Shown here: positions 1 through 56,979 of the stretch, one piece after another
Layout: the number at the start of each line of letters is the position of its first letter
Numbering within the stretch: position 1 is the first letter of the stretch
Source: a virus
Lineage: Duplodnaviria; Caudoviricetes
DNA length: 56,979 bases
Virus record (IMG/VR): IMGVR_UViG_3300042260_000461
Location: 1-56,979 of that record
Strand: one strand, 5' to 3'
Made by a program: the position numbers and the translations under genes
The notes under the pieces: generated by a model
The model's database searches: none
Told to the model about the DNA's origin: nothing
The model's input: the letters and a program-made list of their open reading frames with translations, nothing else

Positions 1-41
1 GTGGGTCAAGTTGCTGCCAGTCAATGCCGAACAGCGGACGT

Positions 42-67
42 AAAAAAGCCCGCAGTGGTGCGGGCTT
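42..67 (-). terminator. Rho-independent terminator downstream of the guaA-like att core
   Basis: Minus strand AAGCCCGCA-CCAC-TGCGGGCTT followed by a T run; also present at 56771-56796. Confidence 0.8.
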
Positions 68-113
68 AGGGGTGTTTTGCGCCTTTCAGTGCCTGGCGCT
101 GCCAGACATTAAA

Positions 114-128
114 TCATTCCCATTCAAT
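114..128 (-). other. Putative attP core, mimic of the guaA 3' end
   Basis: Minus strand ATTGAATGGGAATGA = I-E-W-E-stop, the conserved GuaA C-terminus. It lies upstream of a P4-type integrase with AlpA, as in guaA-associated elements. Confidence 0.75.
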
Positions 129-335
129 TCTCAATAGCACCGCCAAGTGCTTGAATTGATTGGTTTTGTTGCAGTGCAACACAAGGCGATACCATGAATG
201 ATGCCATGCTCAGAAGTCCTCTACAAGACAAGGGCGTGCATCATTCGGACACGATCTGCACGAGATAACTAGATTCTATCAACCGGGAAGATCAATTAGG
301 TAGACGGGCGCGCAGTGCGCCCGCCCCCTACCCTA

Positions 336-3300
336 TCACTTCACCTTCTCGGCCAGGTCTCGCATGATCTTGGTCTTCTTCTGGACCTCGACCTGCACGG
401 CCTCCTGGAACTCATCTTGCGAGATCCGGTTGGTCTGACGCTGGCGCTTGAGTTGGGCGATGTTCTTCTCGACCTCAGCGATCTCGGCCTGAGCCTTGGC
501 GTTGAGGTTGCGGCGCAGAACGTCAGCCGGATAGCTGCCCAGCTTCACCCCGAAAGATGAGGCCACGGCCTGGGCCACTGACTGTTCGCGGCCAAAGGCA
601 TCGGTCTTGCCCTGCGCAGCCTCCGACACCCCCGTGGTGGCGTAGGTGCCCGGCAGGCCCAGCACGTTGGGCGCAAAAGCCTTGTACAGGTGATCGGCCA
701 CCTTCTCAGCCTTTTGCAGCGGCGTGTCGGTGTCCAGTGTGATCGGCTTGCCAGTGAATGCCGACTTATTGAACACCACCTCGCCAAACAGCACCAGCGG
801 ACCGCCAGGCATCATGCCGGGCAGGACCGGCACGGCAGCTTGGCCAGCACCCACGTCGAACACATCGCCCACGGGAATGAAGCGGCGGATGTCCAGATAA
901 ACCGGCGAGCCGTGCTGATCGTTCCAGGGCATGCGGATCAGCTTGGGCACCATGCCCCAGATCTTCCCGGCCTTTTCTTCGGGCAACAGCTTGCGCTCTT
1001 CATCGTCGCCATCGCCACCGGCCAGCATGCCGCCCAGGGCGTTGAGCGCACCGGCCAGCAGCATCAGCTTCATGAGCTTGTGCGGCTTCTTGCCCGCGAT
1101 CTCGGCCAGCATGGGCACAGCGCGGTAGGTGAAGCTGATGAACGGCCAGGCAGACTGGCGCATTGCCTGAATCCATGGCGCGTTGATGCTGTAGTCCAGG
1201 AATGAGCGGCGTGAGGCCTTGCCTGCATCGATGTCGGTTGCGCCCTCTTCCTTGGCCTTGAGCCAGGCAGCCAGGCGGAAAACATCGTCCTCGGCCTGGT
1301 ACAGGTCGATCAGGCTGTTGGCCTCGGTACCGATGGCCTTGCCGGGCTTGGAGCCCTTGAAGGCCTCCCAAGCGGTCGGGAAACGCAGCATCAAGGCGTT
1401 TTGCAGCGCCGACATCACGCCCACCTCGGCCTGGGCAGACTGCCCGCCCGTGGCGGCCAACTCCTGCTCCAGCTTGGCCAACAGGGGCTCCAGCTGGTCC
1501 TTGGCGATCTCGTTCGTCACCCAAGAGCCCACATCGCCGCCCGAGTCGGTGTAGCGGTTCAGGATCTCGCGGGCAGCCTCACGGTCGGCAATACCAGCCT
1601 TGGCCAACTTGTTGCCCAAACCGCCCAGCGCGCCCTGACCTTCGCGCTGGCTTGCTGCCAGGATCAGGCGCAGGGACTTGGCCACATGAGCCGCGCCCAC
1701 GTCATGCCAGTCGGCCATGACGAAGTTGGACATGACGTTGTTCATGTGCACGGCGGGCGACAGCGCGGTCTTGGCGGTTTTCCACATGCTCAGGATCTGG
1801 GCATAGGTGTCACCAAAAGGCTTGAACTGGCCATTGACCACCTGGCGCAGGTCATTCCAGACCGGGCCGGGCAGGTAGCGGCCAGCGAGCTTGCCGTACT
1901 TGGCCACGCTGGTGCCGCTGATCTTGGTGTCGGGCACACGCACCCACTCGCCAGGCTTGAAAGTGTCGCGGTAGCGCTCAGACGCTTCCACCACCTCGCC
2001 GGGGATGGTCTCGCCTTCTTTTAAGGCGTAGCCGTGCGCCATCCACTCCAGGTAGCGTCCCACCTCCACGTCATGGATCATGCCGTGCAGGGTCTTGGCA
2101 ATGGCAAAGCGGGCCTCATCGACTTCGCCCATGGTCTCGCGCTCGTCCTTGGTGAAGTCGCGCCAGAAAATGACGTTCTCGCCCTTCACATCCCGTACCT
2201 CGAACGTGCCCGCCTTGGACCATTCCGAGTATTGGCTCGGGATGGTTTCACCGGCTGGCCAGTAAGCCACCTCCAGCAACTTGCCCAAGGCCTTGCCTTC
2301 CATGCCTTCCAGCGGCTTGGTGCCCTCGCCCGATGCGGCGCGGCGCTCCAGGCGCACGAACTTCTCGCCCTTGAGTCCTGCATCGGCTTTGCCCTTGACC
2401 AGCTTGCGGCCCCACCACTCGGGTGCGGTGTTCTTGAGCTTGGCCATGGTGGCGGCCTCGGTCAGGCCACGGCCCTTGTACTGGTCGCCCAGGATGGAGA
2501 TCACCCGGGCGCGCTTGGCTTTTTCGCCTGCGGTCTGCTCCAGGATGTGCTTGGCGTAGCTGCGGCGCAGGTAGGCGTACTTGTTGGCCTCGTAAGCCTC
2601 GGGGCTCAGTTGGCCAAGTCGCACCGCCTCACGCGAGAGCTGATCGATCATCTTTTGCACGTCCTGCAATACCTTGACCGATTCCTCGGGCAGGCCTTGC
2701 ATCATGGACACGTAGGCCTTGGGGTCGGCACCGTCCATGTTCATCCACTCGTAGGCCACGCGAGACTCTTCGCGGGTCAGGGTGGAGAGCTTTTCGATCA
2801 ACTCACCGGCCTTGCGCAGTTGCACCCGCTGGCGACCTTGCAGCAGCACGCGCTGATCGATCACAGCCTGGGGCACGCCATAGTCGGCCACCACACCGGC
2901 CTTGATGGTCTCGGGGGTGTAGCGGTCCAGCAGGTAGCCCGCCCGGTCGTAGATTGCGCCGGTCAGGCGCTCGATGCCGGTGATGCGGGTCAAACCCTTG
3001 GCCAAGGCATCCAGCGGGGCGCGGCTGCCAGCCTTCTGGCTCAGGATCTCGTCTGCGCGCTCGCGGGCATCCTTGCGGCGCGAAAGCATCACGCCATCCT
3101 CTGCCGGGTTCTTCTCGCGCCACTTGGCGGCCAGGCGCTCAAACAGGGGGTAGTCCTTGGCCAGCATGTCCTCGACATCGGTAAAGCCTCGGGCGCGGGC
3201 CTCGGTTTGCAGCCACTTCTCCTGGCGCTCGATGTCATCCTTGAGCGTGGTGGACAGGCGGGTGTCGCCCATGTAACCCACCCGGCTCACCGGGCTCTTG

Positions 3301-6300
3301 CCAGCCACGTACTCGCGGGCACCGCGCACCAGTTCAGCGACGAACAGGTCGGCGCGCTGCTGCTGGGTCAAACTGCCCTCAAGCAGATCGCTCAGTTTGT
3401 TGGCCAAGTTCTTGTAGCCATGCGCCAGCAACCAATCGCGCACCATGACCGTGACCTTGCGCCAGCCCTTGAGCTTGGCCAGTTGGGCGGTCGGGATGTC
3501 CACGATGGCCTCTTCCACAGCCTCGGCGGTGGACATCTTGTTGCCGCGCTTTTGGATCTCGAAGGCCGCCCGGCGCACGTTAGCGTTGTTGGCAGACACC
3601 AGGGCCATGGCGGTCTTGAGGCTGTCACCCAGCAAGGCGCGCAGGCCAAAGTGGGCGGCCTCATGCTCAAGCAGCACGTGCTCGGCGCGGGCCATGTCAG
3701 ACAGGCCCGATGCGAACAGGTACAGCCCGCCCTCGTGAAATGCGCCTTCCACGTCATCCCAGGCATCCTGGCGAATGATGTACTCGCGCAAGCCCTTGGG
3801 AGCCTTACTGGGGTCAGACAGCACCGTCACCTTGGGCATGTTGGGCATCGTTGCCTTAACGCCGCGCACCATGGCGTCCAGGTCATCGACGCTCACACCG
3901 CCGGACGCAGCGCCAGCGCCGCGAGACAGTCGGGTGTCCTCTGCGGGCTTGACCTCTGACGCCTCAGTGGCCATCCAGTCCTCAGCAGCACCGCCATTGG
4001 TGGAAACTGCCTTGGTGATTGCCTCGTCGGCATTGGTGGCCTGAACATCAAAGCCCAGGCCAGAGGCCTTGTTTTCCACGCGCCAGGTCTTGGGCTTGGA
4101 ATCAGAGGCGATCATGTCCTCCAGGTCGTTGGCCTCTTTCACCTTGTCGGCCAGCATGCCAGCCATGGGGAAAGGCGACTCCAAGCGGCTGGTCAGTGCA
4201 TCGATCTGAGCTTTGGCCTCGGTGATGCGCTCGCGCATCTTGGCGGGCAGCCTGGCCACATCTGACACGGCGTTTTGCGCACGCATGGCCACGCCAATGG
4301 GGCTGGTACCGGCATCCGCGATCAGCAAGATCGGGTCGGGCGTGCCCAGCATCACCTTGGTCATGAACTGGCCTGCAACGGTCTCGCCGCCAAACACCAC
4401 TGGAAAACCGGAGATCTCGCCAATGGTCATGGGCTTGGTCTCGCCCCTGGCGGTCAGGTCCTTGTACTTGGCGATCAGGGCCTCGGCCCAGTCGGCGCGC
4501 TCGGCCAGGGTCTTGCCCATGACCTTGGCGCGGAACTTGTCGCCCGACAGGTCCTGCACCAGGGCGGCCATCTTCTCGGCCTCGGGCATGCGCTTTTGGT
4601 TGAACTCCACCGTTGTGCGCGCCATGTCGTACTGGGACTTGAAGCGGGCGCGCTGGTCCTCGTGGGCGCGGTAAAGGCGCTGGAGCTTTTCGATCTCGGC
4701 GCGAGCCCCTGCCAGTTGCAGGATGCGCGGATCTTCGGCCACCATGGCAGCGGCCAGGTCGTACTGGCTTTGGCTGTCCAGGTCCTCCAACTCGCGCAGG
4801 TTCGCGTCACCGCTCAAGGCCTGGTCGATGAAGAACTGTTTGGATGCGAGCATCTTCCACATGTTCTCGTCGTAGGTGCCCTTGGCGGCGTAGGCGTACA
4901 GCTGCACCAGCGGGTTCTTGTTGCCCTGGCGCACGATGCGGCCCTCACGCTGCTCCAGGTCAGCCGGGTACCAAGGCGAATCCAGGTGAAACAGGGCCTT
5001 GAGGCGCTGCTGTGCGTTCACGCCCGTGCCCATGTTCTTGCTGGAGCCCACCAGCAGGCGCACCCGGCCAGCGTTCACGTCCTTGAACAGCTTGAGCTTG
5101 TCCGCCGACTTCTTGTAGTCGGACATAAAAGCCACCTGATTCATGGGCATGCCAGCATCGCGCAGGCGTTTTTCAAACCAGGCGCGGGCATTGAAGCCGC
5201 GATTGGCGGCCACACCCTCACCAAAGCCAAGGTCAGAAAACACCATCGTGGCCGCGCCCTTGTTGGGCTCGACGTTGCCCGCCTTGTCGCGGTACTCCAT
5301 GTCCTTGGTCTCAGTCAGGACACGGATCACGTCATCGATCATGCGGTTGAGCTTGGAGTCCGGGTCGCTGGGCAGCGATGGATCGATGAAACGCATGTCG
5401 ATGGCAGCCAGGCGGCCATCGCCAATGATGCGGATCATCGGGTCCGGATTGTTCGGCTCGTCCTTGGTTGGCTTCCAGGCGCGGGACTTCTCCACACGGG
5501 CGGAGAGGTCGGACTGGTACCCGTCATAGGCCCCGGTCTTGGGCGTGACGATGATCTTGCGAGATCCGTTCTCCACTTTCGGGCGCTTGTCGCCCAGCAA
5601 AGCGGCCAGGGTGTCCGAAGTCAGCACGTCCGCGAACTCGCGGAACATCTGGGTCAACTCGGGCACGTTCACGAACTTGCTGAACCGGGTCACAGGCTCG
5701 TACTTGCCAGCGGCGTTGGGCTCCAAAACCGTGCGCTCGCGCCCGAACATCGAGGCCCATGAATCGAAGTCCTCGATGCCGCGATCTTCCAAGGCCTGGC
5801 GGTCCATGAACTTTTGCACCGTGTACAACTCGGCCAGGGTGTTGGTCACGGGCGTGCCCGATGCCAGCACCAGCGAGCGGCCTGGGTTCTTTTGCTCCAG
5901 GTAGCGGGACTTCATGTACAGGTCAAAGGCGCGGGCAGAGCCTTGCGGGCTGATGCCCTTGACCTGGCGCGAAGTCGTGAAATCGAGCTTGCGGAACTCG
6001 TGGGCCTCGTCCACGTAGAGCATGTCCACGCCAAGTTCATCGAATCGGACGTTGGTGTCCTTGCCGGTCGATGCCATGGCAGCTTCCAGCTTTTGCTCCA
6101 TGTTCTCGATCTGCTTTTCGATCTGCTTGATGCGCGGGGACTTCTTGCCGCCCTTGCCATCCTCGGCCTCGGCCTCTTCCAGGGCAGCGCGCATGTAGTC
6201 CAGCTGCTCCTCGATCATCTTGCTTTTGAACTCGGGGTCCAGATCCAGCAGCTTGAAAGCGCTGTGCGTGATGACCACGCCATCGAGGTCAGACAGCGCC

Positions 6301-9300
6301 ACACGCGAGACGAAGCGGCGGCGGTTGTCGGTGTGGAAGTTCTTTTCGTCGGCCACCATCAGGCGGGCAGCCGGGTAAAGCATCTGCCACTCGTGCGCAA
6401 ACTGCTTGAGCATGTGGTTGGGCACCACGATCATGGGCTTCTTGATGAGGCCCAGGCGCTTTTGCTCCATGGCCGAAATGACCATCTGGAAGGTCTTGCC
6501 CGAACCCACGGCATGCGCCAGGTAGGTGTTGCCGCGCTGGATGATGCGCCAGGCCCCGCGCTTGACGTGATCGAACACGCTGAACGCCTTGGACGTGCCC
6601 GGCAGCGTCAGGTGACGACCGTCAAAGGATCGCGGCACCGTGGTGTTGAAGGTGTCGTTGTAGATCCGCACCAGGCTATCGGTGCGCTCGGCATCCTTCC
6701 ACACCCAGTTGGCAAAGGCCTCGCGCAGTGCTTCGAGCTTCTGGTTGGCCGCTTCGGTACCGGCAGAGTCAAAGACCGTGGTCTTGTCTTTGCCGTAACC
6801 CTGGCTCTTGGTGATGCGGATGGGCCTGCCGGTCAAGGCATGCTCCATGATGTCCGTCACGTTGCGATCAGCCGTGCCCCAGTCGGCGGTGGCCTGCATG
6901 GTCTTGCCGCCGCTGACCTCCTGAACGGACCATTGCTTGGTGCGCTCATTCCAGGACACCTGGGCGCGCACACCGGCCAACTCGCGCAGGAATTGGCTGT
7001 ACACAGCGCCGGGCACCCAGTTCATGCCGATGCCCACATTGATCTGGCTTGGGGTCTTAGGCGCGGGCTGGGCAGCTTCGAGCGCCGCCACATTGCGCTC
7101 AAAGCGCTTGTCGGTCTTGGCAGCCGTGCGGGCTTCATCCAGTTTGCGCTTGACGTTGCCGCTCAAGTACTCGTCGGCAGTCACCCAACTGACAGCGGGG
7201 TCCTCATAGATGGCGGAGCCCAGGGCCTCGATGGTCTCGGCCTCGGTCAATCCCACGCGCTGGGCGATCAGAGGGATGTCCACATGCCCCACATCGTTGA
7301 GCGATGACAGCATTGCATCGACTGGGGTGTTGACGCTGGCAGCATCGGGCTTGCCCAGCACGCGCTCAGTTAGGAAAGCACTGGGCTTAATCTCGCCCGT
7401 GTCCTCGTTGATGGTCTCCAGAGCCGCGACCAGGGTGTAATCCGGGTCATCCTCCAGCTTGCGCAGCAGGGTGTAGACGCGCACCTGGGTTTCATCGGTG
7501 TAGGTCTCGCCCGTGTCCTCATCGACCACTTTGGACTTGACGGACTTGAGCGTGAATTGGTTGATCTGGCCGTGCTTTTTGGTGAAGTCGGCATAGGCCT
7601 TTTGCAGCGCCTTGATGCTGGTTTCCCAATCGCCCTCGTTCAACTGGTCGTAGTGCGCCTGCTTGAGGGCATCGCGCAGCGGCACAAAGTCCTTGATGAG
7701 TTGCACATCGGCTTGCGAGCGCAACTCCACGCGCTGGCCCACCCCACCCTCACGCACCATCAGCGCGCCGGAGTCGCTGACGTAGTAGTTGCCTTCTTTC
7801 TTGGCCTTGGGGTTGAAGTCGATCTCGCGGACCTTGGCCGCTTCGGCAGAAGATCCACGCTCGGCGGTGTAGATGCCCTCGGGCAGGCGGTTGATCGCCT
7901 TGTCGAACAGGGCCTCGATGTCGCCATCGAGCGGCGCGACCGTGTACTCGCGGTCCTTGTACATGGAGCCCGCATCGGAATGCGTGCCCAGCACCATGTC
8001 CGGGTTGGCCACAAAGTACTCGTTGATGTTGTAGTCGTTGCCGTTGACCTTGAGCGGCACCGACTTGCCCCAGGACTGAGCGCCCTCGAAGGTCTCACCT
8101 GGCACTTTTTTGCGCAGGAAGATCACATCTGTGACCACCTCGGTACCGGCGTTTTGCTTGAAGGCGGTTTGAGGCAGGCGAATTGCGCCCACCAGGTCCG
8201 CACGGTCAGCCAGGTACTGGCGCGCCTTGTCATCGAGCTTGTCCATGGTGTAGCGGCTGGTGACGTACACCACCAGACCGCCCGGCTTGGTGCGATCAAT
8301 CGACTTGGCAAAGAAGTAGTCATGCAGGCTGAATGCCCGCTTTGCGTACTCTGGATCGCTCAGGATCTTGGTGCCAGAGAACGGCGGATTGCCGACCGAC
8401 ACGTCATAGAAGTTCTTGGGCAGCTTGGAGTCCACGAAGGACTCGACCAGGATGCGCTCGTCGGGGAACAGCTGCTTGAGGATGCGGCCCGTGAAGGAGT
8501 CGAACTCGATGCCGGTGTAGATCGAGTTTGCGGCCATGGCGGCGGGCATGAGGCCTGGGAACACGCCGATGCCAGCGCCTGGCTCCAGAATGGCCCCGCC
8601 CTTGAAGCCCATGCGGTCCAGTGCGCGCCACATCGAGCGCACCACTTCCTTGCTGGTGTAGTGGGCGTACTGGGTCGAGCGCGAGGCCTCGGCCCATTCC
8701 TTCTCGGACATGGACGCCTTGAGGCGGTTGCGCAACTCCACCCACTTGCGCACGCTGGGCTCGGGCTTGGCCTTATCCAGCATCTCGCGGGTGATGTTGC
8801 CCGCCGTGTACCAGGTCAACTGCGGGTTGCGGTATTGCAGGACCCGGAAGGCAGGCGCGTACTCGCCGTAGCGGGCGTTGGTCAGGAACGGGCGATCACC
8901 CAGGGCGGCGATGGCCTCGTCGTAGTTGCTCAGCGCCTCGGCGGCCTTGTCCAGCTTGTCGCCAAACAGGTTGTTGGCGATCTCGGAAGCGCCCCAGCCA
9001 ATGAACTTGGCCAGCTTCGCCTGCTCTTCGCGGGTGGCCTGGCGGCCATCCTTCTCCAGCGACAGCAGCAGTTCAATGGCTTCGAGGTTCTGCTCGGCCT
9101 TCTTGAACCAACTGCCCTCATAGCTCAGGTCGGAGGCTGAGAAGGCGTAGTTTCGTCCGGACTTTGCGGGGATGTCGCGTCCTGCGGGAACTCCAGCATT
9201 TCGGCCAGCACGATCTCGCGGTTGAGGCTGCTTGCTGTTCGCATCCTGGCCGCGCACTCCATCGGCCCCAGCTTGTCCCACCCCTCCTTGATCCGCTGCG

Positions 9301-12300
9301 TTTGCGTCAGCGTCACCACCTGCGAAGAGATCTGATCCGCCAGGTCTTGGGCGTACTCGTTGAGTTGGCCGCTTGCCGCCAGGCTGCGATACAGCGCGGG
9401 TGCCTTCTCCTTGATCGCGTCCTTGACCAGCGTTATCGTTTGCATCTTGATCTCCAGTTTTCTCGCCAGTATATCCATTTCCGGATATTTGTGGTACAGT
9501 TGTGTCGAGAGGTGTTGAAATGAATGTTCCAGACAGATTCCCACCAGGCTGCGAGTTCGGCATGGACTTGACCGACGACGATGGCGTGGAGTTGGTGTAT
9601 GTCGAATTCCCCGATGGCAAGCGCTTTGTGCTCAACGAAAAGTCGCCTTGGGATGGCATGTCGCCAACCACCTGGTGGCCCTTGCGTTGGTCGAGATTGA
9701 CTGAGGCTGGTTTCTTGGAAGCAGCAGGCAAGCCAGCAGAAGTGGTCGCAGCAGCACGTGCAGCCGCTGCGGAGGCGGCCAGCGGATAAATTTCACGCTG
9801 CGCCGCAATGGCGTTAGCTTGCGTTTCAGAGCCTTCGGGCTCTGCTCTCTCGATCTCATAGAGCTTATGCCCCTCGGCGTTCTTGACCGCCAGCATTTCG
9901 GGCACATTGATTTGGATCTCGGCAGTCGTGCCATTGGCGGTGCGAACATTGACCAGCACCTGGCCATAGCCAGAGTCCAAGAACCCAGCCTTGCCACTGA
10001 CTTCTGTCGCCTTGATCCCGGCGTCTGACTGATCCTTGATGCGCTTGGGCAGGATCTCAAACTCTTTTCTGATTGCATCGACCACGGCCTGAGCATCGGC
10101 GTAGCTGCTCACCACAATGGTCGAGCGCAGCATGTCGTACATCTTGCCGGGGTCGAAGTTAACGCCCTCATCCGTCACCAGCTTTTCAACAGAGCGAGCA
10201 AGCCCCTTTACTGGTGCAAGCATCTGGCCAAGTGCGCCGGTGCTCTTGGCGATGTCGATGATCTTCTGGTCGTACTCGGCCTTGGCTTCATTGGCGCGCT
10301 CAATGAGCGGCTTGAGCAGCTTCTCGGCCTTCTCACGATCCTGCGCGCTGATCTCGACAGGTGCGGCTGATTTGAGCAGGCGGCCAATTTGGTCGCGTGC
10401 GTTCGCCAGGACATCAGCGGGGATGAAGGTGTCGGTTTCAGGCGGGGCGAAGTTGTCCAGCTTCATGTCGTACGGGCGGCCATCGATCATGGCGGCCTTG
10501 GGCTTGTCTGCCAGGTCGGCCAGCGCATCCCCGAACAGATCTTGCTGACCCATACGGGCCTCGGCAGCTGCGAACAAATCATCGACACGCTGGGCCGACT
10601 CGCGGGCCATGGCCTGCTCGGCAGCCTTGCGGTACAAGTCGGTGGCAATCTTGTTCCAGAAGGTCTTGAGCTTCGGATCGTTCTTGAGCGCCTGCTTCAC
10701 GTAGGCCACCAGATCCTTGAGGCTGTAACCCACTTCCTTGATACCGGCCTCCATCAGGCGGATCAACGTGGGCATGAGGTCCGGTGTCTTTTCCGGGACC
10801 ATCATCAAGCGCGTGTGCTTGGTGGCGATCATGGCCAGGTCAGCCATGGCGTCCTTGAAGTCTTGACGGGCTTGGGCACGCGCCTGGTCGGTTGCAGCGC
10901 CATCGGAGCGCTTGACGCTCGGAAACTGGAACGTGGCGGCCATCAAGTCACGGATGGGCGCGTCAAACTCGATCACCTTGACCGGCTCATTCATAGCCAG
11001 GGCAGCCACCCACTGGTGATGACCGTCCAGCACATAGCCATCGGCGGATGCCAGCACAGAGCGGTCTACGCCATCGCGCACTTGTTTCCAGCGCTCGGCC
11101 TTCTTGCTCGAAAACTCGGCCTGGGTCGGCTTGAGGTCAGCGGCTGGGCGCTCGACCGTCTTGTGCTCGATGCCCTTGCCTTGCAGGAATTGGATCAGCG
11201 CGCCGCGATGCTCGCTTTTGACCTGGGGCATTTCGGCACGGGGAATGCCGATGGTGCCGGTGTCGGGCGGGAACATCACCCATTCGCTTTGCTCTCCTGC
11301 TTGGGTTGCGGCAGTGGCGCGGGCAGCCCCATCGCCTTGATCGCCGCCGCGATTGCTCGGCGCATCTTGGGATTGCTGTCCACCTGGCGCATCAGCTTGC
11401 GCACCTTCTCCAGGGTCTCGCCGCTGGGTGTCTTGGGCAGTGTTGCCATTGTCATTTCCTCGTGCAGATTTCAGAAGGTCGGCGCGTGCCGGTGCGGTGT
11501 CGGTGTCGCCAAAGATCAAGCCTTGGCTGGGGTCTCCAGCAGCTTCCAGGGCCTCGTAGTAGCGCTGCACGAACTCGGCAATGCGGCGCGGGCTGCGGAT
11601 GTTGTCGGCCAACAGGGTCAAAAGCTGGGAAGCCTCGGGCGAGTACTTCGCGCCCGTGAGGTCGCCTTGGCCAAGTTCGTCGGCCACGCTCCAGCCCTTT
11701 TCCTTGAGGGCGGACAGGCCTTCAACGGCGGCCAGAAGATCCGGCGCAATGTCGGCCTCGTACAAGGTACCGGCCTGCATGCGCTCACGTGATGCTGCAA
11801 TGGTCGGGGCCACACGCACCAGTGCCTTGGTGACGTTGCGCAGGTTGTCATCCATGCTCTCGGTCATGCGGCGCAGCGTGGGCGAGTCACCGTAGGCCTT
11901 GGCCAGCACGGCGTTTTGGATGCGCCGGTAGCCGAACGTGGACAGGCGGCCATCGGACTCCACCATGTCCGACTGCTCAGTGATCGGCAGCATGGCCATG
12001 AACTGGCGGATGAAGTCGTAGGACGTGGTGAAGTCACCGGCATCGTCAGGGCTCAAGCCTTCCAGGGATGCCAGGCGCTTGGAGTCAGACACGGCCTGCT
12101 CGCTGGGGCTCATGCGCTGCACGGTCGAGGCGTTGGCCTGGCGTGCGAACTCGGCGCGGTTCACCGGGGTCTGGCGCAGGCGCACTAGCACCGGCTTGGC
12201 CAAGCCATCCACAGCCTCGGGCGTGAGGCCGAATTGACCGGCGTTCTCGCGCAGCCAGGCCTTGTAGTCCTCGGCCTTCTGACCATTGGCCTGATACACG

Positions 12301-13904
12301 CGCTTGAGGGCGATGGTGCGGGCGTTGCCCGACTCCACCAGGCCATCAGCGCCAACAATCGGCGCGCCCGTGGCGGCGTCAGCCGACAAGCCCAAGCGGG
12401 CCGGGTCGAGCTTTTGCACGATGCTGGAGACCTGCAACTCGCTGGCCGAACGGCTGCGGTCGCGGGGCTGCAATTCCTGGGGGTACAGGCTGTTGGGGCG
12501 CAGGCTCTCGTCGTGCGATGTCACCAGGTCGGCGGCATCCATCAGGGCGTACTGGCCATTGAGCCTGACGCCTGCCTCGGTCGAAAAGCTGGTGGATGCG
12601 CCCGGCTGGGCCTTTGGCCAAGACTGGGCGATGCTGGCGCGCTCGCTGGCCAACTCCTGGGCCTTGGTCGCCAGTTCGGCGCGCTCCTGGTCAAAGGCGG
12701 GGCCGTAGCCGTTCTCGGCGGTCAATTCCTGTGTGCGCTCGGCAATGCGTGAGATCTCGGTATCGATCTCGCCCACACGGTCCAGGGCAGTGAGCGATAC
12801 CGGCGTGCGCAGGGCTTTCTCGGCCTCGGTAGGCTGCGTCACAGCCATATTGGGCGCAGTGGCCGATTGCGGTGTGACAGGTGCTTGGCTCTGTGCTGGC
12901 GCTGGCTGGGGGGCGTTTCCGGATTCAGGTGTGATGGGCTTTTGTTCCCCAGCCTGGCCGATGGCGTTGCGGGCAGCCGAATACGTGTTCATGCCGCCGC
13001 CCATACCGGCACCGGCCACCATGCCCTGGGCGGCAGCCTCTGGCACGCCCTCGTCCCATGGCTTGCCCAATGCCAGGTTGGTGAAAACCTGCTCCTGGGC
13101 AGACTGCGGCAGTTCCTCCAGCACACCCTCTTTGAATGTGCCCTTGGCGATCTCTTTGCCAGCCTGCACAAGGCTCTGGCGCTGTGCGCCGCCCATGCCT
13201 GCAACGGCTGCGCCGACTTCAGCATCACGGAAGCCGGGAATCTTGGATGTGACCAGGCTGATGGCAGCCGTGCCCAAGCCGCCAGCAACGGCGGCAGGAG
13301 CGGTGTCGGTGTAGTCTCGGCCAGCTTGGCGGCCTGCCTCCTGAATACTGCCTGCGGTCATCGCGCCTTCGGTGGCTGCGCCGATGCCGGTCAACTTGGC
13401 AATGGTTGCAGGCTTGGCCAAGAAGGCGGCAGCCTCAGCGGTACCGGCCTTGATACCGGCAGAGGCCAGCATCTTCGAGGCGGCGGCGCGCACTGCGGCG
13501 GCACCGCCCAACATCATCGGCGTGGATTCAACGATGGAGCCAACGGCAGCGCTGGGGTTTTGCACCAGGGCCTTGGTCGTGTCCACGAAGCCTTTGGCCT
13601 GCGAAACCTCACGATTGGCCTGCTGGCGCGGGTCGCTGTAAAAGTCGCTCAGGATCTGCTTGGTTTGCTCAGGGTCGTAGCCCATAGCCCCCAAGCCCTT
13701 GCCCACCAGGTTGCCGGTGGCCAGATCTGCCAGGCCTACGGCAGACTCACCAAACCCAACAACGCCCTTGGCCAGGTCGATGCCTGAGTCGGCAATAGCC
13801 TCGCCCCAAGTGCGATCGCGCTGATCTGGTTTTTTCTTCGACTGCTCTTGGTCCGGAACAAACCGACCACTAGACTCAGAATTTTCGTCCGGTACAAATG
13901 CCAT
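336..13904 (-). CDS. Giant DarB-like polyvalent (probably virion-injected) protein: DdrB/ParB-like, second ParB-like, RelA/SpoT-like synthetase, N6-adenine methyltransferase, SNF2 helicase, zincin metallopeptidase and C-terminal LPD-like domains
   Basis: 4522 aa. Motifs: VESGNARTIAL; LKPTQ..DGHHQW; K..RSVEK/DMLRSTI/GY/EIQI/HKLYE; ILEPGAGIG and NPPF; AHAVGSGKT, DEAH, QREGRIVRQG; HEAAH. Last gene of the late arm, after the ejection genes. Confidence 0.9.
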   Translation of the reverse strand: MAFVPDENSESSGRFVPDQEQSKKKPDQRDRTWGEAIADSGIDLAKGVVGFGESAVGLADLATGNLVGKGLGAMGYDPEQTKQILSDFYSDPRQQANREVSQAKGFVDTTKALVQNPSAAVGSIVESTPMMLGGAAAVRAAASKMLASAGIKAGTAEAAAFLAKPATIAKLTGIGAATEGAMTAGSIQEAGRQAGRDYTDTAPAAVAGGLGTAAISLVTSKIPGFRDAEVGAAVAGMGGAQRQSLVQAGKEIAKGTFKEGVLEELPQSAQEQVFTNLALGKPWDEGVPEAAAQGMVAGAGMGGGMNTYSAARNAIGQAGEQKPITPESGNAPQPAPAQSQAPVTPQSATAPNMAVTQPTEAEKALRTPVSLTALDRVGEIDTEISRIAERTQELTAENGYGPAFDQERAELATKAQELASERASIAQSWPKAQPGASTSFSTEAGVRLNGQYALMDAADLVTSHDESLRPNSLYPQELQPRDRSRSASELQVSSIVQKLDPARLGLSADAATGAPIVGADGLVESGNARTIALKRVYQANGQKAEDYKAWLRENAGQFGLTPEAVDGLAKPVLVRLRQTPVNRAEFARQANASTVQRMSPSEQAVSDSKRLASLEGLSPDDAGDFTTSYDFIRQFMAMLPITEQSDMVESDGRLSTFGYRRIQNAVLAKAYGDSPTLRRMTESMDDNLRNVTKALVRVAPTIAASRERMQAGTLYEADIAPDLLAAVEGLSALKEKGWSVADELGQGDLTGAKYSPEASQLLTLLADNIRSPRRIAEFVQRYYEALEAAGDPSQGLIFGDTDTAPARADLLKSARGNDNGNTAQDTQRRDPGEGAQADAPGGQQSQDAPSNRGGDQGDGAARATAATQAGEQSEWVMFPPDTGTIGIPRAEMPQVKSEHRGALIQFLQGKGIEHKTVERPAADLKPTQAEFSSKKAERWKQVRDGVDRSVLASADGYVLDGHHQWVAALAMNEPVKVIEFDAPIRDLMAATFQFPSVKRSDGAATDQARAQARQDFKDAMADLAMIATKHTRLMMVPEKTPDLMPTLIRLMEAGIKEVGYSLKDLVAYVKQALKNDPKLKTFWNKIATDLYRKAAEQAMARESAQRVDDLFAAAEARMGQQDLFGDALADLADKPKAAMIDGRPYDMKLDNFAPPETDTFIPADVLANARDQIGRLLKSAAPVEISAQDREKAEKLLKPLIERANEAKAEYDQKIIDIAKSTGALGQMLAPVKGLARSVEKLVTDEGVNFDPGKMYDMLRSTIVVSSYADAQAVVDAIRKEFEILPKRIKDQSDAGIKATEVSGKAGFLDSGYGQVLVNVRTANGTTAEIQINVPEMLAVKNAEGHKLYEIERAEPEGSETQANAIAAQREIYPLAASAAAARAAATTSAGLPAASKKPASVNLDQRKGHQVVGDMPSQGDFSLSTKRLPSGNSTYTNSTPSSSVKSMPNSQPGGNLSGTFISTPLDTTVPQISGNGYTGEKTGDQDANDNAGQGRDQGEGTRAVSQPGGKRPTQRVRPRPGGSDLFAGGDADANAADQGGVGQAGADGVRGQDANSKQPQPRDRAGRNAGVPAGRDIPAKSGRNYAFSASDLSYEGSWFKKAEQNLEAIELLLSLEKDGRQATREEQAKLAKFIGWGASEIANNLFGDKLDKAAEALSNYDEAIAALGDRPFLTNARYGEYAPAFRVLQYRNPQLTWYTAGNITREMLDKAKPEPSVRKWVELRNRLKASMSEKEWAEASRSTQYAHYTSKEVVRSMWRALDRMGFKGGAILEPGAGIGVFPGLMPAAMAANSIYTGIEFDSFTGRILKQLFPDERILVESFVDSKLPKNFYDVSVGNPPFSGTKILSDPEYAKRAFSLHDYFFAKSIDRTKPGGLVVYVTSRYTMDKLDDKARQYLADRADLVGAIRLPQTAFKQNAGTEVVTDVIFLRKKVPGETFEGAQSWGKSVPLKVNGNDYNINEYFVANPDMVLGTHSDAGSMYKDREYTVAPLDGDIEALFDKAINRLPEGIYTAERGSSAEAAKVREIDFNPKAKKEGNYYVSDSGALMVREGGVGQRVELRSQADVQLIKDFVPLRDALKQAHYDQLNEGDWETSIKALQKAYADFTKKHGQINQFTLKSVKSKVVDEDTGETYTDETQVRVYTLLRKLEDDPDYTLVAALETINEDTGEIKPSAFLTERVLGKPDAASVNTPVDAMLSSLNDVGHVDIPLIAQRVGLTEAETIEALGSAIYEDPAVSWVTADEYLSGNVKRKLDEARTAAKTDKRFERNVAALEAAQPAPKTPSQINVGIGMNWVPGAVYSQFLRELAGVRAQVSWNERTKQWSVQEVSGGKTMQATADWGTADRNVTDIMEHALTGRPIRITKSQGYGKDKTTVFDSAGTEAANQKLEALREAFANWVWKDAERTDSLVRIYNDTFNTTVPRSFDGRHLTLPGTSKAFSVFDHVKRGAWRIIQRGNTYLAHAVGSGKTFQMVISAMEQKRLGLIKKPMIVVPNHMLKQFAHEWQMLYPAARLMVADEKNFHTDNRRRFVSRVALSDLDGVVITHSAFKLLDLDPEFKSKMIEEQLDYMRAALEEAEAEDGKGGKKSPRIKQIEKQIENMEQKLEAAMASTGKDTNVRFDELGVDMLYVDEAHEFRKLDFTTSRQVKGISPQGSARAFDLYMKSRYLEQKNPGRSLVLASGTPVTNTLAELYTVQKFMDRQALEDRGIEDFDSWASMFGRERTVLEPNAAGKYEPVTRFSKFVNVPELTQMFREFADVLTSDTLAALLGDKRPKVENGSRKIIVTPKTGAYDGYQSDLSARVEKSRAWKPTKDEPNNPDPMIRIIGDGRLAAIDMRFIDPSLPSDPDSKLNRMIDDVIRVLTETKDMEYRDKAGNVEPNKGAATMVFSDLGFGEGVAANRGFNARAWFEKRLRDAGMPMNQVAFMSDYKKSADKLKLFKDVNAGRVRLLVGSSKNMGTGVNAQQRLKALFHLDSPWYPADLEQREGRIVRQGNKNPLVQLYAYAAKGTYDENMWKMLASKQFFIDQALSGDANLRELEDLDSQSQYDLAAAMVAEDPRILQLAGARAEIEKLQRLYRAHEDQRARFKSQYDMARTTVEFNQKRMPEAEKMAALVQDLSGDKFRAKVMGKTLAERADWAEALIAKYKDLTARGETKPMTIGEISGFPVVFGGETVAGQFMTKVMLGTPDPILLIADAGTSPIGVAMRAQNAVSDVARLPAKMRERITEAKAQIDALTSRLESPFPMAGMLADKVKEANDLEDMIASDSKPKTWRVENKASGLGFDVQATNADEAITKAVSTNGGAAEDWMATEASEVKPAEDTRLSRGAGAASGGVSVDDLDAMVRGVKATMPNMPKVTVLSDPSKAPKGLREYIIRQDAWDDVEGAFHEGGLYLFASGLSDMARAEHVLLEHEAAHFGLRALLGDSLKTAMALVSANNANVRRAAFEIQKRGNKMSTAEAVEEAIVDIPTAQLAKLKGWRKVTVMVRDWLLAHGYKNLANKLSDLLEGSLTQQQRADLFVAELVRGAREYVAGKSPVSRVGYMGDTRLSTTLKDDIERQEKWLQTEARARGFTDVEDMLAKDYPLFERLAAKWREKNPAEDGVMLSRRKDARERADEILSQKAGSRAPLDALAKGLTRITGIERLTGAIYDRAGYLLDRYTPETIKAGVVADYGVPQAVIDQRVLLQGRQRVQLRKAGELIEKLSTLTREESRVAYEWMNMDGADPKAYVSMMQGLPEESVKVLQDVQKMIDQLSREAVRLGQLSPEAYEANKYAYLRRSYAKHILEQTAGEKAKRARVISILGDQYKGRGLTEAATMAKLKNTAPEWWGRKLVKGKADAGLKGEKFVRLERRAASGEGTKPLEGMEGKALGKLLEVAYWPAGETIPSQYSEWSKAGTFEVRDVKGENVIFWRDFTKDERETMGEVDEARFAIAKTLHGMIHDVEVGRYLEWMAHGYALKEGETIPGEVVEASERYRDTFKPGEWVRVPDTKISGTSVAKYGKLAGRYLPGPVWNDLRQVVNGQFKPFGDTYAQILSMWKTAKTALSPAVHMNNVMSNFVMADWHDVGAAHVAKSLRLILAASQREGQGALGGLGNKLAKAGIADREAAREILNRYTDSGGDVGSWVTNEIAKDQLEPLLAKLEQELAATGGQSAQAEVGVMSALQNALMLRFPTAWEAFKGSKPGKAIGTEANSLIDLYQAEDDVFRLAAWLKAKEEGATDIDAGKASRRSFLDYSINAPWIQAMRQSAWPFISFTYRAVPMLAEIAGKKPHKLMKLMLLAGALNALGGMLAGGDGDDEERKLLPEEKAGKIWGMVPKLIRMPWNDQHGSPVYLDIRRFIPVGDVFDVGAGQAAVPVLPGMMPGGPLVLFGEVVFNKSAFTGKPITLDTDTPLQKAEKVADHLYKAFAPNVLGLPGTYATTGVSEAAQGKTDAFGREQSVAQAVASSFGVKLGSYPADVLRRNLNAKAQAEIAEVEKNIAQLKRQRQTNRISQDEFQEAVQVEVQKKTKIMRDLAEKVK
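9125..9445 (-). CDS. Nested +1-frame gene, TnpV-like helical protein (106 aa)
   Basis: GGAGA RBS 5 nt before ATG. KEKAPALYRSLAASGQLNEY..KEG..MECAARM..REIVLAEML resembles the TnpV family. The host frame here is low-complexity linker. Confidence 0.7.
   Translation of the reverse strand: MQTITLVKDAIKEKAPALYRSLAASGQLNEYAQDLADQISSQVVTLTQTQRIKEGWDKLGPMECAARMRTASSLNREIVLAEMLEFPQDATSPQSPDETTPSQPPT
9471..9488. promoter_or_regulatory. 18-bp operator inside the giant gene, within a divergent promoter
   Basis: ATATCC-ATTTCC-GGATAT, a perfect match to the motif at the cI/cro and early promoters. It overlaps a minus-strand -10 TATACT (9468-9473); a plus-strand extended -10 TGgTACAGT lies at 9492-9500. 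Confidence 0.75.
9520..9789 (+). CDS. Nested antisense gene (89 aa), candidate antitoxin of the embedded RelA/SpoT-like domain
   Basis: GAGAGG RBS and its own extended -10. Globular-looking aromatic/acidic sequence (MNVPDRFPPGCEFGMDLTDDDGVELVYVEFPDGKRFV...). Ends tail-to-tail with the synthetase domain. Confidence 0.65.
   Translation: MNVPDRFPPGCEFGMDLTDDDGVELVYVEFPDGKRFVLNEKSPWDGMSPTTWWPLRWSRLTEAGFLEAAGKPAEVVAAARAAAAEAASG
11276..11449 (-). CDS. Nested +1-frame gene (57 aa), basic helical protein
   Basis: GAGGA RBS 8 nt before ATG. MATLPKTPSGETLEKVRKLMRQVDSNPKMRRAIAAAIKAMGLPAPLPQPKQESKANG*. Below the ORF-track cutoff; the host frame is low-complexity. Confidence 0.6.
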   Translation of the reverse strand: MATLPKTPSGETLEKVRKLMRQVDSNPKMRRAIAAAIKAMGLPAPLPQPKQESKANG

Positions 13905-13937
13905 TGCGCAACCTCATCAGAATGTCTCCGATGAGGG

Positions 13938-13952
13938 TGCCATGCTTGCCAC
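13938..13952 (-). promoter_or_regulatory. Recurrent late-gene upstream motif GTGGCAAGCATGGCA
   Basis: Identical copies at 13938, 17916, 31977 and 36065, and a variant at 30554, each just upstream of a minus-strand late gene. Confidence 0.7.
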
Positions 13953-13955
13953 CAA

Positions 13956-15599
13956 TTACTGCCAGGTGCCGGACTTGCCGCCGATGGTGATCCGGTCGCC
14001 CTTCTTGATCTTGCCCTCTTTGGCGGCCTTTTCTGCATCGGCCTCACTGGCAAATGTCGCCCCGGCAGGCTTGGCAGAAGCAGGCATGGCCCAGCGGCCA
14101 TTGGTCTTGGCGTAACCCATGGTCTCCATCACCTTGTCGGCGGACGCCACGGCATCCTCGGGCTTGGCCATGTTCTTGATGCCAGCGGCCACGAAGTCCT
14201 TGTGCAACTCGCCAGGGTCCTGGGTTTTCTTGGTCAGGGCCATTTCCAGGCCTGAGCGCATGTCAGGCGCAAGGCCAGCATTGACCATGGCCTGAGCCAG
14301 CTTGACCTCAGAAGGCGCGTTCTTGCTGTCCGGACTCACATCGATGACGCCACGGCGCACTGCCTCCAACTCGGCAGCGGTCGCATTCGGGTTGCGCTGC
14401 TTGAACAGTTCCACGGCAGCGGCAGCCTTGGCGGTCTTGTCGTTCTGTTCGGTCGTGGCGGATGTGGATGCGCGAGCATCGGCATTCTTGGACAGTTGCA
14501 GCTGCTCGTTGCCGCGCCGGTTGGTTTCGCTCTGGTAGAAACGGTTGAACACTTCACCGGCCTTACCCAGTGAGTCCAGTTCGGCCACGGTGTTGATCGT
14601 GCGGGTGTTGCCCTGGCTATCCTTAAACTGAATGACACGGGTCTCCACACCATCCTTGTTCTTGACCATCTTGTCAGAGATCACGTTGGCCGGGTCAAAC
14701 TGCACCTTGCCGTTGGCATTGAAGGCCTTGGCCACCTCCTGGAGCGAGCCGCCAGACTGGGCCAGGCGCAAAGTCTTTTCGTAGCCCTCGCTTTGCACCT
14801 TGTTGAGCAGGTCGGTGAATTCTCCAAAGGCCTTGGCATCGAGCTTGCCAAAGCGGGCATCGTGGTCGATCAGTGAGGCGCGGTCGGCCAGCGCATCGCC
14901 CACCGAGTACTCGGGACGGGCAGGTGCCACAGGGGCTAGGCCCAACTCGGGGCCTGCTTTGCCGGAGGCCTTGGCCCCTTCATAGTCAGCCAGGCGCTTT
15001 TGGTATTCGCCCATGGCCTGGTTGTAGGACTGCTGGTTTTGGCCAAAGCGTGAGGACGAAAACAGGCCCTTGCGCCCTTCCTCGTATTCCTTTTGTTTGG
15101 CCACTTCCTCGTCCTGGCGCTCCCAGTTCTTTTGCTCGCGGCCAAAGCGCTGTTGCTCCTGGGTAAAGCGTGCCTCGTCACGCTGGCCAGCAATGGCCTG
15201 CTGCTCCATCTGCATGCCGCGCACGGGGTCGAACTTCTTGAGGACACCGGCCATGGCCATGGTCTTGGCGTTGTTAGCCTGGCTGGGCGTCATGGTGCCC
15301 GCCGTGCGCTGCCCCATGAAATCAGTCACGCCCTGCTGGGCGATCACGGCAGTCTCGCCGCCAGCTTTGGGGGTGACTGTGTAGCCCTTCTTGCCCTCGT
15401 CATAGGCGATGTCGTACTGGCCAGACTCGGCAGCGGCGCGCAGTTGGTCGCCCTGCTCTGCTGTGAAGCCTTCGCTCGTGGTGGGCTGCTCGCTGGCAAT
15501 CTTGCGCATCTCGGAGTCCTGCAAGACCTTGCTCACAGTGCCGTAGCCCTGATTGAAGCCCTCGAAGAACTCTGCAACTCGGTTTCGACGTGCCATCAC
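13956..15599 (-). CDS. Putative internal virion/DNA ejection protein
   Basis: 547 aa, Ala/Gln/Lys-rich and helical; lies between an ejection gene and the giant gene. Confidence 0.65.
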   Translation of the reverse strand: MMARRNRVAEFFEGFNQGYGTVSKVLQDSEMRKIASEQPTTSEGFTAEQGDQLRAAAESGQYDIAYDEGKKGYTVTPKAGGETAVIAQQGVTDFMGQRTAGTMTPSQANNAKTMAMAGVLKKFDPVRGMQMEQQAIAGQRDEARFTQEQQRFGREQKNWERQDEEVAKQKEYEEGRKGLFSSSRFGQNQQSYNQAMGEYQKRLADYEGAKASGKAGPELGLAPVAPARPEYSVGDALADRASLIDHDARFGKLDAKAFGEFTDLLNKVQSEGYEKTLRLAQSGGSLQEVAKAFNANGKVQFDPANVISDKMVKNKDGVETRVIQFKDSQGNTRTINTVAELDSLGKAGEVFNRFYQSETNRRGNEQLQLSKNADARASTSATTEQNDKTAKAAAAVELFKQRNPNATAAELEAVRRGVIDVSPDSKNAPSEVKLAQAMVNAGLAPDMRSGLEMALTKKTQDPGELHKDFVAAGIKNMAKPEDAVASADKVMETMGYAKTNGRWAMPASAKPAGATFASEADAEKAAKEGKIKKGDRITIGGKSGTWQ

Positions 15600-16717
15600 T
15601 TCACCTCTTCAAATTCGATGCCCAGCATCTGGTAGTTGACCGAGGCAAAGCCCATGTCGTCGTACACCACGGCATCCGGGAACCGTGGCTCAACCTCATC
15701 GGCCATGACGCCACGGAAGCGGGTCGGGTTGCCGGTGTAGTTGAACTCGTACAGGTTCAGGCCCGTGGCCTCATCTTTGCCAACCAGGACAATGTTTTCC
15801 TTGAGTCGGCGGTCTGAGAAGGCTGTGTACAGGCTGGCAGCGCCACCCAGCACAGAGCCCACGCCACCGAGGCCGCTGTCCATGTCAGCCACAGACTTGG
15901 CGTAGTTGCCTTGAGCGTTCATCACACCAGTCAGGCCCGTCATGGCGATCTGGCGGCCATTCATGGTGGTGTTTGCGCCCGTGGTCATGCCAGTCATCAA
16001 TGCCCCACCTGGGGCCATCTGGTTTGTCATGGCGCTGTTGCCACTGTTGGTACCGGCAGAGTAGAAGCTGGGCGCGCTCGAAGCCATGCCCGAGTAGGTG
16101 TTGAGCGTGTCGCCCATGCGCGCATAGGACTTGTCCACGGCCTGGGTGCGTCCGGTGTTGGCAGCGCCCGCCTTGGCTGTTGCCGCGCCCAGATCCATGA
16201 CGCCCTGCATGGCAGCAAATCGCCCGCTGTTGGGGTTGACGCTCATGCGCGTCATGGCTCGATTGGTCTGCTGGCGCTGGTTGTCCATCGCGGCAGACAC
16301 ATCGGCCACGTTCTCCGTGGCCGCCTTATCCATCTGGATCTGCAACTCGGGCGAGACCTTGCCCATGGCGATGTCGCGCATGGCCTGCTGGAGCGGTCGG
16401 CCTTCGGTCTTGAAATTCTCGAAGCTGTAATTGCCCTGCTCGTAGGCCTGGTCCATGTTGCGCTTTTGAGCGTCAACGATGGGGCGAGCGATCTCAATGT
16501 TCTGCTCGTACTGGCGGCGCGACTCGGCCATTTGCTCGCGGCCAAGCTGCGCAGAGATCTCGGCGGCCTCCTTCGAGGCTTGAGCCACAGGGGTGTAGTC
16601 CGGTGGAGGCGGCGCATCGCCGCCAAAGTCCAGGTGGCACACGTTGCGCCAGTTGTTGCCGTGGATCTCGCGCAGCGACTCCAGCCGCTGCTCAAACCGT
16701 TCGCGTTTGGTTTTCAT
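15596..16717 (-). CDS. Putative ejection protein with C-terminal peptidase S74 / intramolecular chaperone domain
   Basis: True start MKTKRERF (AAGGAG RBS, ATGA overlap). GGDAPPPPDY motif, Gly/Ala/Met-rich body, SDRRLKENI..GVMADEV. Confidence 0.75.
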   Translation of the reverse strand: MKTKRERFEQRLESLREIHGNNWRNVCHLDFGGDAPPPPDYTPVAQASKEAAEISAQLGREQMAESRRQYEQNIEIARPIVDAQKRNMDQAYEQGNYSFENFKTEGRPLQQAMRDIAMGKVSPELQIQMDKAATENVADVSAAMDNQRQQTNRAMTRMSVNPNSGRFAAMQGVMDLGAATAKAGAANTGRTQAVDKSYARMGDTLNTYSGMASSAPSFYSAGTNSGNSAMTNQMAPGGALMTGMTTGANTTMNGRQIAMTGLTGVMNAQGNYAKSVADMDSGLGGVGSVLGGAASLYTAFSDRRLKENIVLVGKDEATGLNLYEFNYTGNPTRFRGVMADEVEPRFPDAVVYDDMGFASVNYQMLGIEFEEVK

Positions 16718-17904
16718 GGGGTGGCTCCTTCGCGGTGACGGGATGCAGCCACTTGGCCAATCACCGTATGAATATCGATGCTGTGCCGGGCTTCCATCTC
16801 GGCCATGTACTTGGCCAAGGTGTCGCCCTGCACCAGGTTGTAGATGGCGGGGGCCACGTCCAGGCCCCACTCGTACCCGCCCACCAGTTCGGCGCAAGTG
16901 ACGAACACGGCACCGACATGCACGCGCAGCATGTGCGCCTTGCGCCAGGCCTCACGGTCTGTCGTGGCCTCAAAGTGGTTGGCTGCATGCCAGGCCGAAA
17001 TGCCAGCGGCCAGCACCGGGGCCAGCACTGCGGCATGGCGCACGTAAAACGGATTGAGCGGCAGATCTACCAGGCAGGCGCGGAAAGCGGCATTTACGTC
17101 ATAGCCGCGCACTGCCTTGTCGCCATCGATGATGTCATCCCATGTGTGCAAGATGTTGTACAGCGCAGTGCACAGGCGAATGGCGTCCTGATCGCCCTGC
17201 ATGGCCTCGGCCAAGGTGGTGACGCCTTGGGTCTGCGTCTGGGCAGGCTTGCGCAGGATGTAGATGGCCGCCGTGATGTTGCCGCCATGGGGGGCGTGGT
17301 CGTGATCGCCAGCATGCGAGTAGCCCTCCATGAAGCGGTGCCAGCGGGAAAAGTCGGCCCGCACGTGGCGGGCTTGGCGCTCGACCGAAAACCCGGCAGC
17401 CTCGGCGTAAGTGGTCAAGGCGTCCGGGTGATGCACCGTGTAGCCCCAGCGGCTCTCGCTCACGCCACAGGTGCGGTTGTGCGAGACAAAGCCGAAATCT
17501 TTGATGCACAGCTTGCCGCCAGGCTTGAGCAGGCGCATGGCCTCATCGAGCAGCGGGCGGATGCGACCGTAGCCAAAGGACTCGTTGAACATCACCAGGT
17601 CCGCGCACCCATCGGGCAGGCCGGTGTTGGCCATGTCGGCAATGCGGATGGTCACGCCCGGCAGAACGTGGTCGGCCTGCACTGGCGAGTTGGTCACGCC
17701 AATGCACTCAAGGTCGGGGTTTTGGTGCCAAAAGTAGTGGCTGACGCCACCAATGCCGCAACCGAGATCCACCACAGTGCCAGTCGGCTGGTAGATCTCG
17801 TACAGAGCCCGGCAGTGCGCTTTCTCGTCAGGGGCGAACATCGCGCCCTGAAAGACGCGCATCCCGGCACTCAAAAACTCGCGGGTGGCATCCTCATAGT
17901 CCAT
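16714..17904 (-). CDS. Class I SAM methyltransferase fused to a DDxxD isoprenoid-synthase-like domain
   Basis: VVDLGCGIGG, NESFGY and RLLKPGG motifs; helical C-terminal half with HTWDDIIDGD. Confidence 0.8.
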   Translation of the reverse strand: MDYEDATREFLSAGMRVFQGAMFAPDEKAHCRALYEIYQPTGTVVDLGCGIGGVSHYFWHQNPDLECIGVTNSPVQADHVLPGVTIRIADMANTGLPDGCADLVMFNESFGYGRIRPLLDEAMRLLKPGGKLCIKDFGFVSHNRTCGVSESRWGYTVHHPDALTTYAEAAGFSVERQARHVRADFSRWHRFMEGYSHAGDHDHAPHGGNITAAIYILRKPAQTQTQGVTTLAEAMQGDQDAIRLCTALYNILHTWDDIIDGDKAVRGYDVNAAFRACLVDLPLNPFYVRHAAVLAPVLAAGISAWHAANHFEATTDREAWRKAHMLRVHVGAVFVTCAELVGGYEWGLDVAPAIYNLVQGDTLAKYMAEMEARHSIDIHTVIGQVAASRHREGATP

Positions 17905-17957
17905 TCATGGGAGGGTGCCATGCTTGCCACGGGGACAATCAGGGCGGTGAACTCCTG

Positions 17958-18320
17958 TCAGGCTGCTGGGGCCTCAGTGGCCCTGATGACCTTGAGCCGC
18001 TGGGCAGAAACATTGTGCAGAACCTCGTAAGGGTTCCTGCCTTGCGCATTGAACGCAGCGACTTCTCCATCAACGTCAACCTTCACGCTGTAAGTGTTGA
18101 TGCCATCATCGCCTTGGCCGATTTGCTGCACGTCCAGCACGCGCACACGATTGACATAGATTTCGTTCATGGCATTCATAATCGTTGCAGACTCAACGGC
18201 AACCATCTTTTTGACGCCTTCAAACTCAATTTCGACATTAAATGTTTTCATGGATTCAACTCCGTGCATTGACTGATAAATTGCGTGAGCCGTGTCAAGT
18301 TCGTACTGTTCCAGCATCAC
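17958..18320 (-). CDS. Hypothetical protein
   Basis: 120 aa, start overlaps the upstream stop, lower-GC segment. Confidence 0.6.
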   Translation of the reverse strand: MMLEQYELDTAHAIYQSMHGVESMKTFNVEIEFEGVKKMVAVESATIMNAMNEIYVNRVRVLDVQQIGQGDDGINTYSVKVDVDGEVAAFNAQGRNPYEVLHNVSAQRLKVIRATEAPAA

Positions 18321-19006
18321 GGCCTCGCAATTAAAAGGGGATAGTTGTTCACGTCCTGGTACGTTCCAGGGCCAAGGTCGGCATAGGAAATTTGGTTCGG
18401 CGGCGCAGAGCCTCCAGCAAGCCAGTTAATAACTGAAATGCCCCCTGGGTTTGGATTTCCTCTGTTGACTGAAATCTGTGAGGTATTTGGTCTAGTAATT
18501 GTCCAAAATCCTGCCCAAGCGCACCACATGCCCGAGATGCCCATAAATTGTCCGCTGATGTAGCTTGCATAGTCCGCAGCATCGTGCGAGATCGACTGTG
18601 ACGTGCTGGAGTACTTTGCGGTGAAATTGAACCCAGCCAGAACCTTTGCGTATTGCCTGTTGCTGGAAAAAACCACCCTCGATGACTCGTCCTTAACCCA
18701 GACACCAGCATCCGATCCCACAGCCCCGTCTGTTCTTGGCGAGCAAATCATGTATTCGGCAACCGATGACCCAGATAGAAGAAATCGGGCGCTTGTGTTT
18801 GAACACTTGCCTGGGACAAAAATGGCGCTGCTGTTCGGAATTTTGACGAACAGCATGGGCAATTCAACGTAAGGGTAGGTGATCTCAAAGTAGCCAGTTG
18901 AATAGGCTTGAGAGACTGCGCTTTGTTGAATTACCTCAAAGTTGCGAAACGCACTGTCAACAACGATTTCGTTGCTGCTATTTCTAATCGAAAATCCGTA
19001 TGTCAT
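18317..19006 (-). CDS. Putative tail-associated protein
   Basis: MTYGFSIRNSSNEIVVDS and GVWVKDESSRVVFSS pattern, typical of proteins downstream of J-like tail tips; low GC. Confidence 0.6.
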   Translation of the reverse strand: MTYGFSIRNSSNEIVVDSAFRNFEVIQQSAVSQAYSTGYFEITYPYVELPMLFVKIPNSSAIFVPGKCSNTSARFLLSGSSVAEYMICSPRTDGAVGSDAGVWVKDESSRVVFSSNRQYAKVLAGFNFTAKYSSTSQSISHDAADYASYISGQFMGISGMWCAWAGFWTITRPNTSQISVNRGNPNPGGISVINWLAGGSAPPNQISYADLGPGTYQDVNNYPLLIARP

Positions 19007-19008
19007 GG

Positions 19009-19275
19009 CTATTTAAACAAGAGGCAGTAAGCCAAGCCCGGATTCGGTGAGTTCCAGGTGAAGATTTTTGTTGCGTTGTCAAAAGAGCATGCGGCATTGC
19101 GCACAGATCCTGTTGACGCCACAAAACCAAACACGCCAAGCGATGTGTCAAATGCAGGCACGTAGGCGCTTCCGCTCTGCGCTGTGCTTGAGTAAATGAT
19201 GCGACTGAGCCGATCTGAGATCTCAAGCCTCGTAGCACCGCCAGCGTCAAAAACTCTTAGTCCGAACGGCATCAA
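19009..19275 (-). CDS. Small tail-associated protein
   Basis: MPFGLRVFDAGG N-terminus; directly follows the J-like gene. Confidence 0.6.
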   Translation of the reverse strand: MMPFGLRVFDAGGATRLEISDRLSRIIYSSTAQSGSAYVPAFDTSLGVFGFVASTGSVRNAACSFDNATKIFTWNSPNPGLAYCLLFK

Positions 19276-20936
19276 AGACTCCCAATCCTCACGCGCAAGA
19301 CGCCATTGGCGTCATACACGCTGATGCCGGTATTGGTCACAACCATGCGCTCGCCTATATCGCCGCTTTTCAGAGTGGCATTGCCATTGGCGTCCACGAT
19401 GAACTTGCCATTGATGTTCATGCTGACACCGGAAATCGATCCGGCAGTCACAGTGCCAAGATTGGCGCTGATAGCCGATAGGCTGGTCGCATTGATCTTG
19501 CTGGCATCCAGGCTGGCGATCTTGGCGCTTGTGATCGCCGCATCAGCAATGCGCGCCACGTTGATGTAGCCGTAGGTGATGGCCGCCGCATCGACGTTGA
19601 GCAGCTTGGCGTCCAGGCTGCCCGCTTGAATGCGGTCGGCGCTGATGAAGCCCGCATTGATCTTGCTGGCGTTCAGGTTGGCCACCTTGGCATCATCGAC
19701 CGCCAGGTTGGCGATCTTGGCGTTGGTGATGGTGCCGTTCTGGATGAAGGCGTCACTCATGTACACGCCCACTGGCACGCTCACGCCGTTGATCGTCACG
19801 GGTGTGGTGCGCACGATGAACGGCATGGACGGGGCCACACCTGGGCCTTCGGGGCTGGCGATGTAGAACGAATCGGACCGGATGGCAAAGGCGCTGGTTG
19901 GCGTTGCGCCGTTGGCCGTGGATGCCAGGCCAAAGCCCGACACATAGCCGTTCACATCGATCTTGACCGTGTACCTGGCGAAAAGCTGCCCGGTCTCGGA
20001 TGCCCGCGCAGTCTGCTCGGTCTGGATCGCCGCCGTGTTGGAGTTGACCGTGGCGGCCAGTGTCTGGCGCGCCTGAGCCTCGGCAGTGTCGGCGTTAGCC
20101 CGTGCAGTCGCCTCGGTCTGGATGGCAGCGGCCAGGTTCGCGTCCGCCGTGTTCACGGCAGCGGTCAAGGTCGTGATCTGCTGGGCCAGGCTGGTGTCGC
20201 CGCTTTGCCGCGCAGTCTGCTCGGCCAAGATCGCCGCGCCGCGAGCGTTGGCTTCAGCCAGAAGCCGGGCGTTGACGCTACCCGTACCATTCCCGTCCAC
20301 CAAGTTGATGCGCTCGGCCAATGACTGGTACAGCTGGCTCTCTGTGATCTCGCCGGTCAAGGCAGTCAGAAGCGTGCCCACGTCCTGGCCAGTCACCGCC
20401 TCAAGGCCGTTGGTGCCGCCAGCGGGTGCCGCGCTCAACACCCCGTCCACGGTCTCCCACTTGATCCACAGCCGCCAGGTCGTGGCCGGGTTGCTGGCCA
20501 GTGCCCAGATGGTCCCCGAGAACTGGCCAAGCTCCACCGTATCATTGAACGTGGGCAGAGGCTGGCCAGCCGTGTGCGTCACGCCATACAGGCGCGTGCG
20601 CAGGTGCCCGTGGCCCATCAGGTAGGCGGGCAGGTCATGCTCGATGAACACGTGGCTGATCGCCGCGCTCACGGCAAAGCCCGTGGGGGTCGGCGGCGGG
20701 GTCAGGTCGGGCTCTTCGCCCTGAGCCACAGCGTCACCGGGCTCCAGCAGCGGAATGTCGCCGCCAGGCCGCCAGCCCTTGGCCAACTTGATGATGCCGT
20801 TCTCGATCAGGTCGCGCAGCGTCAGGCCTCGGTCCAGGGGGTTGCCCTGCTTACCGAGGTAGGTCATCAGCGTTTCGCGCACGCGCTGGGGAAAATTCCC
20901 GGCTGATGGTGGCGGCAGATCGTTGCGGTTGGTCAT
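19272..20936 (-). CDS. Tail fibre/tip protein with J-like (DUF1983-type) domain
   Basis: Coiled coil, then YTVKIDVNGYVSGFGL..FIQNGTITNAKI, A(S/D)KI repeats, and C-terminal VYDANGVLRVRIG. Confidence 0.75.
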   Translation of the reverse strand: MTNRNDLPPPSAGNFPQRVRETLMTYLGKQGNPLDRGLTLRDLIENGIIKLAKGWRPGGDIPLLEPGDAVAQGEEPDLTPPPTPTGFAVSAAISHVFIEHDLPAYLMGHGHLRTRLYGVTHTAGQPLPTFNDTVELGQFSGTIWALASNPATTWRLWIKWETVDGVLSAAPAGGTNGLEAVTGQDVGTLLTALTGEITESQLYQSLAERINLVDGNGTGSVNARLLAEANARGAAILAEQTARQSGDTSLAQQITTLTAAVNTADANLAAAIQTEATARANADTAEAQARQTLAATVNSNTAAIQTEQTARASETGQLFARYTVKIDVNGYVSGFGLASTANGATPTSAFAIRSDSFYIASPEGPGVAPSMPFIVRTTPVTINGVSVPVGVYMSDAFIQNGTITNAKIANLAVDDAKVANLNASKINAGFISADRIQAGSLDAKLLNVDAAAITYGYINVARIADAAITSAKIASLDASKINATSLSAISANLGTVTAGSISGVSMNINGKFIVDANGNATLKSGDIGERMVVTNTGISVYDANGVLRVRIGSL

Positions 20937-22612
20937 GACTCGGCCAGTTCCTTCATGCTGGTGGCCAAGCTCGCCTCCTGCACGGGGGTGGCGCTCTCGA
21001 TCTCGATTTGCCAGTCAGGCGCGGCAAAGCCATCGGGCAGCCGGAAACCGTTGCGGTCGGTCACGGTGGCCGTGTAGCGCAGGCTGGTGGCGGTCGGCGC
21101 AGTCAGCAGGTCATTGACCGCCAGCACCTGGGCCACCTGGTCGGCAGTCAGGCCCATGGCATCGACGCGCAGCGTCACGGGGTAGGTGTCGGCCACCACC
21201 TCGGCGCAGTTGAAGCTGATGGCGCTCGGGGCTTGGTAGACCTTGCTCTTGAAGCGCGCAGTCAGGAACGTGGCCCCGGCATCCCAGCGCTTGACGTTGG
21301 TCCCGTCCAGCACGTACAGCTGGTCCTGCAAGTCATCAAAGTGCATGCCCTCGTAGCCCGTGTCCAGGAAGAACATCCCGGTCGGGTTCATCGGGTCGAT
21401 CACAAAGCCCTTGCGGCCCGTACCATCGTCGTAGCTGCCAAAGTACAGGCCCTCGTACATCTGGCCGATCACAGTCGAAGGGCGCAGCGCCTGCCAGTCC
21501 TCGCGGGTCATCACGCTAGCCGTGAGGATCTTGGGACCGTTGGAGCCGTACCAGCACAGGCCATCGTCAGAGGACCAGGCCACGCCAGCGCCCATGCTCA
21601 CAACAGACTCGGCGCTCACGCAGGACTGGGGAAGCTCAAGCGGGGCCTGATCCATGGCGTCCGGGCTTGAGCCGCTGGCCAGCAGCGGGCGGCCCGTGGT
21701 CAAAACCAGGATCGACTGGCCAAAGTGACCAATGGCCACAGGCTTGGAGTCTGGCGGCACCAGGTCATAGCCCGATGGCCAGGCGTAAGGGGTGTAGGGC
21801 TCGCACAGGCGCACAGCGTTGCCGCTGATTCCCGCCAGCATCCCATTCCACAAGGGGGTGAGGTTGTGCAGGTCAGCGGGCGGCATCGCCCAGGTGGCCG
21901 TGGGCAGTACTTCGCCCAAGTCCCGGTTGTCGTCGCTCGTGCTGGCCGTGCCCAGTGCGATCTCGCGCAGGAAGAAGAACTCGGTACCGCCAGAGGTGCC
22001 GGTCTGGGTGCGATAAATCCGGATGCGGTTAATGCCGTAGTTGCCAGCAGGCACGGCTGCGAAACCGGACAGGCTCACAGTGGCATCGGTGGGGCGCACC
22101 ACCTCCACGCTCACGGGGCCTGGCGCGCTTTCCCAACCCCAGTCATTCACGTAGGTGTAGACGTAGTAGTAGGAGTTGTCCAAGCCCGTCCAAGACCCAG
22201 CGTTGACCGAAGCGATCAGCGCGGTAGCCGGTGCGGGTACGCCCAGGGGGCGCGATGCGGTGGGGTAAGGCGCAGCAGCCAGCGCCAGGATGTTGTCCGT
22301 CACCTTGGGCACGCCATCGCCAGTGAAGAACGTGCGCTCGGTCGTGTCCTCGGCATCAAAGCCGCGCACGGCGTGCACGCGAGTGGTCCAACTGAGCCAG
22401 TAACTGGCATCGCTGGCCACATCCCGGCCCATGCGGTAGATGGTCTTGCGCCCAGCGGGCACGCTGGCCACAGTCAATGGCGTGCGCCAGGGGCGCAGAT
22501 CTCCACGGCCAGGCTTTTGGTTGCGGCTGACCGTTCCCACGGTCTCTGGCAATGCCTTGGGGTGCAGTGCGCGGTTTTCACCGCCAAATCCAAGCTGACG
22601 AATGCGCGCCAT
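20933..22612 (-). CDS. Putative tail nozzle / head-closure protein (beta-propeller-like)
   Basis: 559 aa, beta-rich, with YVYTYVNDWGWESAP and CEPYTPYAWP; position in the tail module. Confidence 0.6.
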   Translation of the reverse strand: MARIRQLGFGGENRALHPKALPETVGTVSRNQKPGRGDLRPWRTPLTVASVPAGRKTIYRMGRDVASDASYWLSWTTRVHAVRGFDAEDTTERTFFTGDGVPKVTDNILALAAAPYPTASRPLGVPAPATALIASVNAGSWTGLDNSYYYVYTYVNDWGWESAPGPVSVEVVRPTDATVSLSGFAAVPAGNYGINRIRIYRTQTGTSGGTEFFFLREIALGTASTSDDNRDLGEVLPTATWAMPPADLHNLTPLWNGMLAGISGNAVRLCEPYTPYAWPSGYDLVPPDSKPVAIGHFGQSILVLTTGRPLLASGSSPDAMDQAPLELPQSCVSAESVVSMGAGVAWSSDDGLCWYGSNGPKILTASVMTREDWQALRPSTVIGQMYEGLYFGSYDDGTGRKGFVIDPMNPTGMFFLDTGYEGMHFDDLQDQLYVLDGTNVKRWDAGATFLTARFKSKVYQAPSAISFNCAEVVADTYPVTLRVDAMGLTADQVAQVLAVNDLLTAPTATSLRYTATVTDRNGFRLPDGFAAPDWQIEIESATPVQEASLATSMKELAES

Positions 22613-22632
22613 GTCCCCTGCCCTCCATCGAA

Positions 22633-22944
22633 TCAGGAAGCAGTGGCGGGCACGCGAACCGGGTCAAGCACCTGGGGCTTGTCCTCGGGGCTCTTGTTGG
22701 CCTCTGCGATCTGGGAGTTGACCTGGTTTTGGATGTCGAACACATCCTGCACCACGTCATCGAACTTGCAGCGGCCCAGGCAGCGCAGAACGCCCTGCAC
22801 GCCAGCAAACGGCAGTGTCACCTCGGCAGGCGCATCAAGGGCCTCGTCGCTCAACTGGCCAAGGATGTGCTTGAGCCGGTGCAGGTTCATCTTGAGCGTG
22901 GCCTGCTCGGGCATCTTCTGGGGTTGCTGGTTCATGTTGTTCAT
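22633..22944 (-). CDS. Hypothetical protein
   Basis: 103 aa, RBS, in the late operon. Confidence 0.6.
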   Translation of the reverse strand: MNNMNQQPQKMPEQATLKMNLHRLKHILGQLSDEALDAPAEVTLPFAGVQGVLRCLGRCKFDDVVQDVFDIQNQVNSQIAEANKSPEDKPQVLDPVRVPATAS

Positions 22945-22979
22945 GCGTTGTCTCTCAATCGATCAGTGAGTAAATCTGC

Positions 22980-23360
22980 TCAGACTTGGGCAGCGGGTTC
23001 GGTGGCTTCCTCGGCCACGGGTGGCGGTGCCCAAGGCAGCGGCGTGGACACCAGCGAGGCCTTGGCGATCTCGCGGTCCAGCACCATCTGGATGTGCTGC
23101 TTGATCGACAGCAAGCGACCATCGGGCTCGTTGGTCTCGATCCACTCCACCACCTGCACAGGCGTGACGCTGGCCAAAGGTGTGAAAGCCTCGGGCGCTG
23201 GGTCGGCCAGGGTCGTGGTGCCGGGCAGCTCAAAGGTCTGGCCGGTGTCTTCACCGATCAAAGTCCAGTCCACCTCTTTGATGGCTTGAGGCAAACCGCC
23301 AATGGTGCGAGTGCGGATGTCGCGGACAACAAAGCTGAAAGTGGCGCGAAGGTCGTTCAT
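22980..23360 (-). CDS. Fibre-associated / tail assembly-type protein
   Basis: 126 aa, AAGGAG RBS, C-terminal PLPW motif. Confidence 0.6.
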   Translation of the reverse strand: MNDLRATFSFVVRDIRTRTIGGLPQAIKEVDWTLIGEDTGQTFELPGTTTLADPAPEAFTPLASVTPVQVVEWIETNEPDGRLLSIKQHIQMVLDREIAKASLVSTPLPWAPPPVAEEATEPAAQV

Positions 23361-23388
23361 GGGTTACTCCTTTATGGTGTTTGTGGTT

Positions 23389-23559
23389 TCAGTTGGGCTG
23401 CTGTTCTGTGTGGGCCCAGCCGGACTCGGTGAGAACAAACCAATAACCAAACTGCTTGACGGCATCTCCAAGTACGGCAGCTGGAAATGGAAGTTTGTTT
23501 ACCAAGTCCAAAGCCTCTTGCATTGATATGGCGTTTTCGGTGTTTTCTAAAGCGTCCAT
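23389..23559 (-). CDS. Small hypothetical protein (56 aa)
   Basis: TAATG coupling to the fibre stop; MDALENTENAISMQEALDLVNKLPFPAAVLGDAVKQFGYWFVLTESGWAHTEQQPN*; not in the ORF track. Confidence 0.55.
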   Translation of the reverse strand: MDALENTENAISMQEALDLVNKLPFPAAVLGDAVKQFGYWFVLTESGWAHTEQQPN

Positions 23560-25163
23560 TAGTAAACCCCGCTTGTGCTTGATGACGAGTAATACGAAGT
23601 TACTGAGACCGATCGATATTCATATGGATACGATTGGTAGTAGTCAATGCTGATGCCTGGGTAGTTGGTCCCAGTGTTAATGACCAAAACGATGAATCCA
23701 TCGGATGAAACGTAAGCGCCATGCGCAGCTGAACGCCCACCCAAATTTGTCAGTGACAAGTTGTATGCGGTGCCGGACCAGTTGTGAAACCCAATCATCG
23801 AATTGATGTTTTGCGCATCGTACGTGTAGCCTTTGATGTGAAACATGCTCATCGTCGGCATTGAATTGCCATTAGGAGAGCCGCCACCCCAGAGGTTTGT
23901 TTTGATGTGCAGATATGCCCCGGCAGGATTTCCGCCCCATTGAAACCAGTTGTATTCAACGCGCTTTGATTTCAAGTACCCGTTGGGGACATCAGTTCCT
24001 CTGACATCTACATTAAAAATCACGCCAGACGCCGGGTCATATCCGTAGCGGTTTACCTGGAAAACATTGGCGTTTAAATAATGAGTGCCGCCGCTTGCAT
24101 ATTGACGCGACGACCAGGCGGTGTAGCTACCGATAGCTCCAATCGAATCCATGTACAGGTAGCCAGACAAATGACTGTTACCAGCAACACCGAAATTCAA
24201 ATCTGTAGTGCCACCAACAGAAATTTTTGGAGCAGAAAAGCTGCCGGACAGCGATCCACCAGAAAGGGCAAGTGCATACCCTGCAAAATTGGCAGCATGT
24301 AGGATTTGATTTCCAGAAATGGTTTGTGATGAGTCGCCCACCCTAAAGCGCTCACTCTCACCAAACATGACCCGAAAGCCATAGACACTTCCAGCACCTA
24401 ATTCTGCAAGCAATCCATAATCTGCCGCTGACTTCGCAATTCGGATACCCCAGTCGTTGCTGTTAGCTGCGCTTACGTAAAGAGTTGCGTCAGTTGCTTG
24501 GTTTGATGTGCCAGCATCAATAACTACACCGCCCGTTATCGATCCTCCGCTCAAAGGCAATGCGTAGCTGGAGTAATTGCCTGCGTGCAGTGCCTGATAA
24601 CCAGCAATATTGAAAGTGCCAGAATCGTGATAAGTTGCAGCACCGCGAATGTAGTTAACGTAATTGCTGCCGTTGTTGTATCCAAAATGTGTTCTGTTGT
24701 CGCCTTGGTTAGCGCCGTATGCGTAGGTGCTGAAAATGGCTTCGCCAACGCTAGCGCGCGAAAACGGCACCGCGCTTAATGCTCCTCCAGCAAGGTTTAC
24801 TACATCATCATCGCCAATATTGAAAGTGCCAGGCCCCGTAGTAATGCGAAGCCATGTTTGGGCGCTACTGAAATCGAGATATGAACCAGTGATCGTGCCG
24901 CCACCCGTAGAAAGCGGCGTGTACCCCAGGGCACCCGTCACGTTGCCCGAGGTCAACTCGCCGCGAATCGTGGCGCTCGACTTGTTCTCCACATTGCCAA
25001 GGCCCAGGTTCGAGCGGGCCTGAGCCGGGTTTGGCAGATCCAGCAGGTTCAGGGACGCGACCAGCTTCTGGCCCAACTCCAGGTTGAGCGCAGAAAAGTT
25101 GGCATCGACCTCTGAATTGAATAGGGGTCGGCCAGCGGCAGAGCGAAGAGTGAGCGAAGCCAT
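23559..25163 (-). CDS. Tail fibre / receptor-binding protein
   Basis: EVDANFSALN and ARSNLGLGNVEN anchor; repeats (A/I)LHA.N...YAL.LSGG; low-GC distal part. Confidence 0.8.
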   Translation of the reverse strand: MASLTLRSAAGRPLFNSEVDANFSALNLELGQKLVASLNLLDLPNPAQARSNLGLGNVENKSSATIRGELTSGNVTGALGYTPLSTGGGTITGSYLDFSSAQTWLRITTGPGTFNIGDDDVVNLAGGALSAVPFSRASVGEAIFSTYAYGANQGDNRTHFGYNNGSNYVNYIRGAATYHDSGTFNIAGYQALHAGNYSSYALPLSGGSITGGVVIDAGTSNQATDATLYVSAANSNDWGIRIAKSAADYGLLAELGAGSVYGFRVMFGESERFRVGDSSQTISGNQILHAANFAGYALALSGGSLSGSFSAPKISVGGTTDLNFGVAGNSHLSGYLYMDSIGAIGSYTAWSSRQYASGGTHYLNANVFQVNRYGYDPASGVIFNVDVRGTDVPNGYLKSKRVEYNWFQWGGNPAGAYLHIKTNLWGGGSPNGNSMPTMSMFHIKGYTYDAQNINSMIGFHNWSGTAYNLSLTNLGGRSAAHGAYVSSDGFIVLVINTGTNYPGISIDYYQSYPYEYRSVSVTSYYSSSSTSGVY

Positions 25164-25186
25164 GGGCCCTTACCTCCAGCCCGAGA

Positions 25187-25642
25187 TCAAACGGCTTGGA
25201 CGGTGATGGTCCAGGTGATGGCCAGCGTGTCGTCGGCTTGCTTGTTAACGACCGGGAACACGGTGCGGCAGAGCATGTCGCCACCCACACCAGCGTTGAA
25301 GATCGCGGCCTCAGTCACAGCGCCAGTGGCGTCACCAGCTTCAAAGCTGGCCACGTACTGGGCCTTGTTAAATGCCGGTTTGGTGGAAGAGTCCAGGGGC
25401 TCGCGTGCACCCAGCATGCTCACCAGGTCAGTCTGGCCAGCGGCGGCAGCCGTGGTGCCAGCGCCCAGCGCCATGTGGCTCATCACAGCCTTGGACGTGT
25501 CCAGCATGCGCGTGATGATGAATTCGAGGCCGGTGTTGACCACCAGGTTCTTGATGTCGCGCTGATCTTTGACGTTGCCGTGCTTGTCCTTGAGGACGAT
25601 GCTCACTTCGCCAGTGATCTTGAGTTTGTCGTTTGCTTGCAT
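25187..25642 (-). CDS. Virion structural (tail-associated) protein
   Basis: Start MQANDKLK; NLVVNTG..GAVTEAAIFN..VVNK..DTLAITWTIT pattern. Confidence 0.65.
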   Translation of the reverse strand: MQANDKLKITGEVSIVLKDKHGNVKDQRDIKNLVVNTGLEFIITRMLDTSKAVMSHMALGAGTTAAAAGQTDLVSMLGAREPLDSSTKPAFNKAQYVASFEAGDATGAVTEAAIFNAGVGGDMLCRTVFPVVNKQADDTLAITWTITVQAV

Positions 25643-25655
25643 GGTTTGCACCCTT

Positions 25656-26714
25656 TCAGAAAGTTCGTGATTCGCCCACGTAGTCCTCAGCGAAGTAGGA
25701 AAACTCGCAGTAGCCCTGCATGCGCAGAGACCCCGAATCACCCACACCGGCAGCGTCTTGCGCGCCCTTACCCACTTGCACCTGTTTCACATCACTGAAC
25801 CCAGCGGCATCGTTTGCCTGCTTGGCCAGTGACAAGGCCTTGGAATCGGACACGCCAGCCGCATCAGCCACGCGCTTGTCCAAAAATGCCATGCTTGCAT
25901 CGAAAACCGATGCACTCTCGCTGATTGACTTGCCAATATCGAGCGCGGCTATGTCGGTCAGGCTCGCGGCGTCATCGAAGCGGCGCACATACGCCACCAC
26001 CCGCTCAAACAGGTCAGACACGCCAGAGACATCGCCCAGCACCTTGAAGAAGGTAATTTCCTGGTCATCCAGGATCGAGGCGGACCCGTCCAGGTCATCG
26101 GTGACAGTCACGGTGTCGTGCAAGTACTTCACCAGGTAAGCCGCGGCTTGATCGGTGACACCGGCAGCGTCCACGATGCCCTTGTTCATGCTGGCTGCGG
26201 CCAGGTCGCTCACGCCGATGGGGTCTTCCAAGCCCTTGCCGACCGCCTTGGTGTCAATCTGATCGCTAAGAGCTGCATAGTCGGTGGCGGCTTTCTTGAA
26301 CACCACCTTGGCCAAGTCCTCGATGGTGGCCAACTGGTCCTCCAGTGGCTTGTGCACGCCAATCGAGTGCTGCTCCAGCACCCCGGCCAGGTCGGTAATG
26401 ATCTTGCTGATGTCGGCGTGGATCTCGTCGCTCACGCCTGCGCTGTCTTGGCGGTCCTTGCCAAAGCTGGCCACGTACTCATCGACCACGGCAAAAGCAT
26501 CGCGGGACAACTTGGTCACATCGATGCTGGCGTGGTCAGTGAAGGATGCGCGGTCCTCCTTCTTCAACCAGATGAGGAATATCCCCACCTCGGAGACCAA
26601 ACGGATGTAGGCAGCCTTGGCCGCCAGGGAAATGGTCTCAGCCTGCGCGACCGACTTGATAAGGCTCCAAGCTGCCGACAGGCTGATCTTGGCGCTGTCA
26701 GCCTTGAGCTTCAT
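25656..26714 (-). CDS. Repetitive structural protein
   Basis: 352 aa with many ~19-aa K...D.AGV(S/T)D repeats. Confidence 0.65.
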   Translation of the reverse strand: MKLKADSAKISLSAAWSLIKSVAQAETISLAAKAAYIRLVSEVGIFLIWLKKEDRASFTDHASIDVTKLSRDAFAVVDEYVASFGKDRQDSAGVSDEIHADISKIITDLAGVLEQHSIGVHKPLEDQLATIEDLAKVVFKKAATDYAALSDQIDTKAVGKGLEDPIGVSDLAAASMNKGIVDAAGVTDQAAAYLVKYLHDTVTVTDDLDGSASILDDQEITFFKVLGDVSGVSDLFERVVAYVRRFDDAASLTDIAALDIGKSISESASVFDASMAFLDKRVADAAGVSDSKALSLAKQANDAAGFSDVKQVQVGKGAQDAAGVGDSGSLRMQGYCEFSYFAEDYVGESRTF

Positions 26715-27046
26715 GCAACGTCCTCGCGCAGCTTGAACTTGAGCAGGTCATAGACCGTCTGGCGCAGGCCTGCGCTGTACACCACCTCGACCTCGCCCTC
26801 GTAGTCGCCCTCGGTGCGGTCCAGATCGCCCTCGCTCCACTGCACGATGGCCACGCCCGTGGTGGCGGTCTGCGGGTTGACGTAGACCTGACGGGAAAAC
26901 AGCGCCGTGGGTGCGCCTGCCTCGCGGAAGTGCAGCGTCACGGTTGCGCCCGTGAGATCCAGCGGCAGGCCCGTGATGTCATCGGTCAGGGTCAGGCGGA
27001 TCTGTGGGCCGGTGTCGCCTCGGACCAGGCGGATCTTTTCGGTCAT
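26711..27046 (-). CDS. BppU N-terminal-like tail protein
   Basis: RGDTGP..PLDLTGATV..GDYEGEVEV. Confidence 0.65.
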   Translation of the reverse strand: MTEKIRLVRGDTGPQIRLTLTDDITGLPLDLTGATVTLHFREAGAPTALFSRQVYVNPQTATTGVAIVQWSEGDLDRTEGDYEGEVEVVYSAGLRQTVYDLLKFKLREDVA

Positions 27047-27049
27047 GGG

Positions 27050-27709
27050 TTACTCCTTGGCCACAACAGCCTTGGCGGCGGGCTGCTGAATGCCCACCAA
27101 TGCGTTGAACTTGGTCAGGTAGCCACCAGACAGCGCGGCATTACCGGCGTCCGATGCGTCCTTGGCCAGGGCGCGGTGCAGGCAGTAGCACAGCAAGGCC
27201 TCGCGCCACTGGTCGGCCAAACCGATGTTTCCGCTCACCGTGGTGAAGGCGCGGCCATTGCCGGAAGGCGCAGGCACCTCAGCGGGGTACAGCGCAGCCA
27301 CCAGCTGCACCTTGGTACCGGCCTTGGCGGGCGGGTAGGACAGGATGGCTCGCGGGTCTTTCAGGTCGTAGCAGTAATGCTCGATCTCGCTGGCGCTGGC
27401 CATGCCGTACCAGCCAGGCGCGGATGCGTCCAGATCGTCCTGATCCACCTTGCGAACAGCCAGGCGGCGGCCTTCGGTGTTGCGCGGGATGTCGATGAAA
27501 GCGGCGAACTTGGACGGGAGCGTCTGGTCCGGACCCTCGACCAGCGTCAGAGTCTCGGTCGTGGCGGTTTGCTCAGGCCGGTTGATGACGATCACCACCT
27601 GGCCAGCGTTGAGGTAGCGCACCAGGTCAGATGCGGGGTAGCGGATGCCAGCAAGGTCCTGCAAGGCCTCTTGCGCATCCCGGACGATTGACTGAGCGGC
27701 TACGGTCAT
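27050..27709 (-). CDS. Head-tail adaptor-type protein (DUF6682-like)
   Basis: LQDLAGIRY..DLVRYLNAGQ..YPP..RALAKDA. Confidence 0.65.
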   Translation of the reverse strand: MTVAAQSIVRDAQEALQDLAGIRYPASDLVRYLNAGQVVIVINRPEQTATTETLTLVEGPDQTLPSKFAAFIDIPRNTEGRRLAVRKVDQDDLDASAPGWYGMASASEIEHYCYDLKDPRAILSYPPAKAGTKVQLVAALYPAEVPAPSGNGRAFTTVSGNIGLADQWREALLCYCLHRALAKDASDAGNAALSGGYLTKFNALVGIQQPAAKAVVAKE

Positions 27710-27719
27710 GGTTCAGGCC

Positions 27720-28343
27720 TCAGCACCACTTGGGGCGCGCACGTGGGACGTTCTTGGTGTGGCCCCGGTAGACCTGCGTGGAGGCCTCGTTCATGGCCTG
27801 CTCAAACTTCTCATTCGCCACGGCGGCCAACTCGGGGTTGTAAAACGGGGTTTCGGGCGTGAGCATCAATTCAGACTTCGCGCCCTCGGCCAGTGCTTCC
27901 AGGTAGCGGCTGGCCAGTTCATCGGGGATGCCGGTGGCGGTGGCCGATGGGATCAGTACCACCTGCACCTGCACGCGCTCAGATGCGGGCATGCCGCCCG
28001 TCAGCACAAAGGTCTGGAGGTCACGCGAGACCAGGCCCTTGTCCTGATCTGCGCCGAACTGGGCGGGGTCACTGGCGCGGTGGCGAAACGACTGCACCGG
28101 GTAGGGTCTGCCGCCCTGGGTGGCCTGCTCCAAGGCGTACAACTCGCTCTCGGTGGGCAGGTCAAAGTCATACTCGGAGCTTGCGCGGCCCGTGGTGCGC
28201 ACAGGGTCAAGCCACTGCACCCATGCGCGGGTGCGGCGGAAGAACTTGCGCGCAGCGGTGCGCAGCGCCTGAGCAATCAGCGGATTGGGTGCGCCTGGCA
28301 CATGGACCAGGACTTGGGGGTACCAGTAATCCCACTTGGCCAC
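27720..28343 (-). CDS. Head-tail adaptor / tail tubular protein
   Basis: VPGAPNPLIAQALRTAARKFFRRTRAW pattern; position after the capsid genes. Confidence 0.6.
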   Translation of the reverse strand: MAKWDYWYPQVLVHVPGAPNPLIAQALRTAARKFFRRTRAWVQWLDPVRTTGRASSEYDFDLPTESELYALEQATQGGRPYPVQSFRHRASDPAQFGADQDKGLVSRDLQTFVLTGGMPASERVQVQVVLIPSATATGIPDELASRYLEALAEGAKSELMLTPETPFYNPELAAVANEKFEQAMNEASTQVYRGHTKNVPRARPKWC

Positions 28344-28355
28344 GGCGCGGACCCC

Positions 28356-28772
28356 TTACTTCTTGGACTTGGGCTTGCCGCCAGCCTTGACGTCAGGCAG
28401 GGGCTTGAGCGGGCTGTTGGCCTCGACCGGCAATGCGGCACCAACTGCGGCCTCGTCTGCGGCTTCGTCGTCTTGCTCGTCGTCGGCATCGTCAGCGGCT
28501 TGGTTGGCATCGTGGCCCTCGCCCTCGCCTTCGCCTTCGCCGGTGTCGTCGCCATCACCCTCGGCGGCCAGGCGCAGTGCAGCGTCAAAGTCCTCGGGGT
28601 TCTCGGGATAGAAATTGCCGGTACCCAGCAAATGGGCCACGGTCGCTTCATCTTCCACTTCGCCAGTCAACACGCCATCGGCGTCAGTGGCGAACTTGTA
28701 GGCCTTGCCATCGAGGCCTTGAACGGTCAGGGTGCCATCACGGCGCGCTGGGATCGAGGTTTGCAGTTTCAT
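28356..28772 (-). CDS. Hypothetical acidic protein
   Basis: GGAG RBS; Asp/Glu-rich linker. Confidence 0.65.
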   Translation of the reverse strand: MKLQTSIPARRDGTLTVQGLDGKAYKFATDADGVLTGEVEDEATVAHLLGTGNFYPENPEDFDAALRLAAEGDGDDTGEGEGEGEGHDANQAADDADDEQDDEAADEAAVGAALPVEANSPLKPLPDVKAGGKPKSKK

Positions 28773-28786
28773 TGTGGTCTCCAAAC

Positions 28787-28819
28787 AAAAAAGAGGGGGC
28801 GCAAAGTCGGCCCCCTCTT
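28787..28819 (-). terminator. Rho-independent terminator after the capsid/decoration genes
   Basis: AAGAGGGGGC-loop-GCCCCCTCTT followed by TTTT on the minus strand. Confidence 0.75.
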
Positions 28820-28872
28820 ACCTTTGGCGCTTGCGCGCCGAAACGTCACCGGCCACTGGTGCCGGATCTGGC

Positions 28873-29319
28873 TCAGGCGGCGCGGTAGAACAGCGTCAAG
28901 CCCACTTCACCAGCGGCCTTGGTGGCAGCGCCAGCGGTGAACTTGATGCCGACCTTGCGGTCGCCAGCGGCGGCGGCAGTGCGCGCCAGTTCCTTGCTCA
29001 TCACAGCCACTTGGCCACCGGCCTGGCAGACGGTCAGGCCGGAGCCCCAAACCACATCCAGATCGGTACCGGCTGCGTTGAGCAAGCCCACCGAGGCAAC
29101 CAGGGTTGCATTGGCGTTGGTGTCCAGGTCGTCGCTGTCCACGTACAGAGCCACGGGCACGGTGCCAGCGGGCAAGATGCCCACAGCGCCGATGTCGTTG
29201 GCGTCCAGGTCAGCGGCCACCAGTTCCAGCGGGTAGCGGGCTGCAACGACTTCGGAGCAGTCGCAGGTGATGGTCGGCTTGCGGCCATCCAGGTAGTCGT
29301 TCGATTTGGTGAAAGACAT
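28873..29319 (-). CDS. Capsid decoration / cement protein
   Basis: 148 aa, directly after the capsid gene, SDDLDTN motif. Confidence 0.6.
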   Translation of the reverse strand: MSFTKSNDYLDGRKPTITCDCSEVVAARYPLELVAADLDANDIGAVGILPAGTVPVALYVDSDDLDTNANATLVASVGLLNAAGTDLDVVWGSGLTVCQAGGQVAVMSKELARTAAAAGDRKVGIKFTAGAATKAAGEVGLTLFYRAA

Positions 29320-29354
29320 TTGTGTTTCTCCTGTTCAGTTTGCGAATCGCCCGA

Positions 29355-30470
29355 TCAGCGGGCGGCTGCGGCGGTGTCCAGAGAGAACACACCGAAATCT
29401 TGGCTACCGGCCTCGGTATCGAAGCGGACCTTCTTGATACCGAAGATGGCGGAGGTCGTGATGACCACCTTGTCGCCGTTGTCACGGGTTTCCTCGTGCC
29501 AGTCGTAGCGCAGGTTGGTGCCAGGCGAGCCAAAGGCGACCACGGCAGCCTGGGAGCCCAGGAACAGACCGCGAGCGGATTCCACGTTGCCACCTGCGCC
29601 AGCGTTGGCGAAGCGGATGACGTTGCGGTGGCTGTGCAGGATGACGCCGCGATACATGCCCAACGAACCCTTGAACAGGGGCGAGTTGCGGCCTTCGGCG
29701 GCAGCGGCGGCCTTCTGGATGTCCATCCACTGGCCAGTCTGCGTGTTGGCACGCAGATCGTCCTCTTGGAAGGTGTGCATCACGCACACGAAGGTCTCGT
29801 TGCCATCGATCTTGCAGGGCTGCAAAACGGGGATGTTGGTTGCGCCGCCGCCTTGGCTGTCAGCCTTGGTCTTGGCACGGTCAACCAGACGCAGGTCGAA
29901 CTTGTCGGCAGCGTCCAGGTTGTTGAAAGCGGTAGCGTCACCGCCGAACAGGTTGTGGTTGCTGTCCGGGTTGGTCAAACCGTTACCTGCGCGGCCTGCG
30001 TAGTTCAGGGGCAGCAAGAAGTTGGGGTTCACGCCGCGAGCGCCCGACAGGTAGATGAACATCAATTCATCCATCAGGCGAGCCCACCAGCTGGACTGCT
30101 GGCGCTTGGCCTTTTCGCGCAGATCGTGCAGCGTGCGCTTGCGGGTCATGCGACCGCCAGTGTTCACACCGCAACGAGCCTGATCGACGTAGATCTGGTC
30201 GGTGTAGAACTTCTGGCCTTCTTCTTTGCCTTCCAGGATGTCCTCGCCTTCGACGGGGGCCATCTTGAGTTCGGCAAGCAGGTCGTAGCTGATCTGTTCG
30301 CCAGCGTCCGATTCCAGATCGGTCAAGATCTGAACGGGCACTTCGGCCTCAGAGCCACGCGCCATGAAGCGCTGGTTGAAATACGACTTCTGGGAAGTGT
30401 CGTGGGCAAGCAGACCAGCCCAGCGCTTGACTGCCTTGGCGTCATTGACGCCGATGATGGTACGAGCCAT
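29355..30470 (-). CDS. Major capsid protein, N4-gp56 family (DUF4043)
   Basis: 371 aa; DLESDAGEQISYDLL, DQARCGV..RKRTLHDLR; strong RBS; follows the scaffold gene. Confidence 0.9.
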   Translation of the reverse strand: MARTIIGVNDAKAVKRWAGLLAHDTSQKSYFNQRFMARGSEAEVPVQILTDLESDAGEQISYDLLAELKMAPVEGEDILEGKEEGQKFYTDQIYVDQARCGVNTGGRMTRKRTLHDLREKAKRQQSSWWARLMDELMFIYLSGARGVNPNFLLPLNYAGRAGNGLTNPDSNHNLFGGDATAFNNLDAADKFDLRLVDRAKTKADSQGGGATNIPVLQPCKIDGNETFVCVMHTFQEDDLRANTQTGQWMDIQKAAAAAEGRNSPLFKGSLGMYRGVILHSHRNVIRFANAGAGGNVESARGLFLGSQAAVVAFGSPGTNLRYDWHEETRDNGDKVVITTSAIFGIKKVRFDTEAGSQDFGVFSLDTAAAAR

Positions 30471-30547
30471 GGAAATACTCCTTCAAGGTTGAACTCAAAG
30501 GGAGCACTTCCTGCGCACCCGAATCACATGGCCGATAGGCCACGTTC

Positions 30548-30745
30548 TTACTCTGTCATGCTTGGCACGCCATCGGCGTCCCTGCACGGCTGCTTTTCGA
30601 TCTTCACATCGCGCGGAGCAGTGACGCGCAGACGCGCCAACTGCCCGCTCTTTTGCACAAGCTCGACCGTGACCACATCCGACAACGCCAGACGTTCGCC
30701 TGGGCGCACGTCGATGATGAGACTCGACAGTCTGGTGTTTGCCAT
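30548..30745 (-). CDS. CsrA-like small beta protein (65 aa)
   Basis: LIIDVRPGERLALSDVVTVELVQKSGQLARLRVTAPRDVKIEK matches the CsrA-fold pattern; TGATG coupling. Confidence 0.6.
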   Translation of the reverse strand: MANTRLSSLIIDVRPGERLALSDVVTVELVQKSGQLARLRVTAPRDVKIEKQPCRDADGVPSMTE

Positions 30746-31719
30746 CAGCGGCCTCTTGCCCACTTCTCCCGCTGTGCGGGCGTCATCTTGGCAATGGCCG
30801 ATTCGAGGGCATCACCTTCGAGCGCATCGATGTCGGCAAACTCGCCAGCCACATCGCCAGGGCCATCGCCGCCAGGCACTTGGGCCAGCGTAGCGGGCAT
30901 GGCAGCCACTGGGGGCTTGCGGCCTTCATTGGCAGCCTTGGCAGCGGCAGCGGGGTCGGCCTTGGGTGCAGGGGCCACATCAGCCACGCCGTGCAGCGCC
31001 TTCACGCGCTTGTGTGCCTCGGTCAAGAACCAGTCCATGGGCTTGTCCGAGTTTTCATCACGCGAAGCCAGCACGCGCACAAACTGATCGAGGTCGGCTT
31101 GCTTGGACAGGTCCTTGCGATAGTCGATCCCGCCCTCTTCCTTGGCAGCCGACATCACAAAGCGGTCAACCGTGGATTTCCACTGGTTTTGCGCGGTCTG
31201 CTGGGTCATCTCCTGGGAGATCTCAGCCTTGATGCGGGCTTGGTTCAACTCATCGCGGCGCGTGAGCAGTTCGCCGCGCTGCAACTCGAATTCGTCAAAG
31301 TCGATCTCGCCGGACTTGAACTTGGCCTTGAGGTCGGCTTCCTGGGTGGCCAGGGTCTTGACCTGATCGTCGTAGTCGCTGGGCAGCTTGGCGTCATAAG
31401 TGGCCGTGACCGCACTGGGCGGCATGGCGGGCTCTTCGACTGCTGCTGATGCGGCGGGCTTGGCCGGTGCCGGATCGGTGTTGGTCGTTGCTGCGGCAGC
31501 TGGTGCTGCGGGTTTGTTCTCGGCGGCGGGCGGTGCGTCCTTGCCTTCTACGGGCGGGGCGCTGGGGTCGTCGTCGTCGCCATCATCGTCACCGTCATCG
31601 TCTGCGATGCGGCGCATCGCTTCCAGTTCGGCCTCGCTGTGCTCGGGGTCGTTGATGGCCGCGAGTTCTTCGGGGGTCATGGTGTCCAGGATGTCCTGGT
31701 CAAGAGTTGCAGCACTCAT
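30745..31719 (-). CDS. Capsid scaffolding protein
   Basis: Acidic N-terminus and coiled coil; lies between portal/lysis and the capsid gene. Confidence 0.75.
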   Translation of the reverse strand: MSAATLDQDILDTMTPEELAAINDPEHSEAELEAMRRIADDDGDDDGDDDDPSAPPVEGKDAPPAAENKPAAPAAAATTNTDPAPAKPAASAAVEEPAMPPSAVTATYDAKLPSDYDDQVKTLATQEADLKAKFKSGEIDFDEFELQRGELLTRRDELNQARIKAEISQEMTQQTAQNQWKSTVDRFVMSAAKEEGGIDYRKDLSKQADLDQFVRVLASRDENSDKPMDWFLTEAHKRVKALHGVADVAPAPKADPAAAAKAANEGRKPPVAAMPATLAQVPGGDGPGDVAGEFADIDALEGDALESAIAKMTPAQREKWARGR

Positions 31720-31747
31720 GCGCGCTTCCTTTCGGGGGGTTGAAAAA

Positions 31748-31936
31748 TCAGTCCTGGGTGCCGCCAGCCACCTTGGCGGTTTCCATCATTCGCTTCTTGG
31801 CCATGGCCTGCACCTTGGCGTAGCGCTTGGCGTCCTGCTTGATCGCCTCGGCTTCAATCATGGTGCGCAGGTCAGACTCGACGCGCCACTCTTCATCGGC
31901 CTTGATGAGGACTTCAGCGGTTTTGTTCTTGGCCAT
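31748..31936 (-). CDS. Hypothetical protein (62 aa)
   Basis: AAGGA RBS; EWRVESDLRTMIEAEAIKQDAKR. Confidence 0.65.
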   Translation of the reverse strand: MAKNKTAEVLIKADEEWRVESDLRTMIEAEAIKQDAKRYAKVQAMAKKRMMETAKVAGGTQD

Positions 31937-31995
31937 GGTGGTTCCTTGTTGGGGGTGTGAATTGATCGGGCAAATCTGCCATGCTTGCCACGCCG

Positions 31996-32029
31996 AAAAA
32001 GAGCCCCGGCGCTTGGGGCAACCGGGGCT
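31996..32029 (-). terminator. Terminator after the lysis cassette
   Basis: AGCCCCGG..CCGGGGCT followed by CTTTTT on the minus strand. Confidence 0.65.
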
Positions 32030-32061
32030 AAGGGCGGCTCGCGCCACCTTGGAGACAACTG

Positions 32062-32556
32062 CTATTGATCGCCATTCAGGGCGCGCTCGGCGGCTTTGTA
32101 TTGGGCTTGGCACTGGGCAAGCTCGGCTCGAATGAGATCGGCTCGGGCAGCTTCCCCGACAAGAAAAGCAGCATCCGGTCGGTAAAGCTGGCCTCCAGTA
32201 CAGCCTTGGGCACTGGGTCCAGGCTGGGCAGGCGCGGCGGCTTGACTAGGGGCATCGGCTGGGCGGTCGGGGCGCTGGCGCAGGCTGTCAAGAGCAGCAT
32301 CACGCTGGCGAGTAAGGCGAGCAATCTCACGGTGTTTCTCCTGTCGGTCTTCGTCTGCCTGGCGCTGGAGGGTTTGTTCACGGGCGCGGGCGCGGGCTTG
32401 TTCGTCGGCATGGGCCATGGCGGTCTTGGCGCGCTCTTGGTCCCACATCTGAGCCACCTCGGCGCGCCCATCACTGCGGCCCACCACGTAGCACTTCCAG
32501 CCACCGGCCAGCATTGCCACGATGGCCAGGATCACGGCAACGATGCGCACGCTCAT
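32062..32556 (-). CDS. i-spanin (Rz-like)
   Basis: N-terminal TM helix plus coiled coil; follows the endolysin. Confidence 0.8.
   Translation of the reverse strand: MSVRIVAVILAIVAMLAGGWKCYVVGRSDGRAEVAQMWDQERAKTAMAHADEQARARAREQTLQRQADEDRQEKHREIARLTRQRDAALDSLRQRPDRPADAPSQAAAPAQPGPSAQGCTGGQLYRPDAAFLVGEAARADLIRAELAQCQAQYKAAERALNGDQ
32076..32330 (-). CDS. o-spanin (Rz1-like lipoprotein) embedded in Rz
   Basis: GTG start, signal peptide with lipobox LTAC, Pro-rich mature part. Confidence 0.75.
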   Translation of the reverse strand: MRLLALLASVMLLLTACASAPTAQPMPLVKPPRLPSLDPVPKAVLEASFTDRMLLFLSGKLPEPISFEPSLPSAKPNTKPPSAP

Positions 32557-33026
32557 GGCCTGGCACCCTCGCCCATGCACTGGGAAAACTCGGACTGGCG
32601 GCGGATGGTCAGGCCGCGCACGGGCTGGCCCTTGAATCGGTCCCAGCGCAGGATCTGGCGGCAGGCGTCCTCGTACTGTTCCTGGTTGAGCAGTCGCACC
32701 AGCGTGGAGGTGCAAAAGAGCGAAGAGCCGATGTTGTAGGCCAGGCTCACATAGGCGTCATATTCGTGCTGGTGCAGGGGCACGCGCACGCACTGGCGTA
32801 TCGCGCCCTCGAACTTCTGCACATCGGACAGCTTGCGTGCCAGGGCCTGGGGCGGCGTGGTCCGGTCGCCCATCTTCACGCCATCGGTTGTGCCAAAGCC
32901 AAGCGTGGGCACATCGCCCGGTACCGGAATGATGGCCTGATCGGTGTAGCCTTCCTTGAGCGCAATGCCCACCAGGGCGGCAGCACTCAGGGCCAGGCTG
33001 GCAATGACCGTGCGCTTGGACATCAC
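32553..33026 (-). CDS. SAR endolysin, GH24 lysozyme
   Basis: Hydrophobic N-terminus; EG..D..T catalytic pattern; YNIG; GLTIRR. Confidence 0.9.
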   Translation of the reverse strand: MMSKRTVIASLALSAAALVGIALKEGYTDQAIIPVPGDVPTLGFGTTDGVKMGDRTTPPQALARKLSDVQKFEGAIRQCVRVPLHQHEYDAYVSLAYNIGSSLFCTSTLVRLLNQEQYEDACRQILRWDRFKGQPVRGLTIRRQSEFSQCMGEGARP

Positions 33027-33247
33027 TCGTACAGCCCCATGCGCCGGTCATGCTCGGCCTGCTGGCGCTTGTCCTCTTTGTGCCGGTAGTACCAGTTCAC
33101 AAAGAAACCGCCGACAGCCACAAGCAGGCCGATCAGGATGGTGAATTCACTCGATAGCACCCAGCCCATGACGCTGGTGCCCGCGCCCGTGTACGTCGCC
33201 TTGCTGGCTGCGGCGCTGATCGTGGCTTCAAGTGTTGGTTCCTGCAT
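33023..33247 (-). CDS. Holin
   Basis: Small TM protein with VNWYYRHKEDKR tail, upstream of the endolysin. Confidence 0.8.
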   Translation of the reverse strand: MQEPTLEATISAAASKATYTGAGTSVMGWVLSSEFTILIGLLVAVGGFFVNWYYRHKEDKRQQAEHDRRMGLYE

Positions 33248-35609
33248 TGGTCTTTCCTGCTTGATTGAGTTCATTGCGTGCCTCGATGGAGCGCATCACG
33301 GTGTCGAGTCGGTCTTGGAGGGCTTGGATCTTCTTGTCGCTGGTCGCCTGGATCTCGGCCACGCGCAGACGGGTATCCGCATCGATGCGGGCCACTTCCA
33401 GCTTGGTGTCGGCTTCCTTGTTCATGCGGATGGTCTGATTGGCCAGATCCGCCTGAGCCTTGCGCAGTGCCTCGGTCATGCGATCGATCTCGTCATTGGC
33501 CTGCTGGCGCACCTGCATGAGCGCGCCCTGCACGTCCTCGCCAGGCTGGCCACCACCGGCAGCGGCTTGGGCTTCGGTTTCGAGCTTGGCGGCGCGGGCG
33601 TTGAGTTCGCGGATCTTGGCCGCCTGCTCTTCCAGTGCCTGCATGGCCTGCTGGCGCTGCATCTGCAAGGCCTCGGACTGCTGGGCGGCTTGGTCCTGGG
33701 CGGCCTGCTCTTCCTCGGGCGTCATGGGCTTGTTCGGATCGCGCTCGCCCGTGAGCTTGCGGATCTGGTCGGCCACCTCGTCCTTGTTGGGCAGGTCCGA
33801 GAACTCCATGGCGATGGTCATCAGGCGCAGCGCCACCTCGGGCGGCAGGCGCGTGGCCATCTGGTTCAAGGCCTCAAACATCACCTGGCGCAAGGTGCCC
33901 GAGTAGTCCTGCTCAGACACCACGAAATCGGCAGCGCTGGCCGTAATGTCGTTGATGAAGCGCACGGAGCCATCGGCCTGCACCTCGGGCACGTTGATCT
34001 TGACCCACTCCAGCGCGCCCTTGGAGCCAGTCAGGCGCACCACCTTTTCTTGGGTGTAGAACTGCTCAGTCAGGGACAACTGCTTTTCGCCCTGCACCTG
34101 GGTGGCAAAGCGCAGGTTGTCAAAGGGCTCGGTCGTGACCACTGAGCCCTGCAACTGGCGGGCTTTGATGGCCTCGCCCGAGACCGCATTGGTCTGGCGG
34201 CCTAAGTTCTCCTGGCTCACACCGGCTGACTTCTGGATGCTCTGGGCATCCATGGCCATCATCTGGATCTGGCCGGTGGCGGCATCGGTGTCGCGGCGGA
34301 TCTCGATGGACTTGCCTGGCTTTTTGACGATCAGGCCATCGGGGCGGTCGGCCTCATCGCGCAGCACGTCCATGTCATCGACTGCGCCCTCGTCGGCAAT
34401 GACCTGGTTGGTGTTGAGCATCCAGAGCGCTTTGGATGCGCGCTTGTTCAGATCCTGCTGAATGTCGCGCACGCGCCGGATGATCCCGTAGGGCAGGCGG
34501 TCCCGCCCACGGCGGTAGCACCAGACGGGGGTGAGGCTGAAACGGTTGTGCCGGAACATCGATGGCCCCATGCCCAGCATGTGGCTCTCGGTGAAAACGG
34601 CGATGTGCACGCGCATCATCACCTTGTCCACGATGTAGCTGCCCGACCTGGCCACGGCATCGACCATGGCCTGATCGCCTTGGTTCAGGATCAAACCCTT
34701 GAGCGGGCCATCGGATACCACCTTGACGGTGGCGGGCTTGCGGTACTGGCACTCGATCAGCTTGACCCTGCGGCGCTTGGCGTCCGCCAGTTGGCCAACA
34801 CCGCTGGCGTACAGGGTGCCGGTCTTGACGTTGTTCATGTCGGCGGGCGAGTACCAGGTGTCCTCTTCCCATCCGTCCGTGGTGTAGTGGGCGGCCTCTT
34901 CCACGGCTGAGGCAATGACGTGCCTGCGCCCTGGGAACATCATCAGGGCCACGTCCTCGTCCACCCAGCGCCAGCGGAACAGGTAGCGCGAGTCGGACAG
35001 GTCCAACTCGTAGCCCGATGAATCCCAAATGACGTTGCGCCAGTCCTCGTACTTGCAGTACAGGATGTCTTGGGTCGGGTCATCACGCACCCCGTCATCG
35101 ATCCAGCCCACACCGGACTTCACGGCATCGGCAAAGGCGCGGGAGCGCACAAATGGCACACGGTTGATGTCGCTGACGTACTTCAAGACCTTGGTCTTGG
35201 TGTCGGCCATCTCCACATCGTCCTCGGTGCGCGGCAGCACGCGCCAATCCACACGGGTGCGGCGCTCGGTACCGATCACCCAGTCCACCATGGGCGCGAC
35301 CTCGTTGTAGACCAGCGGCATCTGGCCGCGATCACGCAGCACCTGGGCATCGTCCGGGTCCCACTGGAGGTTGTCGTAGAAGTCGGCATCCATCGCCATT
35401 TCCAGGCGGTTGAGCGACTGCTTTTCCTTCTCGTGATAGAACCACTCCAGCAGCTTGCGAAGCTCGGAGCGGGACTCGTCGCTGTCCAGCGGGTCGGCCT
35501 TGGGGTCCATGACCTCGCGGCCTTCGCTGGCCATGGTCTGCGCCTGGCGGTTGAAGTAGTCCTCACCTGGTGCGGTGTTGCGCTTGACGCGCACATCGAG
35601 ATCAGCCAT
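33228..35609 (-). CDS. Portal protein (P22-like)
   Basis: 793 aa; FYDNLQW, RGQMPLVYN, SGEAIKARQ, C-terminal coiled-coil barrel. Confidence 0.9.
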   Translation of the reverse strand: MADLDVRVKRNTAPGEDYFNRQAQTMASEGREVMDPKADPLDSDESRSELRKLLEWFYHEKEKQSLNRLEMAMDADFYDNLQWDPDDAQVLRDRGQMPLVYNEVAPMVDWVIGTERRTRVDWRVLPRTEDDVEMADTKTKVLKYVSDINRVPFVRSRAFADAVKSGVGWIDDGVRDDPTQDILYCKYEDWRNVIWDSSGYELDLSDSRYLFRWRWVDEDVALMMFPGRRHVIASAVEEAAHYTTDGWEEDTWYSPADMNNVKTGTLYASGVGQLADAKRRRVKLIECQYRKPATVKVVSDGPLKGLILNQGDQAMVDAVARSGSYIVDKVMMRVHIAVFTESHMLGMGPSMFRHNRFSLTPVWCYRRGRDRLPYGIIRRVRDIQQDLNKRASKALWMLNTNQVIADEGAVDDMDVLRDEADRPDGLIVKKPGKSIEIRRDTDAATGQIQMMAMDAQSIQKSAGVSQENLGRQTNAVSGEAIKARQLQGSVVTTEPFDNLRFATQVQGEKQLSLTEQFYTQEKVVRLTGSKGALEWVKINVPEVQADGSVRFINDITASAADFVVSEQDYSGTLRQVMFEALNQMATRLPPEVALRLMTIAMEFSDLPNKDEVADQIRKLTGERDPNKPMTPEEEQAAQDQAAQQSEALQMQRQQAMQALEEQAAKIRELNARAAKLETEAQAAAGGGQPGEDVQGALMQVRQQANDEIDRMTEALRKAQADLANQTIRMNKEADTKLEVARIDADTRLRVAEIQATSDKKIQALQDRLDTVMRSIEARNELNQAGKTNAGTNT

Positions 35610-36033
35610 AGGTCACGCCCTCTTTTTCCACTCGGATGTCCTCGCCAGCCAGGGCCTGGCCATCTGCGCGCAACTCCATGTGGCCAAAGCTCGCCCGGTG
35701 GTACTCCTTGGGCGGCGATGAAGGCATGCGGATCAGGTCGGGCAGTGCGTCAATGACGATGCCCGCGATGCGGCGGCAGTTGGTGGGGGTTGGCTCAATG
35801 CCCAGGACTTCGCAGGCCTTCATGGACTTGCGCACGACCTCGGGCACGTTGCGGGAGTTCTCGTCATCCCAGGTGAATGCAGCCGACTCCATGACGATGA
35901 ACCAAGGTGCACCGGCCCGGAAGGTCGGCACCATCACCATGGCCCGCTCGTCGTTGACCCAGGTGAAGATGGTTGTGATGTCGCCGTGCTGGCGCGTCAG
36001 GTGCGCTTTGCGCGTGTCAATGGTTGCTGGCAT
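35602..36033 (-). CDS. Hypothetical phage protein
   Basis: 143 aa, overlaps the portal start, preceded by the late motif. Confidence 0.7.
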   Translation of the reverse strand: MPATIDTRKAHLTRQHGDITTIFTWVNDERAMVMVPTFRAGAPWFIVMESAAFTWDDENSRNVPEVVRKSMKACEVLGIEPTPTNCRRIAGIVIDALPDLIRMPSSPPKEYHRASFGHMELRADGQALAGEDIRVEKEGVTYG

Positions 36034-36147
36034 GTCGGCCCCAGAATGAACTGGGGTCCAAAAATGCCATGCTTGCCACGGCTCAGAGGAATGTCAGGCC
36101 TCAGTCAGGCGATATCTGCATAAGTCAATGTCAAAAAAGGAGTAAGC

Positions 36148-36381
36148 ATGAAGTCACTGAAAAGCCTGTCCGTATTCCTCTTGGTTGCATTGCTGGCAGC
36201 CTGTGCCACGCCACAAGAACGGGCAGCCAGAGCAATTGAACGTCATGGCCCTTATTGCGAAGGTCTTGGTTACTCTCGCGGCACGGAATCGTTCATCAAC
36301 TGCGTGCGGCAGGAGCAGGCGCGGGTCGAGTACTTGGTGAACTCGTACCAACAACCTACTCAAATCAAGGTGAAGAAGTAA
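36148..36381 (+). CDS. Moron lipoprotein (possible superinfection exclusion)
   Basis: AAGGAG RBS, lipobox LAAC, opposite strand between terL and portal. Confidence 0.75.
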   Translation: MKSLKSLSVFLLVALLAACATPQERAARAIERHGPYCEGLGYSRGTESFINCVRQEQARVEYLVNSYQQPTQIKVKK

Positions 36382-37956
36382 TCAAACCGCCATGGCCGAA
36401 CCTCGACGCTTGAACGCACCTGCACCAGGTGGACGCGGCGCAGCGATGGCGGTCATGAAGGCGGTACCGGCATCGGCAGCCTGGCCAAACTGGCGGAAGG
36501 CGTCAGAGCCGTGGCTGTTGTCGTCGTGTTCGTGCTGGTCAGACCAGCAACCACGTGTCTTGTCCCACTTCTTGCGGTAGTTGCCCAGGCGCTTGAGGCC
36601 CTGGGAGCACTTGCCCTCATCAAACCAGCAGGACGAGAACACATTGCGCGTGGCCTGAATGCCTGCGGTCAGGTTTGTGATCCTAGGCACCACCTCAAAG
36701 CGCTGGCCAGGCATCAGGTTTTCCAGCATTTCCTTGAGCGAGCGGTTGGTGTCCGGCGTCTCGCCCATGCGCTTGTGATCGGCCTCATGCGGCAGGTAGT
36801 GGCGGCCAAACGGCAGGCCCAGCCCCTGGAGGTAAGTCGTGTAGTGAATGAAGTCCTCGCCGCTGGCCTCGTAGTAGCCAATGAAGCGGTTTTCAGGGCC
36901 AATGCGCTGATGCAGCCAAATACAGGTCATGTCCCCGCGCCCGATGTCCCAGAAAGTGTTGACCGGCACAGCCTCGATTGGCAGGTACGGCACGATGCGC
37001 CCTTGCTTGCGGGCGTTGGCCAACTGTGTGGCGTAGTAGCAGCCCTCGGTCGATACCTGGAAGGCCTCATCCGGGTAGCTGGGGTATTCCTGCCACATCA
37101 ACGGGGCCTCGTCCGCGAAGTCGGCGCGCATGGTGGTGACGTACCAGGCACGCTGGCCCTCGGTCAGCACTCGCTTGATCTTGCCCTCGACTTCCAGGAA
37201 GTACTTGAGGTTGGCGTCCGTGAACACCACGCCCTCGGGGTCAAGGGTGTAGTTCGGCTCTTCCCACCAAGGGAAGAAGTGAAAACGGTAGTCCTTGGCC
37301 GTGAGGCTTGAGCCCTGATCGTGCAGCGCCTTGGCGCGCATGGTCATGTCGTAGAAAGGCCCGTCCTGCCCTTCGGCGGTTGACTCGATCACGGCAATGC
37401 CGGTCTTGGGCACGGCGGGCAGCGAGCCCGTCACCACCTCGCGGGCCTTGTCCGGAAACTTGGCGGCGATCTTGCCGAACTCGGACACGTGCAGCCGGTG
37501 GATGGTGCCGCCGCGCACAGATGTGGCCACACGGATGCTCGATCCGTTGTGCGCCCACAGCAACTCGCTCTTGTTCTCGCTCTTGAGCGGCATGGCCTCG
37601 CGCAGCGTTGACTCAAGGTTGTCGTAGGCGAACTTCACCTTGTCGCGGAAAATGGCCTCTGCGGTCTCCCTGTCCTGGGCGATGATGCCGCACCGGATTG
37701 GGTCCTTTGAGAAGAGCGCGGTGTCCAGCCACAAGATGGCGATCAGGGTTGTGAAACCCAACTGCCTGGCCTTGAGGATGATGTTGCGCGTGTGCATCCT
37801 GGCCATAAGGCGGCGCTGGGCGCGGTTGGGCTTGAACTGCACCACCAGCCCAATGTCGGCATCGTCGTCGCCCTTGATGATGATCTTGTAGAGGTTGCAG
37901 ATCCTCCACATCGGATCGTTCAGGTGCTTGGCCAAGGTGGCAGCGTCCAGCCCCAT
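36382..37956 (-). CDS. terL: Terminase large subunit
   Basis: LKARQLGFTT Walker A, LHVSE Walker B, ESTA, WDIG, SHGSDAFR. Confidence 0.95.
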   Translation of the reverse strand: MGLDAATLAKHLNDPMWRICNLYKIIIKGDDDADIGLVVQFKPNRAQRRLMARMHTRNIILKARQLGFTTLIAILWLDTALFSKDPIRCGIIAQDRETAEAIFRDKVKFAYDNLESTLREAMPLKSENKSELLWAHNGSSIRVATSVRGGTIHRLHVSEFGKIAAKFPDKAREVVTGSLPAVPKTGIAVIESTAEGQDGPFYDMTMRAKALHDQGSSLTAKDYRFHFFPWWEEPNYTLDPEGVVFTDANLKYFLEVEGKIKRVLTEGQRAWYVTTMRADFADEAPLMWQEYPSYPDEAFQVSTEGCYYATQLANARKQGRIVPYLPIEAVPVNTFWDIGRGDMTCIWLHQRIGPENRFIGYYEASGEDFIHYTTYLQGLGLPFGRHYLPHEADHKRMGETPDTNRSLKEMLENLMPGQRFEVVPRITNLTAGIQATRNVFSSCWFDEGKCSQGLKRLGNYRKKWDKTRGCWSDQHEHDDNSHGSDAFRQFGQAADAGTAFMTAIAAPRPPGAGAFKRRGSAMAV

Positions 37957-38333
37957 CAGTGCCCCCCGACTCCACGGGAAAGCACATCGAGCAGCATGCC
38001 CGCTAGTTTTTTGGTTTCGCTCTCGTACTGGTTGATCTTGGCTCTCTGGCCAGGCAGCCATGCTGGGCGCAGCTTCAAGGCAAGCACGTCATCATCCACG
38101 GTCACTATCCAGCTTTCGCGGTCTCGTGACAGCAGCAGGCGGTGAAACTCCAGGGTGACGATGTGAAAGCGCAAGGAATCAACGCGCTGGCCGGGTATGA
38201 GTTGGTTCATGTCAACCGGATCAGCGGCTTCAATGCGAACGCGCCCCATGCGCTGCGCAAACTCCAGCGCCCACAACGGCAGGTCAATGACCGTGATGGG
38301 CTCCATGTCTCGGGTGTACAGCACCACATTCAT
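37956..38333 (-). CDS. Hypothetical protein
   Basis: 125 aa, translationally coupled to terL. Confidence 0.7.
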   Translation of the reverse strand: MNVVLYTRDMEPITVIDLPLWALEFAQRMGRVRIEAADPVDMNQLIPGQRVDSLRFHIVTLEFHRLLLSRDRESWIVTVDDDVLALKLRPAWLPGQRAKINQYESETKKLAGMLLDVLSRGVGGH

Positions 38334-38335
38334 GC

Positions 38336-38788
38336 TCAGAACCCTCCAGGTGCCACCTGAAAGCAGGCCACGCCCCTAGCGCGCCACATGTCCACCACCT
38401 TCTGGCGGTCATCAAACACAGCCACCAGTCGGCGGCGGTCGTGCGCTTTCATGGCATCGAGCCATGCCGCTTTCAGTTGTTCGTCCGGGGTGTAGTCGCC
38501 CTCCACGCGCATGCACAGCGGCACGCCATGGGCGCAATCGCCCAGATGCTCGGCCAGCCAGTCCTGGGTGGGTTGCATGACCTCAGAACTGCGGCCAGAC
38601 CAAACCCAAACATCGCAGCCGGTGTCCAGCAGCCGCAAGAGGGTGTCGATCACAGGCGTGTTGGGCTCATCGTCCACGCACGCAGCAAAGAAGGCGCGCC
38701 AGTCTTTGGTCTCGCCCTCAACCAGGTGGCGGCGGTGTTCGATCAGGGCCAGGGTCCCGTCCAGGTCAAAGATGTAAAGCGGTTTCAT
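38336..38788 (-). CDS. HAD-family phosphatase (polynucleotide kinase 3'-phosphatase-like)
   Basis: FDLDGTL, SGR, K and FDDR motifs. Confidence 0.85.
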   Translation of the reverse strand: MKPLYIFDLDGTLALIEHRRHLVEGETKDWRAFFAACVDDEPNTPVIDTLLRLLDTGCDVWVWSGRSSEVMQPTQDWLAEHLGDCAHGVPLCMRVEGDYTPDEQLKAAWLDAMKAHDRRRLVAVFDDRQKVVDMWRARGVACFQVAPGGF

Positions 38789-39343
38789 TCATTCGTCCTC
38801 GTCGTCAATGGGTGGCAGTCCTTGCGCAGGCCCCAGCACGTTGCCGCTGAGGCTGGCCAGCAGATCCACCAACGGATCGGACTTTTGCTTGTTGTCCAGT
38901 TCGTAGAGGCCCAAGATCTTCCCGGCCTTGTCCAAGGCTGAGTTCTTGTCCCAGAACTTGTATTCAATGCGCCCGTACTCATCGATCTTGAAGCTGGCCA
39001 CAGCGGCGCGAGTGGCCGGGTCCAGTTCGTGGGGCAGTTTTACGCGACCATCGTCGTGCATGATCCCGGCGATGTCGGACAGGGCCACGCGCTTGATCTC
39101 GCGCAGTACTTGGGTGGCCTCCAACTCGGCGCGGTCGGCGGCGGCGGCCTGAAGTTGGCGAACCCTATGGGTAATCTGTGGGTTGGCCATCAGCTTCGAG
39201 GCCGAATCGTTGACGGTCTCGGGCTTCATCTTTGCGGCCTTGTAGGCGGCGCGGTAGGCCTCGCTCAGACTCTTGCCCTTGGCCACTTCCTGGGCAAAGA
39301 CCTCTTGTTGTGGCGTCAAGCCATGCTCATTCTTGGCGCTCAT
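38789..39343 (-). CDS. terS: Terminase small subunit
   Basis: LTPQQEVFAQE..SEAYRAAY..ASKLM; DKNSALDK. Confidence 0.85.
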   Translation of the reverse strand: MSAKNEHGLTPQQEVFAQEVAKGKSLSEAYRAAYKAAKMKPETVNDSASKLMANPQITHRVRQLQAAAADRAELEATQVLREIKRVALSDIAGIMHDDGRVKLPHELDPATRAAVASFKIDEYGRIEYKFWDKNSALDKAGKILGLYELDNKQKSDPLVDLLASLSGNVLGPAQGLPPIDDEDE

Positions 39344-39789
39344 GATCGAACTTCCTTCACTTCAATCCCGTGCCGCCACAGCATCAGCTTTCGCTTGAGC
39401 CTGAATTCAGGCGTCACGGCTCCCTTCACATCCTCTACAACTTGGCACCCTTTCGCATCGATGTAGACGAAATCGGCCAGGTAAACCGTGGGCCGCTCCT
39501 TCTTGCCGCTGGGGCTGATCTGGGACGGGATCAACTCGAAGGGCACTTGCAGGCGCAGGTCACGGATCTCCCCTGCCCGCTCCAGCATGGCCAAGTACTG
39601 CCAGCGCTTGTGCTCGGCCTTGCTGTCAAAGCTCAGGCCCTTGTCCGTCACCTTCTCGTTGCCGTACTTCTGGGCGCGGCGCTGCTTCTCAGCGGGGTTG
39701 TCGCGCATGGCAGTGACCGAAGGCCTGCCAGCGATTCGGGCCTTGATGTCCACCAGTTGTTGGGGCGTCAGGCGCATGGCTTTGCTCAC
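39340..39789 (-). CDS. DUF1064 PD-(D/E)xK endonuclease
   Basis: KYGN..FDSKAE..YLADFVY..VEDVKG. Confidence 0.85.
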   Translation of the reverse strand: MSKAMRLTPQQLVDIKARIAGRPSVTAMRDNPAEKQRRAQKYGNEKVTDKGLSFDSKAEHKRWQYLAMLERAGEIRDLRLQVPFELIPSQISPSGKKERPTVYLADFVYIDAKGCQVVEDVKGAVTPEFRLKRKLMLWRHGIEVKEVRS

Positions 39790-39995
39790 AGCAGTGCGTC
39801 CTCAACGTCAACGGGTGCGTTGCCCCCGTAGTACTTCATCGGTGCCAGGCGGCAGACTCGGCGCAGGAATGGCTCTGGCGGGGTCGGAAATGGCCAGAAC
39901 GGCACCAGGATCGACAGGTACAGGTACTTGTCGTCGCGCCGGACCTCGATGCCTTCGCGCCCATCGGGCGTGATCCACTTGTCGCCTTGGCTCAC
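39786..39995 (-). CDS. Hypothetical protein
   Basis: 69 aa, GGAGG RBS, coupled overlaps. Confidence 0.6.
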   Translation of the reverse strand: MSQGDKWITPDGREGIEVRRDDKYLYLSILVPFWPFPTPPEPFLRRVCRLAPMKYYGGNAPVDVEDALL

Positions 39996-40008
39996 AGCAG
40001 GCCCTCCC

Positions 40009-40251
40009 TCACGGCGTGGTGGACTTCGGCCCAGCTGAGCGGCGTTTCTCCAGGCATTGGCGCACGGACTCCAGCACCTGCTCCCGGCCAGGGCTCAACG
40101 GGAAACGCTCGATGGCTGCCAGCATGGCTGACGCTTGGGCCTTGTTCGGGTAGGCGGACAACACCAGGCGGGTGCAGCACTCCAGGCACTGGAAGCGGTA
40201 CGCCCCACAGGTGAGCCGTTGCTTGGATGATTCGCAGGCTTGGCATGTCAC
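40009..40251 (-). CDS. Small Cys-rich (zinc-binding) protein
   Basis: GTG start coupled to the upstream stop; CQAC..CLECC. Confidence 0.6.
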   Translation of the reverse strand: MTCQACESSKQRLTCGAYRFQCLECCTRLVLSAYPNKAQASAMLAAIERFPLSPGREQVLESVRQCLEKRRSAGPKSTTP

Positions 40252-40874
40252 CGTCCCCTCTCCGCCATGACTGGCATGACCTTGAAGCGGGCTTTGCATT
40301 CCTCGATGATCTTGCGCACCTTCTCGGGGTCGGCGCTGCCTTGACCGGGTGCGGGCAGTGCATCGCGGCGCGGTGGCACCTCGGGCAAATCCTGCTTGGC
40401 CAGCTTTTCCGCAAGCAGGCGCGTCCAGCGGCCTTTGGCGGTTTGCCATGAGGCGTTGCGCAAATCCCAGGTGCCGAACTCCACGGCTGCCCAGTAAACG
40501 GCGCGGTGGCTCCACTGGTCGCGGCCATCCTCACGCAGGCGCATCTGCTCACAGGCTTCGCTGAATGCGGCCTCGGCGTCCAGCTGCGGCGCGCAGGCCT
40601 TGAGGAATTCCGTGATCGATGGCGGCCAGTCGTACTGGCGGGCGCATGCCCGGATGCCATCGGCCACCTGCTGGGGCGTGATCCCGGCATCGATGAGCGC
40701 ATCAGCCCAGGCTTCGCGCCAGTTGCGGATGGAGTCTTCGCCGGGGAATGCGGCGCGCCAGCGCTGCGGGTACATCCCGTCCAAGCGGTTGAAAAGGTGA
40801 TCCATCAGGGACAAACGGCGGTCCCCGATCTGCCTGGGCTCAAGCCAGGCGCTGCGCTGCAACGTCAATGACAT
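40248..40874 (-). CDS. Replication protein P-like helicase loader
   Basis: LFNRLDGMYPQRW..W..WPPSITEFLKAC; follows the initiator gene. Confidence 0.75.
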   Translation of the reverse strand: MSLTLQRSAWLEPRQIGDRRLSLMDHLFNRLDGMYPQRWRAAFPGEDSIRNWREAWADALIDAGITPQQVADGIRACARQYDWPPSITEFLKACAPQLDAEAAFSEACEQMRLREDGRDQWSHRAVYWAAVEFGTWDLRNASWQTAKGRWTRLLAEKLAKQDLPEVPPRRDALPAPGQGSADPEKVRKIIEECKARFKVMPVMAERGR

Positions 40875-41757
40875 CGCCCTGCTCCTTGTGGCCTTGGTTG
40901 ACGAATGCCACCGGGTCGAACTTGGTCGGTCGGTAGCTGCCTGCGGGGTTGTGCTGGCCCTTGGCCAGGTTCTGGGCGTCCTGCAACTGCCCCTTCACGA
41001 TGCCGATGGCGTAGGCGAAGTTCTTTCCCTTCTCCATGGCCTGGCGTGCGGCCTGCTCGAACATGCCGATCTCGGCTCCCCGCTCGATCAGTGCGGCCAG
41101 GTCCGGGTGCGAAGGGTTGACGGTGGGCAGGCCTGCGGCGCGCATGGCAAAGCAGATGGCCGTGGATTTGGACACGGGCCTGGGCTGCTCTGGCGGGTCG
41201 CTCGGGCTGCCCCCAACAATGGTTGAACTGTGTGTGTCTTTATTTACTGGTGTCTGGTGACTGGTGTCTGGTGTCTGGTTAGCCGTGTTGTCACGCGTGA
41301 CAGGTGGCGTGACAGGTCCAGACGAAAGCCGTGACACCATAGCTTGTAGCTGCTCGGTCGATGCGTCCCAAGGCGCGGTGTAGCCGTGCTGGCGCAGGGT
41401 GTCGAAGAGGGCTTTGCGCCTCTCGCGTGAGCGGCGCTGGCGGTCTCGGTCGTTGTCTCGCTTGGCCTGGGCACCGGGTTGCTTTTCTTGGTACCGGGCG
41501 ATCTCGGCATCGCAGCGCTTGTGCCTCCAGCCATCGGTGGACTGGACAAAGAACTCTTCCAGCACGACTTTGACCGCATCGCGCTCGGGTTTCGTGATGG
41601 CTCTGGCCAGGCGGCAAACCTCCTTGAGGTCGCCGGGCAGTGGCCTCTCGCGGGTGTAGTAGGCGTCGATCAGGCGGCGGTAGGCCCCGTCCTCAACCAT
41701 GGACAGGTGCGCCGTGTCCCGAACGTAGTCGCCCAGGTGATGCTCGTAATAATTCAT
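40840..41757 (-). CDS. Replication initiator, YdaU/DUF1376 family
   Basis: MNYYEHHLGDY..HLSMVEDGAYRRLID.YY.E.PLP..W.HKRCD.EI. Confidence 0.85.
   Translation of the reverse strand: MNYYEHHLGDYVRDTAHLSMVEDGAYRRLIDAYYTRERPLPGDLKEVCRLARAITKPERDAVKVVLEEFFVQSTDGWRHKRCDAEIARYQEKQPGAQAKRDNDRDRQRRSRERRKALFDTLRQHGYTAPWDASTEQLQAMVSRLSSGPVTPPVTRDNTANQTPDTSHQTPVNKDTHSSTIVGGSPSDPPEQPRPVSKSTAICFAMRAAGLPTVNPSHPDLAALIERGAEIGMFEQAARQAMEKGKNFAYAIGIVKGQLQDAQNLAKGQHNPAGSYRPTKFDPVAFVNQGHKEQGDVIDVAAQRLA
41246..41340. repeat. Candidate replication origin iterons inside the initiator gene
   Basis: CTGGTGT tandem repeats, three GTGACA copies, and the palindrome TGTCACGCGTGACA. Confidence 0.55.
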
Positions 41758-42086
41758 ACCTGGACCTTCTGAGATGCGGCCCGGTACCGCAGATAACGGG
41801 AGTTGCGTGCGGTATCTGGCACACACTCAACCAGGCTCTGTGATCTCAAGAACAAAAGCGCCCAATCGACGCTCTTGGCACTTCGGCCAGTACCTTTGAC
41901 AATCTGCGCATGGGTAAAAAACATGCCGCGCTTGGACTGCAAGAACATCAAGACGACAGCCGTTGCGCTGCCCTCTCGAATGACGCCTGGCGGGCGCGGG
42001 TTGTAGCGGGGGACTTGAAGGCCGAGGCCTTGCTGGCGCTTCTCAGCAATCAAAGTCAACTGCGCGGCCATCCACATCGAACTCAT
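41754..42086 (-). CDS. Hypothetical DNA-binding (winged-helix-like) protein
   Basis: 110 aa, basic, coupled to neighbours. Confidence 0.6.
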   Translation of the reverse strand: MSSMWMAAQLTLIAEKRQQGLGLQVPRYNPRPPGVIREGSATAVVLMFLQSKRGMFFTHAQIVKGTGRSAKSVDWALLFLRSQSLVECVPDTARNSRYLRYRAASQKVQV

Positions 42087-42331
42087 CCGAGGTTTTCCCG
42101 AGATTCGTCGGATGGACCCATGGTGAGTGGACGTGTCATCCTTCGGACCATGGACAACTCGCCAAACACGGCTCGCTCGATCAGCATGCGCACGTACTCA
42201 GCCTTGGGTACGCCCATGCTCACGGCCATGGCGATCACCGCCTCGTTGAGTTCCTCGCTGACGGGGATGTCCAGGCGCGCAACCAGCTTGCCATCGGGGT
42301 TTGATCTGCCTGAGCGGCTTAACATCGTCAT
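42083..42331 (-). CDS. CII-position regulator, ribbon-helix-helix-like
   Basis: RLDIPVSEELNEAVIAMA..PKAEYVRMLI; AGGAG RBS. Confidence 0.65.
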   Translation of the reverse strand: MTMLSRSGRSNPDGKLVARLDIPVSEELNEAVIAMAVSMGVPKAEYVRMLIERAVFGELSMVRRMTRPLTMGPSDESRENLG

Positions 42332-42500
42332 AGCTGGGGGCTCCTACATGTCTGAAATCTTTTGGTGGCAGGCAGCCGCGCTCTTTTGGGCGGCTGTCTG
42401 CTTCTTTCGGGTGGGCGCGATGACCAAGGGCATTGCGATGAACCGCCGCACGTGGCTTGAGATCGGGCAGGCGGCGCTCATCGTTGTGGCCCTCTTCGCG

Positions 42501-42776
42501 TTACTCACTGAGGGCGGCGGTTGCCGCTCCACGGGCACGTCGAGCCTTGAGCCCGCTGCGTGTGTTGGGGATGCGCAGTGCTGACGCCCGCTTGTCGTGC
42601 TTCTCGAACCAGTCGAGCAGCGGTTGAACGGTGTCCAGGCGTGGCGAACACAGTCCGGCATGGATGCGGCTCACGGTCGCTTGGGGGACCCCGCTCTCCT
42701 TAGCGATACGGTTGTGCTGGCCAGCGAGTTCGGACAGTCGCCTGCGCAGGTAGGTGTAGATCGGTTCTTTCTTCAT
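42501..42776 (-). CDS. Cro-like HTH regulator
   Basis: IAKESGVPQATVSRI..PRLDTVQPL; divergent from the repressor. Confidence 0.8.
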   Translation of the reverse strand: MKKEPIYTYLRRRLSELAGQHNRIAKESGVPQATVSRIHAGLCSPRLDTVQPLLDWFEKHDKRASALRIPNTRSGLKARRARGAATAALSE

Positions 42777-42788
42777 GGCCTGCCTAGT

Positions 42789-42842
42789 GTATCCGTATCC
42801 GGATATTTAATCAACCACATCCGGATATCCATTTATGGAATC
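42789..42842. promoter_or_regulatory. cI/cro operator region (three imperfect 18-bp operators)
   Basis: GTATCCGTATCCGGATAT (42789), TCAACCACATCCGGATAT (42811), ATATCCATTTATGGAATC (42825). Confidence 0.7.
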
Positions 42843-42851
42843 ATTGACACC

Positions 42852-43331
42852 ATGGAATCTTTACGCCACCGACTCGCCCGCCTGATGCGGGAATACATGG
42901 ACACAACCATGGTGGACACCCAAACCAAGGTGTCGGCCAAGGCGGGTGTGTCGCAATCCACAGTTCAGCGTCTGCTGTCGCAAGACCAGTCCGCGACCGT
43001 GGACGTTCTGGAGTCCCTGGCCAAGGCGTTTGGCGTTAAAAGTGCGCATTACTTGCTGCTTGAGCGTGATGAGGCAAAACTTCTTTCACTTTGGGGAACT
43101 CTGAGCAACGAGGACCGGCAGACCGTTTTGGGCTTTATTCAAATGAAAGCCCAAACAAAAACCGTGCAAGATCTGGCAGCGCAACTCACCTTCGATTCCG
43201 GCAAGCCGGTGTCGCCTGAGTTGCGCGCTGCATCGAAACGGGCATCGGTACGTAAGCCGGGGTCTGACGCTCTGAGCAACCCAACAGATGACAAGGCACG
43301 ATCAACATCACGCGCAAGGCGCAAGGCTTGA
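42852..43331 (+). CDS. CI-like XRE repressor without S24 peptidase domain
   Basis: TQTKVSAKAGVSQSTVQRLL..TVDVLESLAKAFGV. Confidence 0.85.
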   Translation: MESLRHRLARLMREYMDTTMVDTQTKVSAKAGVSQSTVQRLLSQDQSATVDVLESLAKAFGVKSAHYLLLERDEAKLLSLWGTLSNEDRQTVLGFIQMKAQTKTVQDLAAQLTFDSGKPVSPELRAASKRASVRKPGSDALSNPTDDKARSTSRARRKA

Positions 43332-43614
43332 GACAGTCCACCAATTTCGACCAGACCCGGAGCGCATCAGGCGCATCCGCGACTGGCACCAGGCGCAAGT
43401 AACGTCTGAACAGATCTCGGTTGCCTGCCTGTCTATGAGCATCACCGACTGCGGGCATATCAACACCACCGGCCTGGCCATTGAGCCAGAGCATGCGTTG
43501 ATCTTCCTGGCAGAGTTGGAGTCGGTCTCCAACCAGCTGCGCGCATTCGTTGAAGCACGGCGACCGCTGACTGCCCCTGCGGCAGACATCCTGCCCTTCG
43601 AGCGCCGGGCCTGA
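43288..43614 (+). CDS. Hypothetical protein in the repressor operon
   Basis: 108 aa, overlaps the cI 3' end. Confidence 0.6.
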   Translation: MTRHDQHHAQGARLETVHQFRPDPERIRRIRDWHQAQVTSEQISVACLSMSITDCGHINTTGLAIEPEHALIFLAELESVSNQLRAFVEARRPLTAPAADILPFERRA

Positions 43615-43666
43615 TCGCCCTCCCCCCCCATGATTGGGCGTTGCCGTGTCACCACGGCAGCGAAAA

Positions 43667-43735
43667 ATATCCGTTGACGAATATCCGGATATGGATATAT
43701 GATCGGGGCGTCAGGAAATTTTTAAGGAGTCAGGA
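43667..43735 (+). promoter_or_regulatory. Operator-controlled early promoter
   Basis: TTGACG-18-TATGAT with operator ATATCCGGATATGGATAT (43681-43698); leader GTCAGGAA..AAGGAGTCAGGAA. Confidence 0.75.
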
Positions 43736-43999
43736 ATGAGAAACAGAGTCGCCATTGAAGCCCGCATGCTCCAGATCGACAACGCGATCAGGGGCTATCA
43801 GAACAACATCGCCGCTTGGAATCTTCGGATGAATGAATTTGGCGAGCAGTGGCAAAACATGATCGCCTGGGCGCAGCAGCAAGTGAACAGAGCGCAGGCC
43901 GAGCGTGGAATGCTGGAATGTGACCTTGATGAGGTTGCCTTTGCTGAAAGCCTCACCCAACAAGGCGGGACAGCGCTGTTCATCAGCAATCGCATTTGA
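43736..43999 (+). CDS. Hypothetical coiled-coil early protein
   Basis: 87 aa, strong RBS. Confidence 0.7.
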   Translation: MRNRVAIEARMLQIDNAIRGYQNNIAAWNLRMNEFGEQWQNMIAWAQQQVNRAQAERGMLECDLDEVAFAESLTQQGGTALFISNRI

Positions 44000-44033
44000 C
44001 TTGCCCATAAATAACCGCATCCGGATATTTACC

Positions 44034-44162
44034 ATGAACTTTGAAGAACAAATGAACCAAGGCGGCCCGCTCTTCTGGGCTGTGACCGTGGCCAGCGCCA
44101 GCGTGGCGTACCTGGCCTTGTGGGCTGTGATGGCCCTGCCTGATGTCCTGGGGGTCGCATGA
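44034..44162 (+). CDS. Small membrane protein (42 aa)
   Basis: One TM helix; ATGA coupling. Confidence 0.5.
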   Translation: MNFEEQMNQGGPLFWAVTVASASVAYLALWAVMALPDVLGVA

Positions 44163-44356
44163 GCCAAGTCACTCACCTGAGAAAGCCCGACTGGACGGGC
44201 ACCTACTGCAACACAAAGGCAAAAGGCCAAATCCGCACCACGGGCACGCCAACAGCCGCCGAATGCACACGGTGCCGCAAAGCAGCAGGGCTGGGGAAAT
44301 ACAACGCACTAGAAGCCCTGGCCGGGATCGTGAAGGTGCAAGGAGCAGTGGCATGA
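44159..44356 (+). CDS. Hypothetical protein
   Basis: 65 aa with H/C..CTRC. Confidence 0.6.
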   Translation: MSQVTHLRKPDWTGTYCNTKAKGQIRTTGTPTAAECTRCRKAAGLGKYNALEALAGIVKVQGAVA

Positions 44357-44769
44357 AAACGATGACCGTCGAACAATTCCATGCCGCCTGCAAGGCTCAG
44401 GGCGTAAGCCACCACCTCGATACGGCCCTTGTGTGCCCAATGTGCAAGACGGTGCAATCTGCCCGCGACTTCATTGCTGCCGGTGCCGGTGCCGATTTTG
44501 AGTCCGTCGAGAAGTACCTTGGCTTTTCATGTGTTGGCCGCTTCACGGGTGCGGGCTCGCCGCGCCACAAAAAACCCGATGGCCAGCCGTGCAACTGGAC
44601 ACTCGGCGGCCTGTTCAGGCTTCACACGCTTGAAGTCGTTACGCCGGATGGCAAACACCACCCGAGCTTTGAACTGGCAACGCCAGAGCAAGCGCAAGAG
44701 CACGCCAAAGCAAAGACGCTCGTTGTTCAACGCCTTCCATCTGACGACACGGAAGGGGGTGGACTGTGA
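44353..44769 (+). CDS. VVA0879-family protein
   Basis: CPMC..Q..DF..SCVGR..CNWTLGGLF. Confidence 0.7.
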   Translation: MKTMTVEQFHAACKAQGVSHHLDTALVCPMCKTVQSARDFIAAGAGADFESVEKYLGFSCVGRFTGAGSPRHKKPDGQPCNWTLGGLFRLHTLEVVTPDGKHHPSFELATPEQAQEHAKAKTLVVQRLPSDDTEGGGL

Positions 44770-45197
44770 GCAATCTACCTTTACCCGGTCGGATCTATTT
44801 CCGAGCAAACGGCGAGGCCAACAGCTACTCGTTGATCGACCATAACCTCATCAAGTGGGTTATGGCGCTACTGGTCAACGGTGAACACACAACTGCTAGG
44901 CAGGGTGAAATCATGGAGCGCATGGCGGCGTGCTGGAACGCCTGTGCGGGAATCCCAACCGAGGAACTGGAGATCATCGCTGACGCTGACGAGACATTCA
45001 CAACCGTGCACAACCGCTGCATAGACCAGCGCGACGAACTGCTGGCGGCGCTGCTTGCCGCACTGAAGTACGCAAAGCCGGTGATGGAGCGAGAGAAAAA
45101 AAGCCCATCAAACGCTCAGTGGATGGTCGAAGCGGTCATGCAGGAAGAAACGTTCATCAACGCCGCCATCGCCAAAGTGAAAGGCGGTGCAGCATGA
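44766..45197 (+). CDS. Hypothetical protein
   Basis: AACWNACAGIPTEEL..QRDELLAAL..AAIAK phage motif. Confidence 0.7.
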   Translation: MSNLPLPGRIYFRANGEANSYSLIDHNLIKWVMALLVNGEHTTARQGEIMERMAACWNACAGIPTEELEIIADADETFTTVHNRCIDQRDELLAALLAALKYAKPVMEREKKSPSNAQWMVEAVMQEETFINAAIAKVKGGAA

Positions 45198-45430
45198 GCA
45201 CACAACGCATCACCCCCTACGACACCGGCAAAGTAAAGATCGGTTGCCACTACCAGCCAAAGCGCCGCATCGACATGAGCGGCGACATGGAGCGACTGCA
45301 ATCGGCCTTGCTTGGCCAACGTGGTCCCCGCCTCGACATCGACATACGCCAGATCCTGGAGCGCACCAGCTGGGCCGCCTCCGCCTTCATCGCTTTCATC
45401 ACCATTCTCATCATCATCAAACCGCAGTAA
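45194..45430 (+). CDS. Hypothetical membrane-anchored protein
   Basis: ATGA coupling; C-terminal TM helix. Confidence 0.6.
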   Translation: MSTQRITPYDTGKVKIGCHYQPKRRIDMSGDMERLQSALLGQRGPRLDIDIRQILERTSWAASAFIAFITILIIIKPQ

Positions 45431-45432
45431 CC

Positions 45433-45762
45433 ATGAAAACCAAGCTCGCCAAAGGGACGCCATGGCCCCACAAGAAAGCCAGTACCAAACAAAACGTGAA
45501 CCTGGACGCCGTGCAAAAGTGCGCCGACCCGTACAAGCCTGAGCGGGTCATCCTGCAACACAAGTACGACGAACTGTTTGCCAACGTCAAGGAGGGCGAC
45601 TGCTTCCGGTGCCCTGATGACAAGACCATGGCCGCCATTGCCCGCGCCTTGCGCATGCACCTCAAGCGCAGGGGCTGGGGCTGTGTCGTGCGCCAGCAAG
45701 CCAAGACCGAAGACGGTGTGCATCGCGTGTGGGCGCTCAAGATCTTCAAGGGGGCCGCATGA
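45433..45762 (+). CDS. Hypothetical protein
   Basis: 109 aa ending GVHRVW. Confidence 0.6.
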   Translation: MKTKLAKGTPWPHKKASTKQNVNLDAVQKCADPYKPERVILQHKYDELFANVKEGDCFRCPDDKTMAAIARALRMHLKRRGWGCVVRQQAKTEDGVHRVWALKIFKGAA

Positions 45763-45911
45763 AGCGTTTGCTGTCCACCCCATACCTGGAAGTGCGATGG
45801 GAGCCGCGCTGGCCTGCCCTGGCCATCGGCTTCTATGGCGGCAAGAACGTCCGGCGAGTTTTCGTTGTGCTGGTCAGCCCGCTCGTGATCTTGGTCGGGA
45901 GGCAAGCATGA
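45759..45911 (+). CDS. Hypothetical protein (50 aa)
   Basis: Coupled ATGA overlaps. Confidence 0.5.
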   Translation: MKRLLSTPYLEVRWEPRWPALAIGFYGGKNVRRVFVVLVSPLVILVGRQA

Positions 45912-46207
45912 ATTGCTGCGACGAATACGGCGACTGCCGCCAGGGGCGCAACTGCCCTGCAAGAGCGCAAGCATGCAAACACTGCCATGGCATCGGATAT
46001 GACGCCAGTGGTCTCGCTTGTACCTGCACAGGGCCTGCAAAGGTGGCCAGAGTAAAAAACCGCCACCATGCTAAGGCCCCATTGCCTAACAACATGTGGC
46101 GCGCCTACATGCGGCACCTGGCCAAGTGGATGCTGATCGTTTGGGCGCTATTGATCTCTGTGCCCATGATCGTGTCGCTGACCTCGATGGCAAAGGGGGT
46201 TGCATGA
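45908..46207 (+). CDS. Cys-rich membrane-anchored protein
   Basis: MNCCDEYGDCRQGRNCP, CKHCHGIG, C-terminal TM helix. Confidence 0.6.
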   Translation: MNCCDEYGDCRQGRNCPARAQACKHCHGIGYDASGLACTCTGPAKVARVKNRHHAKAPLPNNMWRAYMRHLAKWMLIVWALLISVPMIVSLTSMAKGVA

Positions 46208-46395
46208 CCGCCCTACCCTATGACGTGACCCGGTGCAGGCCTCAAGCGACCAGCATCCAGTGCGCCAACTGCAAGCGCTGGGCAGATCATCCCGAACAAG
46301 TCTTCGGAAACGTCACGCCCCTTGTCAACGCATCCAGTCCGCGAGATCCGGCATGCGTGTACGTGCCCATCAGCCTGATCCCGGAGGCTGCATGA
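46204..46395 (+). CDS. Small Cys-rich protein
   Basis: LPYDVTRC..CANCKR. Confidence 0.55.
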   Translation: MTALPYDVTRCRPQATSIQCANCKRWADHPEQVFGNVTPLVNASSPRDPACVYVPISLIPEAA

Positions 46396-46571
46396 GCTTC
46401 GTCAACAAGAGACTTGGCCTGCAAAAAGCATCGCCCAACGGACACCCGTTCAAGCTGTGCGCCAAGTGCGAGGAAAAGAAACCGCCAGAAGGTGGGGCAG
46501 ACATGGGCCGAGGCCGGTGGATCTGCGCCGCATGCTGGACGCTGCGAGCCATACGGAGGCCCAACAAATGA
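46392..46571 (+). CDS. Small zinc-finger-like protein
   Basis: CAKC..WICAAC. Confidence 0.55.
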   Translation: MSFVNKRLGLQKASPNGHPFKLCAKCEEKKPPEGGADMGRGRWICAACWTLRAIRRPNK

Positions 46572-47074
46572 ACATCGATGCAGACATCCGAAACTTGGCC
46601 AAGTGGCTCAACGAGGAACAAACCGCGCCCATAGACCGCCAAGCCTTGGCCAGGTTATTGGCCTGGGCTCAGATGGCCGACAAACCAGCAGCATGGGTGT
46701 TACCCGAGTTCTTCGAGGGCATCACCAAGGCCGGGTGCTGGACTGCCTACGCTGGCGATGGATCAGCCGCCGCTGACGGGGTAAAGCGCATTCCCCTCTA
46801 CCGTGGCGCGCTGACTGGTGGCGACGAGCGCAGACACATCATCTGCCTTTGCCCAGACTGCGCGAAGCCAGCACAGCCAAGCAAGCCGCTGACATTCCCG
46901 GAAGAGGCCAAGGCCTTCAAAGCCTGGTTCGATGCCTGGTACATCGGTGATGGCGAGCAAGGCGAAGCCATCCCAGGGCAGTCAGACCCGCATTTTCTGA
47001 CCTACATCGATCAGTACACCCTGGGTTTCGGTGCTTGGATGGCCGCCAAGCATGCGGCTAAGGCGGGCGTGTGA
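46568..47074 (+). CDS. Hypothetical mosaic protein
   Basis: 168 aa, coupled start. Confidence 0.6.
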   Translation: MNIDADIRNLAKWLNEEQTAPIDRQALARLLAWAQMADKPAAWVLPEFFEGITKAGCWTAYAGDGSAAADGVKRIPLYRGALTGGDERRHIICLCPDCAKPAQPSKPLTFPEEAKAFKAWFDAWYIGDGEQGEAIPGQSDPHFLTYIDQYTLGFGAWMAAKHAAKAGV

Positions 47075-47385
47075 ACGCCAGCGAACCAGGCAGCAAGGAC
47101 TGGTGGCGCGTGGTGCAAACCATGCCGCCCGAAGAGGCCTTGATCTGCCTAAATGACTACCGCGCAGCGCTGGTCATCTACAACATCGGCCACCCCCAGT
47201 ACATCACCGCAGCCGCGATGCTGGTCAAGGTCAACGCCGAGATCAAACGATTCAACCGAGTCATCGACAACGGACGCTGGTACCGGGCATGCAAGAACGT
47301 GCTACCGCCCGAGCAGTTTGATGCCGTGCTGATGGAAAAACGCCGCCTGGAGGACCAGGCAATAGGACCTGTAAAGACCTTATGA
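47071..47385 (+). CDS. Hypothetical protein
   Basis: 104 aa, GTGA coupling. Confidence 0.6.
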   Translation: MNASEPGSKDWWRVVQTMPPEEALICLNDYRAALVIYNIGHPQYITAAAMLVKVNAEIKRFNRVIDNGRWYRACKNVLPPEQFDAVLMEKRRLEDQAIGPVKTL

Positions 47386-47507
47386 AATCCCTTCTCGCAT
47401 TCCTGGCCATCGTTGCCGCCATCTTCGGTGGCATCTACATCAAGTCTTGGCAGTGCCAAGAACTTTTCCCGCACGCCAACCAGGTGGCGTGCCTCTTCTG
47501 GAAGTGA
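47382..47507 (+). CDS. Small membrane peptide (41 aa)
   Basis: MKSLLAFLAIVAAIFGGIYIKSWQC...; ATGA coupling. Confidence 0.5.
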   Translation: MKSLLAFLAIVAAIFGGIYIKSWQCQELFPHANQVACLFWK

Positions 47508-47510
47508 CCC

Positions 47511-47750
47511 ATGCAAATCATCGTTTACACCAAAGACCACTGCCCTAACTGCACAACGGCAAAGCAGCTGCTGGCCGCCAAAGGCCTGCCGTTTGAAGAG
47601 CGCGACATCGATGTGCCGCTCTGGTTTGAGACCTTGAACATGCTGTACCCCGAGGCCCGCCAGATGCCGCAGATCTTCATCGATGGCCAGCGTGTCGGGG
47701 GCTTGGCTGGGCTCCAAGCAGCGCTCAAGCAACTGGAGGCGCAGTCGTGA
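47511..47750 (+). CDS. Glutaredoxin
   Basis: YTKDHCPNC, MPQIFIDG..VGG. Confidence 0.9.
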   Translation: MQIIVYTKDHCPNCTTAKQLLAAKGLPFEERDIDVPLWFETLNMLYPEARQMPQIFIDGQRVGGLAGLQAALKQLEAQS

Positions 47751-47902
47751 TCGCTTTCATCGCTGGCTTGTTCATCGGGGCCATGCTGGGCATGTTGACC
47801 GCTGCCCTGTGCGTGATCTCCAAGACCGACGACTGACGCCCATGGACTGGTGCCAAGCTGCGCAGAATCACGCTCATCCCAGCGTGACGCACCGACCCAC
47901 AG

Positions 47903-48307
47903 ATGTACCGCAGACCGCCCAAGAAAAGCCCCTACGGCAACCCCGTTGCCAAGGCCATCATCAAGCAGGAACTGACCAGCCAGATCCTGGACCACAAGAT
48001 CCGCCTGTACATCATGCAGGCCGGAGAGCCGTGCGATGCCCTGATGGAAGCCACGGGGGTTTCCATGGCCATGGTGGGCTACGCCGCAGAACTGGAAGCC
48101 GCCAAGCCTGGCAGCAAGTTCAGCCGCGAGGACCCCAAACTACGCATCCTTCGCGGTGGGCTGTCCGCCTGCCAGCAAATGCTGCTGGCCAACCGCTGGG
48201 ACCCGTTGCAGGCCACATCCATTGCCATGGGCATCGATGCCACCGTCGAGCTTGTCCCCCTTGTGAGCCCCGAAAGCCTGGCCGAAGCCATGCGCGCCCT
48301 CTCCTAA
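47903..48307 (+). CDS. Hypothetical protein
   Basis: 134-aa ORF; start uncertain. Confidence 0.6.
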   Translation: MYRRPPKKSPYGNPVAKAIIKQELTSQILDHKIRLYIMQAGEPCDALMEATGVSMAMVGYAAELEAAKPGSKFSREDPKLRILRGGLSACQQMLLANRWDPLQATSIAMGIDATVELVPLVSPESLAEAMRALS

Positions 48308-48362
48308 CTGTCACCTGTGTTGCAAAGACCGCAATTTTTTGCGGTCGATTATCCATATATGG

Positions 48363-48429
48363 TTGCATTGATATCCGTATGCGGATATGATTGAGCCGTA
48401 GTCAGGAACTTTTATAGGAGTCAGGAACC
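48363..48429 (+). promoter_or_regulatory. Second operator-controlled early promoter
   Basis: TTGCAT-17-TATGAT with palindrome ATATCCGTATGCGGATAT (48371-48388); leader nearly identical to the one at 43709-43736. Confidence 0.75.
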
Positions 48430-48699
48430 ATGAACCAAGCCCAAATCGAAGCACTGGCCAACGCCAATGCCTTCCTCAACAACGCAGGCCTGCCGCTCAT
48501 TCAAGAGCGGATCGTGCAAGTCCAAGTCAGGAACGTGTACGGCAAAGCCACCGTTTACCCCGCCAACGAAACCGCCGAGTTCTTCGCGGCCATCGCCGGA
48601 ACCAAAACCCTCGCGCCAGTTGTCCTGGCCTACGCCAGACGGTTGGGCTTCGACATCAAGCAAGTCGAGGCCTACCAACTGGATGAGGTGGCCGCATGA
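48430..48699 (+). CDS. Hypothetical phage protein
   Basis: VRNVYGKATVYPANETA..IAGTKTL. Confidence 0.7.
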   Translation: MNQAQIEALANANAFLNNAGLPLIQERIVQVQVRNVYGKATVYPANETAEFFAAIAGTKTLAPVVLAYARRLGFDIKQVEAYQLDEVAA

Positions 48700-48929
48700 C
48701 CCTCATTCAACGTCAAACCCGCATCGTGCGCGCACTGGAGAACGTGTACCGCCGCAAGTGGCAAAACCCTGGGCAGCGGTCCAGGGCCGTGCGCCTGCTG
48801 GCCGAGTTCAACGCCAAGCGCATGGCCTTCGCGGGCTACACCGCTGACGATGCCCGCGCCAGCTTCAAGCAGTGCATGGACATGGCCATGCTCAACATCA
48901 ACTCAGGGCCTTTGTTCGCCCAGCAATAA
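48696..48929 (+). CDS. Hypothetical protein
   Basis: 77 aa, GAGG RBS. Confidence 0.65.
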   Translation: MTLIQRQTRIVRALENVYRRKWQNPGQRSRAVRLLAEFNAKRMAFAGYTADDARASFKQCMDMAMLNINSGPLFAQQ

Positions 48930-48960
48930 CCGCATCCGGATTTTTTGAAAGGAAACCAAC

Positions 48961-49806
48961 GTGAGTAACGAAAACACTTCCCTCTCTGTCAGGCCCGCGA
49001 GCCAAGTGGACCTCAGCCCTCAAACCTTTGAGCAGGCCCTGACGTTCTCCAACTACCTGGCCGATTCAGACCTGGTGCCCAAGGACTTCAAGGGCAAGCC
49101 CGGCAACTGCCTGATCGCCATGCAGTGGGGCGCAGAACTTGGCCTCAAGCCCTTGCAGGCCCTCTCCAACATCGCGGTCATCAACGGTCGCGCCGCTTTG
49201 TGGGGTGATGCAGTCATCGCCTTGGTGCGTAGCAGCCCCTTGTGCGAGTACGTGCAGGAATCCGATGACGGTCACACAGCAACCTGCCGAGTCAAGCGCA
49301 GGGGCGAGGCCGAGCAGGTCGTGACGTTCAGCGTGGACGATGCCAAGGCCGCAGGTCTGCACGGCAAGCAAGGCCCATGGACGCAGTACCCCAAGCGCAT
49401 GCGCCAGATGCGCGCCCGCGCCTTTGCCCTGCGTGACGTTTTCCCCGATGTGTTGCGCGGTATGCCGGTGGCCGAGGAAGTCTTCGACACGCCGACCAAT
49501 GTCATTGACCCATCGACCGGCGAAATCAGCCCGGCACCGGCGCCAGCACGCCCCACCCTGGCCGCTTATCCCGAGGCCGACTTCAACGCCAACTTGCCCA
49601 GCTGGCGCAAGGCCGTTGAGGCTGGGCGCAAAACGCCCGACGAACTGATCTCCATGGTCAGCACCAAGGGCGTGCTGTCCGAAGCGCAGAAGAAGGCCAT
49701 CCAGAACCTGGCCCCCATCGATGCGCAATCCGCTGTCACCGATCCCGGCACCGCCGCAGCTGGTGGCGCGCCCGCCATTGATCCCTTTGTCCAAGCCATG
49801 GAGTAA
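48961..49806 (+). CDS. RecT/Beta-like single-strand annealing protein
   Basis: GKPGNCLIAMQWGAELGL.P.QAL..IAVINGR; W..YPKRM..RA..LRD.FPD. Confidence 0.85.
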   Translation: MSNENTSLSVRPASQVDLSPQTFEQALTFSNYLADSDLVPKDFKGKPGNCLIAMQWGAELGLKPLQALSNIAVINGRAALWGDAVIALVRSSPLCEYVQESDDGHTATCRVKRRGEAEQVVTFSVDDAKAAGLHGKQGPWTQYPKRMRQMRARAFALRDVFPDVLRGMPVAEEVFDTPTNVIDPSTGEISPAPAPARPTLAAYPEADFNANLPSWRKAVEAGRKTPDELISMVSTKGVLSEAQKKAIQNLAPIDAQSAVTDPGTAAAGGAPAIDPFVQAME

Positions 49807-49811
49807 CCCAC

Positions 49812-51515
49812 ATGAAGACCATCAATCTGATCCAGGGCACGCCCGAATGGCACGCCCACCGCGCCACGCACTTCAACGCCAGCGATGCCCCGGCCATGAT
49901 GGGGTGCGGCCTGAAATCTCGCACCGAACTGCTGGCCGAGTTGCACACGGCCATCAAGCCAGATGTCAGCCAGTACGTGCAAGAGCGCGTGTTCGATCCC
50001 GGCCACCGATTTGAGGCCCTGGCCCGCCCCTTGGCCGAAAAGATCATCGGCGAAGACCTCTACCCCGTGACTGGCGTCAATGGCGAATACAGCGCCAGCT
50101 TTGACGGGCTCACCCTCATGGAAGACGTGGCCTTTGAGCACAAAACGCTCAACGATGCTTTGCGCGCTGCTTTTGATGACATGGAGACCATGGCTCCCGA
50201 GTACCGGGAAACCGCTTCCGCTGGCCGATGCCTGCCTCTCATGTACCGGGTGCAGATGGAGCACCAGGCCTTGGTCTCGAATTGCGAGCGGGTCCTGTTC
50301 ATGGCCAGCGAGTGGGACGCTGACGACAAGCTGATCGCAGAGCGCCACTGCTGGTACAAGCCCGATCCCGAACTGCGCGCCAAGATCGTCGCAGGCTGGG
50401 CGCAACTGGCCGAAGACCTCAAGACCTACACGCCCGCCCCCGTGGCCGAGCCTGCGCCCACCGGCAAGGCCCCCGAGACCCTGCCCGCCCTTCGCATCGA
50501 AGTGACCGGCGCTGTCACAGCATCCAACCTGGCCGCATTCAAGGAAACAGCGCTTGCCGCCATCCGTTCTGTCAACCGCGACCTCAAAACCGATCAGGAC
50601 TTCGCAGACGCAGACGCCAGCGTCAAGTGGTGCAGCGATGTCGAAAGCCGCCTGGCCGCAGCCAAAGAGCATGCCCTGAGCCAAACAGCCAGCATCGACG
50701 CCCTGTTCAAAGCCATCGATGACATCAGCGCCGAGGCCCGCAAAGTCCGCCTCGACCTTGAAAAACTGGTCAAGGCCCGCAAAGACCAGATCCGCATGGA
50801 GATCGTGTCGGAGGCTGTCACCAAGGGCAACGAACACATGCGCATCCTCAATGAGCGCATCGGCAAGCCGCTCATGCCCGCCGTGCCCGCCGACTATGCC
50901 GGTGTCATCAAGGGCAAACGGTCCATCACCAGCTTGCGCGATGCCGTGGATACCGAATTGGCGCGAGTGAAGATCGCGGCCAACGAAATCGCGGACCGCA
51001 TCACGCTCAACCTGCGCGCCATTCAGGCCGCAGAACACGACCACCTGTTCCCAGACCTTGGGAGCCTGACGCTCAAGAACCCCGATGACCTGGCCGCTGT
51101 GATCGCCCAGCGCGTGGCCAAGTACACGGAACTGGAAGCAGAGCGCAAAGCGCGTGAAGACGAAGTGGCTGCCAAAGCCGCCGCCGTGGTGCAGCAAGCC
51201 GCAACGCAAGCGCCAATCGCCCAAGCCGTGGCCGATGCAATTGTGGGCGGCACAGGCATCGCACGGGTTGCCGCTGGCCATGTCACCCGCATCGACCCGG
51301 CACAGATCCACGACACGGGCGAGCGCATCAAGCTGGGCGACATCAATGCCCGCTTGTCACCCATCGCCCTCACCGCTGACGGGCTCGCCCAACTGGGCTT
51401 TGTGCACGTAGCGACCGACAAGTCGGCCAAGTTGTACCGCGAGTCCGATTTCCCCGCCATTTGCGCCGCACTGGTCAAACACATCACCGATGTGTCATCG
51501 CCAGTGATGGCCTAA
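49812..51515 (+). CDS. YqaJ/lambda-exo-like exonuclease with coiled-coil extension
   Basis: QGTPEWHAHR..ASDAP..ASFDG..FEHK..Q.EHQ. Confidence 0.9.
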   Translation: MKTINLIQGTPEWHAHRATHFNASDAPAMMGCGLKSRTELLAELHTAIKPDVSQYVQERVFDPGHRFEALARPLAEKIIGEDLYPVTGVNGEYSASFDGLTLMEDVAFEHKTLNDALRAAFDDMETMAPEYRETASAGRCLPLMYRVQMEHQALVSNCERVLFMASEWDADDKLIAERHCWYKPDPELRAKIVAGWAQLAEDLKTYTPAPVAEPAPTGKAPETLPALRIEVTGAVTASNLAAFKETALAAIRSVNRDLKTDQDFADADASVKWCSDVESRLAAAKEHALSQTASIDALFKAIDDISAEARKVRLDLEKLVKARKDQIRMEIVSEAVTKGNEHMRILNERIGKPLMPAVPADYAGVIKGKRSITSLRDAVDTELARVKIAANEIADRITLNLRAIQAAEHDHLFPDLGSLTLKNPDDLAAVIAQRVAKYTELEAERKAREDEVAAKAAAVVQQAATQAPIAQAVADAIVGGTGIARVAAGHVTRIDPAQIHDTGERIKLGDINARLSPIALTADGLAQLGFVHVATDKSAKLYRESDFPAICAALVKHITDVSSPVMA

Positions 51516-51547
51516 CCAATCTCTCCACCACCCTAAAGGAAGTCTCC

Positions 51548-51868
51548 ATGAACCAAGAAAACACCCAGTCGCCCGAGTCCGCAGAACCAGCGGAAAAGAA
51601 GCGCCCAAACATCGCACTCACCCCGGTTGAATCCAACCAGGTCAAGGCCATTGGATACGACGAGGCCACCAAGACGCTGGCCGTGACGTTCACCCGTGGC
51701 GCTGGCGCGATCTATCACTACCCCGATGTGAGCAAAGAAACATTCGAGGCCTTCATCGGTGCCGAATCCATCGGCAAGTTCTTTGGCCAACACATCAAGC
51801 CCCTGGCGTTTGAGAAGTTCGCGCCCGAGCCCGTCATCGAAGCCGAACAGACCGAAGAAGCGGCGTAA
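51548..51868 (+). CDS. KTSC domain protein
   Basis: VESNQVKAIGYD..L.V.F..YHY.DV..AESIGKFF. Confidence 0.85.
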   Translation: MNQENTQSPESAEPAEKKRPNIALTPVESNQVKAIGYDEATKTLAVTFTRGAGAIYHYPDVSKETFEAFIGAESIGKFFGQHIKPLAFEKFAPEPVIEAEQTEEAA

Positions 51869-51873
51869 CGAAT

Positions 51874-51936
51874 TGGCCGAAAGCGGATGCTTTTGGAGCG
51901 AATAGCGATCTACCAATGGACGCAGCGAGTAGGCCA
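51874..51936 (+). ncRNA. Putative structured RNA element, copy 1
   Basis: TGGCC-GAAA..GCAGCGAGTA-GGCCA closing stem, shared with 52337-52474. Confidence 0.4.
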
Positions 51937-51962
51937 CCCATCACCAACCACCAGGAGCAACC

Positions 51963-52328
51963 ATGCACGAAACCACCAACCGCCCCACCACAGCGCCAAC
52001 CGATGTCCCGGAGTTCATCACCGACTTGGACGGTGGGCAGTTTGAATTGCTGATGTCTCAGGCCTTGAGCGAATCCGCAGCCGCCGCCGTGGACTTTGGT
52101 CGAGTGGCCGAAGTCACCGTGAAATTCAAGATCGAGCAAATCATGGGCACCCACCAGGTGCGCATCCAGCACGACACCAAATTCACACGCCCAACATCGA
52201 TGGGCAAGAAGAGCGAAGAGACCAGCGGTGCGACCGTCCTGCACGTGGGCAAATATGGCCGCTTGACGCTGGCCCAGCCCAGCCTCTTGGACAAAGAGAA
52301 CCGCCAACAGTCGTTCCCCACCGCCTAA
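51963..52328 (+). CDS. Hypothetical protein (YfdP-like partner of DUF2303)
   Basis: TDVPEFITDLDGGQF..LHVGKYGRLTL. Confidence 0.7.
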   Translation: MHETTNRPTTAPTDVPEFITDLDGGQFELLMSQALSESAAAAVDFGRVAEVTVKFKIEQIMGTHQVRIQHDTKFTRPTSMGKKSEETSGATVLHVGKYGRLTLAQPSLLDKENRQQSFPTA

Positions 52329-52336
52329 GCAATTAC

Positions 52337-52474
52337 GGGCCGAAAACTGTCCGGAAGTGAGAAGTCACACCAGGGCAGGCGAAAGCCGATGAAGTTCCGT
52401 CCATTGTCACAGTCAGCCCGAATGGGTCGAAGTCCCGAGAAGCGCAGCAATGGAGACAGGCAGCGAGTAGGCCC
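52337..52474 (+). ncRNA. Putative structured RNA element, copy 2
   Basis: GGGCC-GAAA..GCAGCGAGTA-GGCCC with internal hairpins (GGC-GAAA-GCC, CCATTG/CAATGG, CTGTC/GACAG). Confidence 0.45.
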
Positions 52475-52509
52475 ACCAACACACACACAACAAATTTAGG
52501 AATCACAAC

Positions 52510-53358
52510 ATGTTCGACAAAGAAGCAATTGAAGTCCTCCAGGATGGCGCATCCATCCTGCAAGCCAGTAACGCGATTTCGCATGCGTTTGAGGAAAGGG
52601 CTGTCGTAGCCCTGCCCGAGAAGTTCGACACCCGCGACCTGGAGCAGTACTTGCCCAACCGCCGCCGCGCTCGCGGCACCATGGCTACCAGCGCCGCCGA
52701 GGACTTTGCGGAATACGTCAAGGCCCACAAGGAAGAAGGCGCATGCGTGTTCGTCAGCCAGGACGCCATGAAGTCGGTGGCCGTGCTGAACCTGGGCACC
52801 CCGGACAAGCCTGGCCATGCCGACAACAAGGCCGCGCTGGTCCTGGAGAAGACATCGGCCTACACCAGCCTGCTCACGCACGCCAGCGGTCGCGCCATGA
52901 CCCAATCAGGCGTGGCCGAGTTCATCGAGGACTGGACGGCTCAGATCCAGTGCTTCAACGACGATGGCCCCATCGTGATCGCCCATGCCGTGGCCGCTGT
53001 GCGCAAGATGAGCATCGAGGCGATGCGCAAGGTCGAAAGCGCCGAGCAGAGCCTGAGCGCCAGCAAAAGCAGCTTTGAGCAAGTGTCGGCCACCAGCAAG
53101 GACCCGCTGCCCACGTTCATCCACTTCACCTGCGAGCCCTATCACGGTCTGGAGTCGCGCACGTTCGTCATGCGTCTGAGCGTCATCACCTCCAACGACA
53201 AGCCCTCGATCTCGCTGCGCATCATCAAGCTCGAAGAGCACCAGGAAGCCATGGCCAAAGAACTGGCCGAACTGACCCGCAAGGCGCTGCGCGAAAACCA
53301 GTACAGCGCAGCAAGCCTGATCGTCCCGGTCCTTCTGGGCGAGTACTCCAAGAACTGA
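52510..53358 (+). CDS. DUF2303 (YfdQ) family protein
   Basis: DLEQYLPNRRRARG..LNLGTPDKPGHADNKA..AEFIEDW. Confidence 0.85.
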   Translation: MFDKEAIEVLQDGASILQASNAISHAFEERAVVALPEKFDTRDLEQYLPNRRRARGTMATSAAEDFAEYVKAHKEEGACVFVSQDAMKSVAVLNLGTPDKPGHADNKAALVLEKTSAYTSLLTHASGRAMTQSGVAEFIEDWTAQIQCFNDDGPIVIAHAVAAVRKMSIEAMRKVESAEQSLSASKSSFEQVSATSKDPLPTFIHFTCEPYHGLESRTFVMRLSVITSNDKPSISLRIIKLEEHQEAMAKELAELTRKALRENQYSAASLIVPVLLGEYSKN

Positions 53359-53374
53359 CGAAAGGCCTGCAACC

Positions 53375-53683
53375 ATGAACAACGAACAACAATTCGAGCA
53401 GGCCCTGATCGATAAGGGGCTCAATGCCCCGCGCCTGCGCCCCGATGACATCGATGCGGTCATCGTCCACGCCCAATACCACGTGTTTCCCGGCACCGTG
53501 CACACCGTCTGCTGCCTGACCCTCGTCAACGGCTTTACCGTCACGGGTGAAAACGCATGCGTAAGCCGTGAAAACTGGGACCAGGCCACTGGGCAACAAG
53601 AGGCCTACGCCAATGCCCGCGAAAAAGTCTGGCAACTGGAGGGCTATCTGCTCAAGCAGCGCCTGGCAGGGGGTGAGGCATGA
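53375..53683 (+). CDS. Gp49-family protein (N4 gp49/Sf6 gp66-like)
   Basis: TVCCLTLVNGFTVTGENACVS.EN..VWQLEGYLLK. Confidence 0.8.
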   Translation: MNNEQQFEQALIDKGLNAPRLRPDDIDAVIVHAQYHVFPGTVHTVCCLTLVNGFTVTGENACVSRENWDQATGQQEAYANAREKVWQLEGYLLKQRLAGGEA

Positions 53684-54081
53684 GCGACTTCACACTTAAC
53701 CCGGATCTGATTGTCCAGGCCGCCGAGGTATTGCAGCGCCAATGTCATGGTGCTGCCAATGCCGCTGGCTGGTGGCATGACCTTCAGACAGGCGCAAGCA
53801 TCACAACAAACCCGTACTGTTTCAGTAACAAGCTGTGCTTGATTCACAGTGAGGTCAGCGAATCCATGGAGGGCGACCGTAAGGGCCTGATGGATGACAA
53901 GCTGCCGCACCGCCCCATGCGTGAAGTCGAGCTAGCAGATGCGGTCATCCGCATCTTTGACCTGGCGGGCGCTTACCGCATGGACCTGGCTGGTGCAATT
54001 GCCGAAAAGATGGCCTTCAACGCCAGCAGAGCAGACCACAAGATCGAAAACCGCGCCGCAGAAGGCGGCAAGAAATTCTGA
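53680..54081 (+). CDS. MazG-like nucleotide pyrophosphohydrolase
   Basis: LIHSEVSESMEG..EVELADAVIRIFDLA..EKMAFN..R. Confidence 0.8.
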   Translation: MSDFTLNPDLIVQAAEVLQRQCHGAANAAGWWHDLQTGASITTNPYCFSNKLCLIHSEVSESMEGDRKGLMDDKLPHRPMREVELADAVIRIFDLAGAYRMDLAGAIAEKMAFNASRADHKIENRAAEGGKKF

Positions 54082-54090
54082 AAGAACACC

Positions 54091-54312
54091 ATGAGCGCAA
54101 CACGCCCCTACATCGTCACCGACAAAGCCGGTGCACCCCGCCTGGTGCAAGCCAGCAACCAGGCCCAAGCCCTGCGACATGCAGCCATCAACCAGTTCAC
54201 GGTGCGCGCCGCCACCGCCAATGAGGTCATTGAACTCATGACCAGTGGCGTGCAGCCCGAAATGGCCAGCCAAGAAGCGGCGAGCCAGGACAAGGAGCAG
54301 CCCGAATGCTGA
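54091..54312 (+). CDS. Hypothetical protein
   Basis: RLVQASNQAQALRHAA phage motif. Confidence 0.65.
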   Translation: MSATRPYIVTDKAGAPRLVQASNQAQALRHAAINQFTVRAATANEVIELMTSGVQPEMASQEAASQDKEQPEC

Positions 54313-54785
54313 ACAAGGCCCAGATCATTGGAAGACTGGGCCGTGACCCAGAGGTCCGCTACATGCCCAGCGGCGAGGCAGTCTGCAACTTCTCAGTGGC
54401 CACCGCCGAGAAGTGGAAAGACAAAGCCAGCGGCGAGGTCAAGGAAGAGACCACCTGGCACCGCATCACCGCCTTCGGCAGACAAGCCGAAATCGTGGGC
54501 GAGTACTTGCGCAAGGGCTCGCTGGTGTTCATCGAAGGCAAGATGACCCAGCGCGCCTACGCCGACAAAGACGGGGCCGAAAAGGTCTCCCACGAGATCC
54601 GCATGCAGGACATGAAGATGCTCAGCAGCCGCGAAGCCGGTCAGGGTGGCCAAAGTGGCGGCGGCAATGCTGGCCAACCTGCCCAACGTCCCTCCGCCGC
54701 TCCCCAGGCATCCGGCCAGGCGCGCCCTACCCGACCGCCAGCGCTCAACAACTTTGACGACATGGATGACGACATCCCCTTTTAG
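54306..54785 (+). CDS. ssb: Single-stranded DNA-binding protein
   Basis: LNKAQIIGRLGRDPEVRY; acidic DDDIPF tail. Confidence 0.95.
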   Translation: MLNKAQIIGRLGRDPEVRYMPSGEAVCNFSVATAEKWKDKASGEVKEETTWHRITAFGRQAEIVGEYLRKGSLVFIEGKMTQRAYADKDGAEKVSHEIRMQDMKMLSSREAGQGGQSGGGNAGQPAQRPSAAPQASGQARPTRPPALNNFDDMDDDIPF

Positions 54786-54808
54786 ACCCCAACTACCGAG
54801 ATCCACCC

Positions 54809-55087
54809 ATGAGCGAACAAGACCAACAACTCACCTTCACCGGCAGCCCAACAACAATTGGCACCGACATCTTCATCCAGTGCGTGATGCCCATCATCAA
54901 GCAGGTGCAGCAGCAACCCACGGCCAATGCCCAAAGCGTTGCGCAGTTCTACGCTGGGTTCATGGCGGCCCTCAGTGGCTGCATTGCCGCCGACTTTGAC
55001 AAGGAGATCGCCGTGGAAATACTGCGCGGCACCGCCGACCGGCTGGGGCGCACCGAGCTACCTGGAGAGGAAGCCGCGCCCCACTAA
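54809..55087 (+). CDS. Hypothetical protein
   Basis: 92-aa ORF in the operon. Confidence 0.6.
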   Translation: MSEQDQQLTFTGSPTTIGTDIFIQCVMPIIKQVQQQPTANAQSVAQFYAGFMAALSGCIAADFDKEIAVEILRGTADRLGRTELPGEEAAPH

Positions 55088-55127
55088 GGCATCGGCTTGT
55101 CATCAAATACCCGCATCCGGATAAACA

Positions 55128-55352
55128 ATGACCAGACTCATCAACCGCAAAACTCTGCTCGGAATGATTCCGCTGTCCGAGCGGGCGATCTACGACATGG
55201 AGCAGCGCGGCGACTTCCCGCGCCGCATTGCTCTGACCAGTCGCAACGTGGCGTGGCAGTTGGACGAAGTGGAGGCCTGGATTCAGCAGCGCAAGCTGTC
55301 TGGCGTCCAGGCCATGCGCCCAGGCATCACGCCGCAGGCTGTGGCCGCTTGA
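55128..55352 (+). CDS. AlpA-family excisionase / recombination directionality factor
   Basis: LSERAIYDMEQRGDFPRRIAL..VAW..EVEAW; operator-like site at 55107-55124. Confidence 0.9.
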   Translation: MTRLINRKTLLGMIPLSERAIYDMEQRGDFPRRIALTSRNVAWQLDEVEAWIQQRKLSGVQAMRPGITPQAVAA

Positions 55353-56535
55353 GCGTCCACCCGTCGATCATGTCTGCCCAGTCCTGCAACATGGCCGTGC
55401 GCTGCTCGCGGTACTCGGCCTTGTTGTACACCGCCCTCACGCCCTTTTGTTCGTGGGCCAGGGCCTTCTCGATCCAATCCGTGTTGTACCCGGCCTCGTG
55501 CAGCAATGTACTGGCCGTGCGCCGCAGGTCATGCGGCCCGAACTTGGCCAAGGCCTTCCCGTCTTTTTGGGCATTGGTGTAGACCACCTCCAGCACCCGG
55601 TTAAGCGTGGCCGAACTCATCGGCTTGTCGATGTCGTAGCGCGATGGCAGCACATAGTCTGAGCCGCCCGCGAAAGTCTTGAGCGCGATGAAGAAGTCCA
55701 GCGCCTGCCTGGACAGATAGACGTTGTGCGGATTGCGCCGCTTCATCCGCTCCTTGGGGATCGTCCACACCCCCTCAGTGAAGTTGATCTCGGACCACTT
55801 GGCATCGGACAGTTCCGACTTGCGCACCAGGGTCAGCAGCAGCAGCTTGGCCGCCGCCCTGAACTGGGGGCCGGTGCCCACCGTGTCCAGGTACTGGTAC
55901 ATGATCCCGATTTCCTCGGGCGACAGCGCCCGCTCCCTGGGCTTGAACTTGGCAATGGCCGAAGGGCGCACCAGGTCGGCGGGGTTGTCCACCTTCTTGC
56001 CGCGCTCAGAGGCCCAGCGGTAGACCTGCATCACGATCTCGCGCACGTGCACAGCGGTGGCCGGTGCGCCACGCTCCACGATGGTGTCGGTCAGCAGCCG
56101 CAGATCCTCGTGCGTGATCTCTTCGAGCAGCTTGGCCGCAAACTTGGGCTTCAACTCGCGCTCATAGACCGAGCGGCGCATGTCGCGGGTGGAGTCGGCC
56201 ATCTCGTAGCCGCGCAGCCACTTCTCGGCCCACGCGCCAAACGACTTGGCATCCTTGACCCGCGCCTTGTCGCGGGCCTTCTCTCGCGCCGGAGATCTGC
56301 CCTCGGCGATCATCCGCTTGGCCTCGTGCAGGCGCTCGCGGGCCTCAGCCAGCGTGAGCCCGCCAATGCCGTAGCGGCCAATTGTCAATGTTTCCTGGCG
56401 GCCATTGATCGAGTAGTTGTAGCGAAAGGACACCGCACCGGCAGGCGTCACCGCCACATACATGCCATCGCGGTCGGGCACCTTGTACAGCGACTCCTTG
56501 GGCTTGAGGTTGCGCAGCTTGGTATCGGTCAGCAT
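55327..56535 (-). CDS. int: Tyrosine integrase, P4-like with arm-binding domain
   Basis: MLTDTKLRNLKP arm domain; catalytic R(KSE), K, HDLRR, LAH, Y. Confidence 0.95.
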   Translation of the reverse strand: MLTDTKLRNLKPKESLYKVPDRDGMYVAVTPAGAVSFRYNYSINGRQETLTIGRYGIGGLTLAEARERLHEAKRMIAEGRSPAREKARDKARVKDAKSFGAWAEKWLRGYEMADSTRDMRRSVYERELKPKFAAKLLEEITHEDLRLLTDTIVERGAPATAVHVREIVMQVYRWASERGKKVDNPADLVRPSAIAKFKPRERALSPEEIGIMYQYLDTVGTGPQFRAAAKLLLLTLVRKSELSDAKWSEINFTEGVWTIPKERMKRRNPHNVYLSRQALDFFIALKTFAGGSDYVLPSRYDIDKPMSSATLNRVLEVVYTNAQKDGKALAKFGPHDLRRTASTLLHEAGYNTDWIEKALAHEQKGVRAVYNKAEYREQRTAMLQDWADMIDGWTLKRPQPAA

Positions 56536-56560
56536 GGCGCACCCCTCAAATCGACGCCCG

Positions 56561-56684
56561 ATACCATGATTTTTATGGTCACTCCAGGAACTCCTTTCCT
56601 GTTCAAAATCAACGACTTACGCCGTTTCAATACCATGCGCCTGTGGATAAGTGCCGCATGGTATTCCGTAAATGGATATGGTAT
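56561..56684. repeat. Candidate integrase arm-type sites
   Basis: ATACCATG at 56561 and 56630, inverted at 56657 and (imperfect) 56677, and on the far side of the core at 189 and 201. Confidence 0.55.
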
Positions 56685-56729
56685 CAGGTAAGCGGTACCA
56701 CGGGCCATGCCATCGGCAGGGGTTGCTTG

Positions 56730-56979
56730 GTGGGTCAAGTTGCTGCCAGTCAATGCCGAACAGCGGACGTAAAAAAGCCCGCAGTGGTGCGGGCTTAGGG
56801 GTGTTTTGCGCCTTTCAGTGCCTGGCGCTGCCAGACATTAAATCATTCCCACTCAATTCTCAATAGCACCGCCAAGTGCTTGAATTGATTGGTTTTGTTG
56901 CAGTGCAACACAAGGCGATACCATGAATGATGCCATGCTCAGAAGTCCTCTACAAGACAAGGGCGTGCATCATTCGGAC
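56730..56979. repeat. Terminal direct repeat, right copy
   Basis: Matches 1-250; the att core here reads ATTGAGTGGGAATGA on the minus strand. Confidence 0.95.

What the first reader, a model, noticed from the sequence alone, without database searches (positions are those of the whole stretch)
9125..11449. A giant phage gene hides a regulated set of nested genes in its linkers
Seen: three small ORFs with good RBSs lie wholly inside the 4522-aa ORF, at 11276-11449 (-, +1 frame), 9125-9445 (-, the same +1 frame) and 9520-9789 (+). In each case the main frame decays to low-complexity G/Q/D/R/S/P linker (aa ~815-875 and ~1370-1590) while the nested frame reads as a normal folded protein. Each lies at the border of an enzymatic module (ParB-like, RelA/SpoT-like, methylase-helicase). 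Inference: polyvalent proteins may grow by reading through whole gene cassettes, keeping partner genes (inhibitors or chaperones) and their promoters alive inside the fused ORF. Gene callers would miss all three.
Basis: partly seen in the sequence, partly recalled or inferred. Interest (0 to 1): 0.92.

Follow-up and report, generated by a model that had tools for sequence, protein, structure and literature searches.

The report
Real small genes nested inside a giant phage gene
Three small genes hidden inside the flexible linkers of a 4522-residue phage effector gene are conserved and look real, and one is predicted to be the inhibitor of the toxin module beside it, so a single stretch of DNA serves as both linker and partner gene.

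Summary
All three ORFs exist at the stated coordinates inside the 4522-aa ORF (336-13904, minus strand) of a temperate phage.

ORF presence alone means nothing here. At about 62% GC the same gene holds chance antisense ORFs of up to 641 aa.

Comparative data show the three are genes.
- **ORF 9125-9445 (+1 frame).** It passes the Pfam TnpV threshold. It is nested in the same frame in 16 of 16 related giant genes, down to 38% identity. It carries the codon-position signature of selection in its own frame.
- **ORF 11276-11449 (+1 frame, "nestA").** It shows the same signature and has a Shine-Dalgarno motif in 6 of 6 relatives.
- **Antisense ORF 9520-9789 ("nestC").** It has a conserved ATG and Shine-Dalgarno motif in 12 of 12. 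It folds at pLDDT 90.8. It is predicted to sit on the active site of the adjacent module (ipSAE 0.78, best control 0.00).

That adjacent module matches Tas1, a (p)ppApp-synthetase toxin, and module and nestC are exchanged together between phages.

The giant frame across the TnpV-like gene is no better conserved than the non-coding frame, yet it is kept free of stops.

Own promoters, timing of expression and the roles of TnpV-like and nestA remain inferred. I rate it a new variant of known kinds (embedded genes; toxin-immunity pairs).

The parts
336..13904 (-). Giant ORF, 4522 aa: polyvalent effector protein lying next to internal-virion and ejection protein genes
   Evidence: Pfam finds ddrB-ParB, Eco57I methylase, SNF2 and Helicase_C. 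Neighbouring genes hit PHROGs internal virion protein, DNA ejection protein, portal, terminase and integrase.
12174..12572 (-). ddrB-ParB domain of the giant protein (aa 445-577)
   Evidence: Pfam PF18763, E 4.3e-35, 120.9 bits.
11276..11449 (-). nestA: nested gene of 57 aa in the +1 frame, in the linker after the ddrB-ParB module
   Evidence: In 6 sequences the nested-frame identity is 0.524, against 0.332 for the giant frame. Codon-position diversity is 0.41/0.262/0.458. AGGAG-type Shine-Dalgarno motif in 6 of 6. Weaker +1-frame HMM hits at the same border in 4 more loci. 19 called homologues of 55-97 aa.
10575..11267 (-). Module X of the giant protein (aa 880-1110). It looks ParB-nuclease-like by eye only.
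   Evidence: A conserved block that changes place among relatives. No Pfam hit below E 0.006.
9789..10496 (-). Tas1-like RelA/SpoT-type nucleotidyltransferase (toxin-type) module (aa 1137-1372)
   Evidence: A profile of 9 modules hits Tas1 (6ox6_A) at E 4e-10. Pfam RelA_SpoT stays below threshold (best 22.8 bits against 27), matched by 7 of 9 members at E up to 0.1.
9520..9789 (+). nestC: antisense nested gene of 89 aa, predicted inhibitor (immunity-like) of the Tas1-like module
   Evidence: Conserved ATG and GGAGG-type Shine-Dalgarno motif in 12 of 12. AlphaFold2 pLDDT 90.8, pTM 0.82. Complex ipSAE 0.78 against 0.00 for the best control. Exchanged together with the module. 10 called homologues.
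9446..9519 (.). 74-nt divergent control-like region between the two start codons. It holds TATACT (9468-9473, minus strand) and TGgTACAGT (9492-9500, plus strand), plus both Shine-Dalgarno motifs. The giant ORF reads through it.
   Evidence: Alignment of 12 loci: TATA[CG]T in 12 of 12, TGTA[CG]CA in 11 of 12. These are built from codons that are rare in the giant genes. The consensus promoter scan found nothing.
9125..9445 (-). TnpV-like nested gene of 106 aa in the +1 frame, just before the methylase-helicase part
   Evidence: Pfam TnpV 31.1 bits, threshold 27. Nested in 16 of 16. Codon-position and frame-identity tests. Four-helix model at pLDDT 80.2. 282 relatives, nearly all small proteins.
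4923..9124 (-). Methylase-helicase (DarB-like) part of the giant protein
   Evidence: Pfam Eco57I 1828-1902, SNF2 2457-2649, Helicase_C 2930-2994. It is the most conserved part of the gene. The DarB comparison is recalled, not tested.

Best explanation
**What it is.** The 4522-aa ORF encodes one long polyvalent effector protein of a temperate phage. Its position beside internal-virion and ejection protein genes suggests it is packaged and injected; that is inferred. The low-complexity linkers between its enzymatic modules are dual-coding. Each linker is also a small independent gene, translated from its own Shine-Dalgarno motif and ATG.

**The three nested genes.** Two lie in the +1 frame (nestA and a TnpV-family four-helix protein). 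One lies on the opposite strand (nestC).

**How selection acts (shown).** For the two +1 genes, selection acts on the amino-acid sequence of the nested frame. The giant frame there is selected mainly to stay free of stops.

**What nestC does (inferred from a model, from adjacency and from joint exchange).** nestC is the cognate inhibitor, an immunity protein, of the Tas1-like (p)ppApp-synthetase-type toxin module that ends where nestC lies. It is predicted to cover that module's conserved catalytic face.

**How the arrangement arose (inferred).** The module and nestC form a toxin-immunity cassette that was captured in frame. An internal module has no room for a downstream immunity gene, so that gene persists inside the linker.

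**Expression (not shown).** nestC and the TnpV-like gene start 74-83 nt apart, back to back. Between them lie conserved -10-like hexamers. I take this to mean that they are transcribed on their own, independently of the late operon. That would allow expression early after injection, or in lysogens, to switch off or resist the injected toxin.

**Open.** The roles of nestA and the TnpV-like protein are unknown. My guess is a partner or inhibitor of the ddrB-ParB module for nestA, and a regulator or adaptor for the TnpV-like protein.
For: **TnpV-like gene**
- Pfam PF14198 at 31.1 bits, above the threshold of 27.
- The window and 15 of 15 fetched viral loci carry it in the +1 frame of a giant ORF open for more than 2300 codons.
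- A stop codon directly precedes its ATG in L006 and L014, so it starts on its own.
- In 13 non-redundant sequences, nucleotide diversity at nested codon positions 1/2/3 is 0.370/0.337/0.441. The giant frame's third position is therefore the least variable. The bootstrap 95% interval of the difference is 0.049-0.161.
- Amino-acid identity is 0.48 in the nested frame, 0.37 in the giant frame and 0.37 in the third frame. Stops number 0, 0 and 61.
- Of 85 bins of 40 codons along the giant alignment, the only 2 where the giant third position is not the most variable are the TnpV-like gene.
- With the TnpV-like protein held fixed, synonymous recoding leaves the giant frame open with P 0.002-0.096 per sequence, yet it is open in 13 of 13.
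- 282 relatives at E up to 1e-3. Of the 150 listed, 146 are at most 200 aa and none is a giant in-frame fusion.

**nestA**
- Identity 0.524 (nested), 0.332 (giant), 0.419 (third frame).
- Codon-position diversity 0.41/0.262/0.458; bootstrap interval 0.119-0.283.
- Shine-Dalgarno motif in 6 of 6.

**nestC**
- ATG and Shine-Dalgarno motif conserved in 12 of 12.
- pLDDT 90.8, pTM 0.82.
- Complex with the module: ipSAE 0.80/0.78/0.72, best of 3 controls 0.00. Partner pLDDT 86-90. Runs agree in at least 85% of contacts. The mark was reached by 58 of 80 solved complexes and 2 of 110 mismatched pairs.
- Interface residues include invariant columns of the module alignment.
- nestC matches no solved chain by sequence (best E 0.37) or by fold (best E 0.63). 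A pass from memory of Tas1-Tis1 is therefore unlikely.

**Toxin module and cassette behaviour**
- The module profile hits Tas1 at E 4e-10.
- Between the window and L005 the TnpV-like protein is 99% identical. The module is 61% (first half) and 44% (second half) identical, and nestC 39%. L005's module and nestC are closest to L017's.
- nestC is absent in the 2 loci where a Zeta_toxin domain replaces the module.

**Control region**
- TATA[CG]T in 12 of 12 and GTA in 11 of 12. These codons make up only 0.32 (TAT of Tyr), 0.11 (ACT of Thr), 0.04 (AGT of Ser) and 0.07 (GTA of Val) of their families in the giant genes.

**Published analogue**
- Prophage Apk2 (p)ppApp-synthetase toxins are followed by the immunity gene iapK, whose product occludes the acceptor site (PMC12226406, passages read).
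Against: - No direct evidence of translation or of independent transcription.
- The sigma-70 consensus scan of 9000-11700 found 0 promoters. The -10-like hexamer for nestC would leave a leader of only about 13 nt.
- For nestC the codon-position test cannot discriminate, because its third positions coincide with the giant frame's. Identity is 0.462 in the nestC frame and 0.431 in the giant frame. Openness is unremarkable in both directions.
- The pairwise-identity correlation of nestC with the module's C-half is weak (Spearman 0.28; -0.11 with the N-half).
- L011 keeps nestC without the module.
- The Pfam RelA_SpoT match is below threshold. Enzymatic activity and toxicity are unknown.
- The metatranscriptome evidence is thin. 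Three low-depth contigs lie on the nested genes, carried-over DNA cannot be excluded, and the one RNA run of the host species laid 0 reads.
- The complex score is a model's confidence, reached with my own shallow alignments (9 and 21 rows).
Confidence: 0.62

Rival explanations
1. The nested ORFs are by-products. Open alternate frames are common in GC-rich DNA, and their apparent conservation is only the shadow of selection on the giant frame.
For: - Chance antisense ORFs of up to 641 aa lie in the same gene.
- Alternate-frame tblastn hits occur throughout the gene.
- Given the giant protein, the nested frames stay open with P 0.1-1.0.
- For nestC, identity in the two frames is nearly equal, 0.462 against 0.431.
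Against: - For the TnpV-like gene and nestA the giant frame's third position is the least variable. The giant-frame identity is equal to, or lower than, that of the non-coding third frame. This is the reverse of what a shadow would give.
- Only these bins break the periodicity, 2 of 85.
- The TnpV-like ORF scores above the Pfam threshold.
- Start codons and Shine-Dalgarno motifs are conserved.
- nestC folds at pLDDT 90.8 and docks with controls at 0.00.
Confidence: 0.07
2. The nested frames are read as part of the giant protein by programmed frameshifting. This would give shorter isoforms ending in a TnpV-like or nestA-like tail, with no independent genes.
For: Both lie on the same strand in +1. 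In the window the alternate frame is open for 62 codons upstream of the ATG at 9445.
Against: - A stop codon directly precedes the ATG in L006 and L014. L020 has a stop one codon upstream.
- The ATG and Shine-Dalgarno motif are conserved.
- Family members are free small proteins: 146 of the 150 listed are at most 200 aa.
- The idea cannot apply to the antisense nestC.
Confidence: 0.03
3. The genes are real, but nestC is not an immunity protein. The back-to-back pair nestC and TnpV-like is a moron-like or regulatory cassette, for example a lysogenic-conversion or exclusion function or a regulator pair. It merely uses the linker as a safe insertion site.
For: - L011 has nestC without the toxin module.
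- The TnpV-like gene is present whatever module precedes it, including Zeta toxin.
- Co-variation of nestC with the module is weak.
- The arrangement is divergent and promoter-like.
Against: - The predicted interface covers invariant catalytic-face residues, with controls at 0.00.
- nestC is present in all 10 distinct loci that have the module and covers no locus with Zeta toxin.
- Module and nestC are swapped as a unit.
- Prophage Apk2 toxins with adjacent immunity genes are a published precedent.
Confidence: 0.2
4. The long ORF is not one protein. It is several genes, and their continuity across the small genes is accidental.
For: The giant-frame sequence across the nested genes is low-complexity and barely conserved.
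Against: - The giant frame is open in 16 of 16.
- Given the TnpV-like protein this has P 0.002-0.096 per sequence. The summed log10 is -23.6 if the sequences are treated as independent, which overstates it.
- The third frame has 61 stops in the same columns.
Confidence: 0.03

Closest known systems
Lambda Rz/Rz1 embedded spanin genes (PMC5295617, seen in a search listing only; details recalled)
   Same: A small gene lies wholly inside a larger phage gene in the +1 frame, has its own start, and both products are made.
   Different: Here three genes are embedded in one ORF and one of them is antisense. They sit specifically in disordered linkers between enzymatic modules. At least one is predicted to inhibit the host protein's neighbouring domain, not to co-operate with it.
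Tas1-Tis1 (type VI effector) and prophage MuF-Apk2 with IapK/Aph1: (p)ppApp-synthetase toxins with adjacent immunity genes (PDB 6ox6; PMC12226406, passages read)
   Same: A RelA/SpoT-type toxin domain is carried by a delivery protein, in Apk2 a phage head protein. A small cognate inhibitor is encoded right next to it, and IapK occludes the substrate site.
   Different: The toxin is an internal module of a 4522-aa protein. The candidate immunity gene is not downstream: it lies on the opposite strand inside the same ORF. nestC resembles no solved chain by sequence or by fold.
Polyvalent proteins of phages and conjugative elements (Iyer et al. 2017, PMC5512222; term search of the text)
   Same: Many effector domains in one polypeptide (ddrB-ParB, RelA/SpoT, methylase, helicase), encoded near phage head and packaging genes.
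   Different: The paper's text holds 0 occurrences of 'tnpv' and 0 of 'overlap'. Its 2 occurrences of 'nested' refer to a hairpin structure. Genes embedded in the linkers are not described there. Its supplementary files could not be seen.
TnpV of Tn4451-type transposons (Pfam PF14198)
   Same: HMM match above threshold, about 100 aa, helical.
   Different: The match is modest (31.1 bits). This subfamily is nested in a phage giant gene in every context I could fetch. The function of TnpV itself is unknown (recalled).
Overprinted genes of small viruses, such as phiX174 (review PMC8227390, abstract seen in a listing)
   Same: Two frames encode protein from the same DNA, and one product is disordered or low-complexity.
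   Different: In overprinting the new frame is usually the young, disordered one inside an old gene. Here the folded small genes belong to a wider family of small proteins, while the disordered reading is the linker of the large gene. This suggests read-through capture of pre-existing genes.

Membership tests
Pfam TnpV (PF14198) | HMM score at or above the gathering threshold (27 bits) | tested here: met
   31.1 bits, E 2.5e-7, residues 8-83 on profile positions 31-110 of 111. Five distant homologues carry a precomputed PF14198 assignment.
Pfam TnpV (PF14198) | Encoded on a Tn4451-like transposon beside a TnpX-type recombinase (recalled) | not tested
   The context here is a phage structural operon. 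The window's integrase was not typed.
Tas1/Apk-type (p)ppApp synthetase toxins (RelA/SpoT homologues) | Significant sequence match to a characterised member | tested here: met
   A profile of 9 modules hits Tas1 (6ox6_A) at E 4e-10, profile positions 69-206.
Tas1/Apk-type (p)ppApp synthetase toxins (RelA/SpoT homologues) | Pfam RelA_SpoT at or above the gathering threshold | tested here: not met
   Best 22.8 bits against 27. Seven of 9 members match at E up to 0.1.
Tas1/Apk-type (p)ppApp synthetase toxins (RelA/SpoT homologues) | Pyrophosphokinase activity on ATP/ADP and toxicity | not testable with these tools
   Needs expression and a nucleotide assay.
Toxin-immunity pair | Immunity gene immediately adjacent to the toxin-coding region and inherited with it | tested here: met
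   nestC begins to overlap where the module ends (9789). It is present in all 10 distinct loci with the module and absent in the 2 with Zeta toxin. It is swapped together with the module between the window and L005. There is one orphan, L011.
Toxin-immunity pair | Direct binding of the immunity protein to the toxin domain | tested here: inconclusive
   Model only: ipSAE 0.78, best control 0.00, partner pLDDT 86-90, at least 85% contact agreement. No measurement.
Toxin-immunity pair | Homology to a known immunity protein (Tis1, IapK) | tested here: not met
   No PDB sequence hit below E 0.37. No Foldseek hit below E 0.63.
Embedded (out-of-frame nested) phage genes of the Rz1 type | Whole ORF inside another gene in a different frame, with its own start signals, conserved as such | tested here: met
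   16 of 16 for the TnpV-like gene. Shine-Dalgarno motif and ATG conserved for all three.
Embedded (out-of-frame nested) phage genes of the Rz1 type | Both products demonstrably made | not testable with these tools
   Only low-depth metatranscriptome contigs lie over the nested genes.
Polyvalent proteins (Iyer et al. 2017) | Several unrelated effector domains in one polypeptide of a phage, near head or packaging genes | tested here: met
   ddrB-ParB, Tas1-like, Eco57I methylase, SNF2 and Helicase_C lie in one ORF beside internal-virion and ejection genes.

The most novel reading that the evidence does not exclude
Polyvalent effector genes of phages are built by in-frame capture of whole toxin-plus-immunity (or enzyme-plus-partner) cassettes. 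The partner genes survive as dual-coded linkers with their own expression signals. A single giant late gene would then also be a string of independently expressed small genes, which time or neutralise the injected modules. This would be a general rule for giant mobile-element genes and a large hidden reservoir of unannotated inhibitors.
Probability: 0.4. Interest if true: 0.9.

Novelty: new variant of a known kind. Interest (0 to 1): 0.8.

Why it matters
If confirmed, this changes three things.

- **Linkers can be genes.** The "junk" linkers of giant multi-domain phage and plasmid proteins could be coding in another frame or on the other strand. Annotation pipelines that forbid nested calls would then systematically lose a class of small inhibitors and partners.
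- **A solution for internal toxin modules.** It gives a concrete answer to how an internal toxin module of a single polypeptide can keep a cognate immunity gene.
- **A record of how such proteins grow.** It offers a readable record of how polyvalent proteins grow and exchange modules.

It is also directly testable. A 97%-identical copy of this stretch sits in the genome of a cultured organism. The nestC-module pair can be assayed in E. coli.

Tried and rejected
**Searches that found nothing**
- Near-identity DNA searches of 8800-11800 in plasmids and phages: no match.
- tblastn of the TnpV-like protein in plasmids and phages: no match.
- Distant family members P0125 and P0107 in viral contigs, and P0125 in plasmids, to look for free-standing relatives with context: nothing. 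Whether distant relatives are nested or free-standing therefore stays open. That canonical TnpV is a free gene is recalled, not shown here.

**Tests that could not discriminate**
- Alternate-frame tblastn over the whole gene. Hits occur everywhere because of main-frame conservation.
- ORF openness of the nested frames. It is not significant: summed log10 -3.55 for the TnpV-like gene, -0.46 for nestA and -3.44 for nestC.
- Giant-frame openness across nestC. It follows automatically, P about 1.

**Structure and look-alike searches**
- Foldseek against PDB for both models: no match.
- ESM Atlas for nestA and nestC: no usable hit.
- Pfam for nestA and nestC: only a sub-threshold HEAT_2 match for nestA.

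**Other**
- Pairwise-identity correlation of nestC with module halves: weak.
- Sigma-70 scan: 0 sites.
- A nested antitoxin near the Zeta-toxin module of L006 and L014. Two bins lose periodicity, but there is no protein-like alternate ORF, and with two sequences the power is low.
- RNA run X24 of the host species laid 0 reads, so it is no test.
- Supplements of the polyvalent-protein paper could not be seen and may list architectures relevant here.

Full report
**Setting.**
- The window is a virus record. It carries portal, terminase, internal-virion and DNA-ejection proteins, a tail fibre, a RecE-like exonuclease and an integrase. It is therefore a temperate phage.
- The 4522-aa ORF (336..13904, minus strand) lies at the end of the virion and ejection gene block.
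- Pfam finds ddrB-ParB (aa 445-577), an Eco57I-type methylase, SNF2 and Helicase_C, plus a sub-threshold RelA_SpoT match at aa 1235-1349.
- This is the architecture of the "polyvalent proteins" of Iyer et al. 2017 (PMC5512222).

**The observation.**
- The three ORFs exist as described.
- Their mere existence is worthless as evidence. GC is 0.58-0.66. The same gene contains antisense ORFs of 641, 527, 497, 495 and 467 aa.
- Alternate-frame translations of the well-conserved modules also give strong tblastn hits in relatives, simply as shadows of the main frame.
- I therefore looked for signals that a shadow cannot give.

**Relatives.**
- The protein of 9125-9445 found 4 and then 15 viral loci from 15 different contigs, at 38-99% identity.
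- One contig of a Betaproteobacteria genome bin also carries it.
- In the window and in all 15 loci the homologous ORF lies in the +1 frame of a giant ORF open for 2323 to more than 4500 codons. The same holds on the low-coverage bin contig, over 380 codons.
- For statistics I used 13 non-redundant sequences. I dropped L005 (99% identical to the window here), L018 (same as L017) and L019 (same as L008).

**TnpV-like gene (9125-9445).**
- It scores 31.1 bits on Pfam TnpV, threshold 27.
- Codon-position diversity in its own frame is 0.370/0.337/0.441. The site that is the giant frame's wobble position is the least variable, and the giant frame's first position is the most variable (bootstrap interval 0.049-0.161).
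- Identity is 0.48 in the nested frame. It is 0.37 in both the giant frame and the non-coding third frame.
- The giant frame nevertheless has 0 stops where the third frame has 61.
- Along the whole giant alignment (85 bins of 40 codons with data), the giant third position is the most variable everywhere except in the two bins that are this gene.
- When the nested protein is kept and its codons are redrawn from the phage's own usage, the giant frame stays open with P 0.002-0.096 per sequence. It is open in 13 of 13. So the nested frame is selected for sequence and the giant frame for openness.
- A stop codon directly precedes the ATG in L006 and L014, which excludes a frameshift fusion.
- All 13 have a purine-rich Shine-Dalgarno-like motif before the ATG. 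It is weak in L006 and L014.
- The family has 282 representatives at E up to 1e-3. Of the 150 listed, 146 are at most 200 aa.
- The model is a four-helix protein with a disordered tail (pLDDT 80.2). It has no PDB fold match.

**nestA (11276-11449).**
- Six sequences give identity 0.524 (nested), 0.332 (giant) and 0.419 (third frame).
- Codon-position diversity is 0.41/0.262/0.458 (interval 0.119-0.283).
- An AGGAG-type motif lies 5-8 nt before the ATG in 6 of 6.
- A profile of the six finds weaker +1-frame matches at the same place, the end of the ddrB-ParB module, in L010, L014, L015 and L016. In three of these (L010, L015, L016) a different module follows.
- nestA therefore goes with the upstream module.
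- Nineteen homologues of 55-97 aa are on record.

**nestC (9520-9789, antisense).**
- Its third codon positions coincide with the giant frame's. The periodicity test is therefore blind, identities are similar (0.462 against 0.431), and openness is unremarkable.
- The case rests on other evidence:
  - The ATG and a GGAGG-type motif are conserved in 12 of 12 loci that have it.
  - An AlphaFold2 model reaches pLDDT 90.8 and pTM 0.82 from only 21 sequences: five strands and two helices.
  - There is no sequence or fold relative in the PDB.
  - The complex prediction, described next.

**The neighbouring module and the complex.**
- A profile of nine copies of the module that ends at 9789 hits Tas1, the type VI (p)ppApp-synthetase toxin, at E 4e-10.
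- Modelled with nestC it gave ipSAE 0.80, 0.78 and 0.72. The best of three controls was 0.00. Partner pLDDT was 86-90, and at least 85% of contacts were shared between runs.
- The mark was reached by 58 of 80 solved complexes and 2 of 110 mismatched pairs. These counts hold only roughly, because my own alignments were used.
- The interface lists module residues 92-108, 124, 177, 195 and 205-218. These include invariant columns of the module alignment.
- This supports binding. It does not show it.

**Cassette behaviour.**
- The slot before the TnpV-like gene holds the Tas1-like module plus nestC in 10 distinct loci and the window.
- It holds nestC alone in L011.
- It holds a Zeta_toxin domain (E 2e-36 and 1e-40) without nestC in L006 and L014.
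- The module that follows the cassette also varies.
- The window and L005 are 89-95% identical in DNA on both sides and 99% identical in the TnpV-like protein. They are only 61% and 44% identical in the two halves of the module and 39% in nestC.
- L005's module and nestC are closest to those of L017 (0.68/0.64/0.64), whose TnpV-like protein is only 38% identical to L005's.
- The toxin module and nestC thus move together, with a breakpoint between the two divergent small genes.
- The overall rank correlation of nestC with the module is weak, 0.28 with the C-half.

**Expression signals.**
- The two start codons are 74-83 nt apart, back to back.
- Besides both Shine-Dalgarno motifs, TATA[CG]T is present in 12 of 12 and TGTA[CG]CA in 11 of 12.
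- In the giant frame these are Tyr-TAT, Thr-ACT or Ser-AGT, and Val-GTA. Those codons make up 0.32, 0.11, 0.04 and 0.07 of their families in these genes. The constraint is therefore on nucleotides, not on the linker's residues.
- I read them as -10 elements, one of them with a TG extension. However, the consensus scan finds no full promoter, and the nestC leader would be very short.
- In one freshwater metatranscriptome, the only contigs of 150 nt or more that lie on 8600-11900 cover 9323-9474, 9487-9734 and 11151-11314. These are the two divergent genes and the 3' end of nestA. They have depths of 2-5.
- DNA carry-over cannot be excluded. By my rough estimate the coincidence has a chance of about 0.07.

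**Prior knowledge.**
- Embedded +1 genes are known (Rz1 in Rz).
- (p)ppApp-synthetase toxins with adjacent immunity genes are known, including on prophages (Apk2 with iapK and aph1).
- Searches for polyvalent proteins with overlapping genes, TnpV with phage, Tas1 or ppApp with phage immunity, embedded or nested genes, and antitoxins in alternative frames returned nothing that describes partner genes embedded in the linkers of a polyvalent protein gene. I judged this from listings and abstracts only.
- That is the extent of my claim that it is not in print.

**Verdict.**
- Shown: three conserved nested genes, with dual coding in which the giant frame is kept open.
- Supported by models and comparative genomics: nestC as the cognate inhibitor of a Tas1-like module, and cassette exchange.
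- Inferred only: own promoters, timing of expression, the functions of nestA and the TnpV-like protein, and origin by read-through capture.

Noticed in passing
L006:4740-5963 and L014:4701-6014: In two relatives the toxin slot of the giant protein holds a Zeta_toxin domain (Pfam E 2e-36 and 1e-40) in place of the Tas1-like module, with no nestC. Two 40-codon bins upstream lose third-position periodicity, but no protein-like alternate ORF was seen. Where the antitoxin of this module is encoded remains open.
   Followed up: partly
L011:5711-5923: This relative keeps nestC and the TnpV-like gene but lacks the Tas1-like module, so nestC is an orphan immunity-like gene here.
   Followed up: partly
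window 2034-3959, 4275-5762, 5814-7307, 7557-9140, 10389-11792 (+): Very long antisense ORFs (467-641 aa) lie inside the giant gene, and their translations look like garbage. From memory, the antisense frame that lines up codon for codon with the sense frame often stays open in GC-rich genes. I saw no sign that these are genes, but did not test them one by one.
   Followed up: partly
window 18001-19000 and 23001-25000: GC drops to 0.49 and 0.50-0.53, against about 0.62 elsewhere. ORF 23559-25163 (-), 534 aa, has no PHROG hit. ORF 18317-19006 (-), 229 aa, lies in the first dip. These may be acquired, moron-like genes.
   Followed up: no
window 8600-11900: A contig from isolate sequencing runs of a cultured organism (coded organism A) holds the whole stretch with 85 differences and 3 gaps. 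A close relative of this phage is therefore a prophage in a culturable host.
   Followed up: partly
window 8600-9314: In a wastewater library labelled RNA-Seq cDNA (probably DNA), a 1243-nt contig of depth about 1530 matches the start of the methylase part and the 3' end of the TnpV-like gene at 90-95% identity, then stops. A related element is very abundant there.
   Followed up: no
window 336-3580 (giant aa about 3440-4522): The fetched loci did not cover the last 1080 residues or so of the giant protein. That part has not been scanned for further nested genes.
   Followed up: no

Follow-up and report, generated by a model that had tools for sequence, protein, structure and literature searches.

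In the temperate phage studied here, a perfect copy of the operator found on its early promoters lies inside a late gene, between two small divergent genes that are nested in the reading frame of a giant DarB-like virion protein. The 74-bp gap that holds this copy is most likely a compact bidirectional promoter, judging from two conserved, outward-facing −10 boxes. We consider it probable that one repressor dimer bound between the boxes would shut both promoters, leaving the cassette silent in the lysogen and letting it fire with the early genes. All coordinates refer to the window, i.e. the whole stretch of DNA analysed (56,979 nt).

Two genes nested in a low-complexity linker

The giant gene (336–13904, minus strand; 4522 aa) carries the cassette in a low-complexity linker, residues 1371–1596 of the protein (9117–9794). 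The TnpV-like gene (9125–9445, minus strand; 106 aa) uses the +1 frame of the giant gene, and orfB (9520–9789, plus strand; 89 aa) runs antisense to it, with coinciding third codon positions. The initial annotation had taken both nested genes as real, which is borne out by a Pfam score, homologues, codon-position patterns and high-confidence folds. The TnpV-like protein scores 31.1 bits against Pfam PF14198 (gathering cut-off 27) and has 32 homologues, mostly of 106 aa, 5 of which carry this family in precomputed annotation. GC content at the three codon positions of its gene is 0.61/0.47/0.79, position 3 of its frame is the most variable in closer pairs, a pattern that flattens in the pairs that diverge most, and its AlphaFold model consists of four helices (pLDDT 80.9). 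For orfB, 10 homologues were found, 23 columns are invariant in an alignment of 13 sequences, differences cluster at codon position 3, and the AlphaFold model has pLDDT 91.9 and pTM 0.83.

Searches for a function gave little. OrfB matched nothing in Pfam, PHROGs, PADLOC or the PDB folds; for the two proteins together, PADLOC and the ESM Atlas gave nothing, PHROGs gave nothing beyond one weak match (E 0.0085), and Foldseek against the PDB reached E-values of 0.18 and 3.4 at best. A tyrosine integrase is also encoded by the phage.

In all nested relatives that were examined, the giant frame runs open through the cassette, as it does in 8/8 sequences for which synonymous recoding gave P = 0.04–0.10 each; judged from these sequences, it is kept open by selection. 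Each nested gene is a whole ORF inside another ORF, in a different frame, and both frames are maintained. At the level of sequence, these comparisons demonstrate maintenance of both nested genes and of the giant frame, and their products are predicted. Direct or inverted repeats that could be scars of a mobile element were sought around 9117–9794, and none was convincing.

A putative bidirectional promoter in the gap

The gap (9446–9519) is bordered by CAT at 9443–9445, the start of the minus-strand ORF, and by the ATG at 9520. It is indeed AT-richer than its surroundings, as had been noted (GC 0.432, versus 0.62 in the neighbouring ORF and 0.612 in the window), and it carries both Shine–Dalgarno sequences, CTCC at 9452–9455 for the leftward gene (GGAG on the minus strand) and GAGAGG at 9507–9512 for the rightward gene. 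The divergent promoter proposed in the initial annotation was recovered. Its leftward −10 box for the TnpV-like gene is TATACT (9468–9473, minus strand; predicted start ∼9461), which matches TATAAT at 5/6 positions, and its rightward box for orfB is the extended −10 TGgTACAGT (9491–9499, plus strand; predicted start ∼9506), which matches at 4/6 positions plus the TG. In an alignment of the gap from 17 cassette-bearing loci, which include near-duplicates, these two boxes are the best-conserved columns and always stand 25 nt apart, the leftward one conserved as AgTaTA (plus strand) and the rightward one with the consensus tG.TAcA.T, and the sequence between them varies. In relative L034, whose TnpV-like protein is 77% identical, the 32-nt core CAGTATATCC...GGTACA is unchanged and the flanks differ.

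A two-hexamer sigma-70 scanner called no promoter in 8000–11000, because neither gap promoter has a good −35 element, and no −35 hexamer was found at 16–18 nt from either −10 box. The same scanner gave a positive call for an early promoter, TTGACG-18-TATGAT at 43674–43703. An Rfam scan of 8800–10200 gave no RNA family.

The operator and its sister sites

Between the −10 boxes stands ATATCC-ATTTCC-GGATAT (9471–9488, 18 bp), present as first described, with 12 of the 12 specified bases fitting the operator consensus. Perfect ATATCC-N6-GGATAT sites occur three times in the window (9471, 43681 and 48371), the other two on early promoters, whereas 100 dinucleotide shuffles yielded none (mean 0.00, maximum 0). 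When up to two mismatches were allowed, 9 sites were observed and 0.30 expected, and the hexamer GGATAT was counted 16 times versus 6.0 expected.

The sister sites lie in the early region, where operator-like sites are spread across 13 kb. One such site, GTATCCGTATCCGGATAT (42789–42806), lies between two HTH genes; two overlapping operators (43667–43698) cover the early promoter called by the scanner; and a perfect operator (48371–48388) covers a second early promoter, whose boxes, TTGCAT (48363–48368) and TATGAT (48386–48391), were read by eye. The shared geometry pointed out initially was found as well, in that TATACT (read from 9473 to 9468) overlaps GGATAT by three bases, in the same manner as TATGAT overlaps the GGATAT at 48383–48388. 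This GGA-TATACT layout also occurs in the main early promoter of a close relative (G001, 17402; GGATATACT). Strong comparative evidence marks the 9471–9488 site as a genuine member of the operator set of the phage, with regulator binding predicted, and is equally strong for its place in a divergent promoter and for the two nested genes.

Co-variation of the operator with regulators and early sites

Sites were counted in relatives as ATAWCC-N6-GGWTAT with at most one mismatch; only records of 89% completeness or more were used. Six records whose slot between the −10 boxes holds a palindrome (G000, G001, G002, G003, G009 and G011) contain 7, 7, 4, 6, 4 and 4 sites, that is 3–6 further sites each, and homologues of the two HTH regulators are present in 6/6. 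Six records lacking the slot palindrome (G004, G005, G006, G007, G014 and G015) contain 0, 1, 0, 0, 0 and 1 sites, with a regulator homologue in 0/6; shuffles of G000–G007 gave 0–0.17 sites. The lineages are few and related (G000 and G001 share immunity, and G009 and G011 are near-identical), so that the operator-bearing records amount to about four independent lineages. In the fragmentary records G008 (50% complete) and G010 (39%), the palindrome is present, but the available part contains neither a regulator nor a further site.

The slot palindrome always occupies exactly the same position relative to the two −10 boxes, at which the relatives carry palindromes of their own type, and occurs nowhere else in the giant gene. 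Each operator-type lineage, and no other, has the right half-site, in the form of its own early sites: GGATAT or GGATAA in G000 and G001, with GGATAT at the early sites, and GGTTTT or GGTTAT in G002, G003 and G009/G011, with GGTTWT at the early sites. The ATAT of the left half-site is also seen in relatives without an operator, and this half-site owes part of its sequence to the −10 box. From these patterns, lineage-specific selection on the 9471–9488 site has been shown as far as sequence comparison can do so. Roughly half of the related phages have the same promoter pair and no operator, so the putative switch is a lineage-specific add-on, not intrinsic to the cassette. In G004–G007, no match within three mismatches of their own cassette spacer was found elsewhere in those genomes, and a genome-contig scan with query P0001 returned no relative.

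Two HTH proteins might read the operator. The initial annotation had named the 159-aa HTH_3 regulator (42852–43331, plus strand) as the repressor, an assignment that is now uncertain, for its recognition helix is the same across phages with different operator types. The recognition helix of the 91-aa HTH regulator (42501–42776, minus strand; phrog_9425, transcriptional repressor) differs with operator type, which in six sequences is a lead only. The 91-aa protein is a candidate reader of the 9471–9488 operator.

Repression of one or both promoters

The cassette would be built of two outward −10 boxes whose spacing is fixed; downstream of each box come a Shine–Dalgarno sequence and a small gene, the TnpV-like gene leftward and orfB rightward, overprinted on a linker that would still be translated in its own frame. 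In this lineage, one or more of the phage's own HTH regulators would have gained an operator in the 18 bp that separate the boxes. This operator is centred (9479.5) near −18.5 in the leftward promoter and −26.5 in the rightward one, and a dimer on it would span about −27 to −10 and −35 to −18, respectively. Both positions are within the footprint of RNA polymerase, and hence one dimer should be enough to block the two promoters. With this block, the cassette would stay off in the lysogen and come on with the early genes upon infection or induction, despite its location in a late gene. From this arrangement we infer regulator binding, repression of both promoters, and timing.

The initial annotation described a miniature switch in which orfB may stay on in the lysogen. 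The operator-set site, the divergent promoter and the nested genes of that proposal stand, but the escape of orfB from repression is disfavoured, as the operator would lie inside the polymerase footprint of the rightward promoter too. We therefore regard it as unlikely that only the TnpV-like promoter is silenced while that of orfB is active in the lysogen like a moron. For such an escape speak the overlap of operator and −10 box, which mimics the early-promoter design on the leftward side only, and the extended −10 type of the rightward promoter, which may do without −35 contacts. RNA-library contigs also bear on this point. Three contig sets gave 1–3 short pieces, which cover 9323–9474, 9487–9734 and 9526–9773; in two libraries, the only pieces from a 1.8-kb stretch fall on the cassette, and orfB is covered in both (9487–9734 in X15; 9526–9773 in X16). 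These contigs are, however, 1–3 reads deep and carry no information on strand or physiological state, and the mRNA of the late giant gene crosses the same region. One contig ends at 9474 and another begins at 9487, limits that misfit the predicted starts (∼9461 and ∼9506) and so count against the two-promoter reading itself, though contigs of this kind cannot show transcript ends.

Somewhat less probable still is that the site truly binds the regulator in a role other than control of the nested genes, as a roadblock against stray late-gene transcription in the lysogen, in a DNA loop with the immunity region, or as common homology at which phages of one immunity type recombine. G000 and G001 align collinearly at 94.7% as far as 9542 and diverge over 9543–10042, where the orfB allele is swapped, so that the conserved gap borders a mosaic joint; this and the dispersal of operator-like sites over the early region would suit such roles. 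However, the site always keeps its exact −10 register and is found nowhere else in the giant gene, more than 20 kb of the circular map separate it from the next site, and a roadblock would need no promoter geometry. That the palindrome arose by chance or hitch-hiking, as a neutral by-product of an AT-rich gap with a TATA-type box is extremely improbable, since, even though the −10 box supplies the ATAT of the left half-site in many relatives, a perfect 12/12 match is expected 0.00 times per genome and the right half-site is confined to operator-type lineages and shifts with each lineage's own sites.

Relation to known systems

The operator set invites comparison with lambdoid phages, whose OR and OL operators are read by CI and Cro. 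An inverted repeat of ∼17–18 bp over the core of early promoters is common to both systems, as are two HTH proteins encoded divergently in the immunity region, where several sites lie between and beside them; the 9471 copy differs in that it is single, sits within a translated late gene more than 20 kb distant from the immunity region, and would serve two outward promoters at once. In phage P1, one repressor, C1, acts through operators at many separate transcription units over the genome. Dispersed operators and a giant injected DarB-type protein, which P1 also encodes, are shared, whereas the P1 operators are asymmetric and intergenic and the present one is a palindrome inside coding sequence. 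Prophage morons are autonomous promoter-plus-gene units in the late region, which the cassette resembles, and free-standing TnpV-like homologues occur at 8/22 metagenome loci; yet the cassette lies within an open reading frame, not between genes, and in this phage lineage appears to be wired off in the lysogen, not on.

Embedded genes as such have precedent in Lessieviruses, where two reports place the spanin gene Rz1 within Rz (PMC9144972, PMC10269572). There too a complete gene occupies another frame of a longer gene in the same phage, but here two genes are embedded, one of them antisense, with putative promoters and an operator of their own, in a low-complexity linker. The leftward gene passes the Pfam cut-off for TnpV of Tn4451/Tn4453 (PF14198), which is a Firmicutes transposon gene, whereas the phage homologue is a nested phage gene. 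For TnpV itself, an aid to excision is postulated from likeness to lambda Xis (PMC3158075), and an excision role for the phage protein would be speculation built on that likeness only.

Implications and a homologue in BcepIL02

If the site acts as proposed, an immunity regulon would reach into a late structural gene and control genes invisible to standard annotation. The relatives would form a natural series for the capture of an existing promoter by a regulator (the pair without an operator, with type A and with type B), and the operator would give regulatory evidence, separate from coding signals, for function of the overprinted genes, the antisense one included. A broader and doubtful reading is that of an immunity-gated early module written over the linker of an injected giant protein, its bidirectional promoter gated by one operator that evolved from the spacer. 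If so, the operator would be re-tuned at each change of immunity specificity, and the same 18 bp would hold three layers of nested coding, namely linker codons, operator and two promoters. The rightward transcript would encode orfB and continue, in antisense, into the first (5′) third of the giant late gene, and through this nested coding the lysis–lysogeny regulator would determine when an anti-restriction virion protein is made.

When the two nested proteins were searched by tblastn in 50,697 phage records, nothing matched. By a codon-position GC scan and hhalign, a homologous nested gene, unannotated, was found in the giant gene of the cultured Burkholderia phage BcepIL02. The palindrome ATTGCGtCGCAAT before it is unique in the BcepIL02 genome, and thus gives no evidence for an operator role there. 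The group of BcepIL02 has been discussed for phage therapy, and hidden genes of this kind bear on safety review.

Genes nested in an open giant frame

The window is a complete phage genome of ~56.7 kb, because bases 1-250 recur at 56730-56979. It encodes a tyrosine integrase (55327-56535), one relative carries a provirus classification, and 80-85% of the stretch's sampled words are present in isolate runs; therefore the phage is temperate. RecT, YqaJ and SSB are encoded in the rightward early region. The giant ORF (336..13904, minus strand, 4522 aa), with ddrB-ParB, Eco57I-methylase and SNF2-helicase domains, is 43% identical over 1809 columns to DarB-like gp70 of Burkholderia phage BcepIL02, and in blastn against 50,697 phage records the sole DNA matches were eight Burkholderia Bcep22-type phage records. 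In the giant frame, third-position GC is 0.77-0.94 across the windows from base 7000 to base 9099 and collapses between ~9100 and ~9850; residues 1371-1596 are low-complexity G/D/A/R/S/T/P sequence, and clear gp70 homology picks up again at residue ~1597 (base 9116).

The TnpV-like gene (9125..9445, minus strand, 106 aa, +1 frame of the giant gene) has GC of 0.61/0.47/0.79 by codon position and a Pfam TnpV match of 31.1 bits (cut-off 27). Its protein has 32 homologues in a collection of 5.8 billion proteins, mostly of exactly 106 aa, and its AlphaFold model consists of four helices (pLDDT 80.9). The neighbouring orfB (9520..9789, plus strand, antisense to the giant gene, 89 aa) has 10 homologues, with 23 invariant columns across 13 sequences; in close pairs third positions differ by 45-49% and first and second positions by 8-21%. 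Its model is confident (pLDDT 91.9, pTM 0.83), and a PDB fold search with it returned no match. Both genes lie within an open giant frame in all seven IMG/VR relatives first found. Among metagenome loci, 22 of 25 were examined (L040 and L057 duplicate the contigs of L003 and L005, respectively, and L053 is a partial match); the giant frame runs through in 14 of the 22 and the TnpV-like gene is free-standing in 8. In a second viral scan, in which 12 of 15 loci were examined and L063, L066 and L070 set aside as duplicate records, the giant frame had no stops in 12/12. Thus codon-position GC, Pfam score, homologues, models and recurrence in an open frame uphold the proposal of the initial annotation that the nested genes are real.

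Over the TnpV-like gene, selection keeps the giant frame itself open: when the TnpV-like protein was kept and its codons were redrawn from the giant gene's usage (1000 trials per sequence), the giant frame stayed open in only 4-10% of trials, and all eight real sequences are open. Composition by itself accounts for the open frame antisense to orfB (P 0.31-1.0), and hence the orfB portion gives no selection signal for the giant frame. Of the two frames over the TnpV-like gene, substitution patterns show that of TnpV to be better conserved. Its third position is the giant frame's first, and differences peak there in closer pairs (0.22/0.30/0.38 by TnpV codon position between the window and locus L003; 0.39/0.39/0.60 between L006 and L007); in the most divergent pairs the pattern is flat or reversed, e.g. 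0.51/0.46/0.48 between the window and L008. The window's own record (G000) and its close relative G001 match at 94.7% identity throughout 1-9542 and at 88.8% onward from 10043, and cannot be aligned across a mosaic joint at 9543-10042, within which orfB is exchanged for another allele (37% amino-acid identity) and the giant-protein linker changes too.

A probable phage operator over two divergent promoters

The gap between the nested genes (9446-9519, 74 bp, GC 0.432) holds ATATCC-ATTTCC-GGATAT at 9471-9488. The perfect operator match claimed for it stands: it is one of exactly three perfect ATATCC-N6-GGATAT sites in the window, where 100 shuffles averaged 0.00. With up to two mismatches there are nine sites, against 0.30 expected, seven of which lie at 42.7-55.2 kb, one at 9471-9488 and one, with two mismatches and probably due to chance, at 6662. 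The remaining two perfect sites both cover early promoters, TTGACG-18-TATGAT at 43674-43703 (called by a promoter scanner) and TTGCAT-17-TATGAT at 48363-48391 (read by eye). The overlap geometry described earlier is also borne out, GGA-TATACT at 9476-9468 (minus strand) matching GGA-TATGAT at 48383-48391, with TAT shared by half-site and -10 in each; the main early promoter of G001 has the sequence GGATATACT. Rightward, an extended -10 TGgTACAGT occupies 9491-9499 (plus strand). The scanner called no promoter over 8000-11000, because neither cassette promoter has a -35.

Both early promoters are followed by a leader, GTCAGGAA...AGGAGTCAGGAA (43710-43761 and 48401-48452; 73% identity over 52 nt), and therefore a promoter-operator-leader module is duplicated; G002, another relative, has a similar leader downstream of operator sites. 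A repeated element conserved in G001, ATAACCGCATCCGGATATTT, occurs within the early region at 44003-44030, 48918-48945, 55099-55126 and also 42781-42808, preceding start codons by 3-22 nt; it has the operators' right half-site but no obvious promoter geometry.

Transcription would start at ~9461 (minus) and ~9506 (plus), placing the operator centre, 9479.5, at -18.5 of the leftward promoter, the same position as at the early promoter of site 48371 (centre at 48379.5, transcription from ~48398), and at -26.5 of the rightward one. Hence one dimer should keep polymerase off both promoters. The suggestion that orfB stays on in the lysogen is accordingly not supported, since a single dimer centred at -26.5 would block the rightward promoter too; a lysogen would keep the cassette silent, and induction would bring early expression. 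Two RNA libraries, each of a separate study, yielded real pieces of the 1.8-kb stretch on the cassette only (X15 contigs 9323-9474 and 9487-9734; X16 contig 9526-9773) and a third library has one piece at 8687-8904, all 1-3 reads deep and unstranded, at positions that late giant-gene mRNA would also cover.

The operator varies with the regulators

We aligned 17 cassette-bearing loci on the rightward -10, including the near-duplicates L036 (of the window), L045 (of L004) and L046 (of L043). The gap consensus, AgTaTA..c.tt..c......tT.tG.TAcA.T, retains the Shine-Dalgarno sequences and both -10 boxes at a constant 25-nt spacing, and the 18 bp separating the boxes are variable. This slot reads ATATCC-N6-GGATAT in L034 and L036, ATATTC-N6-GGATAT in L061, ATATCC-N6-GGATAA in G001, ATAACC-N6-GGTTTT in G002, ATATCC-N6-GGTTTT in G003 and G009/G011, and ATATCC-N6-GGTTAT in L042 and L065; G004-G007, G012-G016 and others have no palindrome there. 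From this alignment, the promoter pair is ancient and the operator lineage-specific.

Seven whole related genomes and ten more records were searched for ATAWCC-N6-GGWTAT with at most one mismatch. Among cassette-bearing records of 89% completeness or more (G017 left out), those with a palindrome in the slot, G000, G001, G002, G003, G009 and G011, have 7, 7, 4, 6, 4 and 4 sites, cassette site counted, and a homologue of the 159-aa HTH protein in 6/6; those without, G004, G005, G006, G007, G014 and G015, have 0, 1, 0, 0, 0 and 1 sites and a homologue in 0/6. Shuffled G000-G007 gave 0.00-0.17 sites per genome. Because G000/G001 and G009/G011 are not independent, these represent about four operator-bearing lineages. 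The less complete palindrome-free records G012, G013 and G016 have 0, 0 and 1 sites and no HTH homologue; the fragments G008 (50% complete) and G010 (39%) have the palindrome and, in the portion available, no regulator or further site. Additional sites group next to HTH genes and across promoter-like stretches that have the window's leader, and the cassette right half-site tracks lineage, GGATAT (type A) occurring with GGATAT early sites and GGTTWT (type B) with GGTTWT early sites. G017 (L060) has both regulators and type A sites; upstream of its TnpV-like gene (75% identical, nested in the giant frame) a small co-directional ORF takes the place of orfB, with no divergent orfB and no AT-rich gap at that locus.

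The immunity region holds two divergent HTH genes, of 91 aa (42501-42776, minus strand; phrog_9425 'transcriptional repressor') and 159 aa (42852-43331, plus strand; Pfam HTH_3). The former was found wherever the latter is present, as sought in G001-G007 and in the G009 and G017 loci flanking the 159-aa gene. Its recognition helix ends in SRIH in three type A phages (G000, G001, G017) and in SRIY or SRIF in three type B phages (G002, G003, G009), and the 159-aa helix, QSTVQR, does not differ between the type A phage G000 and the type B phage G009. That the 91-aa helix differs with operator type and the 159-aa helix does not is, from six sequences, a lead as to which protein reads the operator. 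CI and Cro bind common sites, and by analogy the two proteins may share theirs. The window site would work like lambdoid operators, and the dispersed layout resembles that of phage P1 C1 operators.

Further nested genes

The embedding of gene in gene is like that of Rz/Rz1. Among papers surfaced by literature searches on Bcep22-type phages, Lessieviruses, DarB and nested genes, we found none on genes or operators inside a DarB-like gene; in the portions seen of the JC1 and CSP3 papers (PMC9144972, PMC10269572), antisense features in the DarB-like gene are predicted terminators only and the embedded genes named are Rz/Rz1.

In the cultured phage BcepIL02, whose record annotates the giant CDS only, the equivalent gp70 linker encloses an unannotated 107-aa ORF, read in gp70's +1 frame (L001 9168-9491, minus strand; FJ937737.2 ~51295-51618, plus strand). 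GC over its three codon positions is 0.64/0.44/0.87, hhalign relates it to the TnpV-like family (probability 94%, E 1.4e-7), and TTGCGT-16-TACAAT and GGAGG lie upstream; it has no orfB partner. A second candidate nested gene in the window (11276-11455, minus strand, 59 aa, +1 frame, GC 0.60/0.50/0.80) sits in a different low-complexity linker of the same giant gene, and tblastn matched it in five of the seven whole relatives G001-G007, at identities of 97% in G001, 53% in G003, 54% in G007, 52% in G005 and 54% (24 residues) in G002.

Follow-up and report, generated by a model that had tools for sequence, protein, structure and literature searches.

The window analyzed here, the whole stretch of 56,979 nt, represents the genome of a Bcep22/Gervaise-like podophage almost in full. 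The late structural block ends with a single ORF of 4522 amino acids on the minus strand (positions 336-13904), which encodes a giant polyvalent DarB-like virion protein; the same-strand neighbors encode terminase, portal, internal virion, tail fiber, and ejection proteins. Pfam domains were detected for ddrB-ParB (residues 445-577), an Eco57I methylase (residues 1828-1902), SNF2 (residues 2457-2649), and Helicase_C (residues 2930-2994), and in a tblastn search the giant ORF matched the DarB-like proteins of Burkholderia and Ralstonia podophages. As in polyvalent, DarB-like proteins, ddrB-ParB, RSH, Eco57I-type methylase, SNF2, and Helicase_C domains thus occur on one polypeptide encoded in a virion module. 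No PAAR or MuF delivery domain was found by Pfam in the giant protein (E ≤ 0.1) or in six other carriers of the module described below (E ≤ 0.001), and no HD_4 (HD-type) hydrolase was found within the window. The region had no match in a plasmid collection (blastn). Only the methylase end was matched in a phage collection, in which the synthetase domain was absent, including from the named Bcep22-like phages. The homologue of the giant protein in phage JC1 is described as virion-associated by mass spectrometry (PMC9144972); because the JC1 giant protein lacks the synthetase domain (tblastn against the phage collection), packaging of the DarB-like giant protein studied here is proposed by analogy.

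A RelA/SpoT-type synthetase domain in the giant protein

Between the ParB-like nuclease region and the methylase-helicase module, residues 1164-1373 of the giant protein (positions 9786-10415, minus strand) form a RelA/SpoT-type synthetase (toxSYNTH) domain, which profile, fold, and motifs mark as Tas1/Apk-like. A profile built from nine relatives retrieved Tas1 from the PDB (6ox6_A) with an E value of 3.6e-13, the single domain sequence retrieved it with an E value of 1.5e-5, and Tas1 was the sole PDB sequence match below E 0.1. The AlphaFold2 model of the domain (pLDDT 94.4) has the central sheet and flanking helices common to solved RSH enzymes. When this model was searched with Foldseek, 6ox6_A ranked first (E 1.1e-7), followed by RelSeq, SaEAS, and RelQ/RelP; there were 67 matches at E ≤ 1e-3, and, among the matches listed, all were of the RelA/SpoT/SAS/CapRel type with a probability of 1.00. 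The Pfam family RelA_SpoT (PF04607) stayed below its curated cut-off of 27 bits, at 18.7 for the complete protein and 23.3 when the domain was searched alone, and matched 24 of 32 members of the synthetase family at E ≤ 0.01. Across these 32 sequences, 15 columns are invariant, including Lys-70, Lys-78, Asp-94, Arg-97, Gly-149, Tyr-150, Glu-166, and His-183 (domain numbering). The catalytic residues Lys-1233, Arg-1237, Lys-1241, Asp-1257, Arg-1260, Tyr-1313, Glu-1329, Gln-1331, Lys-1341, and His-1346 are present in the giant protein, and the columns of the RSH synthesis motifs (basic K/R, D..R, G-Y, E-I-Q, and H..Y) are invariant or nearly so in the 32 sequences. The first-pass annotation had quoted five small-alarmone-synthetase-like motifs, and all five lie at residues 1230-1351. 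We conclude that the homology of the domain to RelA/SpoT-type synthetases is firm and that, on sequence and model comparison, it is nearest to the (p)ppApp-making Tas1/Apk branch, not to the tRNA-modifying branch.

An antisense ORF nested directly after the domain

On the plus strand, positions 9520-9789 encode an acidic protein of 89 amino acids, which conservation, wobble constraint, AlphaFold2, and complex prediction lead us to regard as a predicted immunity protein or antitoxin. The ORF overlaps residues 1372-1462 of the giant protein, and the third codon positions of the antisense frame coincide with those of the giant frame, so that about 270 nt encode two proteins. The acidic and aromatic character ascribed to the product earlier was borne out (pI 4.34; 15 Asp and Glu, 4 Trp, and 5 Phe residues). 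The antisense stop falls on the codon of Tyr-1373, at the end of the synthetase domain, and the two coding regions are therefore arranged tail to tail, as had been proposed.

ORF length was rejected as evidence for coding, because the giant gene contains 26 nested antisense ORFs of at least 89 amino acids, of which 14 share the register of this ORF; the longest has 641 amino acids. The openness of the antisense frame was likewise set aside, for the genetic code permits stops in this register only at Tyr, Gln, or His codons of the giant frame, which are scarce in the linker. Within the synthetase domain the same register contains 4-10 stops/210 codons.

We compared 73 loci that carry the domain. 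At 38 of them, an ORF of the same family is open at the same place and in the same phase, directly after the domain, and a sister subfamily occupies the same site at 21 more, with two loci that match both profiles bridging the two. The remaining 14 loci comprise five with a third type of ORF (same place and phase), one weak case, one unclear case, one cut by the contig end, and six without an ORF. Because these six, which are standalone bacterial domain copies from Azospirillum, lack the antisense ORF, the synthetase domain is not always paired; otherwise, the co-occurrence that had been put forward as a check on the pairing was found. The domain and the antisense ORF move jointly between host proteins, being followed by ddrB-ParB in locus L071 and by ART-PolyVal in L046. 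At L051-L056, a 304-amino acid toxin and a convergent small gene overlap by only 43 nt, which looks like the ancestral layout. In the window and in the 38 + 21 related loci, the partner gene is nested antisense rather than immediately downstream and codirectional. The arrangement also departs from that of type II toxSAS pairs, which are bicistronic on one strand, as the toxin is internal to a 4522-amino acid protein and its partner is antisense. The 89-amino acid protein has no match in Pfam, PHROGs, or the sequences of the PDB; 65 database proteins match it at E ≤ 1e-3, most of them 62-90 amino acids long and aligned from residue 1, and longer relatives with extra C-terminal regions were also found (P0034, 198 amino acids, in a 13-member cluster; P0039, 398 amino acids).

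The antisense frame is under selection and has conserved expression signals

Selection on the antisense frame was assessed at the shared wobble sites that are silent in the giant frame, which we split by whether a change would alter the antisense residue. The transversion rate was 0.067 at sites where only the antisense residue would change versus 0.425 at sites where neither would, giving a ratio of 0.16 (bootstrap CI 0.06-0.36; all 496 pairs of 32 sequences). The same contrast was obtained when the sequences were aligned by the giant frame instead (0.080 versus 0.41), and, in 16 disjoint pairs, 7 of 117 antisense-replacing wobble sites had changed compared with 44 of 150 (Fisher p = 6.5e-7). 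The synthetase domain, which served as the control, displayed no antisense constraint (ratio 1.15; odds ratio 1.36, p = 0.08), and the second antisense subfamily replicated the constraint (ratio 0.31, CI 0.04-0.63). The giant frame itself is mildly constrained in the linker (ratio 0.62-0.64; 11/77 versus 44/150, p = 0.014). Amino acid identities differed in the expected direction, which is not strong evidence alone: 0.441 for the antisense frame versus 0.392 for the giant frame in the linker, and 0.476 for the giant frame versus 0.407 for the antisense frame in the synthetase domain. Overall, these substitution patterns show, at the level of sequence, that the antisense ORF at 9520-9789 is a real protein-coding gene.

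Upstream of this gene lies an extended -10 promoter element, TGgTACAGT (positions 9492-9500, plus strand), followed by a Shine-Dalgarno sequence, GAGAGG (positions 9507-9512, plus strand), 7 nt before the ATG at 9520. A TAnnnT hexamer is found 25-28 nt upstream of the antisense start in all 32 unique sequences; its letters T, A, A (fourth), and T (sixth) are kept in 32, 32, 31, and 32 of the 32, respectively, and the preceding T and G in 22 and 28. A GGAG, GAGG, or AGGA core is present at -16 to -5 in 31 of the 32. We note that letters 1 and 4 of the hexamer are wobble positions of the giant frame and that the promoter and ribosome-binding site are spelled by rare A/T-ending codons of that frame (the median GC3 of the genes is 0.82). 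The earlier claim that the antisense ORF has its own promoter thus holds in the comparative sense that both elements are kept across relatives.

Contigs from three metatranscriptome sets match the region. Set X17 contains one contig of 248 nt (positions 9526-9773) that falls inside the antisense ORF and, apart from it, a single match of just 32 nt; set X16 contains pieces at 9323-9474, 9487-9734, and 11151-11314, and set X20 one at 9863-10021. All are strandless and may represent DNA, which RNA libraries can hold, and, with depths of 2-5, they were not counted as evidence of expression. The raw RNA run X24 had no reads on the region.

A second gene is nested in the same linker

Positions 9125-9445 on the minus strand, in the +1 frame of the giant ORF, encode a TnpV-like protein of 106 amino acids, recognized by its conservation and by Pfam TnpV (PF14198; 31.1 bits with a cut-off of 27), which is detected in 13 of 20 family members at E ≤ 0.01. 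The ORF is present in 21 of the 73 loci, at an offset of +1 every time, and each copy begins with an ATG after a G-rich, Shine-Dalgarno-like run (judged by eye, not counted). It diverges from the antisense gene, and a 74-nt control region is common to both; candidate signals for the TnpV-like gene, read from the sequence, are GGAG at 9452-9455 and TATACT at 9468-9473, both on the minus strand. A codon position test of the +1 ORF gave 0.441/0.425/0.467 and was not decisive. The TnpV-like ORF had no match in the phage collection.

The antisense protein is predicted to cover the catalytic cleft

AlphaFold2 modeled the 89-amino acid protein, from only nine sequences, as a small fold of five strands and two helices (pLDDT 85.8, pTM 0.75). 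Foldseek returned nothing for this model in the PDB at E ≤ 1e-3, and a sequence comparison with Tis1 returned nothing at E ≤ 10. With VIA-align, Tis1 (6ox6_B) ranked second of 48,161 chains, a weak match (Z 4.7, rmsd 3.5 Å, 57 of 76 residues) that is tied with an unrelated superoxide dismutase (Z 4.9) and falls in the range, Z < 8, where a match may reflect a common arrangement. The partner therefore appears to resemble Tis1 weakly in its modeled fold and not at all in sequence.

The complex between the domain and the 89-amino acid protein, whose prediction had been proposed as a check, scored ipSAE 0.75, 0.84, and 0.67 in three separate runs, and none of three controls exceeded 0.00. At least 78% of the contacts agreed between runs, and the pLDDT of the partner was at least 86. 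Of 80 solved complexes, 58 attained this ipSAE mark, as did 2 of 110 mismatched pairs, counts that hold only roughly here because hand-made alignments were used, whereas the calibration was done without such alignments; further, the score may partly be memory because a like complex (6OX6) has already been solved. The predicted interface involves domain residues 65-82, 94, 97, 150, 168, and 178-191, which are the catalytic motifs; it includes residues 1228-1245 in giant-protein numbering and, on the partner side, residues 14-25, 39-43, and 52-61. The 89-amino acid protein is thus predicted to sit over the catalytic cleft of the synthetase domain.

Discussion

The first-pass annotation had interpreted this locus as a toxin domain with an antisense immunity gene, and our sequence comparisons and structural models largely support that view. 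We consider it probable that the cognate inhibitor of the Tas1/Apk-like domain in the giant virion protein is encoded antisense inside the same ORF, in the linker that follows. The giant protein would carry an adenosine 3'-pyrophosphokinase domain of the Tas1/Apk type; the antisense gene would be driven by its own host-type extended -10 promoter and ribosome-binding site, and its product would bind over the catalytic cleft, like Tis1 on Tas1, keeping the domain silent in the virion-making cell and in any lysogen. The giant protein would then be packaged and ejected with the DNA, shedding its non-covalently bound inhibitor, and in the cell just infected the freed domain would produce (p)ppApp or a related compound until host RNA polymerase, by transcribing the antisense gene early, caused the domain to be silenced again. 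For the module, we infer toxicity, rescue, injection, and a role in the lysogen or producer, together with the enzyme product, binding in cells, packaging of this giant protein, and timing.

Three other explanations were weighed. First, the antisense protein could be real but not an inhibitor of the adjoining domain, serving instead as an assembly or packaging chaperone or a regulator, or being an unrelated moron in a tolerant linker. We regard this as unlikely: the protein always adjoins the synthetase domain, whatever the downstream domains, its predicted interface is on the catalytic motifs with the controls all at 0.00, and Tis1 came second in an unbiased fold search, even though the protein has no sequence similarity to any characterized immunity protein (Pfam, PHROGs, and PDB), its longer relatives P0034 and P0039 hint at other contexts, and the linker also harbors the TnpV-like gene, which appears to be unrelated. 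Second, the two may form a toxin-inhibitor pair in which the domain pyrophosphorylates tRNA 3' ends, as do CapRel, FaRel2, and PhRel2, or makes (p)ppGpp. The substrate is not readable from the sequence with the methods used, an exchange of the syn motif is reported to have failed to swap the specificity of Apk2 (PMC12226406), and Foldseek also matched CapRel (7ztb_B, E 4e-5) and many (p)ppGpp synthetases with a probability of 1.0. Against this, Tas1 is the sole solved relative detectable by sequence, the partner resembles Tis1, though weakly, and not a pseudo-zinc-finger domain, and the dichotomy described in PMC11782079 pairs Tis1-like partners with (pp)pApp makers, so we rate this possibility slightly below the first. 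Third, the view that the 89-amino acid ORF is not a gene at all and arises incidentally from a conserved Ser/Pro/Gly-rich linker lacking stop-creating Tyr, Gln, or His codons, which could draw on the many other long antisense ORFs, on the mild constraint on the giant frame, and on the short contigs (0.9-2.5 kb) that yielded most database matches and on which spurious ORFs may be called, is already disfavored and very improbable in light of the giant-silent sites that are constrained like true coding sites when the antisense residue changes, the -10 box and Shine-Dalgarno sequence made of conserved A/T wobble letters, the confident AlphaFold2 fold, and a complex prediction above the controls.

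Among known systems, the favored toxin-inhibitor arrangement comes closest to Tas1/Apk1-Tis1 of Pseudomonas aeruginosa (PDB 6OX6); in both the profile and the fold comparison, no solved structure was nearer to the domain. Tas1/Apk1 is described as a (p)ppApp synthetase effector of type VI secretion and Tis1 as its immunity protein (PMC10083569, PMC11782079). The partners are of similar size (76 amino acids for Tis1 and 68-91 here), and the partner here is predicted to lie on the catalytic cleft, where Tis1 is reported to bind (PMC10083569, PMC11782079); Tis1-like domains are reported to neutralize (pp)pApp synthetases at the acceptor site (PMC11782079). The systems differ in that the carrier here is a phage virion protein without a PAAR domain or secretion system and in that the partner gene is antisense and nested, not downstream and codirectional, and its product has no sequence likeness to Tis1. 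The Apk2 MuF polymorphic toxins of temperate phages, (p)ppApp synthetase domains with IapK/BcTis1 and Aph1 immunity, are similar: phages carry them as fusions to a head-associated protein, their injection is presumed, and a small immunity protein binds and neutralizes them (PMC12226406, PMC10083569). In the published cases, however, apk2 is followed by tis1-like genes in operons (PMC12226406, PMC10083569), whereas the gene here is antisense; Pfam detects no MuF in the giant protein or the six other carriers, and no HD-type hydrolase was found in the window. Neither "antisense" nor "opposite" appears in PMC12226406 or PMC10083569.

The multi-domain giant protein here, with its ddrB-ParB, methylase, and SNF2 helicase domains, resembles the polyvalent phage proteins described by Iyer, Burroughs, Anand, de Souza, and Aravind in 2017. 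[quoted passage not shown] Our literature searches returned nothing relevant on a nested or antisense immunity gene, although the supplementary sequence sets of Iyer 2017 and Ahmad 2023 could include these proteins. Bacterial antisense overlapping genes have been described, for example two long ones in P. aeruginosa (PMC8850804; reviewed in PMC7457138), and like these the present gene is an embedded antisense protein-coding ORF under purifying selection. It differs from the P. aeruginosa genes in being old and widespread and in having relatives outside the overlap and a specific predicted partner alongside. There is a further parallel to this layout. In the operons of pore-forming colicins, the immunity gene is on the opposite strand with its own constitutive promoter, so that toxin and immunity genes are convergent and expression of immunity is independent of toxin induction, but there it lies between genes and not within the toxin reading frame.

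More speculatively, giant polyvalent phage genes might grow via read-through of their neighbors, and the nested immunity gene might act as a timer of the toxin burst, an idea that we find conceivable but would not favor. An ancestral convergent toxin-immunity pair would have been absorbed once the toxin ORF lost its stop, and translation would then have run through the immunity gene in antisense, the divergent promoter region, and the TnpV-like gene out of frame into the methylase-helicase gene. About 600 nt would thereby serve three genes, and the "disordered linker" of the giant protein would be the shadow of two other proteins. The nested immunity gene on the incoming DNA, with its host-type promoter, would end a brief (p)ppApp burst by the ejected domain and would also render lysogens immune to the same weapon of related phages.

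Toxin and immunity genes are normally neighbors; here, the predicted immunity gene is on the reverse strand of the toxin's own frame. In dozens of divergent phages it has stayed at that place, and its promoter and ribosome-binding site are written in the wobble letters of the other gene. For few antisense overlapping genes of prokaryotes can a function be put to the test; this 89-amino acid gene comes with a named partner, and toxicity and rescue would be simple to assay. Genes that lie inside long ORFs are left out by standard gene callers, and immunity, anti-defense, or regulatory genes hidden within the "linkers" of giant proteins of phages and plasmids may therefore be missed systematically. 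The giant virion protein would be a third delivery vehicle for (p)ppApp-type toxins, besides PAAR/type VI secretion and MuF, and the module makes it testable how a phage that carries an enzyme consuming ATP at a high rate avoids poisoning its own factory.

Results

The IMG/VR virus record, at 56,979 bp and an estimated completeness of 97%, carries on its minus strand a single ORF of 4522 codons (13904 to 336) for a DarB-like giant polyvalent protein. Genes encoded upstream on that strand match the families of terminase (36382–38061), portal (33228–35609), internal virion protein (20933–22612), tail fibre (19272–20936), and structural/ejection protein (15596–16897). Over its C-terminal two-thirds, the giant protein matches giants termed "DarB-like antirestriction" in the Burkholderia phages Bcep22, BcepIL02, BcepMigl, DC1, JC1, and CSP3 and in many Ralstonia phages; its Pfam domains are ddrB-ParB, Eco57I-type methylase, SNF2, and Helicase_C. 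Mass spectrometry described in PMC9144972 found the 4515-aa homologue of phage JC1 to be virion-associated (51 unique peptides).

The first-pass annotation had recognised, from five quoted motifs, a RelA/SpoT-like synthetase embedded in this protein. All five motifs are present, the domain spans residues 1164–1373 (9786–10415, minus strand), and the reading is borne out by sequence match, structural model, fold search, and invariant columns. Tas1 (6OX6 chain A), a P. aeruginosa type VI effector that synthesises (p)ppApp, is the only solved protein matched by the domain sequence at E < 0.1 (E 1.5e-5 with the single sequence and 3.6e-13 with a profile of nine relatives). An AlphaFold2 model from 32 sequences (pLDDT 94.4) likewise has 6ox6_A as its best Foldseek match (E 1.1e-7, TM 0.59/0.64), followed by RelSeq, an exported Streptomyces synthetase, RelA, Rel, SpoT, RelQ/RelP, and CapRel. 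The 32 sequences agree without exception in 15 columns, including the basic motif Lys-1233 and Lys-1241, Asp-1257..Arg-1260, Gly-Tyr-1313, Glu-1329-Ile, and His-1346. Pfam RelA_SpoT scores the window copy below its cut-off of 27 bits (18.7 in the whole protein, 23.3 for the isolated domain) and matches 24 of the 32 family members at E ≤ 0.01. We conclude that the giant protein contains a RelA/SpoT-like synthetase with intact catalytic motifs, the nearest known branch of which is Tas1/Apk. The domain was found in 65 IMG/VR contigs and eight genome contigs and was not found in the named phages of the phage collection.

Directly behind this toxin-like domain (hereafter the toxin domain), the plus strand contains an antisense ORF of 89 codons (9520–9789) that overlaps giant residues 1372–1462 and terminates on the complement of the codon for Tyr-1373, the last of the domain. 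We rejected ORF length as proof of a gene, given that nested antisense ORFs of 89 codons or more occur 26 times within the giant gene, 14 times in the same register, and reach up to 641 codons. The antisense and giant frames have their third codon positions in common, and antisense stops in this register can arise solely at giant Tyr, Gln, and His codons. These codons are mostly missing from the Ser/Pro/Gly/Ala-rich linker that follows the toxin domain, so that openness of the antisense frame is weak evidence; within the toxin domain, the register has 4–10 stops per 210 codons.

Conservation was assessed over the 73 loci with the toxin domain. In 38, a full-length match to the antisense-ORF profile (E < 1e-3) lies on the opposite strand directly after the domain, and the 32 distinct sequences, including that of the window, start with ATG (30), TTG (1), or GTG (1). 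In 23 loci, an ORF of identical place and phase belongs to a second subfamily (consensus ..FLDVEGIPVTLG..AAWD..PRPFP..NGAPI..), and two of these loci match both profiles. Co-occurrence of domain and antisense ORF, proposed earlier as a check, thus holds in 59 of 73 loci by two subfamilies and fails in six standalone Azospirillum genes, where the small ORF is missing. The other loci comprise five with a third ORF type, one weak match, one unclear case, and one cut by the contig end. The third type (L046–L050, about 3046–3318, minus strand; MFKVPEGA.VW...LKDGS.V...) has the same place and phase behind a more distant copy of the domain, which is followed by ART-PolyVal. The Azospirillum chromosomes (L078, L079, and L081–L084) encode Tas1-like proteins of ~239 aa (2462–3181 in L081) with no small partner ORF nested or adjacent and an ABC-transporter ATPase gene as neighbour; a housekeeping or orphan role as synthetases of the (p)ppApp type is possible.

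Because shared wobble positions make periodicity unable to separate the two frames, we compared transversions at these sites, grouped by their effect on the residue in each frame, and required codon letters 1 and 2 in both frames to be identical within a pair. Over all pairs of the 32 sequences, linker values were 0.067 for antisense-only, 0.264 for giant-only, and 0.425 for neither (0.080, 0.261, and 0.410 in an alignment built on the giant frame), and those of the toxin domain of the same sequences, taken as the control, were 0.392, 0.084–0.107, and 0.340. Expressed as ratios to neutral (column bootstrap), the linker gave 0.16 (CI 0.06–0.36) for the antisense and 0.62 (0.37–0.94) for the giant frame, and the control gave 1.15 (0.98–1.37) and 0.31 (0.18–0.48), respectively. 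Sixteen disjoint pairs yielded, in the same order of classes, 7/117, 11/77, and 44/150 in the linker (Fisher p 6.5e-7 for the antisense and 0.014 for the giant frame) and 83/271, 29/410, and 114/464 in the control (giant frame, p 1.1e-12; antisense frame, odds ratio 1.36, p 0.08). The second subfamily displayed the same pattern (antisense, 0.31, CI 0.04–0.63; toxin frame, 0.38, 0.14–0.78). Therefore, the linker stretch is dual-coding, with purifying selection on the antisense frame that equals or exceeds that on the toxin domain and a weaker constraint on the giant frame over the shared letters.

The small gene has conserved expression signals of host type. A GGAG/GAGG/AGGA core lies at −16 to −5 from the start in 31 of 32 sequences (GAGAGG at 9507–9512, plus strand, in the window), and TAnnnT lies 25–28 nt ahead of the start in all 32 (T 32, A 32, fourth-position A 31, sixth-position T 32), with the extended −10 T and G upstream in 22 and 28, respectively (TGgTACAGT, 9492–9500, plus strand). 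The claim that the ORF has its own promoter now has this comparative basis. Letters 1 and 4 of the hexamer fall on giant-frame wobble positions; the giant strand has A and T fixed there, in genes with a median GC3 of 0.82. Since the giant residues at these codons vary (Ser/Thr/Asn/Ile and Val/Ile), the constraint acts on nucleotides rather than the giant protein. Metatranscriptome contigs from three sets contain short fragments of this region, and one contig of 248 nt falls within the small ORF (9526–9773); with strand information missing and a depth of only 2–5, they were not counted as evidence.

The giant ORF hosts, in its +1 frame, a second candidate nested gene, a TnpV-like ORF of 106 codons (9445–9125, minus strand). 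This ORF scores 31.1 bits against Pfam TnpV (PF14198; cut-off 27), which matches 13 of 20 of its relatives at E ≤ 0.01, and it occurs in 21 of the 73 loci, offset by +1 every time, with each copy having an ATG after a G-rich Shine-Dalgarno-like run (by eye, uncounted). The window copy has its own ATG, GGAG, and TATACT box (9468–9473, minus strand), and the giant frame over it is low-complexity and G/R/D/Q-rich. Codon-position values for this ORF were close to one another (0.441, 0.425, and 0.467). Because the two nested genes diverge across 74 nt (9446–9519), this stretch looks like a divergent promoter region, through which the giant frame reads, encoding the conserved motif GTFISTPLDTTVPQISGNGYTG. 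In JC1, two promoters of opposite direction are predicted within the DarB-like gene of gp69 (PMC9144972, section 3.3), which suggests that antisense transcription inside DarB-like giant genes is perhaps more general.

The small protein is foldable: from only nine sequences, AlphaFold2 gave five strands and then two helices (pLDDT 85.8, pTM 0.75). Among 1.84 billion representatives searched by profile, 65 proteins matched at E ≤ 1e-3, 29 of them at E ≤ 1e-10, mostly of 62–90 aa with alignments beginning at residue 1; those looked up were mainly on short contigs and unnamed or "hypothetical," and the family has no Pfam match. Two longer relatives, P0034 (198 aa, 13-member cluster) and P0039 (398 aa), contain the small-protein domain and are extended at the C- or N-terminal side by sequence of unremarkable composition. 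Co-folding of toxin domain and small protein, with a 32-row alignment each, followed the earlier proposal to predict the complex: ipSAE was 0.75, 0.84, and 0.67, with 0.00 for the best of three controls, at least 78% of contacts in common between runs, and a small-protein pLDDT of at least 86. In a calibration without hand-made alignments, this mark was attained by 58 of 80 solved complexes and two of 110 mismatched pairs, and a pass can reflect a similar complex that is already solved. The confident predicted interface on the toxin side (domain residues 65–82, 94, 97, 150, 168, and 178–191) corresponds to giant residues 1228–1245, Asp-1257, Arg-1260, Tyr-1313, Gln-1331, and 1341–1354, i.e. 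the catalytic motifs, and would thus cover the active site. In a Foldseek-independent fold search, the Tas1 immunity protein Tis1 (6ox6_B, 76 aa) ranked second (Z 4.7, rmsd 3.5 Å, 57 residues aligned) among 48,161 chains, behind an unrelated chain (Z 4.9); because this Z is low and sequence similarity to Tis1 was not found at E ≤ 10, "Tis1-like" is a lead only and not membership.

Discussion

We propose that the small protein would silence the toxin domain in lysogens and in cells that produce phage. The giant protein would, as an analogy with JC1 and P1 DarB suggests, be packaged and ejected and the non-covalent inhibitor lost, and the domain would be active briefly in the new host until the antisense gene, transcribed early from incoming DNA, switched it off again. 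Because the window encodes no (p)ppApp hydrolase of the HD type, a binding inhibitor would be the sole protection. According to PMC11782079, Tis1-like domains neutralise (pp)pApp synthetases by covering their acceptor site, and pseudo-zinc-finger domains block tRNA-modifying relatives at the donor site.

The pair has been co-transferred into different polyvalent proteins, being followed by ddrB-ParB in L071 and ART-PolyVal in L046. L051–L056 have a standalone 304-aa toxin (2156–3067) and, on the other strand, a convergent 71-aa small ORF (3025–3237) that overlaps it by only 43 nt, a minimal form of the module and perhaps its ancestral layout. Elsewhere the toxin ORF runs 100–160 codons across the small gene, which in the group that includes the window is buried far inside the giant ORF. 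This series of layouts suggests that the toxin ORF expanded across its convergent immunity gene.

Phage polyvalent proteins with RelA/SpoT domains (PMC5512222) and MuF-fused phage (p)ppApp toxins with Tis1-like or hydrolase immunity genes downstream (PMC10083569 and PMC12226406) have already been described. The carrier here is a DarB-like giant that lacks both PAAR and MuF, and the partner family has no sequence link to Tis1; both features are new. Also new are the antisense-nested, dual-coding position of the predicted immunity gene, maintained in two or three subfamilies, and its promoter, written in wobble letters of the giant gene. Full-text literature searches of main texts brought up no nested or antisense immunity gene of this kind, and the word "antisense" is absent from the main texts of the closest papers, i.e. 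the three just cited.

About 0.8 of the words sampled from 9100–10500 are present in small sequencing runs (X6–X13) labelled with a single coded organism, so a close relative of the phage is probably in cultured material and, if present, would make experiments possible. Overall, the toxin-like domain and its predicted immunity protein represent an unusual architecture for an otherwise known kind of system.
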